Origin: Planctomycetaceae bacterium
GTDB taxonomy: Bacteria; Planctomycetota; Planctomycetia; Pirellulales; UBA1268
Length of the DNA: 47,657 nucleotides
Direction of reading: 5' to 3'
NCBI GenBank assembly: GCA_046086245.1
Contig: JBJSXB010000129.1
Location: forward strand, 1-47,657
In this document: positions 1-47,657 of the stretch, piece after piece
Position numbering within the stretch: position 1 is the stretch's first letter
How the letters are laid out: each line of letters starts with the position of its first letter
Notes under the pieces: generated by a model
What the model saw: only the letters and a program-made list of their open reading frames with translations
What the model was told of the DNA's origin: nothing
The model's database searches: none
Program-made: the position numbers and the translations under genes

Positions 1-615
1 TCCAAGGATGGCGTGAAACTCCTCGACCGGTCGCTGCTTGTCGATCCGTCGGGCAAGGGATTGGCCAATGTCGTCGTCTTCGTGCGGAAGGCCAGCCGGG
101 TGAAGGAGGTAACTCCCTCGTCGACGCCGGTGGTGTTCGACCAGAAAAATTGCGAGTTTCTCGCGCCCGTCATCGCGGCCCGGGTCGGACAGCCTCTCGA
201 CGTGCGGAACAGCGACCCGATCGGACACAACACGAACGTCGCAGGTTCGGACTTCAACCAACTCATCCCTGCCGGCGGCAACACGCTCTACGTCCCCAAG
301 GCGGAGACAGGGCTGCCGACGATGGTGACGTGCAACGTCCACCCGTGGATGAAGGCCTACATGGTGTTTCGCAAGGACGGCTACGTTGCCGTCTCCGCGG
401 CCGACGGCACCTTTACCATTCCCGACCTGCCCGCCGGAGAGATCCTCGAGTTCCAGGTGTGGCACGAGCGGTCGATCGGCGCGAACAACGCCCTCGGCCT
501 CGACAGGCCCGACCTCAAATGGACTCCCAAGGGACGGTTCCAGATCAAGCTCGAGGAAAACGAAATCAAGGATCTCGGCACGCTCGAAGTACCCGCATCA
601 GCCATCGGAATTTGA
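1..615 (+). CDS. 5'-partial cupredoxin-like / carboxypeptidase-regulatory-like domain protein
   Basis: The frame is open from base 1. Motifs are DQKNCEF, N-x-D-P-x-x-H-N (NSDPIGHN) and C-x2-H-P-W-M (CNVHPWM), followed by a 'DGTFTIPDLPAG...VWHE' beta-sandwich segment. Confidence 0.7.
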   Translation, partial: SKDGVKLLDRSLLVDPSGKGLANVVVFVRKASRVKEVTPSSTPVVFDQKNCEFLAPVIAARVGQPLDVRNSDPIGHNTNVAGSDFNQLIPAGGNTLYVPKAETGLPTMVTCNVHPWMKAYMVFRKDGYVAVSAADGTFTIPDLPAGEILEFQVWHERSIGANNALGLDRPDLKWTPKGRFQIKLEENEIKDLGTLEVPASAIGI

Positions 616-628
616 CGAACCTCCTTCC

Positions 629-1963
629 ATGATCGCTCCAACGCATCGTTCTTCCGGCGTCTCACGCGGCACCGCTGCCAGTTCGTCTGCGGGAGCGGGT
701 GTCTCGGTATCGCGGCCTGCCGTGGGTCTGTCGACGCTCACGCTCGGGCTGTTTGCTGCCGCCGCGATCACAATGGCGGGGTGCGGTGCCCCACCGGCGA
801 CGTTTCGGGCAAACCTCGTCGAATCGACGAAGCAAAAGCTCACCCCCGACCAGGAGAGCCAGGTCGCGACGGTGATGCTGGCCTTGTTCGGCACCCCCGA
901 TGACCCGGTCGCTCTGCCGGAAACCGGCCTCGACCAGGCCAAGCTCACGCTCGCGGCCGGACCGGTCCATAGCGACATCGTCGGCCGAAAGAACGGTCTG
1001 TACCGCGAGCACTGCGCCCACTGTCACGGGATCACCGGCGATGGTCTCGGGCCGACCGCGGCATTTCTCAATCCTTACCCGCGTGACTATCGCCCCGGTG
1101 TGTTCAAGTTCAAGAGCACCGAACGGGCAGACAAGCCGACGCGTGACGATCTGGTGCGCCTGCTGCACAACGGCGTCCCAGGCACGTCGATGCCGTCGTT
1201 CGCCCTGCTCAGTGAGACGCAGATCGACGCCTTGGTCGAGTACGTCAAATACCTCTCGATCCGCGGCGAGACCGAGCTGGCACTCGCTCGGGCATTTTTC
1301 GAACTCGATGACGAGGCCGAAGGAAAGCTGCCGCAGACACGGGAATTCCTCGTCGACGAGACGCTTGCTCCCGTCGCTGACAAGTGGCGGGCAGCCGACG
1401 AGGCGCGGATTCCGGTTCCCGCGATGCCGGCCGACATCGACATGGCCGCGTCGATCGCCAAGGGCAAGGAGCTGTTCTACGGCGACAAGGCGAACTGCGT
1501 GAAATGCCACGGCGTTACCGGTCTCGGCGACGGCCAGGCCAACGACTACGACGACTGGAACAAGAACATCGTCGAGATCACCAAGGAGATCGACGGCACC
1601 GCCGAACGGGCCCGCGAGGCGAAGACGTCCGGCATGTCGAAGGACGAGCTCGCCGAGCACCGGGCCAACATCGCCTGGGTGAACCGGTTCCACGGAGTCC
1701 TCGACGGCGACGCCCTGCGGCCGCGCACGATCCCGCCGCGGAACCTGCGGCAGGGGATCTACCGGGGCGGTCGGCGACCGCTCGATCTCTATTACCGCAT
1801 TCACGCCGGCATCAACGGTGCACCGATGCCCGCGGCCAAGGGGACCGTGCCGCCCGAGGATATCTGGCACATCGTCAACTACGTGCGTTCGCTCCCCTAC
1901 GGGTTCGACGGAGAACTGGGAGCCGACAACGTCAGGGCGGCGATGCCGCGCGACCGGTTCTGA
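629..1963 (+). CDS. Diheme c-type cytochrome, probably a lipoprotein or membrane-anchored; candidate electron donor to the oxidase
   Basis: Two CxxCH motifs (CAHCH, CVKCH), each followed by P-x-P-R-D/N and G-x-x-G-x-x-M-P axial-Met segments. A hydrophobic stretch ends in MAGC (lipobox-like). Start chosen at ATG 629, just after the upstream stop. Confidence 0.88.
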   Translation: MIAPTHRSSGVSRGTAASSSAGAGVSVSRPAVGLSTLTLGLFAAAAITMAGCGAPPATFRANLVESTKQKLTPDQESQVATVMLALFGTPDDPVALPETGLDQAKLTLAAGPVHSDIVGRKNGLYREHCAHCHGITGDGLGPTAAFLNPYPRDYRPGVFKFKSTERADKPTRDDLVRLLHNGVPGTSMPSFALLSETQIDALVEYVKYLSIRGETELALARAFFELDDEAEGKLPQTREFLVDETLAPVADKWRAADEARIPVPAMPADIDMAASIAKGKELFYGDKANCVKCHGVTGLGDGQANDYDDWNKNIVEITKEIDGTAERAREAKTSGMSKDELAEHRANIAWVNRFHGVLDGDALRPRTIPPRNLRQGIYRGGRRPLDLYYRIHAGINGAPMPAAKGTVPPEDIWHIVNYVRSLPYGFDGELGADNVRAAMPRDRF

Positions 1964-2008
1964 GCAGTCGCTCGGCGCCGTCCGGTGGTGCCGGTGTCGT
2001 CGACCCCA

Positions 2009-2040
2009 TGTCGTGAAGGTGTCGTGAAGGTGTCGTGAAG
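2009..2040. repeat. Three tandem 11-bp direct repeats (TGTCGTGAAGG) upstream of coxB
   Basis: TGTCGTGAAGG TGTCGTGAAGG TGTCGTGAAG is read directly, followed by a degenerate TCAGTGAACG. Confidence 0.9.
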
Positions 2041-2071
2041 TCAGTGAACGATCGGTGAGGAGGAGGGAAGC

Positions 2072-2866
2072 GTGGGCAATCGACTGGCCGGGATTTTCTG
2101 GAGTTTGGTATTCCTCGCCGTCCCGGTGCTCGGCGTTGCAACGTTCATCGTCGGTCCGCTGTACGACATCTGGCTGCCCAAAGACGTCTCCGTCCACGGC
2201 CGGTCGATCGACTCCCTGTTCTATTTCATCCTCGTCCTCACCGGCGTGGTGTTCGTCGTCACCGAGGTGTTGCTGTTCTGGTTCCTGTGGAAGTACGACG
2301 CCGCCCGGCCGAATCCAGTGGCTGCGTTCATCCACGGCAGTCACACCCTCGAGGTCGTGTGGACGATCATCCCGGCGGCGACGTTGCTGTTTCTCTCGAT
2401 CTACCAGATGAACACCTGGGCCGACGTGAAGATGCGCCGCCCGCGGATTCCACCCACCGTCGAGGTCGTCGCCCGGCAATTCGAATGGCGGCTGCGCTAT
2501 CCGGGGCGCGACGGCGAGCTCGGCACTCCCGACGACCTGTTCTTGGTCAACGACATGCACGTGCCGGTCGACGAAGAAGTGCTGGTGCAGCTCAAGAGCA
2601 TGGACGTGCTGCACAGCTTCTTCCTCCCGAACCTGCGGATCAAGCAGGACGCGGTGCCCGGAATGAAGACACCGGTGTGGTTCAAGGCCACCGAGGTCGG
2701 GCAGTACGACATCGTCTGCGCCGAGCTCTGTGGCTGGGGGCACTACAAGATGAAGGGCCGGATCACCGTCGATACCCGCGAAGACTACGAGCGGTGGCTC
2801 GAGGAGATCGAGGCCCGTCAGGAAGCCACGCAGCCCGATCCGGTCGCCGAGGTGGCGGCCCAATGA
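2072..2866 (+). CDS. coxB: Cytochrome c oxidase subunit II
   Basis: LEVVWTIIP helix, QFEW, DVLHSF and the CuA motif CAELCGWGHYKM. GTG start preceded by an AGGAGG RBS. No fused C-terminal cytochrome c. Confidence 0.96.
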   Translation: MGNRLAGIFWSLVFLAVPVLGVATFIVGPLYDIWLPKDVSVHGRSIDSLFYFILVLTGVVFVVTEVLLFWFLWKYDAARPNPVAAFIHGSHTLEVVWTIIPAATLLFLSIYQMNTWADVKMRRPRIPPTVEVVARQFEWRLRYPGRDGELGTPDDLFLVNDMHVPVDEEVLVQLKSMDVLHSFFLPNLRIKQDAVPGMKTPVWFKATEVGQYDIVCAELCGWGHYKMKGRITVDTREDYERWLEEIEARQEATQPDPVAEVAAQ

Positions 2867-2976
2867 CGCTCGCCGGTCCACGGCAGATTCACGCCGCGGG
2901 CCGCGAGCACCGTTTCAGCAGCTGACTTTCGTTTCACTTTCCCAGCCCGCGTCGTGATCGTTCCGGAGGCCTTTGC

Positions 2977-4818
2977 ATGAGCACCGTCCACTCCCCGAGC
3001 ACGGGCACCGCCGTCAGTCCGGCGGATCACGGTCACGCCGTCGCGGTCGGTGGCCGGGCGCCGCGCTCGTCCCGGCAGGTCGCGGAGTTCCTCTCGACCT
3101 ACGTGTTCTCCAAGGACCACAAGGTCATCGGGCTGCAATTCCTGTTCTCGACGCTGCTGTGGTTCCTCATCGGCGGGCTGCTGGCCCTCGCGGTCCGCTG
3201 GCAGATCGCCTGGCCGTGGTCGCAGGTCCCGGTGCTCGGCAAATTGTTCGCGCAGGAGGGCGGCCAGATGGCGCCCGAGTTCTACACGATGCTGTTCACC
3301 ATGCATGCCACGGTGATGATCTTCCTGGTGATCATCCCGATCCTCGCGGGGGCGTTCGGCAACTTTCTCATCCCGCTGATGATCGGTGCGGACGACATGG
3401 CGTTTCCCACGCTCAACATGTTGTCGTACTGGTTCATGTGGCCGGCGTTCTTCTGCTTCGGCGCCAGTTTCTTCGTCGAGGGGGGGCCGGCGTCGGGCGG
3501 TTGGACGAGCTACCCGCCGCTGTCGACCAACGTCGCCGCCAGTCCCGGCAGCGGTATGGGGCAGACGCTGTGGCTGTTGGGCCTGACCTTCGTCGGCGTG
3601 TCGAGCATGCTCGGCAGTGTCAACTACATGACGACGATCATCCTGATGCGCGCACCCGGCATGACGATGTTCCGCCTGCCGATGACGATCTGGGCGATGT
3701 TCATCACCGCGGTCCTGCAGGCCTTCGCCCTGCCGGTGTTGACCGCCGCCGGTTTCATGCAGCTCTCCGACAGGATGTTGGGTACCGGGTTTTTCAATCC
3801 CGAGGGCAACGTCGTCAACAACCTCCTGACGAGCACCGGCGGTGGCCACCCGATCCTCTGGCAGCACCTGTTTTGGTTCTACAGCCATCCGGCGGTCTAC
3901 ATCATGATCCTGCCGGCGATGGGGATGGTCAGCGATATCCTCACCGTGTTCGCCCGCAAACCGCTGTTCGGGTACCGGCCGATGGTCTACTCGGTGGCCG
4001 GGATCGCCGGCCTCGGGTTCATCGTCTGGGGGCACCACATGTTCGTGTCCGGGATGAACCCGGCGCTCGGCATCACGTTCATGGTGTCGACGATGATGAT
4101 CGCGCTGCCCAGCGCCGTGAAAACCTTCAACTGGCTCGGGACGCTGTGGGGCGGACGGATTCAGTTCACGACGGCGATGCTCTTCGCGGTGTCGTTCGTG
4201 TCGATGTTCATCATCGGCGGTCTGTCGGGCATCTTCATGGCGGCGACGCCGGTCGACATCTTCATCCACGACACCTACTTCATCGTCGCCCACTTCCACT
4301 ACGTGTTGTTCGCGGGCACGGCGATGGGAGTCTGGGCGGCCATCTATTACTGGTTTCCGAAGATGTTCGGCCGGATGATGAACGAGTTCTGGGGCAAGGT
4401 GCATTTCTTCCTCACCTTTTTGTTCCTCAACGGCACGTTCTTCACGATGCACATCCTCGGAGCGGTGGGGTTTCCACGTCGACTCGCCGACGCCTACCAC
4501 TACGAGACGTTCCACCACCTGCAGCCGCTCAACGCGTTCATGACGTGGTGTGCGATCGGCATGGTGGCCACGCAGATCATCTTCGCCGCCAACTTCGTGT
4601 GGAGCATGTTCTACGGACCGGTCGCCGGCCGGAATCCCTGGAATGCCAACACCCTCGAGTGGACCGCGCCGAGTCCCCCGGGGCATGGCAACTTCGACTA
4701 CCAACCTGTCGTCCATCGCGGCCCCTACGAGTATTCCGTGCCGGGGGCTGCCAAGGATCATCTCATGCAGACTGATCCTCCCGACGCGCACGCCGCGGCG
4801 CTCGCGGCCGCCCACTGA
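2977..4818 (+). CDS. coxA: Cytochrome c oxidase subunit I (heme-copper oxidase, A2 type)
   Basis: DHKVIG, TMHA, DMAFP, GWTSYPPL, WFYSHPAVY, WGHHM and AHFHYV motifs; GGAGG RBS. Confidence 0.97.
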   Translation: MSTVHSPSTGTAVSPADHGHAVAVGGRAPRSSRQVAEFLSTYVFSKDHKVIGLQFLFSTLLWFLIGGLLALAVRWQIAWPWSQVPVLGKLFAQEGGQMAPEFYTMLFTMHATVMIFLVIIPILAGAFGNFLIPLMIGADDMAFPTLNMLSYWFMWPAFFCFGASFFVEGGPASGGWTSYPPLSTNVAASPGSGMGQTLWLLGLTFVGVSSMLGSVNYMTTIILMRAPGMTMFRLPMTIWAMFITAVLQAFALPVLTAAGFMQLSDRMLGTGFFNPEGNVVNNLLTSTGGGHPILWQHLFWFYSHPAVYIMILPAMGMVSDILTVFARKPLFGYRPMVYSVAGIAGLGFIVWGHHMFVSGMNPALGITFMVSTMMIALPSAVKTFNWLGTLWGGRIQFTTAMLFAVSFVSMFIIGGLSGIFMAATPVDIFIHDTYFIVAHFHYVLFAGTAMGVWAAIYYWFPKMFGRMMNEFWGKVHFFLTFLFLNGTFFTMHILGAVGFPRRLADAYHYETFHHLQPLNAFMTWCAIGMVATQIIFAANFVWSMFYGPVAGRNPWNANTLEWTAPSPPGHGNFDYQPVVHRGPYEYSVPGAAKDHLMQTDPPDAHAAALAAAH

Positions 4819-4876
4819 CATCCCGGCGAACGCCGCCCGGTGCGGCGTCCTCCCCGGCGAGCGACCTCCACAGCGC

Positions 4877-5893
4877 ATGCCCGAACAATCATCACCGCCG
4901 TTCCTCGCGCTCGTCGTCTCCTCGCTTCTGGTGGCGATGACGGCGGTCCTGCTTTGCTTCGGGGCGTTGGTGACGACGTACGATGCGGCGATGGCGGTCC
5001 CCGACTGGCCTGCCACCTACGGCCACAACATGTTTCTCTTCCCGCTCGCCGAGTGGCTCGGCGGGCCTTGGGATCTGTTTCTGGAGCACGGGCATCGGTT
5101 GCTGGGCGCCGCGGTGGGGCTGCTGACACTGATCCTCGCCGGCCTCGTGTGGACGACGGCGAGCACCCCGCAGGTGCGCGGGTTGGCGGTCGCGGCGACG
5201 TTGTTGGTGGTGGTACAGGGGTTACTCGGCGGGATGCGCGTGCTGCTCGACGACAAAACGATCGCCAAGGTGCACGCCTGCACGGGCCCGCTGTTTTTCG
5301 CCGTGGCCACCGCCATCATGACGCTGCTGGTCCGGCAGCGGCCGTCACGGCAGCGACCGTTCGAAGAGCGTCTGTACGAGCAGGTGCCGGTTCGACCGAC
5401 CTGGTCGAGCGGCGGTTTCGTGCCGCCGGCACTCGTGGTCGCTTCGTACCTCCAACTCGTCGCCGGCGCCCAGTTGCGGCATCTCGACGCCGCGCTCACG
5501 CCGGGTGATTTCCGTTGGCTGGTCGCGATCCATCTGCTCGGTGCCGCCGCCGTCACGCTGTTCGCGTTCCTGGCAGTCGTCTCCTGGCAGCCTCACGATC
5601 CTCCGTGGGCGCGACGTTGGGCGCGGTTGATCGCGGGCGTGGTCATCGGCCAACTGCTGCTCGGATGCGGCGCATGGTTGGTCAACTACGGCGTTCCCGC
5701 GGGGTGGCTGCAGGATGCCTGGACCCCCTCCACGCCGCTGGTCGCGAGGAGCGTGCGCGGGGCCCTGGTGGTGACCGGCCACACGGTGCTGGGCATGCTC
5801 ATCCTCGGGTCGTCGGTGGTGCTGATGCTCGTCTGGGGCGGCGGTCCGACCCTGGCGCGGTCCGCACGGCGCTGGCGGGAGGCCTCCGCATGA
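4877..5893 (+). CDS. ctaA: Heme A synthase (COX15/CtaA family)
   Basis: PDWP, EHGHR, QGLLGG-x-RV and further His-bearing helices (KVHA, AIHL, TGHT); about 8 TM segments; located in the cox operon. Confidence 0.88.
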   Translation: MPEQSSPPFLALVVSSLLVAMTAVLLCFGALVTTYDAAMAVPDWPATYGHNMFLFPLAEWLGGPWDLFLEHGHRLLGAAVGLLTLILAGLVWTTASTPQVRGLAVAATLLVVVQGLLGGMRVLLDDKTIAKVHACTGPLFFAVATAIMTLLVRQRPSRQRPFEERLYEQVPVRPTWSSGGFVPPALVVASYLQLVAGAQLRHLDAALTPGDFRWLVAIHLLGAAAVTLFAFLAVVSWQPHDPPWARRWARLIAGVVIGQLLLGCGAWLVNYGVPAGWLQDAWTPSTPLVARSVRGALVVTGHTVLGMLILGSSVVLMLVWGGGPTLARSARRWREASA

Positions 5894-6891
5894 GCGCGAC
5901 TCGCAAGCACACGCGCCCGTCGGTGGCGGCGATCACGCTGCCGGCTCACGTCGATCCGACCGACGTCACCGGCCTGTCGGCGGTCGATCCGATCTCCCCC
6001 GTGCGCGCCGCCCTCGCAGACGTCGGCCTGCTTGTGCGGCCGCGAATCACGGTGATGGTGCTGGCCACCGTGGTCACCGCCGCCTGGCTCACGGCGGGGC
6101 GGTCGATCGATCCGGTCCCGCTGCTCGCGTTGCTCGTGGGGACGGCACTCGTCGCCGCGAGTTCCAGCGTCGCCAACCAAATCCTCGAACGGCACTCCGA
6201 TCGACTCATGCCGCGCACGGCGGGCCGGCCGCTCGCCGCGGGTCGGATCGACCCCGGCGTCGCCTGGTGGATGGCCGCCGGCTTGGGCCTCGGGGGTTTC
6301 GTCCTCGCCGCGGCCGGAGGAGGGGTGCTCGCCGCGGCGACAGCCGCCGTGACGTGGCTGCTGTACGTCGCGGTCTACACGCCACTCAAACGTCGCTCGC
6401 CGCTCAATACCGCCGTAGGCGCGGTACCGGGTGCGTTGCCGGTGGCGATCGGCTGGTTCGCGGCCGACGGTCCGGCCCGGTTCGCCGCCGGTGACGCCGC
6501 CGGCACGATCGCGACGGGAGCCCTGGGAGCTGTCCTCTATCTCTGGCAGTTCCCGCATTTCATGGCAATCGCCTGGCTCTACCGGCGTCATTACGAGCAT
6601 GCCGGCATGCGGATGCTCACGGTGACCGATCCCACCGGTGCGCGGGCCGGCATCCATGCCGTGGTTGCGGCGCTGGCGATGGTGCCAGCGAGCCTGTTGC
6701 TCGCCGTTCCCTCGGCCCGGTGGCCGCTGTTCATCGTCTCGGCGACACTGGCGTCGATCTACCTCGCGGCGGCGATCCGTTTCGCGGCCCGTCGCGACGA
6801 CCGGTCAGCCCGCGCGCTGTTGCTGGTCTCGCTCGCCGTGCTCCTCGGTCTTCTCGTGGCCGCGCTGGGAGGCGGCCCGCCGCCCAGCTGA
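5890..6891 (+). CDS. ctaB: Protoheme IX farnesyltransferase (heme O synthase)
   Basis: [15 protein letters not shown]-x-x-[17 protein letters not shown] and WQFPHF motifs; ATGA overlap with ctaA. Confidence 0.93.
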
Positions 6892-6955
6892 GCCGATCCT
6901 TGTCCTTGTTTCGATCTTCGCCGACGCTTCGACCCGATACCGACTGGATCACGCC

Positions 6956-8002
6956 ATGACCGCTCCAGCGATCAGCCTGCCGCACGGTGGCGGCCACGAC
7001 GACCACGCCCACGATGGCCACGTGCACCTCCAGTACCAGCCCGGTTTGCCGCTGTCGCGGGGCAAACTGATCATGTGGCTGTTTTTGTCGACGGAGATCA
7101 TGTTCTTCGCCGCCCTGCTGGGCAGCTACGTGGTACTCCGCTTCGGTGCGCCGTCGTGGCCGCTGCCGCACCACGTCCACCTCAGCGAGCCGATCGGCGC
7201 CTTCAACACCTTCGTGCTCATCTGCTCCAGCGTGACGATCGTGCTGGCGCTGGAGGCGGCCCGCGCCGACAAGGCGGTGCAGGCGAAGACGTGGATGCTG
7301 CTCACACTGCTGCTGGGCTCGTTGTTTCTCGGGGTGAAGGGATACGAGTACGCCGCGAAATTCTCCCACGGGATCTACCCCGCCCGGCCCCACGGCCAGA
7401 TCTACGAGCGGCCTGACCTCTACTACGGCTCGGCCGTTCGGGCCCGGCTGGATGAACTGCGGAAAGTGCCCGTCGGTCGCGTTCCCGCCCTGCTTCGCGA
7501 TCCGACCGCCGACGGCGCCGCCAAGCCGGGTGACACCGTCGACGTCCTGAAGCGACTCGATGATCTGCCCGACGCCAAACTTTCGCCCGACCAACAGACC
7601 GCGCGGGCGCGGCTCCGGCAGATCCACACGCTGGTGAAAAGGCCCGACCAGCAGGCGTTCGACATGGCGGTTGTGGCCGACCAGGTAATGCCATTGGCTT
7701 CGGCGGGGAGCGATCACGGTGGCGATCACGGCGGCGGCCACGGCACCCACGGCATCAATGACGCGTTCACGTGGCTCCGCCTCCCCACGGTGATCCCCGG
7801 CGGCAATCTCTGGGCGAGCACCTACTTCCTGCTCACCGGCTTCCACGCCATCCACGTCGCCGTGGGGTTGCTCGTGTTCGGGATCATGCTCACCTGGCGG
7901 CTCGACTCCGCCCGCGCCGGCGCGATCGAGAACGCCGGTTTGTATTGGCACTTCGTCGATCTGGTGTGGATCTTCCTGTTCCCGCTCCTGTACCTGTTTT
8001 GA
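6956..8002 (+). CDS. coxC: Cytochrome c oxidase subunit III with a large soluble insertion
   Basis: [13 protein letters not shown]-x-x-L-x-x-SS, TGFHAIHV and YWHFVDLVW motifs, with a ~140-aa hydrophilic insert between the TM blocks. Confidence 0.93.
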
Positions 8003-8090
8003 CGCGGGCACGAGCCCGTGCGTTCCTCGTCGTCGCGTCCCACGCGACTTCCCCGCGTCGTTCGCCGTCTTCCGTGCATCCGAGGTTCCG

Positions 8091-8633
8091 ATGTCCGACC
8101 ATCACGATCATCCGTCCGATCACGGACCCATCACCCGTGCCGGCGAACTGCCCGCGGCCGGCGACGATTCCCCCGGCACGCCGCACACCCACACCGGCGG
8201 CACGCACGGCCATGCCACCGGCCACCACGACCATGGCGGCATCGGCAAGTACCTGGCGGTGTTCGCCGCGCTGTGCGGACTGACCACGATGTCGTTCTTC
8301 ACCTACTCGTCGCTATGGCCGTGGCGCGACCAACCGCAGGTCGGCTGGGCGTTCATGATGGCGGTATCCTGCACCAAGGCACTGCTTGTGGTGCTGTTCT
8401 TCATGCACGTGCTCTGGGAGGCGAATTGGAAGTACGTGCTCACGATCCCCGCGGCGATGATGGCGATCTTCCTGGCGTTGATGCTCGTGCCGGACGTCGG
8501 GATGCGGACGCGGATGGTGGCCCAGGAGCGTGCGCTGTACATGGCGCGACCCTCCGACGTCCGCTTGATGGAGGAAGCCCGATCGAGCGACCCGTTGTCC
8601 GATCCCGGAGCGGCGAGTCCATCGCCGTTTTGA
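8091..8633 (+). CDS. coxD: Cytochrome c oxidase subunit IV family protein with a His-rich N-terminus
   Basis: YLAVFAALCGLT and KALLVVLFFMH signature, 3 TM segments, directly after coxC. Confidence 0.85.
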   Translation: MSDHHDHPSDHGPITRAGELPAAGDDSPGTPHTHTGGTHGHATGHHDHGGIGKYLAVFAALCGLTTMSFFTYSSLWPWRDQPQVGWAFMMAVSCTKALLVVLFFMHVLWEANWKYVLTIPAAMMAIFLALMLVPDVGMRTRMVAQERALYMARPSDVRLMEEARSSDPLSDPGAASPSPF

Positions 8634-8710
8634 GTCGCCCGCGTCGGGACGACACCCCCGGGCTTTTCGTCGTGACCGCCGAGCCCGACCGACCGCCGCG
8701 GGAGCCACCG

Positions 8711-9418
8711 ATGCCGGCGCCACCTCGTTCGACCGTTTCCCAGGCGCTGGCGCTCGTCGGCGGCAGGCTACGGCGTGACCGCCACGCATCGGTGGGATCG
8801 CCGATGCGGTCCGCCGTCGCCCTCGGCATGCTCGCGCTGGGCGGCGCCGGCTGTGGCGGACACCGTGACGCCGCCGCTCCCGCGTCGCCATCGGCACCGC
8901 CACCGGCACCGGCGGTCGTCGAACCGGGGGACCCTGCCGCCCCGTTCACGCTCACGGATCAAAATGGTGCGACCTTCGATTCCGCGTCGTTGCGCGGACG
9001 TGTCTGGGTCGCCAGCATCTTTTTCTCCAACTGTCCCGGCCCCTGTTTCCGGGAGAATCAGGCGATCGCCGACATCCTCCGGGAGGTCGCCGATCCGGAT
9101 CTCGTCGCGGTCAGCCTGACGTGCGACCCCGACAACGACACCCCCGACGTGCTGCGCCGGTACGCGGAGCGGTTCGACGCCGATCCGTCCCGCTGGAAAT
9201 TCCTCACCGGCGACATGGACACGATCCGAGCGGTCGCCAACAAGACATTGTTCCTGCCGGCGGAAGTGGGTGTCCATTCGGAACGGGGAGTCGTGTTCGA
9301 TCGGCGGGGACGCCTGCGGGGCAGCTACCACCTGCTCCAGCCCGACCGGGTAGCGTTGCTGATGAAACTCGTTCGTGAGGTGCTCGCGGAACCGGCTGAT
9401 GCGGAGGCCATTCCATGA
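8711..9418 (+). CDS. SCO1/SenC-family copper chaperone, lipoprotein-like
   Basis: FTLTDQNG, FFSNCPGPC (CxxxC), DP-x-x-DTP, WKFLTG and distal H-S. The start is uncertain (8711 or 8804). Confidence 0.9.
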   Translation: MPAPPRSTVSQALALVGGRLRRDRHASVGSPMRSAVALGMLALGGAGCGGHRDAAAPASPSAPPPAPAVVEPGDPAAPFTLTDQNGATFDSASLRGRVWVASIFFSNCPGPCFRENQAIADILREVADPDLVAVSLTCDPDNDTPDVLRRYAERFDADPSRWKFLTGDMDTIRAVANKTLFLPAEVGVHSERGVVFDRRGRLRGSYHLLQPDRVALLMKLVREVLAEPADAEAIP

Positions 9419-9918
9419 TCGCCCCGACGCCCCTGGTGGCGATCCACCCGTTGGCGACCACCAACGCCGTCCTCAACTGCCTCGCGACCGTGCTCCTGGT
9501 CGTCGGCTGGGTGGCGATCGCGCGCGGACACTGGCGCCTTCACCGTGCGGCGATGGTGGCGGCATTCGCCGTGTCGACGTTGTTTCTCGCCTGCTACCTG
9601 GCCTACCACTGGCTCGTCGGCCACGTCGCCTTTTCGGGGCAGGGGGGGGTGCGGACCGCGTACCTTGCGATCCTCGCCAGCCACGTCGTCCTCGCCGCCG
9701 TCGTGCCCGTGCTGGCGGTGACGATGCTCGTGCTCGCCGCGCGGGGCCGCTGGAATGCCCATCGTCGCCTCGGGCGGGTGACGCTGCCGATCTGGCTGTA
9801 TGTGTCGGTGACCGGGGTGGTGATCTACCTGATGGTGTACGTGCTCTACCCGTCCCCCGCCGACGGCCGGGTCGCGATCGATCGCCAGACCGGCCGAAAG
9901 GTGGCGGCGATACCGTGA
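9415..9918 (+). CDS. DUF420 / CtaM-like oxidase assembly membrane protein
   Basis: NAVLN, H-R-x-x-M, FLACYL-x-YH, ILASH, HRRLGR and WLYVSVTG motifs; ATGA overlap with the SCO gene. Confidence 0.88.
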   Translation: MIAPTPLVAIHPLATTNAVLNCLATVLLVVGWVAIARGHWRLHRAAMVAAFAVSTLFLACYLAYHWLVGHVAFSGQGGVRTAYLAILASHVVLAAVVPVLAVTMLVLAARGRWNAHRRLGRVTLPIWLYVSVTGVVIYLMVYVLYPSPADGRVAIDRQTGRKVAAIP

Positions 9919-10170
9919 CGGTGGCACGGACGCCGTGCGGAAGATGGCGACGGGCAACCGGCGGCTAGAATGACGATGTGGGAGCGTTCGATCGGCGACG
10001 GACGAACGGATGCCTCCTGCGGGCGACACAGTAGGCTCCACGCGAAGGCGAACCCGACGATGACCGAACCGACGACGGCGATCGGACCTCCGGCGCTGCA
10101 GCGGTCGAGCCGACCGCGACCATCACTGACCGGTGGGATGATCCGGCGGTGCTGGCAGGGTATCTGTGGG

Positions 10171-10482
10171 ATGCGGCACGCCGACGCAGCGGCGGACACG
10201 GTGGCACGCTGGCGCCGTCCGCTCGTCGCGGTGCTCGTGCTTTTCGCGATCGGTGCCATGCTGGCCGGAGAGGCTGTCGGTTGCCCGACCTGCAAGGACA
10301 CCCTCGCGGAGGGTGACGCTTCCGCGGCGAACATCGCACGCGGCTACGCCTACAGCATCGTCATCATGCTGGCGATGCCGTTCACGTTGGCCGGTTCGTT
10401 CGGCCTCTACGTCTGGCGGGAAATGCGGCGGCAGCGGTCCGCCGTCGATCAGGATCCGCACCGCGGGGATGTGCGGCGGTGA
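10171..10482 (+). CDS. Small exported/membrane CxxC protein of unknown function
   Basis: Signal-like hydrophobic stretch, then CPTCK, then a GYAYSI-x-x-ML-x-MP TM helix. The start is uncertain (the ORF is open from 9970). Confidence 0.6.
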   Translation: MRHADAAADTVARWRRPLVAVLVLFAIGAMLAGEAVGCPTCKDTLAEGDASAANIARGYAYSIVIMLAMPFTLAGSFGLYVWREMRRQRSAVDQDPHRGDVRR

Positions 10483-11582
10483 CCGACGACCATCTCCGCA
10501 CCGGTGTTCCCGTCGATCGGGCAACCGCCGGCATCCACGGGGATTCGCGGCACGGCGCGCGGTGGTCCGGTCGCGCGGCACGCAACTATCTGTCGGGGAT
10601 GGAACGTCGCCGGCTCTTCGTCCGCGTCGTGCCGCCCGCCCTGGCGATGCTGCTGATGGTCGGGTGGCTGGAACGCCTCTGGCTCCCGCCGACGGCACCT
10701 GCGCCAGCGCCGATCGACACCGTTCTTGCGCGCGGACGGTCCGGGGCGGCGATCGACGACGCGGTGCGAATCGGGGCCGCTGCGGAATCGGAAACCGACG
10801 CGGCTGCGCGGGTCGAAGGCTCACCGGCGGAGGAGCGTGTCCCCTCGTCGTCCTCGGCGACGGACGCAGGGTTGCCAGGGGCGAGCCCCGCGGCCCTGGC
10901 GAGGATCCGTGACGACACGCTGTTCCGATCCGACGATGAGCCCGCCTGGTCGGAGCTCTGCGCCACACTGGCCGCCATGACTGGATGGCCGCCGGCGGCG
11001 GTGCTCGCCCGGCGCGTGACCTTCGCCGACCTGCATGGACAGTCACGGGCGCTCCGCGGGCGCCTCGTGCGCTTTCGTGGCGTCGTCCGTCGGCTCGTGC
11101 CGATCGGCCCCGACGGCATGGCCGCGCCCGACCGACCCCGCTGGCAGGGCTGGATCGAGCCGGAAGGGGGACCGGCAACGCCGATCGTGGTCTATTTCCT
11201 GCGCATCCCCCAGGGCATGCCGCACGGACTTTCCGTCGACGAGACGGTCGACGTCACCGGCTACTTCTTCAAGCGGTGGGCGTATCAGGCGAGCGATGCG
11301 ATCCGTACGGCTCCATTGGTTTTGTCGCTCGAGCCGGCTTGGACTCCCCGCCAGACCGCCTCTCCTGGAGGTCATCGGTGGGGTGGCTGGGGACTGGTGG
11401 CGATGGCGACACTGGTGCTCACGACCTGGCTGGGGCTGCAGGTCGCGGCCCGATCACCGCGGCCGCCACCGCCGCCGGCGACGCTTTCGTGGGAAGGGCT
11501 CGATCTGCCTCCGCGGCCTCCGCATCCGTGGGCCGAACCACCGCCGAACGAGGCCCGCGATGTGGCGGAGCCGACACGATGA
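10479..11582 (+). CDS. Membrane-anchored hypothetical protein (OB-fold-like domain), paralog of the next gene
   Basis: N- and C-terminal TM segments; RGRLVRFRG...P-x-GMP-x-G...VDVTGYFFKRWAY...APLV; GTGA overlap with the previous ORF. Confidence 0.65.
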   Translation: MTDDHLRTGVPVDRATAGIHGDSRHGARWSGRAARNYLSGMERRRLFVRVVPPALAMLLMVGWLERLWLPPTAPAPAPIDTVLARGRSGAAIDDAVRIGAAAESETDAAARVEGSPAEERVPSSSSATDAGLPGASPAALARIRDDTLFRSDDEPAWSELCATLAAMTGWPPAAVLARRVTFADLHGQSRALRGRLVRFRGVVRRLVPIGPDGMAAPDRPRWQGWIEPEGGPATPIVVYFLRIPQGMPHGLSVDETVDVTGYFFKRWAYQASDAIRTAPLVLSLEPAWTPRQTASPGGHRWGGWGLVAMATLVLTTWLGLQVAARSPRPPPPPATLSWEGLDLPPRPPHPWAEPPPNEARDVAEPTR

Positions 11583-12904
11583 CGCGCGGCCGACGGCCAC
11601 GATCGGTGGGCTGCGCGATCGGGATGCTGCTCGTCGGCTCGGCGGCGGCCTTCGCCGAGGCAGGAGACACGCAGTCGCTTCCCGGCTACCTGGCGGCGTT
11701 CGAACTCGACCGCGCCGCGCGGTCGTTTCTCGAGGAGCCGCTGCCGTGGGATGACGCCAAGTCGGCACTCGCCCTGCGGGTTCTCGCCCGGCTCCACCTT
11801 GCGCCCGCCGAGCGGATGGTCGCCTGGGAACGGGAGGCGATGGCGATCGGGGACGAGGTCACCGCGCTTGGCGACCGGCTCGTCCGGGTCGACGGTCGCG
11901 CGGTCCGGGTGGCTCCCGCGGCCGCCGACGCCGCCACCGGGGGTGCGACCACCGCCCGACTGGTTCGCCTGCTCGCCGCCGACGGTCGAGCCGTGGACGT
12001 CCTGGCCGCGGCGGTCCCCGCGGCGTGGCTACAGGGGCGGACGATCGACGAGCCGGCGGAGGTCGTCGGCCTTCCGCTCGCGGTCGGCACCGGCCCCACG
12101 CCCGCGTTCGCAGGCGAGCCTTGGCCGTCTCCACCGCCCGATCTGCTGCTCGCCGGCGGCCGGGTCGCTTGGCATCCAGCCACCGCCCTGGGACGTCTGG
12201 GGATGGACTACGGACTGTTCGACACCGTCGTCGACGGCCGTCCCCTCACCGCCGCGGACGGCGATGCGTTGTACGCGCTGCTCGCGGCGGTCGGACGCGG
12301 CGATACCCCGACCGAGGGAGCCCCACCGATCACCGATCTCATCGATCCCGCGGCGCGCTGGTTCACTCACCACCGGGGGGAACCCGTGCGGATCAGCGGG
12401 GTCTGTCGTCGCGCGACACGTATCGAGATCGACGATCCGCTGCGGCGCGCCCAGGCGGGCACCGATCACTACTGGGAGGTGTTCGTCTTCGTCGAGACGC
12501 CGCTTTTGCAGATCTACGGCCGCATGCACGAGACGTACCCGGTCGTGGGCTGCGTGCGCGAGCTCCCCGCCGGTATGCCGACGGGCCCGACGATCAACGA
12601 GCGCGTCGACGTGGCCGGGTTCGGGTTCAAACGGTACGCCTATCCGCTTCCCCCTACCGCCACCGACGGAGGCGCGCCGCGCCGTCTCGAGGTCCCGCTG
12701 ATCGTGGGCACCCGGGCGATCTGGCGCCCCGCCGCACTCCGGAGCCCGGCCGCGCCGCCGACCGCCGCGATTCCGGCGGTCGTGGTGCCGCTCGCGGCGG
12801 CACTCGGCGCCCTGGCATGGTGGGGCTGGAGCCACGGCCGGCGGCCGCCGCGCCGCACGCTGCCGACCACGCTCCGGCTACCGGACGACGGGCCCGGATC
12901 CTGA
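11579..12904 (+). CDS. Exported hypothetical protein with a C-terminal TM anchor, paralog of the previous gene
   Basis: Signal peptide (AAAFA); HRGEPVRISG...P-x-GMP-x-G...VDVAGFGFKRYAY...VPLI; ATGA overlap. Confidence 0.65.
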   Translation: MTRGRRPRSVGCAIGMLLVGSAAAFAEAGDTQSLPGYLAAFELDRAARSFLEEPLPWDDAKSALALRVLARLHLAPAERMVAWEREAMAIGDEVTALGDRLVRVDGRAVRVAPAAADAATGGATTARLVRLLAADGRAVDVLAAAVPAAWLQGRTIDEPAEVVGLPLAVGTGPTPAFAGEPWPSPPPDLLLAGGRVAWHPATALGRLGMDYGLFDTVVDGRPLTAADGDALYALLAAVGRGDTPTEGAPPITDLIDPAARWFTHHRGEPVRISGVCRRATRIEIDDPLRRAQAGTDHYWEVFVFVETPLLQIYGRMHETYPVVGCVRELPAGMPTGPTINERVDVAGFGFKRYAYPLPPTATDGGAPRRLEVPLIVGTRAIWRPAALRSPAAPPTAAIPAVVVPLAAALGALAWWGWSHGRRPPRRTLPTTLRLPDDGPGS

Positions 12905-13963
<1,059 letters not shown>

Positions 13964-14187
13964 TCGCGCGGGCGGGCCGCCCCGTCTTGCCCGTCCTGCC
14001 CCGTTTGTGGGCCACCGCCGCGTATTGGCATCCCGGCGGGGTTCCGGGGGAGGAGCATCGCCACGCCCTCGTGCGCGCGGCTGTCTGCCGTTGTGGTGCG
14101 TCCCCGGGTTCCGTTAGAACCCGCCGTCCCCGAACCGGCGAGCCCCCCGTCGCGGGAAGGTCTCGCGTCCCGAGGAGGTCCGCGCCG

Positions 14188-14901
14188 ATGGCAGCCCATC
14201 CCCCGAGCGGTGGAACCGACGATCGACTGCCCCTCGAAGCCATGCCGCGTGGCGGACAACGCGTGTCGCGCCCGCGGTCGCCGGTCCGGAGCCACCCGCG
14301 ATTGTTCGTCCCGCAGGGGTACGAGCCCGGATACGCCTATCCACTGCTGGTGTGGCTGCCGGGTACGCGCGGCTTCGACCTCGGTCGTGCGATGAACCGG
14401 GTGAGCACGCGCAACTTCGTCGCGGTCGAGCCGGCGCTGCCGCGTCGCGTGGCGGGACGTGCCGTCCTCGACGACGCCGTGTGGGAAGCGGTGGATACCG
14501 CCGCGGAACGCTGCCACGTGCACCCCGACAGGGTCTTCCTCGTCGGGCGCGGCACCGGCGGCACCGACGCCTTCCGCGTCGCCTTCCGCCACGCCGAACG
14601 GTTCGCGGGGATGGTTTCACTCGGCGGGAGTTTTCCCCATGCCGAGGCGCTGTTCGCGAAACTGGCGGCGGTGCGGCGTCTCCCGGTGCTCTTTTGCTGC
14701 CGCCACGATGCCGCCGACGCCATGGCGGCGACCACCGCGCTGACGCTCCGGTTGTTCCACGCGGCCGGCGCCCAGCTGTCGATGCGGATCTACCGCGAGT
14801 CGCACGACCTGGCGGCGCCGATCCTTCGCGACGTCAATCGCTGGCTGATGGACGAGGTCTGCGGTGGCGTCGCCGCGGACGAACGGATCGGCTCCACCTG
14901 A
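14188..14901 (+). CDS. Alpha/beta-hydrolase-fold protein lacking the catalytic Ser
   Basis: LFVP-x-x-YEP-x-YAYPLLVWL and 'PDRVFLVGRGTGG' at the nucleophile elbow, plus a C-terminal His (ESHDL); GAGGAGG RBS at 14172-14178. Confidence 0.75.
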   Translation: MAAHPPSGGTDDRLPLEAMPRGGQRVSRPRSPVRSHPRLFVPQGYEPGYAYPLLVWLPGTRGFDLGRAMNRVSTRNFVAVEPALPRRVAGRAVLDDAVWEAVDTAAERCHVHPDRVFLVGRGTGGTDAFRVAFRHAERFAGMVSLGGSFPHAEALFAKLAAVRRLPVLFCCRHDAADAMAATTALTLRLFHAAGAQLSMRIYRESHDLAAPILRDVNRWLMDEVCGGVAADERIGST

Positions 14902-14926
14902 ACGCACTCGACCGCCGGAACCCACG

Positions 14927-15397
14927 ATGGACGACAGCCGCACCGCCGACCCCGAGCCGATCATCTTCCCGCTGCGTGGCGGCGACGCCGCGGGCGGACC
15001 GACGTGGGTCCGCGCCCGGAGCATCGTCGATGCCGCGGCCACCGATGCCGCCGTGACGATCGACGTCCCCGACGGCCACGTGCTCCACGTCGATCCCGCG
15101 CTGCTCACCGGTCTCCTTCGCCAGTGGGTCGATCGCGCGTGCCGCGTCACGGCGGCCTCGACCGTCATCGGACGCCGCGAGGTCGTGGTGACCAGCGTCC
15201 TCCTTCCCGATGCCATCGAACTGGAGGTCGCCGACTCTGGCGACGCGCCCGACGCCGCCGACAGCGCCTGGTTCACGCGGCAGGCGGCCGTCGCGGGCCG
15301 GCTGGGAGCGACGCTCGACGTCCGTCCGTGCGCCGAGGGTGGTACCGCCCTCACGCTCCGCTTCGCGCGCCGGCTCACCGAGCGGCGCGCCGCCTGA
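14927..15397 (+). CDS. Degenerate stand-alone HATPase_c-like domain
   Basis: IELEVADSG (G1/D box) and 'GATLDVRPCAEGGTALTLRF' (G3-like) are present; the N-box Asn and G2 box are not recognisable. Confidence 0.55.
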   Translation: MDDSRTADPEPIIFPLRGGDAAGGPTWVRARSIVDAAATDAAVTIDVPDGHVLHVDPALLTGLLRQWVDRACRVTAASTVIGRREVVVTSVLLPDAIELEVADSGDAPDAADSAWFTRQAAVAGRLGATLDVRPCAEGGTALTLRFARRLTERRAA

Positions 15398-15437
15398 CGT
15401 CCTTCTCCGACCGTCGCCACCCGCCCACGGCACCGCC

Positions 15438-16979
15438 ATGGAACATGACGCCTCGCTCACTCCGCCGCGGACGCACATCACGCCGCTCCAGGCGATCGCT
15501 CTGGGGTGCACGGCGGTCGCCATCGCCTGGGGTGCCTGGTCGCTCCGCGACCGTCCGACGAGCGAAGAGGTGGATTTGCTGCCCGGCTCGGTGCTCCCGC
15601 AGTCGGAACTGGCGATCATGGAGGCCGCCTTCGATCGCGCGCAACTCTCGGGCCATCGCACCGACGGCGGCCGGGTGTGGGTGCCACGGGCGCGGCACAG
15701 CGCCTACATGCGGGCACTGGTCGACGCGGAGGCTTTGCCGCGCGAATTCGGCGCCAGCCTGCGCCGCGCGCTGGCCAGCAACGGGCCGTGGACGAGCACT
15801 TCGCTCCGCGCCGACACCCTGCGCGTCGCCATCCAGGACGAACTGGCCCTCGTGCTCTGCTCCATGCCGGGCATCGAACGAGCCGCCGTGCTGTACGATG
15901 ACGCGCCCAAAGCCGGGCTCTCCGGCGGGTTCGAGCGGACCGCCAGCGTCAGCATCCGCACCCAACCCGACACCGAGTTGGAGTCGGGGCGGGTCCAGGC
16001 GATCCGTGTCCTCGTCGCATCGGCGATCGCCGGCTTGCCGGTGGAGCGGGTCGCGGTGACCGACCTGCGCAGCGGCCGCGTGTTCGCCGGTCCGGCCGAG
16101 CCGATCGACGGCGCGGGCGATCCGGCACGGGCCGCCCGGCTCGGTCTCGAGCGTGCCACCGTGGCGAAGATCCGCCAGTCGCTCGCCTTCATCCGCGGCG
16201 TGGTCGTCGATGTCACTCTGTCGGGGGCCGGCGCGGCCACCCCCGCCGAGGCCTCCGTGACGGTGCCGGGGGCCGTGGCCGACCACTCCGCCGACACCCG
16301 TCGTGCAGCCGCCGCGAGCGTGAGCCCGGCCGACGCCAACGCGCCCGCCGCGATCGACGGACGGGCGCATGACAAGGCCGCCGGCGGCGACGATCGCGTC
16401 GTCGGACCGGTGCCGAGCGGAAGTCCCACGGCTCCGGAAGGATCGCTCCAGGTGCTGGTGGCAGTGCCCGACGTCTACTTCGATTCGGTGGTGGCGGCGG
16501 CCCGTGACCGGCGGCTACGGCGCGGCGGCACCGACGCCTGGACCGAAGACGACGCCGATCGCGCGGAGGCGGTCGAGATCGAACGCCTCACCACGTTGGT
16601 GTCGACGATGCTGCCCGACGTCGGTCCCGCGGTTCGACCCCGGATCGTCGTCGCACCCTTCACCAGCGGCCTCGCCACCCCGCGGGCGACGACCGACGCC
16701 GGCGACGCGGCCAGCGCCGCCGCGGCGCTCGCCGCCTGGTGGCGCCACGGCGACCAGGCAGACGCGGTGCGACGCCTCGGACCGATGGTGCTGTGTTGCC
16801 TGTCGGCCGTGGTGCTGGCGGCGGTGCTGTGGCGCAGCGGCGCAGCGCAACGCGATGCGACCGGCCCGACGCTGCACGGTGCGGTAGGCGGTGCCGTGGC
16901 CGGTGACGAACGACGCGCGCCCGCCACCGTGCCACTCCCGTCGGCCGCCGCACCCGAGCGGTGGCGGGAGGCTGCCTGA
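15438..16979 (+). CDS. fliF: Divergent FliF/YscJ-family ring-forming protein
   Basis: N-terminal TM; 'IQDELALVLCSMPGIERAAV', 'TASVSI' and 'VQAIRVLVASAIAGL-x-x-ERVAVTD' match the YscJ/FliF ring-building motif; second TM near the C-terminus. Confidence 0.75.
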   Translation: MEHDASLTPPRTHITPLQAIALGCTAVAIAWGAWSLRDRPTSEEVDLLPGSVLPQSELAIMEAAFDRAQLSGHRTDGGRVWVPRARHSAYMRALVDAEALPREFGASLRRALASNGPWTSTSLRADTLRVAIQDELALVLCSMPGIERAAVLYDDAPKAGLSGGFERTASVSIRTQPDTELESGRVQAIRVLVASAIAGLPVERVAVTDLRSGRVFAGPAEPIDGAGDPARAARLGLERATVAKIRQSLAFIRGVVVDVTLSGAGAATPAEASVTVPGAVADHSADTRRAAAASVSPADANAPAAIDGRAHDKAAGGDDRVVGPVPSGSPTAPEGSLQVLVAVPDVYFDSVVAAARDRRLRRGGTDAWTEDDADRAEAVEIERLTTLVSTMLPDVGPAVRPRIVVAPFTSGLATPRATTDAGDAASAAAALAAWWRHGDQADAVRRLGPMVLCCLSAVVLAAVLWRSGAAQRDATGPTLHGAVGGAVAGDERRAPATVPLPSAAAPERWREAA

Positions 16980-17584
16980 TGTGGCGCACCCGGTCGGTGT
17001 CGCGCGGCCTGCTCACGCTGGCGTTGCTGCTCGTCTGCACCGGCGCCGCGCGGAGTGACGACGACGGACCCGACGAACGGGCCTCCGCGCCGGAGAGGCT
17101 CGCCGCGCCGGCGCACCTCGATCTCGAACCGATGCCACCGCGCGATCAGCCCCCACGGACGGCAAGCGGCTCCCGTGCGACCTCGTGGCCGTGGCAGGTG
17201 GCGGCGTTTCTCGCCACGCTCGCCGCGGCCGTGGCGCTTCTCCGCGGGATCGGACCGCGTCCGGACCGATCGGCGACGTCGGCGACGCTCGCGTTGGAAG
17301 GCACGTTGGCACTGGGTCCGCAGCACGGTCTGCGCCTGGTGCGCTTTGGCCGCCGCATCCTGCTGATCGGGCTCGCCCCCGGTGGTTGTTCGCTGATCGC
17401 CGAGGGGGACGAGTCGCTCGGGGAAGGGATCGCGACGGCCACCCCCGGCGTCGAGCCGACGCGCGGGCCACTCGGTGCGCCGCCGGACGATCCCGACCGG
17501 TCGACGACGCCCGCGGGGATGCCGCGTGCGCCCGCCCCCACCACCGTCGCCGATCATGCTCCTCCGTCGCGCGGTGCCGCATGA
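16979..17584 (+). CDS. fliO: FliO-like protein
   Basis: TM followed by 'LALEGTLALGPQHGLRLVRFGRRILLIG' (FliO cytoplasmic pattern); directly before fliP; TGATG overlap. Confidence 0.7.
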   Translation: MWRTRSVSRGLLTLALLLVCTGAARSDDDGPDERASAPERLAAPAHLDLEPMPPRDQPPRTASGSRATSWPWQVAAFLATLAAAVALLRGIGPRPDRSATSATLALEGTLALGPQHGLRLVRFGRRILLIGLAPGGCSLIAEGDESLGEGIATATPGVEPTRGPLGAPPDDPDRSTTPAGMPRAPAPTTVADHAPPSRGAA

Positions 17585-18405
17585 TCCGGGCCTTACGCCG
17601 CGCCGCGGCCACCGCGCTGATCCTGTTCGTCTCCGCCGGCGCGCCGGCCGTGGCGGATGGGAACGGCGATCCGCCCGACCGCGCGGCCGGGGATGCGGTG
17701 ACGGCGCTGGAGTTGCCCTGGGCCGGGGTGGTGTCGCGTTGGATCGGCGGCCGCTCCCTCGACGCCTCGCTGTCGGCGGCGGTGCTGTTCGGCGTGGCGA
17801 GCCTCGCACCGGCGCTGGTGCTCATGACCACGTCCTTCGTACGGATCTCGATCGTCCTCACCCTCCTGCGGCAGGGTCTCGCCGCGCAACTCCCGTCGAA
17901 CCAGGTGATCGCCAGCCTCGCCCTGTTCTTGTCGGCGCTGGTGATTTGGCCGGTCTGGACCCAGGCCTGGAGCGATGGTGTCGGCCCCTATCAAGCGGGG
18001 CAGATCGACCTTTCCACCGCCGTCGCCCGCGGCAGTTTGCCAGTGCGGCGTTGGATGGCGACCCAGATCGAGGATGCCGGCAATCGTGACACGATGTTGC
18101 TTTTCCTGCAGCGGCATCCCGCACGCCCCGCGGGGATCCGCAGCTACGACGACGTCCCGCTCGAGAGCCTCCTGCCGGCGTTTCTCGTCAGCGAACTCGA
18201 CGTCGCCTTCGGCATCGGCTTCCGGCTCCTGCTTCCCTTCCTGATGATCGACCTGCTGGTCGCCACGCTGATCGTGGCCTCGGGATTGGTGACGGTGTCG
18301 CCGACCGTCGTGGCCCTGCCGCTGAAGCTGATGGTGTTCGTCATGGCCGACGGGTGGACCCTCGTGGTGCGTGCGCTGCTCGACGGGCTCCTTCCGTCCG
18401 GCTGA
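17581..18405 (+). CDS. fliP: Flagellar/T3SS export gate protein FliP (divergent)
   Basis: Signal peptide, TSFVRISIV-x-x-LLRQ, PSNQV, LLPAF-x-x-SEL, PFLMIDL and LPLKL-x-x-FV-x-x-DGW motifs. Confidence 0.92.
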   Translation: MIRALRRAAATALILFVSAGAPAVADGNGDPPDRAAGDAVTALELPWAGVVSRWIGGRSLDASLSAAVLFGVASLAPALVLMTTSFVRISIVLTLLRQGLAAQLPSNQVIASLALFLSALVIWPVWTQAWSDGVGPYQAGQIDLSTAVARGSLPVRRWMATQIEDAGNRDTMLLFLQRHPARPAGIRSYDDVPLESLLPAFLVSELDVAFGIGFRLLLPFLMIDLLVATLIVASGLVTVSPTVVALPLKLMVFVMADGWTLVVRALLDGLLPSG

Positions 18406-18423
18406 CCCGCAGGAGCCGATCCG

Positions 18424-18675
18424 ATGACCGAATGGTGCGACCTCGTGCGCCACGCGCTGTGGACCCTTTTGCTCGTCGCCGCGCCGCTCCTCGCCGCCGG
18501 CGTCGTCGTCGCCGTGGTGGTGGGTATCGCCCAAGCGGCGACCGGTATCCAGGAGCCGTTGCTGGCATTGGCGCCGCGTCTGCTCGCGATGGCGGCGGTG
18601 CTGCTGGTCGGTCTGCCGTGGATGGCGGAGCGCCTGGTCGAACTGTTGGTGCACAGCGTTCTGCCGCCGCCCTGA
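18424..18675 (+). CDS. fliQ: Export gate protein FliQ (divergent)
   Basis: 83-aa hydrophobic protein with QAATGIQE-x-x-L-x-x-x-PR and PWM; directly after fliP. Confidence 0.88.
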   Translation: MTEWCDLVRHALWTLLLVAAPLLAAGVVVAVVVGIAQAATGIQEPLLALAPRLLAMAAVLLVGLPWMAERLVELLVHSVLPPP

Positions 18676-18700
18676 CGACGTCTCCCCCACGGCCCCGGTC

Positions 18701-19507
18701 GTGACGATGCCCTCGTCGCTCCCCCCTCTCGACGCCGTGATCGTCGCCTGCCTGGCGGGCGGGGCGGCGGTGCGCGTGGCGACCGCGGGGGCCGCCGCGG
18801 TGCGTGGTGCGCTGCCCGACCTGCCGTCCCAGGCACTGACGGGCATCGTGGTCGGATTGCTCGTCGCCGTGGCGCCCACGGTCATCGGCCGCCCGTGGCC
18901 CGAGGGGAGCGCCTTCGCGGGGTGGGGGAGTGTACCGGCAGTCCTGCTCGGCGAGGCGTTGTGCGGGTGGATCCTCGGCACGGTCGCCGCCGCCGCTTGC
19001 GGCATCGGCGGCTGGGGCGGGACGATCCTCGCCGGCACTTCGGGGCTGGCGCTGGAAGGCGACGTTCCCGCCGGCGATCCGCAGGGCGGAAGCCTGGCGC
19101 GGCTCGGGTGGTGGATCGGTGCGATGGCGTTCCTCGCCGCCGGCGGGGCACGGTTTCTCGTCGTCGCCTTGATCGCGAGCTTCGACCGCATCCCCGTCGG
19201 CGCGCTGGGGGGCGTCGGCGTGCCACCCGACCTCGCCGCGACCGTCGGCACGTTGCCGGCGCTCATCCTGGAGATGGCGGTCGGCTTGGCGGTGCCGGCC
19301 CTGGTCGCCGTCGTCGCCGCGAACCTGGCGGTCGCGATCGGCCTCCGCGTTCTGGGAATCGCTTCCCCGGCCGGAATCATCCCCACGCTGACGGCGCTGG
19401 TGGTGCTGGCGACCCTGGTGGTTATGGCCCCGGCCTGGGGCGATCGCGCCGCCGTGGCGGCCTGGTCGATCCTCGACCAGGCGGGCACCCTCGTGCCGCA
19501 CCGCTGA
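18701..19507 (+). CDS. fliR: Export gate protein FliR (highly divergent)
   Basis: Multi-TM protein between fliQ and flhB, with 'LGEALCG-x-x-LG', 'FLAAGG-x-x-x-L-x-x-AL-x-x-SF-x-x-IP' and 'LAVP' patterns. Confidence 0.7.
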   Translation: MTMPSSLPPLDAVIVACLAGGAAVRVATAGAAAVRGALPDLPSQALTGIVVGLLVAVAPTVIGRPWPEGSAFAGWGSVPAVLLGEALCGWILGTVAAAACGIGGWGGTILAGTSGLALEGDVPAGDPQGGSLARLGWWIGAMAFLAAGGARFLVVALIASFDRIPVGALGGVGVPPDLAATVGTLPALILEMAVGLAVPALVAVVAANLAVAIGLRVLGIASPAGIIPTLTALVVLATLVVMAPAWGDRAAVAAWSILDQAGTLVPHR

Positions 19508-19526
19508 ACACCGTCGCGAGACCACG

Positions 19527-20267
19527 ATGGCAGACGGCACGTCCGATCGCACGATTCCCCCGACACCGCGACGCCGTGAAGCGGCCTGGCAGTCCGGCAC
19601 GATGCCGGGCGCGGCGGCGCCTGCCTGGGCGACCGGTTGCCTGGTCGGCGGCCTGCTGCTGCCACGCTGGTTGGAGGCGACCGCCGCGTCCGCCGCCAGC
19701 CTGCTCGAACGGACGCTGCCGGGGGCGGTGCGCGGCGACGATCCGCTTGCGTCGCTGCCGGCCATCGCCGCGCTGGTGTGGCCCACGGTGGCGCTGGGCG
19801 CCGCCGCCTTGGCCACGTCGGTGGCGGTGCGGGTCGCGTGTGACGGCCTTCGTTGGTCCGCCGCGCGGACCGCGTTCGACCTCCGCCGACTCGATCCCTT
19901 CGCCGGGATCGCGCGGATCGTCGCCGGCGCCACGATCGTCCGCATCCTCGGCGGCGCGCTGGGGGTGTTGGTGATCGGGGCAACGACGCTGTGGGCGTGC
20001 GCCGACCTCCTCACCACCCTCGCCGGCGATGCGGGCCGCTCCACCGCCGCGAGTGTCGCGGCCGGGGGGAGGATGCTCCTGCCGGTCGCGACCGTCACCT
20101 GGCTGGTCGCCGTGACGGGCTGGGGTTGGGTCCGCCGCCGCGCCGAACGCCGCCTGTGGATGACGCCGGAGGAGTTCGCCGCCGAGCGGCGCGCGGCGGA
20201 AAAGGACCCGCGGATCCGCTTCGAGCCCCGCCAACCGTCTCCTGCTCAGACGGCGGGAGGACGGTAA
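19527..20267 (+). CDS. flhB: FlhB membrane domain only (C-terminally truncated, no NPTH)
   Basis: N-terminal RTIPPTPRRREAA, central 'DLRRLDPF-x-G-x-x-RI' and linker 'LWMTPEEF...EKDPRIR', then a stop. Confidence 0.8.
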   Translation: MADGTSDRTIPPTPRRREAAWQSGTMPGAAAPAWATGCLVGGLLLPRWLEATAASAASLLERTLPGAVRGDDPLASLPAIAALVWPTVALGAAALATSVAVRVACDGLRWSAARTAFDLRRLDPFAGIARIVAGATIVRILGGALGVLVIGATTLWACADLLTTLAGDAGRSTAASVAAGGRMLLPVATVTWLVAVTGWGWVRRRAERRLWMTPEEFAAERRAAEKDPRIRFEPRQPSPAQTAGGR

Positions 20268-21448
20268 CCGTACCGTTCGATGAATCCGCGCCACCGGCGG
20301 CTCACCTCGGTGACGATCCGCGGGTCGTGCCGGTAGGTATTGGTGCGGTATCCGCTGGTCGTGGCGAGCTGCGCCTCGAGCCGGGGGCGGAGCGAGGAAA
20401 AACCCTCGAGCCCGAGCGCCGCATACGCCCTCCCGAGCGTGCCGACCGGATCCGCCACCAAGTCCTCGTAGCGCACCTCGTGGAGAACGCCGCTCGGCAG
20501 CCGCGTCCGGTCGCGTTCGAAGGCGGTGTACATCTCGTCGAAGGCGTTGAACACGTACTCCTCGAGGGTGGTCTCAGGGTCGATCTGCAATCCCTGCGTG
20601 TGGTGCATCGATCGCCAGAGCCGCGTCGTCGATGGGAACACGACGTACGGGTCGCGGACGATGTGGAGGAATCGCGCCCCGGGAAACATCGCCGCCAACA
20701 CCGCCATTCGCGCGGTGTGCGGCGGGCTTTTGAGGATCGGTCGGCGCGGATCGCGCACCGCCAGGGCGGCGAGGAACGAACGCATCGCCCGCTCCCACCG
20801 CCCGCGGTCGGCCGGTGACAACGCCTCGATGTCGAGCGCCTGGGGCCGGGGCGGGCTCGTCGCCGGAAACGCCATGCGCCGGTAGGGGGACGGGGCGCCG
20901 AGATTGGCGAGGGCGAATTCGTCCTCTTGGGGCCGGTCGGGCCCGGCGGTGACGTCGTCCATCGGACGCTTCGCCGGGGTCAGCACGGCGACCAGCGGCG
21001 TGAGGAACCACTCGGTGACGAGGAAGTGGGACGGCGTCATGCACTGCAGCGTGGTCGGACAGCAGAAGCGCTCGTCGAGCATCAGCATCTCGTGCAGCAA
21101 CGTCGTACCGCTGCGCCAGTGTCCGATGATGAACAGCGGCGGCGGCGTGACGGGCGGCTGTTCGAGTCGCCGACCGTTGACCAGCGTGTTGACGGCGGCG
21201 GCGACGGAGTTGAACAGGGTGACGATACTGATCGTCGTGAACAGGCCGAGGCGGCTCGGGGCGACACGGCAGCGATGCTCGGCGACGAGCCCGCTCCAGA
21301 CCGACAGCGTCATGCCGTGCCAGAAGCGCGGCGTCCACACGGGATAGGGATGAAACGGCTTGTCGGCGGAGCGGTTCCCGTCCGGCCGCCCCGGTCCGCC
21401 CGCCTCGCCCGGTCCACCGCCGCTCATGCCTGTATCCTCTTCCACCAT
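20246..21448 (-). CDS. PAPS-dependent sulfotransferase family protein
   Basis: PLFIIGHWRSGTTLLH (5'-PSB loop), LKSPPH, RDPY-x-x-x-x-S (3'-PB) and RYEDLV motifs. The start may be 21427. Confidence 0.9.
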   Translation of the reverse strand: MVEEDTGMSGGGPGEAGGPGRPDGNRSADKPFHPYPVWTPRFWHGMTLSVWSGLVAEHRCRVAPSRLGLFTTISIVTLFNSVAAAVNTLVNGRRLEQPPVTPPPLFIIGHWRSGTTLLHEMLMLDERFCCPTTLQCMTPSHFLVTEWFLTPLVAVLTPAKRPMDDVTAGPDRPQEDEFALANLGAPSPYRRMAFPATSPPRPQALDIEALSPADRGRWERAMRSFLAALAVRDPRRPILKSPPHTARMAVLAAMFPGARFLHIVRDPYVVFPSTTRLWRSMHHTQGLQIDPETTLEEYVFNAFDEMYTAFERDRTRLPSGVLHEVRYEDLVADPVGTLGRAYAALGLEGFSSLRPRLEAQLATTSGYRTNTYRHDPRIVTEVSRRWRGFIERYGYRPPAV

Positions 21449-21487
21449 TGGTGCATCCCGATCCTAGCGGACCGCAACGCACCGTGG

Positions 21488-22120
21488 TCAGCGGACCGTC
21501 TCCACGGTGCCTTCGGCGACCCGGGCGGGCGGGCCGTTTGGACCACCGTCGTCGAGCATCGCCACCAGCGCCGTGATCGAGGGTCTCCCGACCGACTCGC
21601 GGCGCGTCCGTCCCTGTCGATCGACGACGATCATCGTCGGAAAGGCGTCGACACCGAACCGGCGGCAGACGTCCGCCTCCCGGTCGGCGTCCACCGCGGC
21701 GCAGACGTAGCGGCGTGACAACGCCACGACCCGGGCGTCGAGCAGCGTGCGCTGTACCAGCAGCCCCGAGTGGCGGCACCAGTTCGCCTTGAACACCAGC
21801 AGCAGCGGCCGGCTTTCCGCCCGTGCAAGCCGCACTCCGGCCTCGTAGCCCTCGACGAGGTCCACCGTCGCCGGGCGCGGCTCGGCGGTCCCGGCGATCC
21901 GTGGCCGGACTGCGGCCGCCCGTTCGAGCATCGCGGCCACCCGGGCGACCCGCATCCTCGGGCGCGTCGCCAGTCCGACTTCGTCGCGAACCTCGCAGCC
22001 GGCGCCGACGATCATCGCCAGCCCGACGGCCGACCACGCCCGGACGGCGCGCGGCACTCCGGCCGCATCGACGCGGCGCACGGACGGGATCGGCACCGAC
22101 GGAAAAGCGGCGGACGACAT
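21488..22120 (-). CDS. Thioredoxin-like protein with CxxS, probably exported
   Basis: RPLLLVFKANWCRHS and FGVDAFPT (cis-Pro); hydrophobic stretch ending in GAGC. Confidence 0.8.
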   Translation of the reverse strand: MSSAAFPSVPIPSVRRVDAAGVPRAVRAWSAVGLAMIVGAGCEVRDEVGLATRPRMRVARVAAMLERAAAVRPRIAGTAEPRPATVDLVEGYEAGVRLARAESRPLLLVFKANWCRHSGLLVQRTLLDARVVALSRRYVCAAVDADREADVCRRFGVDAFPTMIVVDRQGRTRRESVGRPSITALVAMLDDGGPNGPPARVAEGTVETVR

Positions 22121-22276
22121 CGGGCGCCGGTGGTACGGACGCGGTCACGACCCCGCAAGAGCACGTCCGACGACCGGCAAGCTGGGCAACCTGCGGCGGC
22201 GTCGGAGCGATTGTCGCCGGACGCCGGGCCCGCTACCCTCCCGCGGCACCTGGCGGGCAACGGGAGAACTGGTCGC

Positions 22277-23080
22277 GTGAGGCTGCTGTGCGGAGTTGCC
22301 CTCGTCGTCGCGATGCTCGGCGGCTGCCGGTTCCTGCCGCGAAGCGGCCCGGCTCCGGCGGACGTCGCCCAGGCACGGCGACTGGCCAACGAGGGGCTCA
22401 GCGCCGCCGACCGCGACGCCTTCGCCGAGGCCGCGGCGCTTCTCGACCGTGCCGTCCGCAGCTGCCCCGCCGACGTCGAGGCGCGACGGCATTACGCCGA
22501 AGTGCTGTGGAAACAGGGGGAGCGACTCGCCGCGATCGAACAGATCTCCACCGCGCTGGGCCAGAGCCCAAGCGATCCCGACCTGTGCGTCTGCGCCGCG
22601 CGGATGTATCTCGAGATGGGGCTCCTCGACGACGCCGATCGCCTCGCCGGCGAGGCGACGCGCCTCGCCGGCGGCTCCGCCTCCGCCTGGCACGTGCACG
22701 GCCAGGTCGCGCTCGCCCGCGGGCAGGAGCGCGACGCGCTCGCCGATTTTCACCGCGGCCTCGCTCTTGCACCCGACGACCGCCCGCTGCTGCTCGACAC
22801 CGCCACGGTGTACCGGCGTCTGGGAAAGCCGCAGCGTTTGCTCGCCACGCTCGCGGTCCTCGGCGAGACCTATGGAACCGATCGCGTACCCGCCGACGTG
22901 CTCGTCATGGAGGGGATGGCCCAGGAATCGCTGGGGCGAACCGCCGACGCGATCGCCAGCTACCGCCGTGCGGTCGAGGCCGAGGGTGCGCCAGAAGCGG
23001 TCCGTCGGCTCGCGGCGCTCACCGGCCCGGCACCGGCGGCCGTGGCGGTGTCACCCGACCAGCAGGGCGTTGCCCGCTGA
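22277..23080 (+). CDS. TPR-repeat lipoprotein
   Basis: LGGC lipobox followed by tandem TPR-like helices (A...P...). The GTG start is inferred. Confidence 0.75.
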   Translation: MRLLCGVALVVAMLGGCRFLPRSGPAPADVAQARRLANEGLSAADRDAFAEAAALLDRAVRSCPADVEARRHYAEVLWKQGERLAAIEQISTALGQSPSDPDLCVCAARMYLEMGLLDDADRLAGEATRLAGGSASAWHVHGQVALARGQERDALADFHRGLALAPDDRPLLLDTATVYRRLGKPQRLLATLAVLGETYGTDRVPADVLVMEGMAQESLGRTADAIASYRRAVEAEGAPEAVRRLAALTGPAPAAVAVSPDQQGVAR

Positions 23081-23122
23081 AACGGTCCGGGGGGCAGCCA
23101 CCGCTCCCGACAGGGTGCGGTG

Positions 23123-24796
23123 TCAGTCGGCCGCGGTCGTCCGGCCGGTCAAGAGGTCGAAGGCGCCGATCGCCGGCACGAGCAGCGCCGCCGTGGCGAA
23201 CCCGTAGGCGACGAGCACCACGAGCAAGACCTGCAGGCTGTTGCCCTGGAGGAATCCCGTGATTGCCACGAACGTCAACGCCGGCAGCAGGGCCGACGCC
23301 CAGGCGATCGCGGGCGACGGATTGCGTGCCGAGAGCGCCGCGTAGAGGCCGATCGCGCCACCGACGATCACCGCGAGGAACGGTGCCAATTGGAGTTCGA
23401 AGCTGGAGCCGAACGCCACCATGATCCGCATCGCGGTCGCGACACCGATGAACAAGAAGGCGACGGTGCCGAGCGCCACCGCGATCGCCTGCCGCGAAGC
23501 GGAATAGGACAGACCGACGTGGAAGCCGAGCACGGCGGCGAAGAACAACAGCGCGGCCATGCCGATCGCGAGGTAGATGCCGTTCTCGACCGTGGCGATG
23601 CCGGAGGCCACCAGCACGACGCACAGCAGCAGTGGCAGCAGCACGATTTCCCGCGCCACCACCAGCACGCCCAGCAGTTTGCCCCAGACGAACTCGGCCG
23701 GCTCCAGATCGCTCACCAGGAGCAGGTCGAGGGCGCCGCGGTCGCGCTCGTTGGTGATGCTCGTCACCGCGAGTGCCGCCACCGCCACGAGGCTCGCCAG
23801 CGCCATCGGCACCACCGCCAGCGCCACGGCCAGCCGGTCGGGACGGGTCGCCGTCGCCTCGCGGACGATCCCGGCGACCGCGGCGGCGAACAGGACCAGC
23901 CACGCCAGCCGCACCAGGACGATCATCCGCCCGTAGGCCCGCGTGCAGATCTCGCGCCACAGGATCGGATTCCGCCACACACGACGGGCCGGACGAAAAC
24001 CAGCCGCCGCCTCGTCGGCCGTGTGCGGTCGGCGCACCTCCCGGGCCACGTTCCACCGACGCACGAAGGCGACCGCCACCGCGTTGGCTACGACGATGAT
24101 CAGGGCACAGATGCCCAGGAACGGGGACAGCGTGCGGCCTCCTTCCGGCGCGAGTGCGGCGAACACGGCCCGAGCGGGTGAGACCGCGGCGCCGACTGCC
24201 GCGCCGCGCGTGGCGGCGAGCGTCTCGCCGACCGCGATCCACGTGGCGAGGAGGAAGAGGGTGATCGCCAGCGTCTGGAACGTGGTGTCTTTCCAGAAAG
24301 CGACCGTGGTGGCGATGCTCGCCGCCGCGAGGGCCGCGGCGAGCGTCACGACGAACAACCGCACCAACTGCAGGCTGGTGACGCCGCCGAACAGCGCGGC
24401 GATCGCGAACAACGGCACCGCAGCCACCAGGAGGAGCACCACGCGGACGAGACTGCCCGCGAGTTTCCCGAGTACCAACTCCCGGTCGGTGAGCCGGCTG
24501 ACGAGCAGCAATTCGAGCGTCCGGCGGTCCTTCTCCACGCTCACCGCCACGGCGCCGGCGAGGGCGGCGGCGAGCACCGCCAGCGACAACTGGAGCGGAG
24601 CGAGGATGCGCAGCAGCGTGGCGCCGAAACGGGCGGTATCGCCGGCGGTGGCCACCGATTGCGTGCCGGTGACCACCAGCCAACAGGTGGCGATGATCGC
24701 CAGCAGCGCTCCGCCGTACACGGCGCGGGCGACGAACCATCCCCGCGCCCGCGAGGCGTACGACACCTCCCTCTCGAACACCGCACCGAGCAGCAT
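23123..24796 (-). CDS. ABC-2 type permease with two permease repeats
   Basis: Two 'E-(K/R)-D-R-x-x-L-(E/D)-LLLVS-x-L...GKL' repeats and an NPILWRE linker. No ATPase gene is adjacent. Confidence 0.85.
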   Translation of the reverse strand: MLLGAVFEREVSYASRARGWFVARAVYGGALLAIIATCWLVVTGTQSVATAGDTARFGATLLRILAPLQLSLAVLAAALAGAVAVSVEKDRRTLELLLVSRLTDRELVLGKLAGSLVRVVLLLVAAVPLFAIAALFGGVTSLQLVRLFVVTLAAALAAASIATTVAFWKDTTFQTLAITLFLLATWIAVGETLAATRGAAVGAAVSPARAVFAALAPEGGRTLSPFLGICALIIVVANAVAVAFVRRWNVAREVRRPHTADEAAAGFRPARRVWRNPILWREICTRAYGRMIVLVRLAWLVLFAAAVAGIVREATATRPDRLAVALAVVPMALASLVAVAALAVTSITNERDRGALDLLLVSDLEPAEFVWGKLLGVLVVAREIVLLPLLLCVVLVASGIATVENGIYLAIGMAALLFFAAVLGFHVGLSYSASRQAIAVALGTVAFLFIGVATAMRIMVAFGSSFELQLAPFLAVIVGGAIGLYAALSARNPSPAIAWASALLPALTFVAITGFLQGNSLQVLLVVLVAYGFATAALLVPAIGAFDLLTGRTTAAD

Positions 24797-24966
24797 CCCG
24801 GGTCTCCCTGCGGACGGATACCTCCGCCCGTGGCCGGAGGCTATCACAAACCGGCCGACGCGGCCCGGGCCGGTCGGCGGGCCGCCATCGCGGGTCGCGC
24901 GTGGAGGCTTGAGGCGGTGCGGGGAGCGTGTATCGTGAAGCCTTCGACGCCGAAACCCAGCAGGAG

Positions 24967-26400
24967 ATGCCCACCATGTCCCGACGTCGTCCGACCGGCC
25001 CGACCCGCGCCGCCGGCCCCGCGCGAATCGTGCGTGTGGCCCCCTTGGTACTGCTGGCGATCGGCCTCGGGTCGTTCGCGGCCGTCGCCCCGCCACGGGC
25101 GGCGTTCGCGCAGGGGGTGCCGACCGCGCAGATGCTCATCGGCAAGGCGGTGTCCGACGACGATCAGGCCGGCGAAGTGACCAATGCCATCGGCCGCTTC
25201 ATGGCCAGCGACTTCGATGGTTGCCGGGCGACGCTCGAGCGGGTGCGTTCCGCCAATCCGAAGCTGCCGCCGACGGGTGTGATGATGTCGATGCTCTGGA
25301 TGAACGTGAATCGGATCGCCGAGGCCCGCGCCGAGTTGGAGGACACCACCCTCAAGTTCCCCGCCGATCCCGAGCCGTTCCTGATGCTCGGCGACCTCGC
25401 CTTCCAGGATCGGCGGATCACCGAATCGAACCTGCTGTTCAACCAAGCCACCGAACTGACCAAGGCGTTCACCGAGAATCCGAAGCGCAAGCGCGATTTC
25501 GAGATTCGTTGCAACGCCGGCATGGCGGCGGTCGCCGAGGCGCGGCGCCAATGGGACGCGGCCCGGAAGCACATCGAGGCTTGGATGGCCCTCGATCCCG
25601 ACAACGCCAGCGCCCGCCAACGGCTCGGGATCGTGCTGTTCCAACTCGGCGAGGAGGACAAGGCTCTGGAACAGTTCCGCGAGTCGAAGAAGCTCGACCC
25701 GAAGTCGCTGCAGCCGGAGTTGTGGATGGCCCGGCTCTACAGCGACGCCAAGAAGCGCGACGTGGCCCGCAAACAGATCGAGGCGGCGGTGAAGGCCGCC
25801 CCCGGCGACGTCGGCGTGCTCCTCGGCGCCGCGGAGTGGTATCTCGCCCAGAACGATCTCGACGCGGCCAAGACGAACGCCGAAGCCGCGCTCGCCGCCG
25901 ACGAGAAGAACCTCGCCGCCAAGCTGCTCCGTGGCACCGTCGCCCGCGTGGCCCGCGACTACCGCACCGCCGAGCGCTTTCTCAACGAGGCCCACGTTCA
26001 GTCGCCGGGCAATTTTCCCGCCTCCAACTCGCTGGCCCTGGTCCTCATCGAGTCGGAGGAGAAGGAGTCGCGGCAGCGGGCCTTGGAGATGGCCGAGGCC
26101 AACGTCGCGATGTACCGTGACAACGGGGCGATCACCCCCAACGCGCTGACGACGCTGGCCTGGATCTACTACCGTCTCGGGCGCCGCGACGACGCGGAGA
26201 AGGTGCTGGCGCGCGTCACCCAAGGCAACTCCCTGCCGACCGACGGCGCCTACTATCTCGCCAAGGTCCTCTCCGACCGGGGCGACAACGACAAGGCGCG
26301 GGCGATCCTCGAGCAGGTTCTCGGGGGGGACGCGTTCTTCTCGACACGGGCCGACGCGGTCGATCTTCTCGACAAGATCAAGTCGGGCGCCGCCAAGTGA
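24967..26400 (+). CDS. Exported TPR-repeat protein
   Basis: Signal peptide (AAFAQ), multiple TPR-like repeats, CAGGAG RBS. The start may be 24976. Confidence 0.85.
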   Translation: MPTMSRRRPTGPTRAAGPARIVRVAPLVLLAIGLGSFAAVAPPRAAFAQGVPTAQMLIGKAVSDDDQAGEVTNAIGRFMASDFDGCRATLERVRSANPKLPPTGVMMSMLWMNVNRIAEARAELEDTTLKFPADPEPFLMLGDLAFQDRRITESNLLFNQATELTKAFTENPKRKRDFEIRCNAGMAAVAEARRQWDAARKHIEAWMALDPDNASARQRLGIVLFQLGEEDKALEQFRESKKLDPKSLQPELWMARLYSDAKKRDVARKQIEAAVKAAPGDVGVLLGAAEWYLAQNDLDAAKTNAEAALAADEKNLAAKLLRGTVARVARDYRTAERFLNEAHVQSPGNFPASNSLALVLIESEEKESRQRALEMAEANVAMYRDNGAITPNALTTLAWIYYRLGRRDDAEKVLARVTQGNSLPTDGAYYLAKVLSDRGDNDKARAILEQVLGGDAFFSTRADAVDLLDKIKSGAAK

Positions 26401-26427
26401 CCGGGGCGGTCCGGCCGACCGGATCGG

Positions 26428-26982
26428 TCAGCGGGCCGCGTCGCGCGGGGCGGTGAATCCCCCCCAGGAACCGGTCGCGGGGGGATCGAAGAACGGCTCG
26501 GGCACCGAATCCGGTGCCGGAGGCACGAAGGGCCCGTCGGGGGGCGCCGCGCCGCGGCGCTGTTCGATCGCGCCGCGCGGGCCCGACCAGTCGCCACCCC
26601 CCATGGAGCCGGGCAGACCGTCGGACGGGACGGTATTCCGTGGAAACACCCCGCCGCGCGTCCCCGGCGTCATACCCGGGCCCGGCGCACCGGGAGCCCC
26701 GGGCGGAAACGGCCGCACCGGCCGCCCGGCCGCGGTACGCGTGGAAGGCGTCCGCCATCCCCGCCGGGCGCGGATGCGATCACTGCGGAGCGGGATGCCC
26801 GGATAGGCCTCGATCGGCACCTCGAGGCTCGGTAGCCCGATCCGGCTGCCGTCGCCGAAGAAAGTGAACATCTCGATCGCCTCGGCGTGTCCTGCGGCGA
26901 GGATCGCCGCCGCCACCACCAGGGCTCGGGTCGGACCGGCGGCGATCCGGGGATGAACGCGGGTGGCGATCGGACGGGGCAT
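26428..26982 (-). CDS. Hypothetical exported Pro/Gly/Arg-rich protein
   Basis: Signal-like 'ALVVAAAILAAGHAEA', then a short ordered segment IEMFTFFGDGSRIGLPSLEVPI and a low-complexity tail. Confidence 0.5.
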   Translation of the reverse strand: MPRPIATRVHPRIAAGPTRALVVAAAILAAGHAEAIEMFTFFGDGSRIGLPSLEVPIEAYPGIPLRSDRIRARRGWRTPSTRTAAGRPVRPFPPGAPGAPGPGMTPGTRGGVFPRNTVPSDGLPGSMGGGDWSGPRGAIEQRRGAAPPDGPFVPPAPDSVPEPFFDPPATGSWGGFTAPRDAAR

Positions 26983-27202
26983 GGACACGACTCCGGGCAT
27001 GCCAGGGGATCCGACCGGCACGGGCGGCCGACGGTGTCGGCGATCCGACACGATGTGCATCGGCCCGCGGACGGTCGCGGTTCCGCCGGAGGTGTTGCAC
27101 GCGGTATCACCCGTACCACCGCTACGCAGCGCGCTTCCCGGACCGGCGCCCGGTCAGCGGGTAGCCTGAGGTCGGACTTCCACGTGTGACGGGGCCGCGG
27201 AG

Positions 27203-28156
27203 ATGGACCAGGAGACGCTGCTCGGGGTCGGCGCCGGTGTGGTCGTCGCCGGATCGGGGCTCGCCGCTGCGATCCGTGTCCGTGACACCACCGCCGTGCC
27301 GGCGGCGTGGTGGGTGGTCATCGCCGGGGTCGCGTTGGCGGCGGAACGCTGGGCGGCGGCGGGAACCGACGACGCGGCGACGCTCGCCTGCCGCCGACTG
27401 GTGGTCGTCGCGCTGGTGGTCTGTCCCGGACTCGCGCTGTTGGGCGCGAAACGGCCTCAGCACGGGGTCTGGCAGACGATCGTCGCAACGCTCGCGGTGG
27501 TCCTGATGGCGCCGGCGTTGACCGCCTCCCTCGTGCGCCCCGGATCCCTTCCGGACGTGCATCTGCTCTCGAAGGTGTTGGTGACGGCACTGGTGCTGGT
27601 GGGCTGGCTCAATCACGCGGCGACGCGCCGCGGGCTGGCGGCGGCGGCGATCGCCGTGGGCCAACTTCTTTTCGCGCGCCCGTTTCTGCCGGGGGGCGAT
27701 GTCGCCTCGATCGCCGACGATCGCTGGGCGCTCGCCGGCGCGATGGTCGCCGCCGTGGGCAGTGCCCTTGCCGCGCTGTGGCCCGCCCGCGTCCGGCCGC
27801 CGCGCATCGCCCCGTCGCCGGCGCCACCGTCGGATAGCGCCGGCGTGGCGACGATGATCGACCCGGCGTGGCGTGCCTTTCGCGACACCTTCGGCGCGGC
27901 GTGGGCCCTCCGTGTCGCCGAACGGTTCGACGCGACCGCCCGCGACCGCGGCTGGCCGTGTCGCCTGGGGTGGCGGGGAATCACGGTCGCCGAACCGGCG
28001 GAGACGACGCGCGCCGGCACCACCGCGTGGCCGCGCGAGGCCCGGCGGACGCTCGTCGCCCTCCTGCGGAGGTTCGTCGGCAGCGCCTGGCTGACGCGCC
28101 ACGGCATGGACGGCGCAGCCGGCGGGGCGGGCACACCGCGTCAGCGACGGGGCTGA
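27203..28156 (+). CDS. Hypothetical multi-pass membrane protein
   Basis: About 7 hydrophobic segments; LGAKRP and W-x-x-FRD-x-FG-x-x-W-x-x-RV-x-ERF stretches look conserved; GGAG RBS. Confidence 0.7.
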   Translation: MDQETLLGVGAGVVVAGSGLAAAIRVRDTTAVPAAWWVVIAGVALAAERWAAAGTDDAATLACRRLVVVALVVCPGLALLGAKRPQHGVWQTIVATLAVVLMAPALTASLVRPGSLPDVHLLSKVLVTALVLVGWLNHAATRRGLAAAAIAVGQLLFARPFLPGGDVASIADDRWALAGAMVAAVGSALAALWPARVRPPRIAPSPAPPSDSAGVATMIDPAWRAFRDTFGAAWALRVAERFDATARDRGWPCRLGWRGITVAEPAETTRAGTTAWPREARRTLVALLRRFVGSAWLTRHGMDGAAGGAGTPRQRRG

Positions 28157-28290
28157 TGGCCCGGCATCACCACCAACGGTACACTCCGGGGTCCGTACAG
28201 GGGTGCAGAAGACAGGGCATGCCGGGACTCGGCGGCGGGTCTTTCCACCTTCGATCGACCCGTTCGTCTCTTTTCTACGCTGGAGCCATC

Positions 28291-28629
28291 ATGTCCGAAG
28301 AACCCCGCGTCGTCCCCGCCGCACGTCCCGCCGGCGAGCCCATGCCCGTACCGGTCGACGAATCGCACATCGTCGCGACCTACGCCAACTTCTGCCGCGT
28401 CACCGGCACTCCCGAGGAACTGATCGTCGATTTCGGCCTCAACAAGCAGGTGGCTGGCACGGCCCCGTAAACGATCCAACTCACGCAGCGGATTATCGTC
28501 AACTTCTTCACTGCCAAGCGGCTCGCTTATGCGCTGCACATGGCCGTACAACGCTACGAACAGGCCTTCGGCGTCCTCGAAACCGACGTGCAGCGTCGCG
28601 TCGTCCATCAGCAGTCGACGAAAGCCTGA
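28291..28629 (+). pseudogene. DUF3467-family gene interrupted by a single in-frame TAA (28468-28470)
   Basis: YANFCRVTGTPEELIVDFGLN precedes the stop. The same frame continues TIQLTQRIIVNFFTAKRL...YEQAFGVLETDVQRR to TGA 28629. Confidence 0.85.
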
Positions 28630-28955
28630 CTCCATCCCCGCGGCGTAGCAGCTTCCGCCCGGGTGCCCCACCGCACCCGGCGGAGGTGGCTCGCGGGGAG
28701 CCGATGTGTCGGCCACGAGCCCGACCGGCACGAGCCCGACCGCCACGCGGTCGGAACGGGGCTCGCGATACGCCACCATCACGCACCCCCACAACAGGGG
28801 GACCGCACAGTCGCTGCCCTGCGACGTAGTATGGGCGTCCGGTGGTGCTCGATCGTCGGTGGCCGCCGCCGCCTTCGGCTCGCGGTCACCATGGGGCACC
28901 GCCACGCTCCGGCCCGGTGCTCGGCACGCTTTCCCGAACAGGGTCCGAGGATCCG

Positions 28956-31052
28956 ATGAGCACCGTCGATCCCCATTCGGTAGAGGAATCGCGTCAGCAG
29001 ATCCGCGCGATCATCGGTGAGATCGATCAACTGGGGCGCACCGATCTCGCGGAGGCGGATTTTTTCCGGGGTCTGCTCGATCGGGTCATCGAAGCGATGG
29101 GGGCGGTGGGCGGACTGGTGTGGCTGGTCGGCGACCAGGGGCGGTGCGAACCGGTCTGCCACGCCGGCGTCGCCGGCACCGGACTGGCCGAGACGGGCGA
29201 GTCGCAAGAAACGCACGGCAAGCTCGTCCAGTCCCTCCTGGCCGCGCCGCACGCCATGATCGTTCCGGCCCGCGCCCAGCTGGCCGGTCCCGACGGGCGA
29301 CCGGTCGCCGCCAATCCCACCGACTTGTTGGTGATCGCCGCACCGCTCGACCGCAGCGGCAGCCGCGCGGGCCTCCTCGAGGTCTTCCATCACCACAACC
29401 AGCCGGAGGTCGAGCAGGGGTACCTCGTATTCGTCGATCAGGTGGCGGCGGTCGCCAACGGCTATCTCGTCCGTCGGCAGGTCAAGTCGCTCGACAGCCA
29501 GCAGGCGGCGCTGGTGCAGGTCGACCGCTTCAGCCGACAGGTGCACGAGTCGCTCGATCCGGTCGCCACCGCGTTCACCCTGGCAAACGAGGCCCGGCGG
29601 ATCATCGGCTGCGATCGCGTGAGCGTGCTGGTGCGCCGCGGCCGCCGGCTGCGCCTCGATGCGGTCAGCGGCCAGGAGTCGGTGGAGCGGCGGGCGACGG
29701 CCGTCCAGGCGATCGAGGCGCTGGCGCGGGTGGTGGCCCGGGCACGTGATCCGCTCTGGCACCCCGACCCGGGGCGCGAGCTGCCGCCGCAGATCGAGGA
29801 GGAATTGGAGCACTACATCGACGAGTCGCACGCCACCGGCCTGGCGATCCTGCCGTTGCTGCGCCCGCGCAAGACCCCGGTGGTGAAGCCCGGCGGCGTC
29901 GATGCGGTGGCGGTCGCCAAGGCGGAGGCCGCCCCCCCGGCCGATGTCGCCACCGCCGAGCCGATCGGCGTGCTCGTCGCCGAGTGGTTCACCTCGAGCT
30001 CGTTCGACGGCGGGCGCCGGGCGCGCGTCGAGGTGTGTGCCGAACACGGGGCGATCGCGCTGGCCAACTCCCTCGACCATACCGGCCTGCCGTTGTTCCG
30101 GGCGATCGATCTGCTCGGTCGCTCGCGCGTGCTGACCACGGCGCGCAATCTACCCCGAACCGTGCTCGCTGCCCTCGGCGTTCTCGCCACCGCTGCGGCG
30201 CTGGTGTTCATCCCGGCCGAACTGCGGCTCGAGGGGAAGGGGACGCTCGAGCCGGTGGACAAGCGCGACGTGTTCGCCGGCGTCGACGGCGTGGTGAAGG
30301 AGATCGCACCCGAGATCGTCCATGGCGCCGTGGTCAAGAAAGGCGACCTTTTGCTGACCATGCGCAACACCGACCTCGAGGTCGCCCATACCGACGTCCT
30401 GGGCCGCAAGGCGTCGTCGGAAGAGCAGCTCGTCTCCACCCGGCGCGCCCTGCTGGAGGACAAGCGGATCTCGGCGGACGAGCGCACACGGATGGCGGGG
30501 CGCGCCGCCCAGTTGCAGCGCGAGATCGAGAGCCTCGAGGCGCAGCGCAAGCTGTACGAGGACAAGCGCCGGGAACTCGAGGTGCGGAGCCCCATCGACG
30601 GCGTCGTGGTCACCTGGCAGGTCGCCGAGCGGCTTCTGCTGCGTCCCGTGGAGAAGGGACAGGTGCTCCTCACCGTGGCCGACAAGGAGGGCCCGTGGGA
30701 ACTCGAGTTGCACCTGCCCGACGATCGCCTCGGGCACGTCAACGAGGCGGCGCTCGCGGCCCGTTCCGCGGGGCGCGACCTGCAGGTCGATTACATCCTC
30801 GCCACCGATCCCGGCACGCGGCATCGTGGCGCCGTCAAGGAAATCCACGAACTGGCCGAGGTACGCGGCGAGAGCGGCAATGTCGCACTGGTTCGCGTGC
30901 GGATCGACCCCGACCGCCACGAACGCCAGGAGCTCGGCGCCGGCGCCTCGGTGACGGCGCGAATCGGCTGCGGACGCCGGTCATTGGGCTACGTCTGGTT
31001 CCACGACGTGCTCGCCTTCATCCAATCACAGGTGTTGTTCAGGATTTTCTGA
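28956..31052 (+). CDS. GAF-like domains fused to an HlyD/membrane-fusion adaptor domain
   Basis: The N-terminal ~400 aa are GAF-like ('IIGCDRVSVL...AVSG'). They are followed by a TM, lipoyl half-motifs (FAGVDGVV...G-x-x-V-x-KGDLL; RSPIDGVV...VEKGQVL), a coiled coil and a beta-barrel ending in GASVTARI. Confidence 0.88.
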   Translation: MSTVDPHSVEESRQQIRAIIGEIDQLGRTDLAEADFFRGLLDRVIEAMGAVGGLVWLVGDQGRCEPVCHAGVAGTGLAETGESQETHGKLVQSLLAAPHAMIVPARAQLAGPDGRPVAANPTDLLVIAAPLDRSGSRAGLLEVFHHHNQPEVEQGYLVFVDQVAAVANGYLVRRQVKSLDSQQAALVQVDRFSRQVHESLDPVATAFTLANEARRIIGCDRVSVLVRRGRRLRLDAVSGQESVERRATAVQAIEALARVVARARDPLWHPDPGRELPPQIEEELEHYIDESHATGLAILPLLRPRKTPVVKPGGVDAVAVAKAEAAPPADVATAEPIGVLVAEWFTSSSFDGGRRARVEVCAEHGAIALANSLDHTGLPLFRAIDLLGRSRVLTTARNLPRTVLAALGVLATAAALVFIPAELRLEGKGTLEPVDKRDVFAGVDGVVKEIAPEIVHGAVVKKGDLLLTMRNTDLEVAHTDVLGRKASSEEQLVSTRRALLEDKRISADERTRMAGRAAQLQREIESLEAQRKLYEDKRRELEVRSPIDGVVVTWQVAERLLLRPVEKGQVLLTVADKEGPWELELHLPDDRLGHVNEAALAARSAGRDLQVDYILATDPGTRHRGAVKEIHELAEVRGESGNVALVRVRIDPDRHERQELGAGASVTARIGCGRRSLGYVWFHDVLAFIQSQVLFRIF

Positions 31053-31099
31053 TCGGTCGGCACTGGCCGGTCGGCCCGCTCCGCCGGGAGGCTTCGTCG

Positions 31100-32119
31100 A
31101 TGGACATGTCGTGGCGATCGTGGTGGACGGCCGTGGTGGCCGTCATGGCGTGCGGACTTTTCCCGGGGAACCCGGCGCCGGCGGACGACGCGCCCGCGCG
31201 GCCTCGCTCGGTGGAGACGGAGTCGGAGAGCAACGAGCCGATCCTCTCCAATTGCCTCGTATCGCTCGTGGAAGAGGCGAAAGTGCCCGCGCGCGAGGCG
31301 GGCGTGCTCGTTGCACTCGAGATCCGCGAGGGGGATACCGTCAGCCGCGGCGCGGTGATCGCGAAGATCGACGACAGCCAGCCGCAATCGGACCGCCGCA
31401 AGGCGAAGGCGGAACACGACCAGGCGGTCGCCAAGGCGGACAGCGACGTCGATATCCGCTACTCGATCGCCGCCGAACAGGTCGCGAGCGCCGAGCTCGA
31501 GAAGGCCAACGAGGCCAATCGGCGTTCGTTGAACGCCATCACGGAGGTGGAGATCGAACGCCTGCGGCTCAACCAGCAGAAGAGCGCGTTGTCGATCGAG
31601 CAGGCACGGCTCGAGCAAAAGCTCGCCGGTCTGACCGCGACGGCGAAGGAGGTGGAAGTGCAGGCGGCCGGCGCCGCCATCGAACGGCGACTCATTACCG
31701 CCCCACTCGACGGCGTGGTGGTCGAGGTGTTCCCCCACCGCGGTGAGTGGATGCAGCCGGGCGATCCCCTGGCGCGTGTGGTGCGGGCCGACACGCTCCG
31801 GGTCGAGGGCTACGTCGATTCCGCCCGCCACGACCCCGAGGCGGTCCGCGATCGGCCGGTGACCGTCGAGATCACCCTCGCCGACAAGCGGGTGGAGACA
31901 TTCCAGGGCCGGATCGTGTTCACCAGTCCGATCGTCGAATCGGGCGGGGAATACCGCGTTTGGGCCGAGGTCGCCAACAAGCTCGCCCCCGGGGCGGGCA
32001 CGTGGCTGATGCGACCGGGCCAGACGGCGCGGATGACGATCCATTCCAACCGCACGCCGCTCGATCCGGTCCGTCGCGATCTCACCGCCCCGCCCGAAAC
32101 CCCCCAGGCAACGCGCTGA
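31100..32119 (+). CDS. HlyD/RND-type periplasmic adaptor subunit
   Basis: Signal peptide, VPAREAGVL...EGDTV, coiled coil, ITAPLDGVV...GEW-x-x-PG-x-P and MRPG-x-x-A-x-M motifs. Confidence 0.9.
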   Translation: MDMSWRSWWTAVVAVMACGLFPGNPAPADDAPARPRSVETESESNEPILSNCLVSLVEEAKVPAREAGVLVALEIREGDTVSRGAVIAKIDDSQPQSDRRKAKAEHDQAVAKADSDVDIRYSIAAEQVASAELEKANEANRRSLNAITEVEIERLRLNQQKSALSIEQARLEQKLAGLTATAKEVEVQAAGAAIERRLITAPLDGVVVEVFPHRGEWMQPGDPLARVVRADTLRVEGYVDSARHDPEAVRDRPVTVEITLADKRVETFQGRIVFTSPIVESGGEYRVWAEVANKLAPGAGTWLMRPGQTARMTIHSNRTPLDPVRRDLTAPPETPQATR

Positions 32120-32170
32120 TCGCGGACGGCGACGGCCTCCCGCGCGCCCTCCCGAGCCCGAACGATTCCG

Positions 32171-34405
32171 ATGTCGACCGCCGCCGACGCCTTCCGCTCC
32201 AGCACCACCCGGCCGATCGGCCTCCGCCGCCGCGGCGACCTCGTCGCCAATCGGCAGGTGCACCAGGGCCAGGCCTGGTGGGTGGTGAAGGATCCGATCT
32301 CCCTGGCGTACTACCGGTTTCGCCCCGAAGAGTACGCCCTCCTCGACATGCTCGACGGACGGGCGAGCCTCGAAGCGCTCCAGGCACGGTTCGAGGAGAA
32401 GTTTCCCCCGCGCCGGATCGGCCTCGACGAGTTGTCGCGGTTCATCGCCACCCTCCACCGCAGCGGCCTGGTGATCGGCGACCGCACGGGGCAGGGACCG
32501 CAGTTGTTCGAGCGTCGCCGCCAGCGCCTCTGGCGGCAATGGCAGGCGTGGCTCGCCAACATCATGGCGATGCGCTTCCGTGGCATCGACCCCGATCGGC
32601 TTCTGTCCCGGCTCGATCCCTGGTTCGGCTGGTTGTTCACCGCGCCGGCGATCGCGGCGATGCTCGTCTTCATCCTTTCCGCGGTCGGGCTCGTGCTCGT
32701 CAACTTCGATGAGTTCCGCAGCAAGCTGCCCGCGTTCCACCAGTTCTTCGCCTCAGGCAACTGGATGTACCTCGCCGCGGCCCTCGCCTTCACGAAGGTC
32801 CTTCACGAATTCGGCCACGGCTTGTCATGCAAACACTATGGCGGCGAGTGCCACGAGATGGGGGTGATGCTCCTCGTCTTCACCCCCTGCTTGTATTGCG
32901 ACGTGTCCGATAGCTGGATGCTGCCGAGCAAGTGGAAGCGGGCGGCGATCGGCGCCGCGGGGATGTACATCGAGTTGATCATCGCCTCGATCGCCACGTA
33001 TTTGTGGTGGAACTCGCACGCCGGCACGTTCAACCAGCTGTGCCTCGACGTGATGTTCGTCTCCAGCGTGTCGACGATCCTCTTCAACGCCAACCCGTTG
33101 ATGCGGTACGACGGTTACTACATCCTCTCCGACCTGCTCGAGATCCCCAATCTCCGCCAGAAGGCGACGTCGATCCTCGGCCGCGCGGCGAGTTCCTGGT
33201 GCCTCGGCATCGAGCAACCGGAAGACCCGTTCCTACCCCGCCGCAACCGCTGGGCATTCGCCGCCTACGCTGTCGCCAGCAATCTTTACGGATGGTTCGT
33301 GACCGCTTCGATCTTTCTTTTCGTCTGGAACGTGTTCAAACCATATCGGCTCGAGGTGATCGGGCAGGTCCTCGCCGCGGGTGCGCTGTGGGGGCTGGTC
33401 GTCCGCCCGGTCCATGGGATGATCAAATTCCTCAACGTGCCCGGGAGACGCGATGAAGTGAAGCCGCGCAACTTGGCAGCCACCCTCGCCGGTGCCGCCG
33501 CAGTCGTCGCGGCGATCGCGTTGGTACCGCTTCCGCATCGCGTCTGGTGCCCGGTTGAATTGCGTCCGCGCGGCGAAGAGACGGTGTACGTCGCCGTGCC
33601 CGGCACGCTGGACCGGCTGTTGATCCGCGCCGGCGACCGCGTGGAGCGCGGGCAGGAACTCGCGCGTCTGTCGAGCGTCGATCTCGAGCTCGCGATCGCC
33701 GACCTCGAGGGCCGCGCGGCACAGCAGCGCACCCGGCTCGACAGCCTGCGCCGCGAGCGCTTCGGCGACCCGGCGGCCGGGTTGGAACTGGGCACGGCGG
33801 AAGAGACCCTCAAGAGCCTGGAGGAACAGCTGGAGGAAAAGCGGCGCGACCGCCGCGATCTTGTGCTCGTCGCGCCGCGCGACGGCGTGGTGATTCCCGC
33901 TCCGGCCATTCCGCGGCCCGGCGACGACGCCGACCGCCTTCCCGGCTGGTCGGGCCACGCCCTCGACGAGACCAACCTCGGTGCCACCCTCGCCGAAGGC
34001 ACCGTCCTGTGCCACATCGGCGACTCGGGCACGTTCGAGGCGGCCCTCGTGGTCGATCAGTCGGAGATCGAGTTCATCGCCCGCGGCCAGCCGGTCGAGC
34101 TCAAGCTCGACGCGTTCCCCTGGAGAACGATCGCCGGCACGGTCGAGGAGATGGCCGTGATGCACCTCGACGCCGGCTCGGAGCGTTTGAGCGTCAAGGC
34201 GGGTGGGCAGATCCCCACGCAGACCGACCGGGAAGGGCGGGAACGGCCGATCTCCACCAGCTACGAGGCCCTGATGCACGTCGATGATGCCGAGGGCCTG
34301 TTCACGCCCGGCATGCGCGGCACCGCGCGGATCCGTGTCGGCGGCCGCACGGTGGGGCAGTGGCTGCTGCGGCTGCTCTGGCAGACGTTCAATTTCCGTA
34401 TGTGA
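32171..34405 (+). CDS. Site-2 (M50) zinc metalloprotease fused to an HlyD adaptor, with a PqqD-like N-terminal domain
   Basis: HEFGH (32804-32818) and NANPLMRYDG; N-terminal 'VKDP...YYRF...LDG...L-x-x-x-GL' winged-helix/PqqD-like segment; C-terminal lipoyl, coiled-coil and PGMRG motifs. Confidence 0.9.
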   Translation: MSTAADAFRSSTTRPIGLRRRGDLVANRQVHQGQAWWVVKDPISLAYYRFRPEEYALLDMLDGRASLEALQARFEEKFPPRRIGLDELSRFIATLHRSGLVIGDRTGQGPQLFERRRQRLWRQWQAWLANIMAMRFRGIDPDRLLSRLDPWFGWLFTAPAIAAMLVFILSAVGLVLVNFDEFRSKLPAFHQFFASGNWMYLAAALAFTKVLHEFGHGLSCKHYGGECHEMGVMLLVFTPCLYCDVSDSWMLPSKWKRAAIGAAGMYIELIIASIATYLWWNSHAGTFNQLCLDVMFVSSVSTILFNANPLMRYDGYYILSDLLEIPNLRQKATSILGRAASSWCLGIEQPEDPFLPRRNRWAFAAYAVASNLYGWFVTASIFLFVWNVFKPYRLEVIGQVLAAGALWGLVVRPVHGMIKFLNVPGRRDEVKPRNLAATLAGAAAVVAAIALVPLPHRVWCPVELRPRGEETVYVAVPGTLDRLLIRAGDRVERGQELARLSSVDLELAIADLEGRAAQQRTRLDSLRRERFGDPAAGLELGTAEETLKSLEEQLEEKRRDRRDLVLVAPRDGVVIPAPAIPRPGDDADRLPGWSGHALDETNLGATLAEGTVLCHIGDSGTFEAALVVDQSEIEFIARGQPVELKLDAFPWRTIAGTVEEMAVMHLDAGSERLSVKAGGQIPTQTDREGRERPISTSYEALMHVDDAEGLFTPGMRGTARIRVGGRTVGQWLLRLLWQTFNFRM

Positions 34406-34435
34406 ACGGTGGTGCCGCGGCCCCCGGCTGGACCC

Positions 34436-35305
34436 ATGCACGAACACGTCGCTCGCCTCGCGCGGATCACGATCTATCCGCTCAAGAGCCTCGACGGGGT
34501 CGATCTCGAGGCTGCCGACGTGCTCGCCTGCGGGGCGCTCGCCGACGACCGGCGCTGGCGGTTGGTCGACCGCGACGGACGCGTCGTCAACGCCAAGCGC
34601 ACGGCACGCCTCCAGGCGGTACGCGCCACGTTCGACCTGGCCGAACGGCGCGTGCATCTCGCCATCGACCCGAGGGCCGTGCTCCCGGGCGACGGATCAC
34701 CGGCGCCGGAAGCCTTTCCTCTCGTGCCCGGCGCGGCCGGCCCGTGCGCCTGGCTGGGCGCCGTCGTGGGCTACGACCTGCTGCTCGAGGAACGTGCGGC
34801 CGGCGGGTTTCCCGACGACCGCGACGCACCCGGACCGACGCTGGTCGCCGGCGCCACGCTCGATCGCGTCGCCGGCTGGTTCGATCTCACTGCCACGGAG
34901 GTGCGGCGCCGGTTCCGCGTCAACCTCGAGGTCGAGGGGCCCGAGGCGTTCTGGGAAGACACCCTCGCCTGCCCGCTTTCACCCGCGACGGCGCTGGAGT
35001 CCGCGGCGGCGGTCGACCCATACGCGGCGGGCGCTCCCCGGCCGCCGCGGCGCTTCCGCATCGGCGAGCAGGTGTGGGAGCCCCGTGGCGTCTGCCGGCG
35101 CTGCCCGGTGCCGGCACGCGACAGCGTGACGGGCCGCGACCAGCCGCTGTTCCGCGAGGCGTTCGAAACACGGCGACGGCGAGCACTGCGGTCCGACGTC
35201 GACACCGCCGACTGGACGCATCTCTACCGTTTGGCGATCCACACCGTGCCCCATGCGACAGGCGGTCGGATCGCGGTGGGCGACGCGGTCGCGGTGCTTG
35301 GCTGA
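34436..35305 (+). CDS. MOSC-domain protein
   Basis: IYPLKSLDG, DRRW, RRFRVNL, C-R-R-C and 'GRIAVGD' motifs. Confidence 0.88.
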   Translation: MHEHVARLARITIYPLKSLDGVDLEAADVLACGALADDRRWRLVDRDGRVVNAKRTARLQAVRATFDLAERRVHLAIDPRAVLPGDGSPAPEAFPLVPGAAGPCAWLGAVVGYDLLLEERAAGGFPDDRDAPGPTLVAGATLDRVAGWFDLTATEVRRRFRVNLEVEGPEAFWEDTLACPLSPATALESAAAVDPYAAGAPRPPRRFRIGEQVWEPRGVCRRCPVPARDSVTGRDQPLFREAFETRRRRALRSDVDTADWTHLYRLAIHTVPHATGGRIAVGDAVAVLG

Positions 35306-35328
35306 CGCGGTCGCCATCCACCCCGCGA

Positions 35329-37722
35329 TCACTGTGGCGGCAGCGGTACCACGAGGGCCGGATCGTAGACCGGTTGCAGCGGCAGGTAGGTGATGTCGTC
35401 CCAGGTGAACTGGCCGGGCACCTCGAAGATCCGTGCGTTGTTGTTGATCGCGCTCAGGTTCTCGCTGTCGGATGCCTTGATGAAGATCTCGCCGAGGCTC
35501 GGGATGTAGAACACGGTGTCCGGATCGGTCGTCTCGTCGACGAACCAACCGGCGTCGGTGTTGGTGATCCGGATCGTGCCGCCGGTGGTGGTCGTGCCCG
35601 TGCCGGCGGCGATCCGGTTGCCCACCATGTTGGCGTTGACGATCGCCCCCACCTGGTCGGCGACGGAGAGGCTGATGCCGTCGCCGCCAGCCACGGTGCC
35701 GATGCGGTTGTCGGTGAGAGTGATGTCGAGCGTTTGGTTGGCCACCGTGTAGCCGTTGATGCCGATCGTCTCGTCGACGAACGTCGAGTTGGCGACTTGG
35801 ACCACGGAATTGCCGGTGGCGGTGATGCCGGCGTTCCCGTTGGAGCCGAAGAGCGTCGTGAACACCGCCAATTGCCCGCCATCGACGGTGATGCCCGCCG
35901 CACCGGAGTCGCTGATGGTCGAGTTGGTGACGTAGACCCGGCCGTCGTTGTAGAGATCCTTGACGACGATCGCGGAGTTGGCGTTGCCGACGAATGTCGA
36001 GTTGGAGACGTTGACCTTCGGATCGCCACCGGAGCTGGTGATCACCGCGAGGCCGTCGTTGGTCATGTTCTCCACGTACAGATTGGAGAAGTTGAACTGG
36101 GCGTTGCCGGCCGCGAGATCCTGGATGAGGATGCCTCGCTGATCCGGGCCGCTACCGAGAAACCGGACGTCGTTGACGATCGAGTAACTCGCCGCCGGCA
36201 GCCCCGCGCCGTCGGAGAGGCCGATCCGGCTGCCCGTGATCGCGATGTGATCGACGACCGAGCCCTGGGCGAGCGTGATCGCCGTGCCCGCACCGTTGGC
36301 GAACAGCGGGTACTCTGACGTCGGCCCGGCATCGCTCCACAGTGGGACCAAGCCACTGTTGGTGGTCGGCACGAACATGCCCGTTCCCTGGCCGACGAGG
36401 TATTGGTTCGGCGCGCTGAACGTGTAGCCACCCGAGTAGGGCGTGACGGCACTGACCCCTTGGTGGACGAAGATGATGTCGAATTGCCGATTGGCAAGCG
36501 CCTGGGCTTCGGCCAAGGTCGGGACCGGCATCTCCGCGGTGCCTGGGGCCCCGGCGAGAGCCATCGGGCTGGCGGCGGCCATCAGCCGCGGCGTGGGGGC
36601 CGCACCACCGGGGACGGAGTTGTCGACATGGATGACGCGCCACGGCAGCCCGGTAAGCGGATTGATCGCCTGCCGGGCGGCCTGATAGGCGCGCACGATG
36701 TGCTCGTTGCGCATCATCGGCTGCTCGACCTGGTCGGCGACGTTGCGACGCCGCGATCCGCCCATCCGATAGGTGAGCCGCGCAAAGCCGGTCCAGTCGA
36801 AATAGCTGTCGTTGTTGGCCTGGAGGGAGAAGTCCCAATTCTCCATGAAGGTCATGTCGAGGCGCGTATAGACGCCGCCGAAATAGGGCACGACGTCGCG
36901 CCCGTTGGGAAGATTGTAGCGGGCGTTGCCGAAGGTGTAGCCGCCGACGCTGACCATTCCGGCCCAGTCCGACAGGCCGGGGACGTAGGCGCCCACCTCG
37001 AGATCGGCACCCGCCAGTGCGGCGGTGATGCCGAGATTGCCGAGCAGTGAGTTGCCCACGTAGGGCCCGCTCACCGACGCCGTGCTGCCGACGGGAATGT
37101 AGCCGTTGCTGCGGAGGTTGCCCCAGTCGGTGAGGAACTCACCGGACACGCCCACCTGCTGATAGGCCTGGCCACCATTGACGATGTACCGACCGCTGCT
37201 GTCGGTGATGACGCTGTCGGCGTACATGTTCTCGTCGCCGTCGTAGTCCCAGTAGACGCCGACGCCCGTCAGGGCGCCGCCCCAGAACTGCTTGCGCACG
37301 AAGCCGACGTTCGAGAAGAACCCGCCGTAATTCGACAGGTGGCTGCGCAGGTCCGCCGCCCAGAAGCCGCCGAGATCGTCTTCGGCGTACGGGATGAATG
37401 CACCCAGGGTCATGTAGCTGCCCTGGTACCCGAGGCCGCGGTCGGCGGCGTTGAGCCCGTAATAAAACCAACCCGGACCATTCTGATTGAGGTTGGCGAA
37501 ACCGGCCGCTGCCCGATTCACGACGCCTCCGGCGGGCGCCATCGCCATCTGACCGGTCTGGGCCAGGGCCCGGGACGGCATCTCGGCGGCCCCGGCGAGG
37601 GCGAGGAGCAGGGCGGCGAGGCCGCGGCGGCGACGGCGGCGGCGGAGGCGTTCCCGGGTTCCGGGATCGTCCGTCCGTCCGCGCTGTCCCGCGGCGACCG
37701 GTGTGCTGTCTGCGGTGCTCAT
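35329..37722 (-). CDS. Inverse-autotransporter-like outer-membrane protein: N-terminal beta-barrel plus right-handed beta-helix passenger
   Basis: Signal peptide, then alternating aromatic strands (GVYWDYD, QQVGVSGE, RSNGYIP, GADLEVG, DSYFDWTGFARLTYRMG, P-x-x-RN-x-x-IV), then 'IHVDNS...GTAE-x-P' and Asn/Gly/Ile-rich parallel beta-helix repeats. Confidence 0.75.
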   Translation of the reverse strand: MSTADSTPVAAGQRGRTDDPGTRERLRRRRRRRGLAALLLALAGAAEMPSRALAQTGQMAMAPAGGVVNRAAAGFANLNQNGPGWFYYGLNAADRGLGYQGSYMTLGAFIPYAEDDLGGFWAADLRSHLSNYGGFFSNVGFVRKQFWGGALTGVGVYWDYDGDENMYADSVITDSSGRYIVNGGQAYQQVGVSGEFLTDWGNLRSNGYIPVGSTASVSGPYVGNSLLGNLGITAALAGADLEVGAYVPGLSDWAGMVSVGGYTFGNARYNLPNGRDVVPYFGGVYTRLDMTFMENWDFSLQANNDSYFDWTGFARLTYRMGGSRRRNVADQVEQPMMRNEHIVRAYQAARQAINPLTGLPWRVIHVDNSVPGGAAPTPRLMAAASPMALAGAPGTAEMPVPTLAEAQALANRQFDIIFVHQGVSAVTPYSGGYTFSAPNQYLVGQGTGMFVPTTNSGLVPLWSDAGPTSEYPLFANGAGTAITLAQGSVVDHIAITGSRIGLSDGAGLPAASYSIVNDVRFLGSGPDQRGILIQDLAAGNAQFNFSNLYVENMTNDGLAVITSSGGDPKVNVSNSTFVGNANSAIVVKDLYNDGRVYVTNSTISDSGAAGITVDGGQLAVFTTLFGSNGNAGITATGNSVVQVANSTFVDETIGINGYTVANQTLDITLTDNRIGTVAGGDGISLSVADQVGAIVNANMVGNRIAAGTGTTTTGGTIRITNTDAGWFVDETTDPDTVFYIPSLGEIFIKASDSENLSAINNNARIFEVPGQFTWDDITYLPLQPVYDPALVVPLPPQ

Positions 37723-38077
37723 GGCGCCTGGTTCCCGACGGTGGCCGGCCGGCCGGGCTGCAATGTCCCCGGCGAACCTCTGACCGGCATGATCGGCAGG
37801 AGTGATCGACCCCGCGCCACGCGAACCATGAGCATTTTCGGAACAGAGCCCGGAACCGGGGAAACCACCCGGGTTTACCCCGTCGTCCCGGCCGCCGCGC
37901 CGGTCGTGTCTTACCCGAAATACGGCCGAATTGAACCCGGATGGGGTCGGCCGCGTATCCGGTTCTGGCGAACCGTGGCGGGGTGCGATACCCTCGGCTC
38001 CGGGGTCGTTCGTTGGTGGCAAGGCAGGGCGACGTGTGAACGGGGGCGCCGTGCACACTCTTCGTGGAGGTCGATCC

Positions 38078-39943
38078 ATGCGAGCGGACAAGAGGCGGCG
38101 GCTGGAGAAGCGGCGTCAGCCCGGGATCGAGACCCTCGAACGGCGCGCCGTCCTCGACGCCTCCGCCTTCTGGTCCGACGGCATGTGGTCGTCCGGCCCG
38201 TACGGCGATGAAGCGACGACCGATCAAGCCTGGGTCACATCCGACGTCGTCAGTGCCGAGAGCGCGGCGGTCAGTACCGCCGACTTCACGCTCGCCGTGC
38301 CGCCGGCGGCGCCTCCAAATCTGCGGTTGACCGTGCCTCCGTCGGTGATCAAAGGCAACGTCGCCGCCTTCGAACTCACCTTGCCCGCGCCGGCCGGCCC
38401 CGGCGGGGCGAGCGTCTCGTTCCGGACGGTCGACATCGGGGCGAAGGCGGGGATCGATTACACCGCCCAGAGCGGCCGCATCACGTTCGCGCCCGGCGAA
38501 ACCGGCAAACTCGTGGCGGTGCAGACCCGTCCTGGATCCACGCCCGGCACCAAGCCGCTGACGTTCGCCCTCGTACTCTCCCAACCGGTCGGCGTGAAAC
38601 TGGGCACCACCACGGCGGTGACCACGATCATCACCCGCGGCCAGCAGTTCAACCGCGTCTTCGGCTACGGACTCGCCAACGCGTCGTTCGCCGTCGCGCA
38701 GGCTTCCGGCCGCGCCGCCCCATTCGCGCCGGTGGCCGATCTGGGCGGCAACTTCTGGGGTGACGACCTGGTGCGGGCACCCGAGGTGTGGGCGCAGGGC
38801 TACACCGGGCGCGGCGTCACCGTGGCCGTCGTCGACAGCGGTGTCGACTACACCCATCCCGATCTGGCGGCCAACATCTGGGTGAACCGGGGGGAGGTGC
38901 CGAACGACGGTATCGACAATGACAACAACGGGTTCATCGACGACGTCCGCGGCTGGTTCTTCGACGGCACGCCGTCCGGCAGCAAGGATCCGATGGACGA
39001 CAACGGCCATGGCACCCACGTCGCGGGTACGATCGCCGCGTTGAACAACGACATCGGCATCACCGGTGTCGCCCCCGACGCCAAGATCATGCCGATCAAG
39101 ATCGGAGGCGCGACGGCCGACGCGATCCACACGTCGATGGCCAATGCAGTCCTCTACGCCGCCAACAACGGTGCCCGCGTCATCAACATGAGTGTGCGGA
39201 CCCTGCCGGTGCCGGGATCCGGTCAAACCTCCCGGCCGGTGCCCGCCCTCGAGCAGGCGATCGCCTACGCGACGAGCCGCGGCGCGACGGTGGTGATGGC
39301 GGCCGGGAATTTCCTCGATCCGCTGCCGACCTACCCCGCACGGTACGCGCTGACGTACGGCCTGTCGGTCGGTGCCGTCGACAACCTCGGGCGGATCGCA
39401 TCGTTCTCCAATCTCGCCGGTCCGACGTCGCAGCAATTCCAAGTGATGGCGCCCGGCGTCGAGGTCTACTCGACGCTGCCGGGAGCGAGCTTCGGGAGGT
39501 TGAGTGGTACCTCGATGGCCTCGCCGCACGTGGCGGGCATCGCCGCCCTGATGGTCGGTGCCAACCCGCGGATCACACCCTCGCAGGTGCGATCGATCGT
39601 GACCGGCACCGCGCAGCGTCTCACCGGGCAGATCATCACCGCCCGGCCGAGTCAGGCGGCCGCACCGCCGTTCCTCAGCACGGTGGTGACGGGCCTCGAC
39701 AAGCCGCTGTGGGTCGTCCCGGGCTCCCCGATCCCCACGGCGGAGACGAGCCGGTCGCTGGCGAGGAGCGCGACAGCCTCCGCCGCGGTGCCGAGTACCG
39801 CCTTCGCCTCGATGGCGGGTGACGATCTGTCGTCGGCGCGTCGCGCGCGGGCCACCGTCACCACGGCCGTTGCTCCGGCGGCTTCCGTCGATGCAGGCGG
39901 TGTGACCGACGTGCGGGTGCCGCGCAAGGGCCTCGTCGGGTAA
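38078..39943 (+). CDS. Subtilisin-family (S8) protease with planctomycete LExR leader and Calx-beta domain
   Basis: Triad VDSG / HGTHVAG / GTSMASP and oxyanion AAGN; Calx-beta 'TVDIGAKAGIDY...GRITFAPGET'; N-terminal RRRL...IETLERRAVL; GGAGG RBS. Confidence 0.93.
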   Translation: MRADKRRRLEKRRQPGIETLERRAVLDASAFWSDGMWSSGPYGDEATTDQAWVTSDVVSAESAAVSTADFTLAVPPAAPPNLRLTVPPSVIKGNVAAFELTLPAPAGPGGASVSFRTVDIGAKAGIDYTAQSGRITFAPGETGKLVAVQTRPGSTPGTKPLTFALVLSQPVGVKLGTTTAVTTIITRGQQFNRVFGYGLANASFAVAQASGRAAPFAPVADLGGNFWGDDLVRAPEVWAQGYTGRGVTVAVVDSGVDYTHPDLAANIWVNRGEVPNDGIDNDNNGFIDDVRGWFFDGTPSGSKDPMDDNGHGTHVAGTIAALNNDIGITGVAPDAKIMPIKIGGATADAIHTSMANAVLYAANNGARVINMSVRTLPVPGSGQTSRPVPALEQAIAYATSRGATVVMAAGNFLDPLPTYPARYALTYGLSVGAVDNLGRIASFSNLAGPTSQQFQVMAPGVEVYSTLPGASFGRLSGTSMASPHVAGIAALMVGANPRITPSQVRSIVTGTAQRLTGQIITARPSQAAAPPFLSTVVTGLDKPLWVVPGSPIPTAETSRSLARSATASAAVPSTAFASMAGDDLSSARRARATVTTAVAPAASVDAGGVTDVRVPRKGLVG

Positions 39944-40030
39944 CCGCGACCGCGGGATACCGTGTCGTGATGCCGGGGGTGGCACACCGCCCGACCCCGA
40001 CGGACCGAGCTCCCGACTTCCCAACGGCCT

Positions 40031-42076
40031 TCAGCGGCGCGGCGTCGACCGACCGTCCATCCCGGCCGATGGCTCGGGGGCATCGAGCCGGAAGCGGCTC
40101 ACCGCACCGGTGAGCCCCTCGACCGCGGTCACCATCTGCCGGGCCGCTTCCTGGAACTGCTGCAGCGTGGCACCCGCGGATCGGGTTCCCTCCGAAAGCG
40201 TGAGCAATGCCTCGTTGATCTGCCGGGCGCCGGTGGCCTGGGCGTGCATGCCCTGGTTGACGTGCTCGAAGCGGGTGCTCAGGCCGTGCACCTTGTCGAT
40301 CACTTCGACGAATTGCCCGCTGATGCCCGACACGCGGTCCACCCCCGTCTTCACATCGGTGGCGAACCGATCCATCTCGCCGACGCCGGCGCTGACCGCC
40401 TCGTGCATCTGGGCCACGAGCCGCTCGATGTCGAGGGTGGCGACGGCGGTTTGATCGGCGAGACGGCGGATCTCCCGGGCCACGACGATGAAGCCCTGGC
40501 CATACTCCCCCGCCTTCTCCGCCTCGATAGCGGCGTTGATCGAGAGCAGGTTGGTCTGGTCGGCGACCTTGGTGATCGTGGTGATCACCATGTTGATGTC
40601 CTCGGCCCGCTGGCGGATGACGGCCAGCCGTTCGGTGAAATCGGCCGTCGACTGCTCGAGACGCGCCATCGTCTCACCGATGCCCGCGAGATCGGCGCGC
40701 CCGGCACTGGCGACTTGGGCGGTCTCGGCGGCGACCGTCGCCACTTCGTTCATCGTGCCGAGCAGTTCGGTGCCGGTGACGGCGATCTGGCGGCTGGCGA
40801 CGGCCGCCTGGTTGGTGCTCGAGCCGAGCGAATCGATCGCCTGCTCTTGCCGCTCTCCGGCCGCCGACAGGCTCCGGGCGGTGGCGTCGAGCTCGGAACC
40901 GGCCCGCTTCACGTCGCCGACGAGCGCCCGCAGGCTACCCGTCATGCGGCTGACGTCGCGAAGCAGTTGTCCCGACTCGTCCCCGCCGCGGGCGTCGAGG
41001 CGGCCAGTCAGGTCGCCGGCCGCCACACGCCGCGCGATCGCCGTCGCGCGATCGATCCTGCGCGTGAATCGCGTGGCGAGCCAGCCCAACAGCGCCAAAA
41101 GCGACCCGAGCAAGAGCGCCGAAACCGCCGCCAGCCGCACCAGCCCGCCGTCGTCGGCCGACCAGAGTGACCCCTCCGACATCGTCGTGACGACCGTCCA
41201 TCCGCTCGTCGGCACCGCAGCCGCCGCCGCGAGGCAGGCGCCGCCGCGCAGCGGCTCGGCGGCGCGGACCGCGGATCCGCCCTCGCCGGCCACGGTGGCG
41301 GCTTCGACGAGCGCCCGGAGCGGCGCGGCGGCCGCCTCGGACCCGTCGATGGCATCGTCCGGCGCGGTACCGGCGAGAAGGCGACCGTCGGCGGCGATCA
41401 CGTAGGCGTCGCCCACCGCGCCACGGCCGAGCCGGCGTTCGCGAAGCCGCTGCAGTTGGTGCCCGAGGTCGGCGACCGACCGCTCCACCACGATCGCGCC
41501 GCGGTATCGTCCGTCACGTTCGACGGGATGCTCGTACCCGACGACGGGGATCCCGTCGACGGCGTACGGCGCGCCCGCCCAGATCGCGTCGCGCCGCGGC
41601 GTGGCAGGTGGCCGCCCGCCGGATGATCCGGCCGGCAGGCTGGCGGCATCCGTCTCGGTCCGATTGACACGGGTCGGATCGACCGCAGACCGCGCGAAGC
41701 GCACGCCCACGGCCCTGGGCCGTTGACCGTCGTCGCCGGCCGTATCGGTCCACTCCACGAGGGTGACGGCGTGCAGCGATGGACTCGCCCCGACGAGCTC
41801 CTCGGCGACCCGCTCGATCGCCGCGGCCTCGCCCGCAGGCTGACGGCCGACCGCCGTCGCGAGCGTACGGGCGACGGTCGTCAACTCGAACGCGCCGCGA
41901 TCGAGCTCGGCGGCGATCGCGGTCGCCTGCGCGGCGAGCGTCCGACCGGCCGCGTCGCGCAGCAGGGCGTGCACCTGACGCGTCGTCAACCACGCGACGC
42001 ACCCCAGCACGATCGCCGCGGGGATGAGTCCGAGGAGGACGAGGCGCTGGCGGATTCCGAGCGATGGCACGTGCAT
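40031..42076 (-). CDS. Methyl-accepting chemotaxis protein, WspA-like (Cache-like sensor, HAMP, MA)
   Basis: Two TM segments, HAMP (AGDL...DESGQL) and hairpin tip KVADQTNLLSINAAIEAEKAGEYGQGF-x-VVA-x-EIRRLADQTAVAT. The start is uncertain (42076 or 42136). Confidence 0.93.
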   Translation of the reverse strand: MHVPSLGIRQRLVLLGLIPAAIVLGCVAWLTTRQVHALLRDAAGRTLAAQATAIAAELDRGAFELTTVARTLATAVGRQPAGEAAAIERVAEELVGASPSLHAVTLVEWTDTAGDDGQRPRAVGVRFARSAVDPTRVNRTETDAASLPAGSSGGRPPATPRRDAIWAGAPYAVDGIPVVGYEHPVERDGRYRGAIVVERSVADLGHQLQRLRERRLGRGAVGDAYVIAADGRLLAGTAPDDAIDGSEAAAAPLRALVEAATVAGEGGSAVRAAEPLRGGACLAAAAAVPTSGWTVVTTMSEGSLWSADDGGLVRLAAVSALLLGSLLALLGWLATRFTRRIDRATAIARRVAAGDLTGRLDARGGDESGQLLRDVSRMTGSLRALVGDVKRAGSELDATARSLSAAGERQEQAIDSLGSSTNQAAVASRQIAVTGTELLGTMNEVATVAAETAQVASAGRADLAGIGETMARLEQSTADFTERLAVIRQRAEDINMVITTITKVADQTNLLSINAAIEAEKAGEYGQGFIVVAREIRRLADQTAVATLDIERLVAQMHEAVSAGVGEMDRFATDVKTGVDRVSGISGQFVEVIDKVHGLSTRFEHVNQGMHAQATGARQINEALLTLSEGTRSAGATLQQFQEAARQMVTAVEGLTGAVSRFRLDAPEPSAGMDGRSTPRR

Positions 42077-42264
42077 GGCGGCGTCGGGGGATGTCGGACG
42101 ATCCCTAGAGACTAGCTTCGATGGCCGAAAGTCCATCACCTGGTTTCCCCCGGGCCCGACCGCTGGCCGATTCCCGCGTGGACAGGGCCGCCCCACGGCG
42201 AGACGATGTCCGGCGGGCGGCGCGGCGGGCGCCGCTCCCCGCCAGCGGCCCCGAGGACCGACCG

Positions 42265-42861
42265 ATGTGGCACCGCCCCCGGCACGACGCTCTGCTGTTC
42301 GACTGCGATGGCACGCTCGCCGATACGATGCCCGCCCACTACCAGGCTTGGCTGACCGTCACCGCCGCACACGGCATCGACTTCCCCGAGGATCGGTTCT
42401 ACGCGCTGGGCGGACGACCGACCCGTGACATCGTCGCATCGCTGGCGCGAGACGCCGGCGTCGACCTCGATATCGAAGCCGCTGCCGCCCACAAGGAGCG
42501 GGCGTTCCTCGCCGGACTCGACGCCGTGGAGGCGATCGATGCGGTGGTGGAGGTGGTGCGGCGCAGCCGCGGCCGTGTGGCGATGGCGGTCGTCACCGGC
42601 GGACACCGGGCGGTCTGCCAGCGGATCCTGACCCGCGTCGGTCTCGCCGAGGCGTTCGACACGCTCATCGCCAGCGAAGACACGCGGCGACACAAACCCG
42701 ACCCCGACCCGTTTCTCGAGGCGGCCAGGCGGCTCGGCGTCGAGCCACGCCGCTGCGTCGTCTGGGAAGACAGCGATCTCGGCATCGCCGCCGCACGCGC
42801 GGCCGGCATGGAGTGGGTCGACGTGCGCTCGATCCATCGGCCACGGCGGGTGACGGCATGA
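42265..42861 (+). CDS. HAD-superfamily phosphatase (beta-PGM/YqaB-like)
   Basis: FDCDGTL, VVTG, KPDPD and EDS-x-x-G motifs. Confidence 0.92.
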   Translation: MWHRPRHDALLFDCDGTLADTMPAHYQAWLTVTAAHGIDFPEDRFYALGGRPTRDIVASLARDAGVDLDIEAAAAHKERAFLAGLDAVEAIDAVVEVVRRSRGRVAMAVVTGGHRAVCQRILTRVGLAEAFDTLIASEDTRRHKPDPDPFLEAARRLGVEPRRCVVWEDSDLGIAAARAAGMEWVDVRSIHRPRRVTA

Positions 42862-44081
42862 ATCCCTCCGCCCCGCTCACGCTCGACGACATCCGGGCCG
42901 CCCGGGAACGGATCCGGGCGGCGATCTACCACTCGCCGTGTCCACCCAGCGTGCCTCTTTCCGAACTCACCGGCGCGCGGGTGTGGTGCAAACTCGATCT
43001 CCTCCAGCGCACCGGATCGTTCAAGGAGCGCGGGGCACGCAACGCGCTGTCGCTGCTCGATCCAGCGGCACGGAGGCGGGGCGTGGTGGCGGCGTCCGCC
43101 GGAAACCACGCCCTCGGACTCGCATGGCATGGGCGCCTGCTCGGCATCCCGGTGACGGTGGTGATGCCGCGGTTCGCACCGCTGGTGAAGGTGGCCACCT
43201 GCCGCCGGCTCGGCGCGACCGTGGTCCTCCACGGCGACTCGTTCGACGAGGCCCGGGCGGAGGCGGTGCGGATCGCCGCAGCCGACGGCTTGGAGCGGAT
43301 CCACGGCTTCGACGACCTGCGCGTGATCGCCGGCCAGGGGACGATGGCGCTGGAGGTGCTCGACGACGTGCCCGATGTGGAGGCGATCGTGGTGCCGGTG
43401 GGCGGCGCCGGACTGCTGGCCGGCGTCGCCACCGCCGCCAAGGCGCTCCGTCCGACGATCCGCATCGTCGCCGTCGAGCCGGCCGCCGCACCGAGCCTCG
43501 GGGCGTCGCTCGCCGCGGGAAAGCCGGTGGCGGTGCCGGCGCGGCCGACGCTCGCCGACGGGCTCGCCGTCGGCAAGGTGGGAGAGGTCGCGTTTCCGAT
43601 CGCCGCCCCGCTGATCGACCAGGTGGTCACGGTGGATGAAGACGCGATCGCCCTCGCGGTGCTCCGCCTGGCGGAATTGGAGAAAACCGTCGTCGAGGGG
43701 GCGGGGGCGGCACCACTGGCGGCGCTGCTCGGCGACCGTTGCCCGGAGCTGCGTGGCCGGCGTGTCGTCCTGCTGATCTGCGGCGGCAACATCGACCTCT
43801 CGATCCTCGGCCGCGTCATCGACCATGGCCTCGCCGCCGACGGGCGCCTGTGGCGGTTCACGACCAGGGTCTCCGACCGCCCGGGCGGAATCGCGCGGTT
43901 GGCGGCGGTGATCGCCGCGGCGGGCGCCAGCGTCCAGGAGATCACCCACGATCGTGCGTTCGGCGGCCCTGACGTCTTCTCGGTGCGGGTCGCGGTGACC
44001 GTCGAGACGGCCGACCGATCGCACATGGAGAGCCTTACCGCCGCGCTCGTCGCTGCCGGTTTTCCCGTCGATGACGGCTGA
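42858..44081 (+). CDS. ilvA: Threonine ammonia-lyase with a single ACT domain
   Basis: GSFKERGA (PLP Lys), SAGNHA, PVGGAGL, EGAGA, GGNID and DRPG (ACT) motifs. Confidence 0.92.
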   Translation: MNPSAPLTLDDIRAARERIRAAIYHSPCPPSVPLSELTGARVWCKLDLLQRTGSFKERGARNALSLLDPAARRRGVVAASAGNHALGLAWHGRLLGIPVTVVMPRFAPLVKVATCRRLGATVVLHGDSFDEARAEAVRIAAADGLERIHGFDDLRVIAGQGTMALEVLDDVPDVEAIVVPVGGAGLLAGVATAAKALRPTIRIVAVEPAAAPSLGASLAAGKPVAVPARPTLADGLAVGKVGEVAFPIAAPLIDQVVTVDEDAIALAVLRLAELEKTVVEGAGAAPLAALLGDRCPELRGRRVVLLICGGNIDLSILGRVIDHGLAADGRLWRFTTRVSDRPGGIARLAAVIAAAGASVQEITHDRAFGGPDVFSVRVAVTVETADRSHMESLTAALVAAGFPVDDG

Positions 44082-44246
44082 TCGCGACGGGACACCCGGA
44101 CGGGGCTGCAGCGTGGTCACGCCCGGCATCCGGTCGTGACGATCGTATGGCTCGCAGCAACACGGTGCCGTTTGCCCATGCTCCAGCCAGCCGCGTGCCG
44201 ATCCCTCTCCAACTGGCGGCGATCCCGCCGCGTGGAGAAGGTGGCG

Positions 44247-44387
44247 ATGGTCACGCACTCGAACGACGCCTCCCGTCCGTCGGCGAGCGAACTGCAGCGT
44301 GAGCGGCGGCGCTTGCGGCGCGAGTTGCTCCGTCGGATCCTCGACCGGGAGACGCGCCGGCGGCGGTCGCGCGCGGCCGCCCGCTAG
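44247..44387 (+). CDS. Possible 46-aa Arg-rich small protein
   Basis: GGAGAAGG RBS before ATG 44247; amphipathic basic helix LQRERRRLRRELLRRILDRE; fills the intergenic gap. Confidence 0.4.
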   Translation: MVTHSNDASRPSASELQRERRRLRRELLRRILDRETRRRRSRAAAR

Positions 44388-44412
44388 ACCGGCCCCCTGA
44401 GGAGCCAGCGCC

Positions 44413-45516
44413 GTGCTCCTCCCATCGCCGTCGATGCTCCCGCGACCGCGCCTCCTCTCGTCGCTGGTGGCCGGGCTCGCGCTGGCGGTCACCGCCGTGC
44501 CATGCGCGGCGCAGTTCTGGTGGCCGCAACCGCGGCCCCCCGCGCCCGCCCCCTGGCAACCCGAGCTGTTCTCCGATTACCTCGCCTCGGGACAGCCTCC
44601 CCATCCCGCGGTGCCACGGATCATCGCCGCCGAACGGGCCGCCACCTCGCTCGGGTCCGGCGTGCTCGTCGACGTCAACGGCCGTCAAGGCCTGGTCGTG
44701 ACCAACTGGCACGTCGTCCGCGATACCTCTTCGGCCGTTCTCGTGCAGTTTCCGGACGGCTTCCAAACCGCCGGCACGGTGCTCCTCCACGACGAGACCT
44801 GGGATCTGGCGGTGATCGTCATCTGGCGTCCTCCGGTCGCGCCGATTCCCCTCGCCGACGGCTTGCCGGCGATCGGCGCGCCGCTCTCGATCGCCGGCTG
44901 GGGACGGGGCACCTTCCGCGCCCAGACCGGTCCGTGCACGCAGTATCTCTCCCCGGGATCCGGTCATCCGCAGGAACTCGTCGAGATGCTCGCCAGCGCC
45001 CGGCAGGGGGACTCCGGCGGTCCGATGCTCGACGCTGGCGGACGACTGGTCGGCATCCTCTTCGGCCAGAACGAGGGGCGCACGATCGGCAGCGGCGTGG
45101 CGCGCGTACGCATGATTCTCGCACGTGTCGGGTCGAGCGGCGCGATGCCCGATCCGCCCCCCATCCCGTCCGCCGCGCCGATGGCGATGGCATCGCTCTC
45201 GATCGGCGGCGAACGAGAGACGGCAGCGACCGCCGCGTCCTTCCCGGCCGCTCCCGACGGCACGGTCGCGGCAGCGCCCAGCGACGCCGTGGGGGTCACG
45301 CCCGGCCCGGTGCCCCCGCTGGCACCGCCCGTCGGCCAGCCCACGGTGCCGACCGGCTCGCCCTTCTCGCCGACGCCACCGCTGCCGTCGGTGACGGCGT
45401 TGGTCGATCGTCTCGGCACGGCTGCGGGACGCGACTCCGCGCTGCGTGGCGCCGGCGGGCTGGCGCTGGCGATTCTCGGCCTGTGGGCGCTGTTCGGCGG
45501 CCGTCGGGCGAGCTGA
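44413..45516 (+). CDS. Exported trypsin-like serine protease with a C-terminal membrane anchor
   Basis: Signal peptide, GSGV, TNWHVV, DLA and GDSGGP motifs, Pro/Ala linker, terminal TM plus RR; GAGGAG RBS. Confidence 0.9.
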   Translation: MLLPSPSMLPRPRLLSSLVAGLALAVTAVPCAAQFWWPQPRPPAPAPWQPELFSDYLASGQPPHPAVPRIIAAERAATSLGSGVLVDVNGRQGLVVTNWHVVRDTSSAVLVQFPDGFQTAGTVLLHDETWDLAVIVIWRPPVAPIPLADGLPAIGAPLSIAGWGRGTFRAQTGPCTQYLSPGSGHPQELVEMLASARQGDSGGPMLDAGGRLVGILFGQNEGRTIGSGVARVRMILARVGSSGAMPDPPPIPSAAPMAMASLSIGGERETAATAASFPAAPDGTVAAAPSDAVGVTPGPVPPLAPPVGQPTVPTGSPFSPTPPLPSVTALVDRLGTAAGRDSALRGAGGLALAILGLWALFGGRRAS

Positions 45517-45591
45517 CGGAGCGATCCGGCCGCCGGCGCGTTGCCGGAGCGGTTCCGTCGCCCGATACTGGCGGCTCCGCACAGCGATGGC

Positions 45592-46773
45592 ATGGAATCA
45601 CGGTCACCGACGCATCCGTCACCCGACGATCTCTCCGGCCGACGGCTGGGAGGGTATCGGCTGTTGCGCCTCCTCGGTCGCGGGGCGATGGCCGACGTCT
45701 ACCTCGCGGAGCAACAGTCGCTCGATCGCCGTGTGGCGGTGAAAGTGCTCCGGGCGCGGACCGTCTCCCAACCGGGCGCCGTGCAACGCTTCGCGCAGGA
45801 AGCGAGGGCGGCGGCGGCGCTGGTGCACGGCAACATCGTGCAGATCCACGAGGTGGCGTGCATCGATGGCATCCATCTCCTCGCCGAGGAATACGTCGCC
45901 GGCCCCACGCTCCGGGCGTGGCTCGATCGGCGTGGGCCGCTCGACGCCCACCAAGCCCTCTCCGTACTCGGCCAGGTGGGATCGGCGCTCGAACGGGCGG
46001 CCAGCCAGGGAGTGGTGCACCGCGACATCAAGCCGGAGAACCTTCTCGTCGCCCCGACGGGGGAGGTGAAGGTCGCCGACTTCGGCCTCGCCCGAGTGCT
46101 CGCCGACGGTGCGGGCACGGAGCTGACGCAGGATGGCACGACGCTCGGCACGCCGCTCTACATGAGCCCCGAGCAGGCGGAGGGGAAGACGGTCGACACC
46201 CGCAGCGACCTCTACTCGCTCGGGGCGACGATCTACCATCTGCTCGCCGGCCGGCCGCCGTTCACCGGTGCCACGCCGGTGTCGGTGGCGATGGCCCACG
46301 TCACACAGCGCTGTCCCCCTCTGGCCGAGCGGAGGCCCGATCTGCCCGCCGACCTCACGGCGGTGGTGGAGAAACTCCTCGAAAAGGATCCGCGACGCCG
46401 CTACGACGTCCCCGCCGACATGCTGCGCGACGTCGAAGCGGCGGAACGCCGGCTGGCACCCACCGCCCTCCGGCACGACCCCTCGCCACTGGCATGGTCG
46501 GTCGATGGAGCCCCCTGGGACGATCACGAGGCGACACCCGTCGCCCCCGCCAGCCGGGGACCGGGTCGCAGCTGGCTCCAGACCCGGACCGTCGAGATGC
46601 GCGATGCGACGCAGCACCTCCAGGATGCGATGGAGCGCGATCTCCTCCGTCGGGAGAGCGACCGGCGCTACTGGATGGCCATCGTCGCGGCGGCATTCGC
46701 CTGCGGAGCAGCCGGGTTCGTGGCGGGGCGCAACCGCGCCCGGCAGACACGGCTGTTCCGGACGGTACGTTAG
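45592..46773 (+). CDS. Hanks-type Ser/Thr protein kinase with a C-terminal TM
   Basis: GRGAMA, VAVK, HRDIKPEN, DFG, GTPLYMSPEQ and SDLYSLG motifs. Confidence 0.95.
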   Translation: MESRSPTHPSPDDLSGRRLGGYRLLRLLGRGAMADVYLAEQQSLDRRVAVKVLRARTVSQPGAVQRFAQEARAAAALVHGNIVQIHEVACIDGIHLLAEEYVAGPTLRAWLDRRGPLDAHQALSVLGQVGSALERAASQGVVHRDIKPENLLVAPTGEVKVADFGLARVLADGAGTELTQDGTTLGTPLYMSPEQAEGKTVDTRSDLYSLGATIYHLLAGRPPFTGATPVSVAMAHVTQRCPPLAERRPDLPADLTAVVEKLLEKDPRRRYDVPADMLRDVEAAERRLAPTALRHDPSPLAWSVDGAPWDDHEATPVAPASRGPGRSWLQTRTVEMRDATQHLQDAMERDLLRRESDRRYWMAIVAAAFACGAAGFVAGRNRARQTRLFRTVR

Positions 46774-47055
46774 GCGGTCTCGGCGGCGGCGATTCCCTCG
46801 CCCGAGGCCACCGGCCGACACCGGTGTATCTCGAATCCGCTGCGGGCACACGGCCGCGATGTGCAGCCGCGTGGAGGGCCGTAGCCGGCGACGACCGATC
46901 GACGGAGAGTAGCGGACGGGTCGGTGCGACTGTCACGACCGGGCGCGGGAGTCGCGGAGTGACGGGACGCTTCGCGCGATGCCGACAGACATCGTGTTGG
47001 GCGGTGGTCGCGATCGCGGCGATCTCCGTCCGAGGGTCCGCCCGACCGTCAAATC

Positions 47056-47083
47056 TTGACACCCGGGCGGGCGCTGATAGATA
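47056..47083 (+). promoter_or_regulatory. Likely sigma70 promoter of tRNA-Glu
   Basis: Perfect TTGACA at 47056-47061, then an imperfect -10 (TG-A-TAGATA) shortly before the tRNA. Confidence 0.55.
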
Positions 47084-47095
47084 GATGAGAGCTAG

Positions 47096-47168
47096 GCCCC
47101 CATCGTCTAGTGGCCCAGGACGTCGGGTTCTCAGTCCGAAAACCGGGGTTCGACTCCCCGTGGGGGTA
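47096..47168 (+). tRNA. tRNA-Glu (anticodon CTC); CCA not encoded
   Basis: Acceptor stem GCCCCCA/TGGGGGT, D-arm with TAGTGG, anticodon arm TCGGG-TTCTCAG-TCCGA, T-arm CGGGG-TTCGACT-CCCCG. Confidence 0.96.
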
Positions 47169-47170
47169 CT

Positions 47171-47221
47171 GAAACGGCCGCGCCATTCACAAAAGTGAGT
47201 GGCGCGGCCGTTTCTTTTTTT
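47171..47221 (+). terminator. Intrinsic terminator downstream of tRNA-Glu
   Basis: 20-bp stem GAAACGGCCGCGCCATTCAC / GTGAGTGGCGCGGCCGTTTC (one G-U pair), AAAA loop, followed by a T7 run. Confidence 0.92.
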
Positions 47222-47657
47222 CGTGCGAATGGGTGCCGCGCTCTGCGTGCACTGACTGTGCCCGATTCTTCGCCGGGTCACGACCAACGACGCCGTGAAT
47301 CAGACGGGGGCGTGGGTCATCATGGCGTGTCCAGCGGCACCTGCCGAGGCACTTTGCTGACATGGTCGGCAACTGGATTCCCGTGTACCGTGACCGCCAC
47401 GACAGCGATCGGGATTCTTGGAGTCCCGGTGGAGACCCATGCCCGCGGGTTGCTCGGAACACGACCGCGATGTCCAGGGGTGCCACGGGGTCCATCCGGT
47501 GGCCGACCGCTCCCCTCGCCCGGTTCGCTCCACTTTGGCACGACGCATGAACCACTTCGAGAGCACGCCCCATTGCGGTCTCTCTGCCACGCCGACGCGC
47601 CGGATCCATGTCTATGGCGTGGGATGTCCCAAAAGCGGCACGCAGTCATTGGCACGC

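Follow-up and report, generated by a model that had tools for sequence, protein, structure and literature searches.

Organization of the cassette

Why should a bacterium without a flagellum keep the membrane part of a flagellar export gate? The question is raised by a locus in a freshwater Pirellulales metagenome-assembled genome (94% complete, 368 contigs). In the window, which is the whole stretch of 47,657 nucleotides that we analysed, six intact ORFs lie on the same strand at positions 15438–20267. A Pfam profile search assigned them to fliF (15438..16979, + strand; 513 aa; YscJ_FliF, 50.3 bits versus a cut-off of 24.4), fliO (16961..17584, +; 207 aa; FliO, 26.7 bits versus a cut-off of 22), fliP (17581..18405, +; 274 aa; FliP, 191.8 bits), fliQ (18424..18675, +; 83 aa; Bac_export_3, 74.3 bits), fliR (18701..19507, +; 268 aa; Bac_export_1, 48.7 bits) and the membrane domain of flhB (19527..20267, +; 246 aa; Bac_export_2, 72.6 bits). 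The tight packing and two overlaps described in the initial annotation are present: fliF and fliO share 19 bases, fliO and fliP share 4 (ATGA), and the remaining gaps within the cassette measure 18–25 bases. All six proteins match their own Pfam families and have their best NCBIfam scores with flagellar models, FliR being a near tie; all six score below the NCBI equivalog cut-offs.

The genes around the cassette are unrelated to it and include a cytochrome oxidase cluster, malate dehydrogenase (mdh), thioredoxin and TPR proteins. Forty bases 5' of fliF lies an ORF (14864..15397, +; 177 aa) whose window copy has no Pfam or NCBIfam match. It was found by tblastn in 37 of 45 related loci, with a median dN/dS of 0.62, and the order mdh, esterase, this ORF and fliF is colinear in 28/28 loci carrying all four. 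Its counterpart in the outgroup genome G028 is 279 aa long and matches HATPase_c at 71.5 bits; the ORF is a degenerate relative of this histidine-kinase-like protein, possibly co-transcribed with fliF. At the other end, a convergent sulfotransferase gene (20246..21448, − strand; Sulfotransfer_3, 120.2 bits) overlaps the flhB stop codon. This gene stands outside the machine and marks the 3' end of the truncated flhB; the two genes are convergent in 28/28 loci that have both, and their matches end less than 140 bases apart in 25 of the 28.

Loss of the remaining flagellar genes

Profile searches of this genome found no rod N- or C-terminal domain, hook, FliG, FliI or FliS, and neither Flagellin_N nor Flagellin_C matched even when E values up to 1 were admitted. 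Using tblastn with every ORF of the outgroup flagellar loci, we likewise found no FlgE, FlbD, MotA, MotB, FliL or FliN in it. The rod domain and FliI are each found in 0/61 family genomes, and flagellin and FliG in 0/10 family genomes of the order sample (that of the window and nine others), whereas among the order's 151 genomes the same profiles match rods in 100 cases, flagellin in 98 and FliG in 131. The expectation that the rest of the flagellum is absent is thereby borne out for both the genome and the family. Family genomes are small (2–5.3 Mb as assembled, 69–98% complete), and they have cleanly shed all the other flagellar genes that we looked for (rod, hook, flagellin, FliG/I/S, stator, FliL and FliN). 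Andrei et al. (2019; PMC6461901) report that most freshwater Planctomycetacia MAGs lack a flagellar apparatus.

In G028 the syntenic place is occupied by fliF-fliG-fliH-fliI-fliJ-fliN-(fliO)-fliP-fliQ-fliR-flhB, which agrees with the earlier observation that genes normally lying between fliF and fliO are missing here. Flagellar descent is plain from this synteny with a fla/che-like operon, from which, judged by gene order, the cassette is derived by loss of fliG to fliN and of the FlhB switch domain. With the FliG-binding tail of FliF, the losses would number three.

Remodelling of the gate proteins

An AF2 model of FliF (pLDDT 74.5) contains TM1, RBM1, RBM2, a split RBM3 and TM2. In the model RBM3 is interrupted by a disordered stretch at residues 265–331, and the collar region is degenerate, while the periplasmic RBM1 and RBM2 are the most conserved parts of the protein. 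The top Foldseek matches are FliF structures, namely 9a67_A (E 1.5e-17) and Salmonella MS rings, with SctJ-type rings scoring below them. A C-terminal helix seen in two outgroups is missing from 12 aligned family sequences. We conclude that this is an MS-ring protein with a degenerate beta-collar and without the FliG-binding tail.

FliO scores 33.5 bits against the NCBIfam FliO model, under the cut-off of 55.25, and a family-specific profile matched an open frame between fliF and fliP in 34/34 loci. FliP is the only one in the genome; it scores 195 bits with the NCBIfam fliP model versus 135.7 with SctR and aligns to solved FliP chains. Within the family FliP scores 202–219 bits, versus mostly 226–286 in flagellated relatives, among which two full-length outliers score 204 and 211. 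Its methionine gate has changed from G-M-x-M to G-L-V-M or G-L-V/I-T, the loop in the window reading G-L-V-T-V versus G-M-x-M in four outgroups. Related fliQ ORFs (43) encode 81–84 aa and related fliR ORFs (31) encode 259–275 aa. FliP, FliR and FliF all carry strongly conserved motifs of the family's own.

The match of FlhB covers positions 2–234 of the 335 in the Bac_export_2 profile, which leaves only the membrane part. The protein ends directly past the linker motif MTPEEF...P-R-I-R and therefore lacks the autocleaving C-terminal switch domain, whereas in the alignment the FlhB of flagellated outgroups continues with VVVTNPTE and the full domain. Related FlhB ORFs are 237–269 aa long in 33/33 cases, and neither a second FlhB nor a free-standing FlhB C-domain was found in the genome. 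The loop motif DPxxG-x-x-R-I/V-F/L-S is kept. The losses appear to match lost partners, the FliF tail going with FliG and the FlhB C-domain with the rod and hook; the FliF collar disorder and the methionine-gate change may be grouped with them.

Partner genes on other contigs

The initial annotation held that only the parts of a ring-housed pore are retained and that no flhA follows them. No flhA lies downstream of flhB within the window, but a full-length FlhA (593.5 bits, profile positions 2–655 of 657) is encoded on another contig, where its gene is followed by those for a FliA/WhiG sigma factor (266.9 bits versus a cut-off of 189.6) and FlgM. Since a third contig carries fliW and csrA as a pair, "nothing else" does not hold. 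The order flhA-sigma-flgM-fur recurs in 6/6 family genomes examined, and in the relative G116 fliP and flhA share a contig. FlhA is present in 58/61 family genomes, including 45 of 46 high-quality ones, where it has no internal stops. With these genes retained, a regulatory circuit coupled to secretion is as well indicated as a bare conduit.

FlgM has invariant residues at its N-terminus across the family, and in Salmonella the export signal of FlgM is N-terminal. A sigma-28-like promoter, read by eye, precedes flgM in 7/7 family genomes and consists of an A-tract, a TnAAG-like -35 box (TGGAG in the window's genome), 15–16 bases and a GnCGAT-type -10. Searching the genome for exact copies of TAAAG-N15-GTCGATA, the promoter of flagellin type found in relatives, gave 0 matches. 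A relaxed family sigma-28 motif gave 20, of which 16 are inside genes and only one, that of flgM, has the A-tract; a sigma-28 regulon could not be defined from these promoter motif searches. FlgM profiles match 144 of 151 order genomes, 119/119 of high quality, with every rod-less family included. Co-occurrence of FlgM and sigma-28 with the gate is non-discriminating, because nearly every genome of the order has both (FlgM by order-wide profile search, sigma-28 in the loci examined). FlhA retains its cytoplasmic cargo-docking domain in full, and the site of Salmonella Asp-208 is Glu in 16/16 matched family sequences; D208E is reported as the only substitution there that retains export (PMC3139655).

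Conservation and selection

Recurrence of the cassette was examined in related loci holding all five genes detectable by tblastn (FliF, FliP, FliQ, FliR and FlhB), and it is colinear in 30/30, so the arrangement is not due to chance. Frames are open in 33/33 related loci for FlhB, 34/34 for FliO, 43/44 for FliP and 34/35 for FliF, the exceptions being in-frame stops in one FliP (L045) and one FliF (L014). They are uniform in length across 31–44 species at 33–79% protein identity. Median pairwise dN/dS of the six genes is 0.35–0.51, compared with 0.15–0.61 for non-flagellar neighbours; the highest value for any pair is 0.95, and no pair reaches 1. The cassette values are two to three times that of mdh (0.15), which, together with the scores below equivalog cut-offs, indicates relaxed or shifted constraint. 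These data suggest family-wide purifying selection on the cassette in non-flagellated freshwater Pirellulales. Selection rather than random decay had been proposed from the first, and open frames, conserved order and dN/dS values far under 1 in dozens of species agree with it; this is not the picture of a decaying relic.

Comparison with known systems

The cassette is of a known kind, the leftovers of flagellar secretion systems in bacteria that have no flagella. Chlamydia and Buchnera are likewise non-motile and keep flagellar export parts: Chlamydia has sigma-28, re-used for development, and homologues of FlhA, FliI and FliF besides a full injectisome, and the flagellar basal bodies of Buchnera still include rod, hook, rings, C ring and ATPase. 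To our knowledge neither has the seven-protein minimal set of the Pirellulales family. Minamino and Namba, whose work PMC3139655 refers to, are said to have found in 2008 that the Salmonella gate exports by proton-motive force without FliH and FliI. An FlhA/FlhB/FliPQR gate without ATPase is the natural state in our family, whereas that mutant is a laboratory strain that retains an axial structure, the C ring and FlhB in full length, and it exports only weakly in the absence of suppressor mutations.

Abby and Rocha (2012; PMC3459982) describe an ancestral non-flagellar type III system, 'Myxo', and count 61 replicons in which the core set is partial, flagellar in origin in nearly all cases. These share with our cassette a secretion core that derives from the flagellum and has no motility parts, but ATPase, FliG/FliN and the FlhB C-domain are missing from the Pirellulales set, which is plainly flagellar by synteny. 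The main text of that paper, as distinct from its supplementary tables, mentions Planctomycetes solely as flagellated.

A minimal gate as a proposed gene switch

We tentatively favour a selected, proton-driven minimal export gate with FlgM as its one identifiable substrate, and hence control of sigma-28. That degree of confidence covers the whole statement, the FlgM mechanism included; a selected, assembled export-gate remnant, taken alone, is very probable. The FliF ring would house FliP/FliQ/FliR and the FlhB membrane domain, with FliO as assembly factor, and the gate presumably works with the full-length FlhA from the other contig. Without ATPase, C ring, rod or hook it would be driven by proton-motive force alone and open into the periplasm. 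It would take only 'late-type' cargo presented to FlhA, because FlhB has lost its docking domain for rod and hook subunits. In model organisms FliE/rod proteins and the FlhB C-domain both take part in export. Export of the anti-sigma factor FlgM, the one recognisable cargo, would free the FliA/WhiG sigma factor and so act as a secretion-coupled gene switch. Further proteins may be exported too: retention of FliW/CsrA without flagellin hints at a partner or cargo outside an FlgM-only model.

The chief competitor, a possible reading that we consider rather unlikely, is a general secretion or conduit machine for other cargo, such as proteins or nanotube-like bridges, with FlgM and sigma-28 incidental. 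FliO/P/Q/R, FlhB and FlhA are, by gene content, the CORE set proposed as a nanotube platform in Bacillus subtilis (PMC6456723), and the two cases share the idea that an export gate can persist after its organelle is lost. The same paper notes 'CORE-only' genomes without the remaining organelle (Myxococci, Chloracidobacterium thermophilum, Succinatimonas); Planctomycetes are unnamed in its main text, though Table S2 and Figure S5 may list them. FliF, however, is dispensable for the Bacillus nanotubes (PMC6456723), whereas in our family it is kept among the best conserved parts; the entire FlhB C-terminal domain is gone, and sigma-28, FlgM, FliW and CsrA, known here from their genes, are co-retained. 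Non-flagellated Lysobacter OH11, without flagellin, has a leftover export system reported to be expressed, repurposed and exporting non-flagellar proteins (PMC7688988, which also mentions Buchnera). OH11 keeps hook, rod, L/P rings, FliN, FlgD and the ATPase FliI, while the Pirellulales family shows none of these (L/P-ring genes and FlgD lay outside our by-name searches) and additionally lacks the FlhB C-domain. FliP without a rod-domain match in 51/151 order genomes suggests a general non-motility use, and FliW persists in 58/61 family genomes though flagellin, its known partner, is absent; a flagellin-like cargo could lie below recognition. Against a conduit, the genome yielded no candidate cargo, no FliS-type chaperone and no outer-membrane or axial component to take cargo beyond the periplasm.

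An improbable alternative is a scaffold without export, in which FliF/FlhA/FliPQR form a new-pole marker or a 'hat-like' inner-membrane body. The pole-marker example concerns budding cells. An inner-membrane structure that is widespread and akin to the flagellar export system has been described (PMC9380563), and the conservation of RBM1 and RBM2 and the altered methionine gate would suit such a role, but the acidic residue at the Asp-208 position, the whole docking domain of FlhA, the retained FlhB loop motif and the continued encoding of FlgM, a classical exported regulator, all speak for transport. That the cassette is a functionless remnant yet to be erased is highly improbable: the lower FliP scores, the sub-equivalog matches and the two in-frame stops fit it, but it is contradicted already by the conservation data, from uniform frames, dN/dS and gene order to the intact FlhA, and by small genomes that removed all other searched flagellar genes and kept this cassette. 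An ordinary flagellum whose other genes were missed is scarcely credible, even in a fragmented and incomplete MAG where they might be unassembled or too divergent, since the same profiles succeed elsewhere in the order, rod domain and FliI are absent family-wide, the fliG-fliN loss is visible directly inside the operon, the FliF tail and FlhB switch domain are themselves deleted, and most freshwater Planctomycetacia MAGs are reported to lack the apparatus (PMC6461901).

A family that has no flagellum and keeps both the export gate and its usual sensing regulators suggests a second job for the gate.

The cassette and its surroundings

The six open reading frames fliF-fliO-fliP-fliQ-fliR-flhB lie on the forward strand at 15438-20267, where the initial annotation had placed them; each has a Pfam match, and the start codons agree with the coordinates. 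FliF, which starts at 15438, matches YscJ_FliF at 50.3 bits, FliO, encoded between fliF and fliP, scores 26.7 bits, FliP 191.8-194 bits, FliQ 74.3 bits and FliR 48.7 bits, and FlhB (Bac_export_2), the last of the six, scores 72.6 bits over profile positions 2-234 of 335 only. The genes for FliP, FliQ and FliR, whose Pfam scores all exceed the cut-offs, are co-located. The start of fliP at 17581 overlaps the fliO stop as ATGA, and this gene encodes the single FliP of the metagenome-assembled genome (MAG), an assembly of 3.9 Mb in 368 contigs, with the window as C129, that is 94% complete and 3.3% contaminated, with about 72% G+C. The feature is real, and it is conserved.

The 5' flank is unrelated to flagella and holds a cytochrome oxidase cluster, DUF420 and malate dehydrogenase (mdh). 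The cluster (2926-9918) is an ordinary one for cytochrome c oxidase (COX1, CtaA, a UbiA-type heme O synthase, COX3, COX4_pro and DUF420) that has no relation to the cassette. On the 3' side are a convergent sulfotransferase gene overlapping the flhB stop, a thioredoxin gene, and genes for TPR proteins and of ABC/HlyD type. Ahead of fliF, also on the (+) strand, are two conserved genes, an esterase-like gene with a weak Pfam match only (13786-14901) and a small ORF encoding a degenerate relative of a HATPase_c protein (14864-15397); both may belong to the same operon as the cassette. A promoter and terminator consensus scan of 13800-20500 gave no promoters and one terminator-like site, against 1.6 expected. 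The sequencing runs found to carry the source DNA were 20 DNA runs from 11 studies (fresh water, reservoirs, aquaculture and others), with no RNA run among them.

Conservation and selection

A scan based on FliP, with one genome per species, gave 46 loci. At 45 of these FliP identity is 63-79%, and the label is that of a planctomycete (Pirellulales, Planctomycetia and so on) for 44 and just "bacterium" for one; the remaining locus, at 37% identity, is on an Acidobacteriaceae contig. Some public MAGs with a Pirellulales-type locus are labelled "Candidatus Kuenenia" (loci L009, L016, L023, L024, L036, L037, L039 and L047), which looks like mislabelling of the records. When the window proteins were used in tblastn, fliF, fliP, fliQ, fliR and flhB were colinear on one strand in all 30 loci holding the five, and mdh, the esterase-like gene, the small upstream ORF and fliF were colinear in all 28 loci with those four; loci missing a gene are mostly on short contigs that end there. 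The convergent sulfotransferase gene follows flhB in 28 of 28 loci with both, and the gap between the match ends is less than 140 bases in 25 of them. With a profile built from six FliO sequences of the window's family of freshwater Pirellulales (hereafter the family), every one of 34 loci gave a match in an uninterrupted frame located between fliF and fliP. A protein homologue search with the truncated FlhB returned 17 matches, all of 182-269 amino acids and all from close relatives, and is uninformative on other phyla.

The reading frames are of even length: 43 of 44 FliP frames encode 256-281 amino acids and 34 of 35 FliF frames 463-541, with 43 FliQ ORFs of 81-84 and 31 FliR ORFs of 259-275. 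The two exceptions each have an in-frame stop, at about 4355 in fliP of locus L045 and at about 3821 in fliF of locus L014, and either errors of sequencing or genuine but rare disruptions may account for them. We calculated pairwise Nei-Gojobori dN/dS and took the median over pairs with dS of 0.05-1.5, leaving out L045 for FliP, L014 for FliF, the mis-extended FliO of L009, ORFs cut by contig ends, matches covering less than half of the query and sequences shorter than 70% of the median length. The medians for the cassette were 0.35 for FliP (n=43), 0.39 for FliQ (n=43), 0.44 for FliF (n=34), 0.47 for FliR (n=31), 0.49 for FlhB (n=33) and 0.51 for FliO (n=6), and those for the neighbours were 0.15 for mdh (n=26), 0.30 for the sulfotransferase (n=29), 0.41 for the esterase-like gene (n=36), 0.61 for thioredoxin (n=23) and 0.62 for the upstream ORF (n=31). 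For the six cassette genes the ratio was below 1 in every pair, with a maximum of 0.95, and since third-position G+C is 85-90%, dS is probably underestimated and the ratios are upper estimates. By this measure the cassette evolves faster than a housekeeping gene and much as ordinary neighbours do, clearly under constraint. FliP scores against Pfam are 191.8-194 bits in the window and 202-219 bits in nine other family genomes, and elsewhere in the order Pirellulales they mostly lie at 226-286 bits, apart from two full-length proteins that score 204 and 211 bits; all six cassette proteins fall under the NCBI equivalog cut-offs, so that constraint must have been shifted as well as relaxed.

Flagellar parts not found

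Because sampled genomes are often incomplete, parts are described here as not found in those searched rather than as absent. Profile searches of the window's own genome gave no match to Flg_bb_rod, Flg_bbr_C, Flagellin_N, Flagellin_C, FliG_C or FliS, and neither a second FlhB nor a free-standing FlhB C-domain was found in it. For a FliI-type ATPase it gave at best 214.5 bits, where the cut-off is 379.5, and this match falls at the F1 ATPase locus. A FliMN_C match of 20.7 bits on contig C43 is below the cut-off, in an ORF that carries a metallo-beta-lactamase domain and lies opposite a DUF1571 gene, and was judged to be due to chance. As an independent check, every ORF of at least 70 amino acids from eight flagellar loci of four relatives was compared with the whole genome by tblastn. 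The only flagellar-related matches were to FliF, FliP, FlhA, the sigma factor, and FliW and CsrA (contig C329); the outgroup ORFs for FlgE, FlbD, MotA, MotB, FliL and FliN had no tblastn match in the genome. In the family sample (61 genomes from 12 genera, 46 of them high-quality) neither a rod domain nor FliI at E values up to 1e-80 was found in any genome.

The order sample consisted of 151 genomes, ten of them from the family (the window's and nine others). FliP was found in 148 of the 151 and in all ten family genomes, as was an FlgM-like protein, by a profile of seven family sequences, in 144 of the 151 (119 of 119 high-quality genomes) and again in all ten. Flagellin_N (98 of 151), the rod domain (100 of 151) and FliG_C (131 of 151) were each found in none of the ten. 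FliP without a rod-domain match occurs in 51 of the 151 genomes, which suggests that non-motility use of flagellar export is common in planctomycetes, and flagellum-less export systems may be common in the order. Ten of the 51 are the family's; the other genomes without a rod-domain match (rod-less genomes) are those of families f26 and f28, most of f17, f8 and f4, and parts of f6, f22, f24 and f25. These other families mostly keep FliG (6/6 in f28, 8/9 in f17 and 9/10 in f8). Outside the window's family, rod-less families are also without flagellin and all keep FlgM, and FliH, FliI, FliJ and FliN are kept in the two loci that were read. In flagellated members of the order there are two FliG-like genes, a strong one (about 135-157 bits) away from fliP and a weak one (about 60-85 bits) inside the fliF-to-flhB operon, for example at C1:3316057 versus C1:3735662 in genome G122 and at C1:5576589 versus C1:5667070 in genome G065; rod-less genomes keep only a weak FliG match. 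Some rod-less lineages have closed or near-closed genomes of one to seven contigs; these may be cultured, and if so, the question would be testable.

Partner and regulator genes

A full-length FlhA, with membrane and cytoplasmic domains, is encoded on contig C253 of the same genome (FHIPEP, 593.5 bits, positions 2-655 of 657), and FlhA was found in 58 of 61 family genomes (45 of 46 high-quality) with no internal stops. In the relative G116, fliP and flhA share one contig, and the two loci therefore belong to the same organism. The flhA gene of the window's genome adjoins a gene for a FliA/WhiG sigma factor (TIGR02479, 266.9 bits; cut-off 189.6), beside which lie flgM and then fur. The FlgM match is 26.7 bits in Pfam (cut-off 25) and 28.3 bits in NCBIfam, where it is under the cut-off of 40.75. 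The order flhA-sigma-flgM-fur was found in all six family genomes fetched, across which FlgM, adjoining the sigma gene, is 56-62% identical. The sigma factor itself is 74-91% identical within the family, and its gene adjoins flhA in 11 of 12 shorter loci, the twelfth being cut.

A second regulatory pair, fliW (5245-5700, minus strand; Pfam FliW, 103.8 bits) and csrA (4901-5200, minus strand; Pfam CsrA, 88.9 bits), is adjacent on contig C329 (locus L107). FliW was found in 58 of 61 family genomes (45 of 46 high-quality) at 90-109 bits, and the pair is kept in six of six loci examined. A 297-amino-acid gene beside fliW was considered as a cargo candidate and dropped, as it is present in only three of six related loci at 28-35% identity. 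Elsewhere in the genome, nearly identical 27-base strings, GAAAGCACGTCACCGAT[G/A]CTGTCGAAA, occur on contigs C165 (7380-7406) and C271 (403-429) and may mark a repeat or duplicated region.

By eye, a sigma-28-like promoter was found before flgM in seven of seven family genomes. It resembles the flagellin-type TAAAG-N15-GTCGATA of flagellated relatives, which by the same means was exact in 7 and near in 2 of 20 regions upstream of their flagellin genes. In the window's own genome neither this motif in exact form nor the canonical sigma-28 promoter TAAA-N14-17-(G)CCGATA had any match. Allowing one mismatch per box gave 41 matches against 9-31 in five shuffles, which is uninformative. A relaxed family-specific motif gave 20 matches against 2-4 in shuffles, 16 of them inside genes, and nothing ties either of two intergenic candidates (before a HIT-domain gene and before a cut ORF) to the export system. 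No sigma-28 regulon beyond flgM could be defined from these scans of the genome.

Remodelling of the retained proteins

All 33 family FlhB ORFs (237-269 amino acids) stop directly behind the linker motif, so that the C-terminal autocleaving switch domain of NPTH type is missing. The window's FlhB keeps the four-helix membrane domain, and in an alignment of 13 family sequences with four outgroups the loop motif D-P-x-A-G-x-A-R-I is conserved; two flagellated outgroup FlhBs have VVVTNPTE and the full C-terminal domain. In FliF (12 family sequences and two outgroups) the first 210 or so residues are very conserved and the middle is variable and Ala/Pro-rich. The C-terminal helix, which reads ...AAANILRTWIG in the two outgroups and which binds FliG, is missing from the 12. 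An AF2 model of FliF (pLDDT 74.5, pTM 0.39, from a 33-row alignment) contains TM1, RBM1, RBM2, an interrupted RBM3 and TM2, the predicted interruption being disordered residues 265-331 at the place of the beta-collar of Salmonella FliF. In a Foldseek search with this model FliF chains rank first, and SctJ-type rings are weaker, their matches reaching no further than RBM1-2.

FliP can be aligned with solved FliP chains. At the methionine-rich gate loop, four of four outgroups have G-M-x-M, while the family (13 of 44 sequences aligned) has G-L-V-M in nine and G-L-V/I-T in four, including the G-L-V-T-V of the window. FlhA has Glu at the position of Salmonella Asp-208 and Arg at that of Lys-203 (about 20900-21000 on C253) in 16 of 16 family sequences matching the pattern, and two outgroups have the canonical Lys and Asp; the check covered 19 loci, L058-L069 and L095-L100 among them, and three without a pattern match were left out. 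In the account of Salmonella FlhA to which we refer, D208E was the sole tolerated change at Asp-208 and slowed export (PMC3139655).

Probable origin by graded loss from a flagellar operon

In three relatives the stages of the reduction can be followed. Flagellated G019 has flgE-flbD-motA-motB-fliL-fliN-...-fliP-fliQ-fliR-flhB, with an FlhB of 360 amino acids, then a convergent sulfotransferase gene and flhA-flhF, which is the fla/che order of Bacillus. Rod-less G028 has mdh, the esterase gene, a HATPase_c gene and fliF-fliG-fliH-fliI-fliJ-fliN-...-fliP-fliQ-fliR-flhB; its FlhB (locus L073, 11917-12975) is full length at 352 amino acids, but the NPT-type cleavage motif has become D-A-E-G. The small ORF and the esterase-like gene that precede fliF in the window hold their position even in this outgroup. 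Rod-less G017 keeps fliO and ORFs of fliG, fliH, fliI and fliJ size, and its FlhB (locus L074, 11983-12843) is cut to 286 amino acids, with profile positions 1-245 of 335 and an unrelated tail; after flhB come the sulfotransferase, thioredoxin, flhA and sigma genes. Loss of the FlhB switch seems to follow loss of the rod and hook, the domain being degraded differently in G028 and G017. The window's family is the most reduced state, in which about 5 kb from fliG to fliN are gone, so that fliF abuts fliO.

Synteny with the fla/che-like operon of relatives supports flagellar descent. The best NCBIfam models are flagellar for FliP, FliQ, FlhB, FlhA and FliF and a flagellar/injectisome tie for FliR, all under the equivalog cut-offs. 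Of the parts of a non-flagellar type III secretion system (injectisome), no ATPase of the FliI/YscN family was found in the window's genome or in the 61 family genomes, and the ring is FliF-like, not SctJ-like.

Proposed function

What the family keeps is the proton-driven export engine, the channel and the housing ring, and what it has lost includes the energising and sorting accessories, everything that the gate once built and the domains contacting those parts. The cassette is very probably a selected, assembled remnant of an export gate; its function we infer. The FlhB C-domain is the docking site of rod and hook subunits, and late substrates bind the cytoplasmic domain of FlhA via chaperones; sigma-28 is the export chaperone of FlgM, and in Salmonella and Bacillus export of FlgM through the flagellar gate releases the sigma factor. 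The lack of the FlhB C-domain, a full FlhA and sigma-28 and FlgM encoded beside flhA form the pattern expected if the surviving traffic were of the late type only, and FlgM would be the one cargo that can be named. This retained gene pattern, with the sigma-28-like promoter before flgM, favours a secretion-coupled switch in which export of FlgM would set sigma-28 activity. We put this specific mechanism forward tentatively, as one that may nearly as well be right as wrong. It would require that the gate can open without a rod cap and without the FlhB C-domain.

The gate could instead be a more general exporter. Flagellin is the known partner of FliW, and retention of fliW-csrA where no flagellin was found may point to some further partner or cargo. 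This speaks for the general exporter rather than for a gate serving FlgM.

A wider reading we consider unlikely as a whole. FlhA, the membrane half of FlhB, and FliF, FliO, FliP, FliQ and FliR would form a natural seven-protein exporter that runs without ATPase, C ring, switch domain or axial structure and leads directly into the periplasm. By taking away FlgM, and possibly a FliW-binding cargo as well, it would set the activity of sigma-28 and CsrA, and the flagellar remnant would sense membrane energy, or the identity of the cell pole or daughter cell, in budding planctomycetes. The other rod-less genomes, with FliG, FliH, FliI, FliJ, FliN and a longer FlhB, may form with the family a living series like the intermediates postulated between flagellum and injectisome.

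Relation to known systems and significance

Bacteria without flagella that retain genes of flagellar export are already known. Buchnera keeps such genes though it is non-flagellated. So does non-flagellated Lysobacter OH11 (PMC7688988), and other papers describe "CORE-only" genomes with export genes and no flagellum (PMC6456723) and partial flagellar loci (PMC3459982). FliO in non-flagellar contexts has also been described, in passages that do not mention planctomycetes (bioRxiv 10.1101/2025.05.06.652439). The initial annotation had likened the cassette, as a possible repurposed membrane channel, to the nanotube CORE complex. The CORE gene set (fliO, fliP, fliQ, fliR, flhB and flhA) is all present here, with flhB truncated and flhA on another contig; the likeness is one of gene content. 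Andrei et al. (2019) found the flagellar apparatus to be missing from most freshwater Planctomycetacia MAGs, and their passages on flagella, motility and Pirellulales make no mention of a retained gate (PMC6461901). In a literature search whose scope excluded subscription journals and supplementary tables, no report was found of a flagellar export gate retained in non-flagellated planctomycetes. New here are how far the reduction goes (no ATPase, C ring, FlhB switch domain or axial part) and that it is fixed throughout a family, that two pairs of flagellar regulators are kept alongside, and that rod-less states in the order form a graded series.

How few proteins suffice for type III export is a long-standing question that has so far been addressed by laboratory mutants only. 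The family has apparently run a natural deletion experiment in which the ATPase complex, C ring, rod, hook, filament, FlhB switch domain and FliF tail were removed, and dozens of species still keep seven membrane proteins intact after those losses. Should the gate be active, it would define a minimal exporter that is open to rebuilding and study, and would show whether gate opening needs the FlhB C-domain and the rod cap. It would also be a tangible example of how an organelle of motility can be pared down to a device for regulation or secretion.

What the first reader, a model, noticed from the sequence alone, without database searches (positions are those of the whole stretch)
28291..34405. 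ABC-less type I-like export system: DUF3467, GAF-HlyD, HlyD and a PqqD-like/M50 protease/HlyD fusion
Seen: three consecutive membrane-fusion-protein genes with no ABC, RND or MFS transporter. The only polytopic membrane component is a site-2 protease domain with intact zinc ligands (HEFGH, NPLMRYDG). It is preceded by a PqqD/RRE-like domain and fused to its own adaptor. Another adaptor carries cytoplasmic GAF-like domains. Established: MFPs bridge an inner-membrane transporter to TolC, PqqD-like domains bind leader peptides, and M50 enzymes cleave within or near membranes. Inference: a secretion machine in which the M50 fusion recognises and cleaves a leader and acts as, or gates, the inner-membrane conduit of a heteromeric MFP channel. 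The GAF domains and DUF3467 could be cytoplasmic regulator or chaperone. I recall similar clusters next to giant adhesin genes in other phyla but know of no mechanistic characterisation.
Basis: partly seen in the sequence, partly recalled or inferred. Interest (0 to 1): 0.85.

Follow-up and report, generated by a model that had tools for sequence, protein, structure and literature searches.

The report
SecA-linked adaptor/protease export gene cluster
This is one more copy of a widespread but never tested planctomycete gene module, first described in 2015, that looks like a secretion machine built from three periplasmic adaptor proteins, a membrane protease with a leader-peptide-binding domain and a shortened SecA motor encoded elsewhere in the genome.

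Summary
No ABC, RND or MFS gene lies in the operon.

The module is already in print. Kamneva, Poudel & Ward (2015, PMC4452313) described it and proposed the same ABC-less, type-I-like exporter. They named a truncated secondary SecA as the ATPase.

This genome has that SecA (679-aa frame, no scaffold/wing domain) on another contig, and three TolC-family genes.

Results here that I did not find in that paper's main text:
- The N-terminal domain of the fusion is an RRE. The RRE–M50 half is homologous to the daptide leader peptidase.
- DUF3467 co-occurs with the fusion (67 genomes with both, 19 and 38 with one, 277 with neither). It lies within 10 kb of it in at least 32 genomes.
- All zinc-site residues are invariant in 33 of 33 homologues.
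- DUF3467 in the window carries an in-frame TAA. Contigs from three other metagenomes read GAA there.

ABC ATPase genes occur near only 5 of 80 further loci.

Cargo, assembly and energy coupling remain inferred. The verdict is a new member of a known, uncharacterised kind, of moderate interest.

The parts
28291..28629 (+). DUF3467 small protein (112 codons) with an in-frame TAA at 28468-28470
   Evidence: PF11950 at 72.9 bits spans the stop. Homologues have E, G, K or D at that column. Contigs of three other metagenome runs read G at 28468, giving GAA. The family co-occurs with and lies next to the M50-HlyD fusion.
28956..31052 (+). GAF-GAF-TM-MFP protein (698 aa from ATG 28956; GTG 28842 is an alternative start)
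   Evidence: HlyD_3, HlyD_D23, Biotin_lipoyl_2 and sub-threshold GAF_2/GAF matches. GAF is found in 12 of 16 homologues. Single hydrophobic segment at 403-421. Adjacent to the fusion in 50 of 80 loci.
31100..32119 (+). Short periplasmic adaptor (HlyD no. 2, 339 aa) with a signal-peptide-like N-terminus
   Evidence: HlyD_3, HlyD_D23; RND_mfp at 94.8 bits against a cut-off of 94.9. Next to the fusion in 16 of 20 and 54 of 80 loci. The Cys in its N-terminus is not conserved, so a lipoprotein call was dropped.
32171..34405 (+). RRE/PqqD-like - M50 intramembrane metalloprotease - MFP fusion (744 aa)
   Evidence: NF041824 daptide_HExxH at 185.9 bits over residues 31-421, below the cut-off of 300. 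AlphaFold2 model with mean pLDDT 85.8. Foldseek top hits are MacA, ZneB, MexA, AcrA and EmrA. More than 6171 homologues. Found in 105 of 401 genomes of the phylum.
32222..32479 (+). RRE (PqqD-like winged-helix) domain, about residues 18-103
   Evidence: 29 of 33 homologous segments hit PF05402. The profile hits TfuB1 6jx3_B, PqqD 3g2b and TbiB1 5v1u. The model has strands at 18-50 followed by helices at 52-97.
32804..32818 (+). HEFGH zinc-binding/catalytic motif (residues 212-216)
   Evidence: H212, E213 and H216 are invariant in 33 of 33 aligned homologues.
33092..33115 (+). NPLMRYDG motif (residues 308-315), holding the third zinc ligand of M50 proteases
   Evidence: N306, N308, P309, L310, D314 and G315 are invariant in 33 of 33. 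The role of the Asp as a zinc ligand is from general knowledge of site-2 proteases.
33527..34390 (+). Periplasmic adaptor (MFP) part of the fusion, about residues 453-740, with a two-helix hairpin at 503-562
   Evidence: HlyD_D23 and HlyD_3. Model secondary structure. Foldseek E 1e-13 to 1e-10 to MacA, MexA, AcrA and EmrA.

Best explanation
The four genes are the membrane and periplasmic part, plus one small cytoplasmic accessory, of the 'secondary SecA_DEAD / M50-HlyD / HlyD / GAF-HlyD' module of Kamneva et al. 2015.

Proposed working (inferred):
- The three adaptor paralogues form a mixed MFP ring that docks on a TolC-family outer-membrane channel. Three such genes are in this genome. These are the secreted short HlyD, the GAF-GAF-TM-HlyD, and the RRE-M50-HlyD fusion.
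- The cytoplasmic RRE domain of the fusion binds an N-terminal leader of a ribosomally made cargo.
- The M50 site cuts the leader off in the membrane plane, as the homologous daptide peptidase MpaP does.
- A truncated SecA paralogue encoded on another contig supplies ATP-driven pushing of the polypeptide. It keeps NBD1, the preprotein-binding domain and NBD2, but has no scaffold/wing domain.
- The GAF domains and DUF3467 act on the cytoplasmic side as sensor/dock and as adaptor or chaperone.

Shown: domain identities, conserved catalytic and ATPase motifs, gene linkage and co-occurrence.

Inferred: that the parts assemble, that anything is exported, what the cargo is, and which membrane element forms the conduit.
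For: - Domains.
- M50 zinc site invariant in 33 of 33 homologues.
- The RRE-M50 half matches the daptide intramembrane leader peptidase model at E 1.2e-54. The daptide paper describes an RRE fused N-terminally to a site-2 protease that removes the leader (10.1101/2023.03.08.531785, passages read).
- The MFP part has the fold of MacA, MexA, AcrA and EmrA.
- Core operon conserved: HlyD2 in 54 of 80 and GAF-HlyD in 50 of 80 loci.
- Short SecA adjacent in 7 of 20 and 10 of 80 loci. By my reading of coordinates it lies within 10 kb of the fusion in at least 17 further genomes.
- Of 42 genomes with a short (<=800 aa) SecA-like frame among the 150 rows listed, 37 also have the fusion. The baseline is 105 of 401.
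- This genome has the short SecA: SecA_DEAD, PP_bind and P-loop_SecA, with no SecA_SW. It is 53% identical to the cluster-linked one of G370.
- Walker A and the DEAD motif are conserved in 28 of these proteins.
- A TolC-like gene is adjacent in 4 of 20 loci. This genome has 3 OEP genes.
- DUF3467: 67 genomes with both, 19 with DUF3467 only, 38 with the fusion only, 277 with neither. It lies within 10 kb of the fusion in at least 32 genomes. In G207 it forms a DUF3467 - SecA-like - short-HlyD operon.
- The published proposal is the same (PMC4452313).
Against: - No experiment exists for any member. Kamneva et al. report that in M. extorquens only the GAF gene was clearly expressed.
- In this genome the SecA-like and TolC-like genes are unlinked (C253, C335). 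The neighbours of unlinked SecA-like genes are not conserved.
- G043 and G300 (99-100% complete) have the fusion, DUF3467 and a GAF-like 625-aa frame. Only a canonical SecA was found there with my query. The short SecA may therefore not be obligatory.
- No cargo or leader-bearing gene is conserved beside the cluster.
- DUF3467 also occurs in 19 genomes without the fusion, and in Thermus, Bacteroides and Methanosarcina controls.
- The truncated SecA lacks the part that canonical SecA uses to engage SecY. No channel-forming partner is shown.
- Genomes in the co-occurrence counts are related, so the odds ratio overstates the association.
Confidence: 0.5

Rival explanations
1. A peptide (RiPP-like, bacteriocin or signal) maturation-and-export device. 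The RRE-M50 fusion cleaves the leader of a small precursor encoded elsewhere. The adaptors only funnel the peptide through TolC. The short SecA is not part of the machine in this genome.
For: The closest characterised relatives of the RRE-M50 half are RiPP leader peptidases: daptide model at 185.9 bits, YydH/LiaK model at 52.6 bits. The SecA-like gene is unlinked here. G043 and G300 carry the fusion without a detectable short SecA.
Against: No modifying enzymes or precursor-like short ORFs lie near the cluster in the window or in 20 other loci. Both NCBIfam scores are far below their cut-offs. The short SecA keeps its preprotein-binding domain and is the only ATPase recurrently linked.
Confidence: 0.2
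2. A regulated-intramembrane-proteolysis signalling device. The M50 protease, held in the envelope by adaptor-like domains and controlled by the GAF sensor, cleaves a membrane-bound regulator rather than exporting anything.
For: M50 site-2 proteases are best known for cleaving membrane-tethered regulators (general knowledge). GAF domains are sensors. No transporter is present. Kamneva et al. suggest a regulatory role for the GAF protein.
Against: Three full MFP paralogues with TolC-docking-type hairpins. TolC-like and SecA-like genes are recurrently adjacent. The N-terminal domain is an RRE of the kind used for leader peptides. No sigma or anti-sigma genes are adjacent in the window.
Confidence: 0.12
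3. Ordinary tripartite efflux. The three adaptors serve an ABC, RND or MFS pump encoded elsewhere, for example the ABC-2-type permease 3 kb upstream. The M50 fusion is an accessory.
For: An ABC-2 membrane protein lies at 23123-25096. The short HlyD scores 94.8 bits against the RND_mfp cut-off of 94.9. ABC ATPase genes lie within 10 kb in 5 of 80 loci.
Against: No ABC, RND or MFS family is shared by 3 or more of the first 20 loci. The 5 of 80 ABC genes sit at varying places, and in L094 next to another HlyD-like gene on the opposite strand. No ABC ATPase was found in the window. The ABC-2 gene is on the other strand, behind a TPR gene and a 7-TM gene.
Confidence: 0.08

Closest known systems
Secondary SecA_DEAD / Peptidase_M50-HlyD / HlyD / GAF-HlyD conserved locus (Kamneva, Poudel & Ward 2015, PLoS One, PMC4452313)
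   Same: The same three adaptor-containing proteins with the same domain make-up. The same truncated SecA is in the genome. OEP genes are elsewhere. The paper makes the same proposal of an ABC-less, type-I-like system with the M50 membrane domain as a possible pore.
   Different: Here the SecA gene is on another contig. The paper's main text does not contain the terms DUF3467, PqqD or 'leader'. Its supplementary tables could not be opened. In this clade DUF3467 stands upstream of the GAF-HlyD gene.
Daptide leader peptidase MpaP/DapP (RRE fused to an intramembrane site-2 protease; NCBIfam NF041824)
   Same: N-terminal RRE followed by an M50 core with HExxH. The match covers residues 31-421 against profile positions 13-376 of 379, E 1.2e-54. 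By homology this suggests leader recognition and removal.
   Different: The score of 185.9 is below the cut-off of 300. There is no daptide precursor, decarboxylase, aminotransferase or methyltransferase nearby. The protein has a C-terminal periplasmic adaptor of about 290 residues. It comes from a diderm planctomycete rather than Actinomycetota or Bacillota.
Classical type I secretion system (HlyB-HlyD-TolC) and MacAB-TolC / AcrAB-TolC tripartite pumps
   Same: MFP fold with lipoyl, beta-barrel and hairpin parts. TolC-family genes are in the genome and sometimes adjacent.
   Different: There is no ABC, RND or MFS inner-membrane component. There are three different adaptors instead of one, one fused to a protease and one to GAF domains. 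The linked ATPase is SecA-derived.
Accessory SecA2 systems of Gram-positive bacteria and mycobacteria
   Same: A second SecA paralogue presumably dedicated to special cargo.
   Different: This comparison is recalled, not tested here. The present paralogue lacks the scaffold/wing domain. It is linked to adaptors, an M50 protease and TolC, not to SecY2 or Asp proteins.

Membership tests
Kamneva 2015 SecA_DEAD/M50-HlyD/HlyD/GAF-HlyD module | Protein combining Peptidase_M50 similarity with HlyD domains | tested here: met
Kamneva 2015 SecA_DEAD/M50-HlyD/HlyD/GAF-HlyD module | Protein combining GAF with HlyD/biotin-lipoyl domains | tested here: met
   The window protein has sub-threshold GAF matches. 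GAF is found in 12 of 16 homologues.
Kamneva 2015 SecA_DEAD/M50-HlyD/HlyD/GAF-HlyD module | Stand-alone HlyD/biotin-lipoyl secretion protein in the same locus | tested here: met
   Gene at 31100-32119.
Kamneva 2015 SecA_DEAD/M50-HlyD/HlyD/GAF-HlyD module | Secondary SecA_DEAD protein in the genome besides the canonical SecA | tested here: met
   G000:C253 has a 679-aa frame with SecA_DEAD, PP_bind and P-loop_SecA. The canonical SecA is on C265 in a 1239-aa frame.
Kamneva 2015 SecA_DEAD/M50-HlyD/HlyD/GAF-HlyD module | SecA_DEAD gene in the same neighbourhood as the three HlyD proteins | tested here: not met
   The genes are on different contigs (C253 and C129). The paper itself notes that partners can be encoded elsewhere.
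Classical type I secretion system | Dedicated ABC transporter (HlyB type) with the adaptor | tested here: not met
   None in the operon. No ABC ATPase found in the window. An ABC ATPase lies near 5 of 80 related loci.
Classical type I secretion system | Membrane fusion protein and TolC-family outer-membrane factor | tested here: met
   Three MFPs. Three OEP genes elsewhere in the genome.
Peptidase M50 (site-2 protease) | HExxH in a membrane helix plus a downstream NxxPxxxxDG-type motif | tested here: met
   HEFGH at 212 and NPLMRYDG at 308, invariant in 33 of 33. The Pfam score of the window protein is 25.7 against a cut-off of 27.2.
Daptide intramembrane metalloprotease (NF041824, equivalog) | Score at or above the curated cut-off (300 bits) | tested here: not met
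   185.9 bits. This makes it a homologue, not an equivalog.
Daptide intramembrane metalloprotease (NF041824, equivalog) | Co-located daptide precursor and modification enzymes | tested here: not met
   None among the window genes. No conserved short ORF.
PqqD / RiPP recognition element (PF05402) | Significant match to the family or to solved RREs | tested here: met
   The window protein alone scores 13.8 bits, below the cut-off of 23.4. At family level, 29 of 33 segments match with best E 3.5e-8. PDB profile hits are TfuB1 at 7.6e-4 and PqqD at 0.0046.
PqqD / RiPP recognition element (PF05402) | Binds a leader peptide | not testable with these tools
   No candidate leader was identified.
DUF3467 (PF11950) | Score above the curated cut-off over the full domain | tested here: met
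   72.9 bits against a cut-off of 25, with the in-frame TAA read as X.

The most novel reading that the evidence does not exclude
The module is a distinct trans-envelope secretion system, and the proposal has four parts. First, a SecA-derived motor stripped of its SecY-binding scaffold pushes leader-bearing cargo. Second, an RRE-M50-adaptor fusion receives that cargo: it both recognises and removes the leader, and together with two other adaptor paralogues it forms the inner-membrane entry to a TolC duct. Third, DUF3467 is a dedicated cytoplasmic subunit (cargo adaptor or chaperone) of this system. Fourth, such a machine would be an ABC-independent route combining parts of the Sec, type I and RiPP-processing machineries.
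Probability: 0.3. Interest if true: 0.85.

Novelty: new member of a known kind. Interest (0 to 1): 0.5.

Why it matters
If the module really exports proteins or peptides, it would be a secretion route without an ABC, RND or MFS pump, driven by a SecA derivative and coupled to intramembrane leader removal. It is common: 105 of 401 sampled genomes of the phylum carry it, often in two copies. The 120 closest homologues in public data are 73-89% identical over 744 residues, which points to strong selection. The kind has been in print since 2015 without any experiment.

- an RRE domain that should bind the cargo's leader;
- an invariant catalytic site that can be mutated to trap substrates;
- DUF3467 as a further co-inherited component.

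For this particular window the finding is ordinary: one more member of the kind.

Tried and rejected
- Complex prediction. Short SecA with DUF3467, using the cognate pair of G370 with alignments A3 and A4: no verdict, score 0.00 in two runs, controls not run. This counts neither for nor against binding.
- DUF3467 fold. The AlphaFold2 model has pLDDT 74, with three strands and a long helix. Foldseek against the PDB gave no match at E<=0.001. The best were MRP1/2, Sub1/PC4 and PUR-alpha at E 0.28-1.3. A SecB-like fold that I had expected did not appear. Sequence search of the PDB found nothing.
- Short ORFs. A search for conserved ORFs of 20-100 aa outside the large genes in 21 loci found only low-complexity noise. 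BLAST on short peptides is weak, so this is not proof of absence.
- HlyD no. 2 as a lipoprotein. Rejected: the Cys is not conserved, with a lipobox-like string in 2 of 16 homologues.
- Short SecA travelling only with GAF-HlyD. Not upheld: G043 and G300 lack the short SecA but have a GAF-like 625-aa frame.
- Neighbours of unlinked short-SecA genes (13 loci). Not conserved beyond single genera. The 302-aa and 504-aa genes flanking it in this genome are therefore not counted as parts.
- Neighbours of DUF3467 in genomes without the fusion. Uninformative.
- The 7-TM gene at 27203-28156 and the MOSC gene at 34409-35305. They are syntenic only in close relatives (5 and 6 of 80 loci) and are not counted as parts.
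- Other phyla. The search for related loci returned only Planctomycetota among its best 80. Occurrence in other phyla rests on Kamneva et al., not on my calls.
- Truncated list. The phylum scan with the short SecA was cut at 150 of 839 rows. A full co-occurrence table for SecA could not be made.
- Literature. Searches found no paper on this module other than PMC4452313. Searches were irrelevant hits. Searches were poorly chosen searches that gave nothing useful. Supplementary files of papers were closed, and the supplementary tables of PMC4452313 may list further neighbours such as DUF3467.


Full report
**Observation.** The window has about 70% G+C, so I picked frames by third-position G+C and then by family searches. 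Four genes lie head to tail on the + strand.

1. 28291-28629 matches DUF3467 (PF11950, 72.9 bits). The frame holds a TAA at 28468-28470, and the match runs across it.
2. 28956-31052 (ATG; a GTG at 28842 is an alternative start) has HlyD_3, HlyD_D23 and Biotin_lipoyl_2. It also has two sub-threshold GAF matches at residues 33-164 and 202-369. One hydrophobic segment at 403-421 separates these halves. Of 16 homologues, 12 hit PF01590 GAF at E<=0.01, best 2.6e-10.
3. 31100-32119 is a short adaptor: RND_mfp scores 94.8 bits against a cut-off of 94.9. It has a signal-peptide-like N-terminus.
4. 32171-34405 is the fusion. It has HEFGH at 212-216 and NPLMRYDG at 308-315. Peptidase_M50 scores 25.7 bits against a cut-off of 27.2, and HlyD_D23 and HlyD_3 match.

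No ABC, RND or MFS gene lies in the operon. The nearest transporter-like gene is an ABC-2-type permease on the other strand at 23123-25096. An ABC ATPase query found nothing in the whole window. The stop codon in DUF3467 was not noted.

**The N-terminal domain of the fusion.** The window protein alone gives only 13.8 bits for PqqD. I aligned 33 N-terminal segments from the window and 32 loci (A1). Of these, 29 hit PF05402 at E<=1, best 3.5e-8. The profile of A1 finds three relevant solved structures: the lasso-peptide RRE TfuB1 (6jx3_B, E 7.6e-4), PqqD (3g2b, E 0.0046) and TbiB1 (5v1u, E 0.18).

NCBIfam places residues 31-421 on the model for the daptide intramembrane metalloprotease (E 1.2e-54, 185.9 bits, cut-off 300). 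More weakly, it matches the YydH/LiaK epipeptide protease (52.6 bits, cut-off 225). The daptide paper (10.1101/2023.03.08.531785; passages read) describes RRE domains fused N-terminally to an intramembrane site-2 protease, MpaP, which removes the leader.

A full-length AlphaFold2 model built with 33 homologues has mean pLDDT 85.8. It shows:
- strands at 18-50 and three helices at 52-97, a winged-helix layout;
- a helical membrane domain with a beta-hairpin at 229-244 after the HExxH helix;
- an adaptor part from 453 onward, with a two-helix hairpin at 503-562.

Foldseek puts MacA, ZneB, MexA, AcrA and EmrA on top at E 1e-13 to 1e-10. H212, E213, H216, N306, N308, P309, L310, D314 and G315 are invariant in 33 of 33 homologues. 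The protease site is therefore kept throughout the family.

**Distribution and neighbours.**
- The fusion has more than 6171 relatives in the large protein collection. The best 120 are 73-89% identical over full length. Their names include 'putative peptide zinc metalloprotease protein', 'biotin/lipoyl-binding protein' and 'HlyD family efflux transporter periplasmic adaptor subunit'.
- It was found in 105 of 401 sampled genomes of the phylum, in 75 of 244 good-quality ones, and often twice per genome.
- I fetched 20 loci of about 20 kb from 17 genomes and clustered their ORFs. The families shared by at least 4 loci are: the adaptors, the short HlyD (16 loci), a SecA-like protein of about 620-720 aa (7 loci), DUF3467 (5 loci, plus L050 by Pfam), a TolC-like protein (4 loci), a sulfatase-like family and a porin family (BBP2). 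No ABC, RND or MFS family was among them.
- In 80 further loci, all Planctomycetota, my own HMMs gave this tally: fusion 80, short HlyD 54, GAF-HlyD 50, DUF3467 21, SecA-like 10, TolC-like 2. Many of these loci are cut by contig ends.
- Six loci that are 70-77% identical to the window (L057, L058, L059, L061, L062, L085) have the window's order: DUF3467, GAF-HlyD, then the fusion, with HlyD2 called between them in four.
- Other recurrent neighbours in these 80 loci are cadherin-like giant repeat proteins (9 loci), MOSC (6), homologues of the window's 920-aa protein (6), and an ABC ATPase (5, at varying places).

**It is already described.** A literature search found Kamneva, Poudel & Ward 2015 (PMC4452313). 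I read its abstract and sections 16 and 17.

[quoted passage not shown] These sit in a conserved locus with three proteins carrying HlyD domains: one with weak Peptidase_M50 similarity, one with GAF, and sometimes an OEP protein.

The authors make three further points:
- The SecA_DEAD protein may serve as the ATPase and the M50 membrane domain as a possible pore.
- They note that there is no ABC transporter.
- The biological role is unknown.

The main text does not contain DUF3467, PqqD or 'leader'. Further searches found no later work on the module.

**The missing motor in this genome.** The window's genome (3.9 Mb, 368 contigs, 94% complete) has two SecA_DEAD genes. One is a canonical SecA on C265 in a 1239-aa frame. 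The other is a 679-aa frame on C253 with SecA_DEAD, the preprotein cross-linking domain and P-loop_SecA, but no wing/scaffold domain. The short one is 53% identical to the cluster-linked protein of G370. Its neighbours are unrelated genes. Neighbours of unlinked short SecA genes in 12 other loci are not conserved across genera.

In 28 such proteins the Walker A (TGEGKT) and VDEAD motifs are invariant or nearly so. Public records call them simply 'preprotein translocase subunit SecA'.

By my reading of the coordinates, the short SecA lies within 10 kb of the fusion in at least 17 genomes. Five more come from the loci. The list was cut at 150 of 839 rows, so this is a lower bound.

Among the listed rows, 42 genomes have a SecA-like frame of 800 aa or less, and 37 of them carry the fusion. 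Of the other five, G339 is cut at a contig start, G065 and G109 may be truncated too, and G098 is 83% complete.

Against an obligatory link: G043 and G300, both 99-100% complete, have the fusion and DUF3467 but only a canonical SecA with my query.

Three OEP genes are present in the genome. The one on C335 is 42% identical to a cluster-linked TolC-like protein.

**DUF3467.** In the same 401 genomes PF11950 was found in 86. The counts are: both families 67, DUF3467 only 19, fusion only 38, neither 277. The odds ratio is 25.7. Relatedness of the genomes inflates this figure.

By coordinates, DUF3467 lies within 10 kb of the fusion in at least 32 of the 67 genomes. In G207 and G223 it lies directly upstream of the short SecA. 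In G207 it is followed by a short HlyD.

The family is wider than the module. Ten of the 19 'DUF3467 only' genomes are of one family (f35). The control genomes Thermus, Bacteroides and Methanosarcina also have it. Proteins with two or three DUF3467 domains occur in the related class.

Its model is a three-stranded sheet with a long helix, with no significant structural match.

**The stop codon.** Homologues have E, G, K or D at the aligned position, which is a loop. The sequence downstream of the stop is as conserved as the rest. Logan contigs of three runs from three studies all read G at 28468, giving GAA: X1 at 23.2 of 23.2, X5 at 109.4 of 109.4, X8 at 16.3 of 16.3. X12 has no cover there.

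Those contigs are short (68-132 bases), and this stretch draws contigs of many relatives. They show what near relatives carry, not what the source strain carries. The TAA is therefore private to this assembly. It is either an error or a recent nonsense allele.

**How it most likely works.** See Best explanation. Four kinds of evidence are shown:
- the parts and their conserved catalytic and ATPase motifs;
- the homology of the RRE-M50 half to a leader peptidase;
- the adaptor fold;
- the linkage and co-occurrence with a truncated SecA, TolC-like proteins and DUF3467.

Three things are inferred: the assembly of a mixed adaptor ring on TolC, leader-dependent recognition and cleavage of a cargo, and ATP-driven pushing by the short SecA.

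The cargo is unknown. Large cadherin-like, beta-helix or Ig-repeat proteins are next to some loci. The window has a 920-aa protein without Pfam match and a subtilase just downstream. None of these is consistently linked.

**Verdict.** I file the window's cluster as a new member of a known, experimentally untouched kind. I did not find the RRE assignment, the homology to RiPP leader peptidases or the DUF3467 association in the paper's main text. These make the system more testable. Interest is 0.5.

Noticed in passing
window 28468-28470: There is an in-frame TAA inside an otherwise well conserved DUF3467 gene. Contigs from three other metagenome runs read GAA (Glu) here, and homologues have E, G, K or D. 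It is probably an assembly error or a very recent nonsense allele.
   Followed up: yes
window 35329-38091 (-) and 37832-39943 (+): A 920-aa protein has no Pfam or NCBIfam match and a repeat-rich C-terminal half; that its repeats resemble a beta-helix is my impression from reading the sequence, with no tool support. Its homologues lie in the flanks of the cluster in 6 of 80 loci. Beside it, divergently transcribed, is a subtilase with a Calx-beta domain. Both are possible cargo candidates. This was not tested.
   Followed up: partly
window 23123-25096 (-): An ABC-2-type permease-like protein of 657 aa, with two ABC2_membrane matches and weak GldF similarity, has no ABC ATPase gene detectable anywhere in the window.
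   Followed up: partly
window 27203-28156 (+): A seven-segment membrane protein without any family match lies just upstream of DUF3467. Its homologues recur in 5 of 80 loci; in L085 the homologue sits just upstream of DUF3467.
   Followed up: partly
window 15192-20267 (+): There is a run of flagellar/type III export genes (FliF/YscJ, FliP, FliR-type, FlhB-type) with long N-terminal extensions in the open frames.
   Followed up: no
window 353-10482 (+): There is a cytochrome c oxidase cluster: cytochrome c, COX2, COX1, CtaA, COX3 and DUF420.
   Followed up: no
G043:C1:122623-123210, G270:C1:3357753-3358388 and others: Frames of 240-320 aa hold two or three DUF3467 domains in tandem, often next to a single-domain DUF3467 gene. 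They occur in the related class f4.
   Followed up: no
L048 (G172:C1:76500-96400): Two complete sets (about 650-aa adaptor, M50-HlyD fusion, short SecA) lie within 17 kb of each other on one contig.
   Followed up: no
G274:C588:3263-5038, G157:C1:5353492-5355132, G156:C1:140499-142667: Matches to the short SecA or to the fusion lie inside unusually long open frames (1388, 1306 and 1207 aa, the last with one TAG). These may be fused forms.
   Followed up: no
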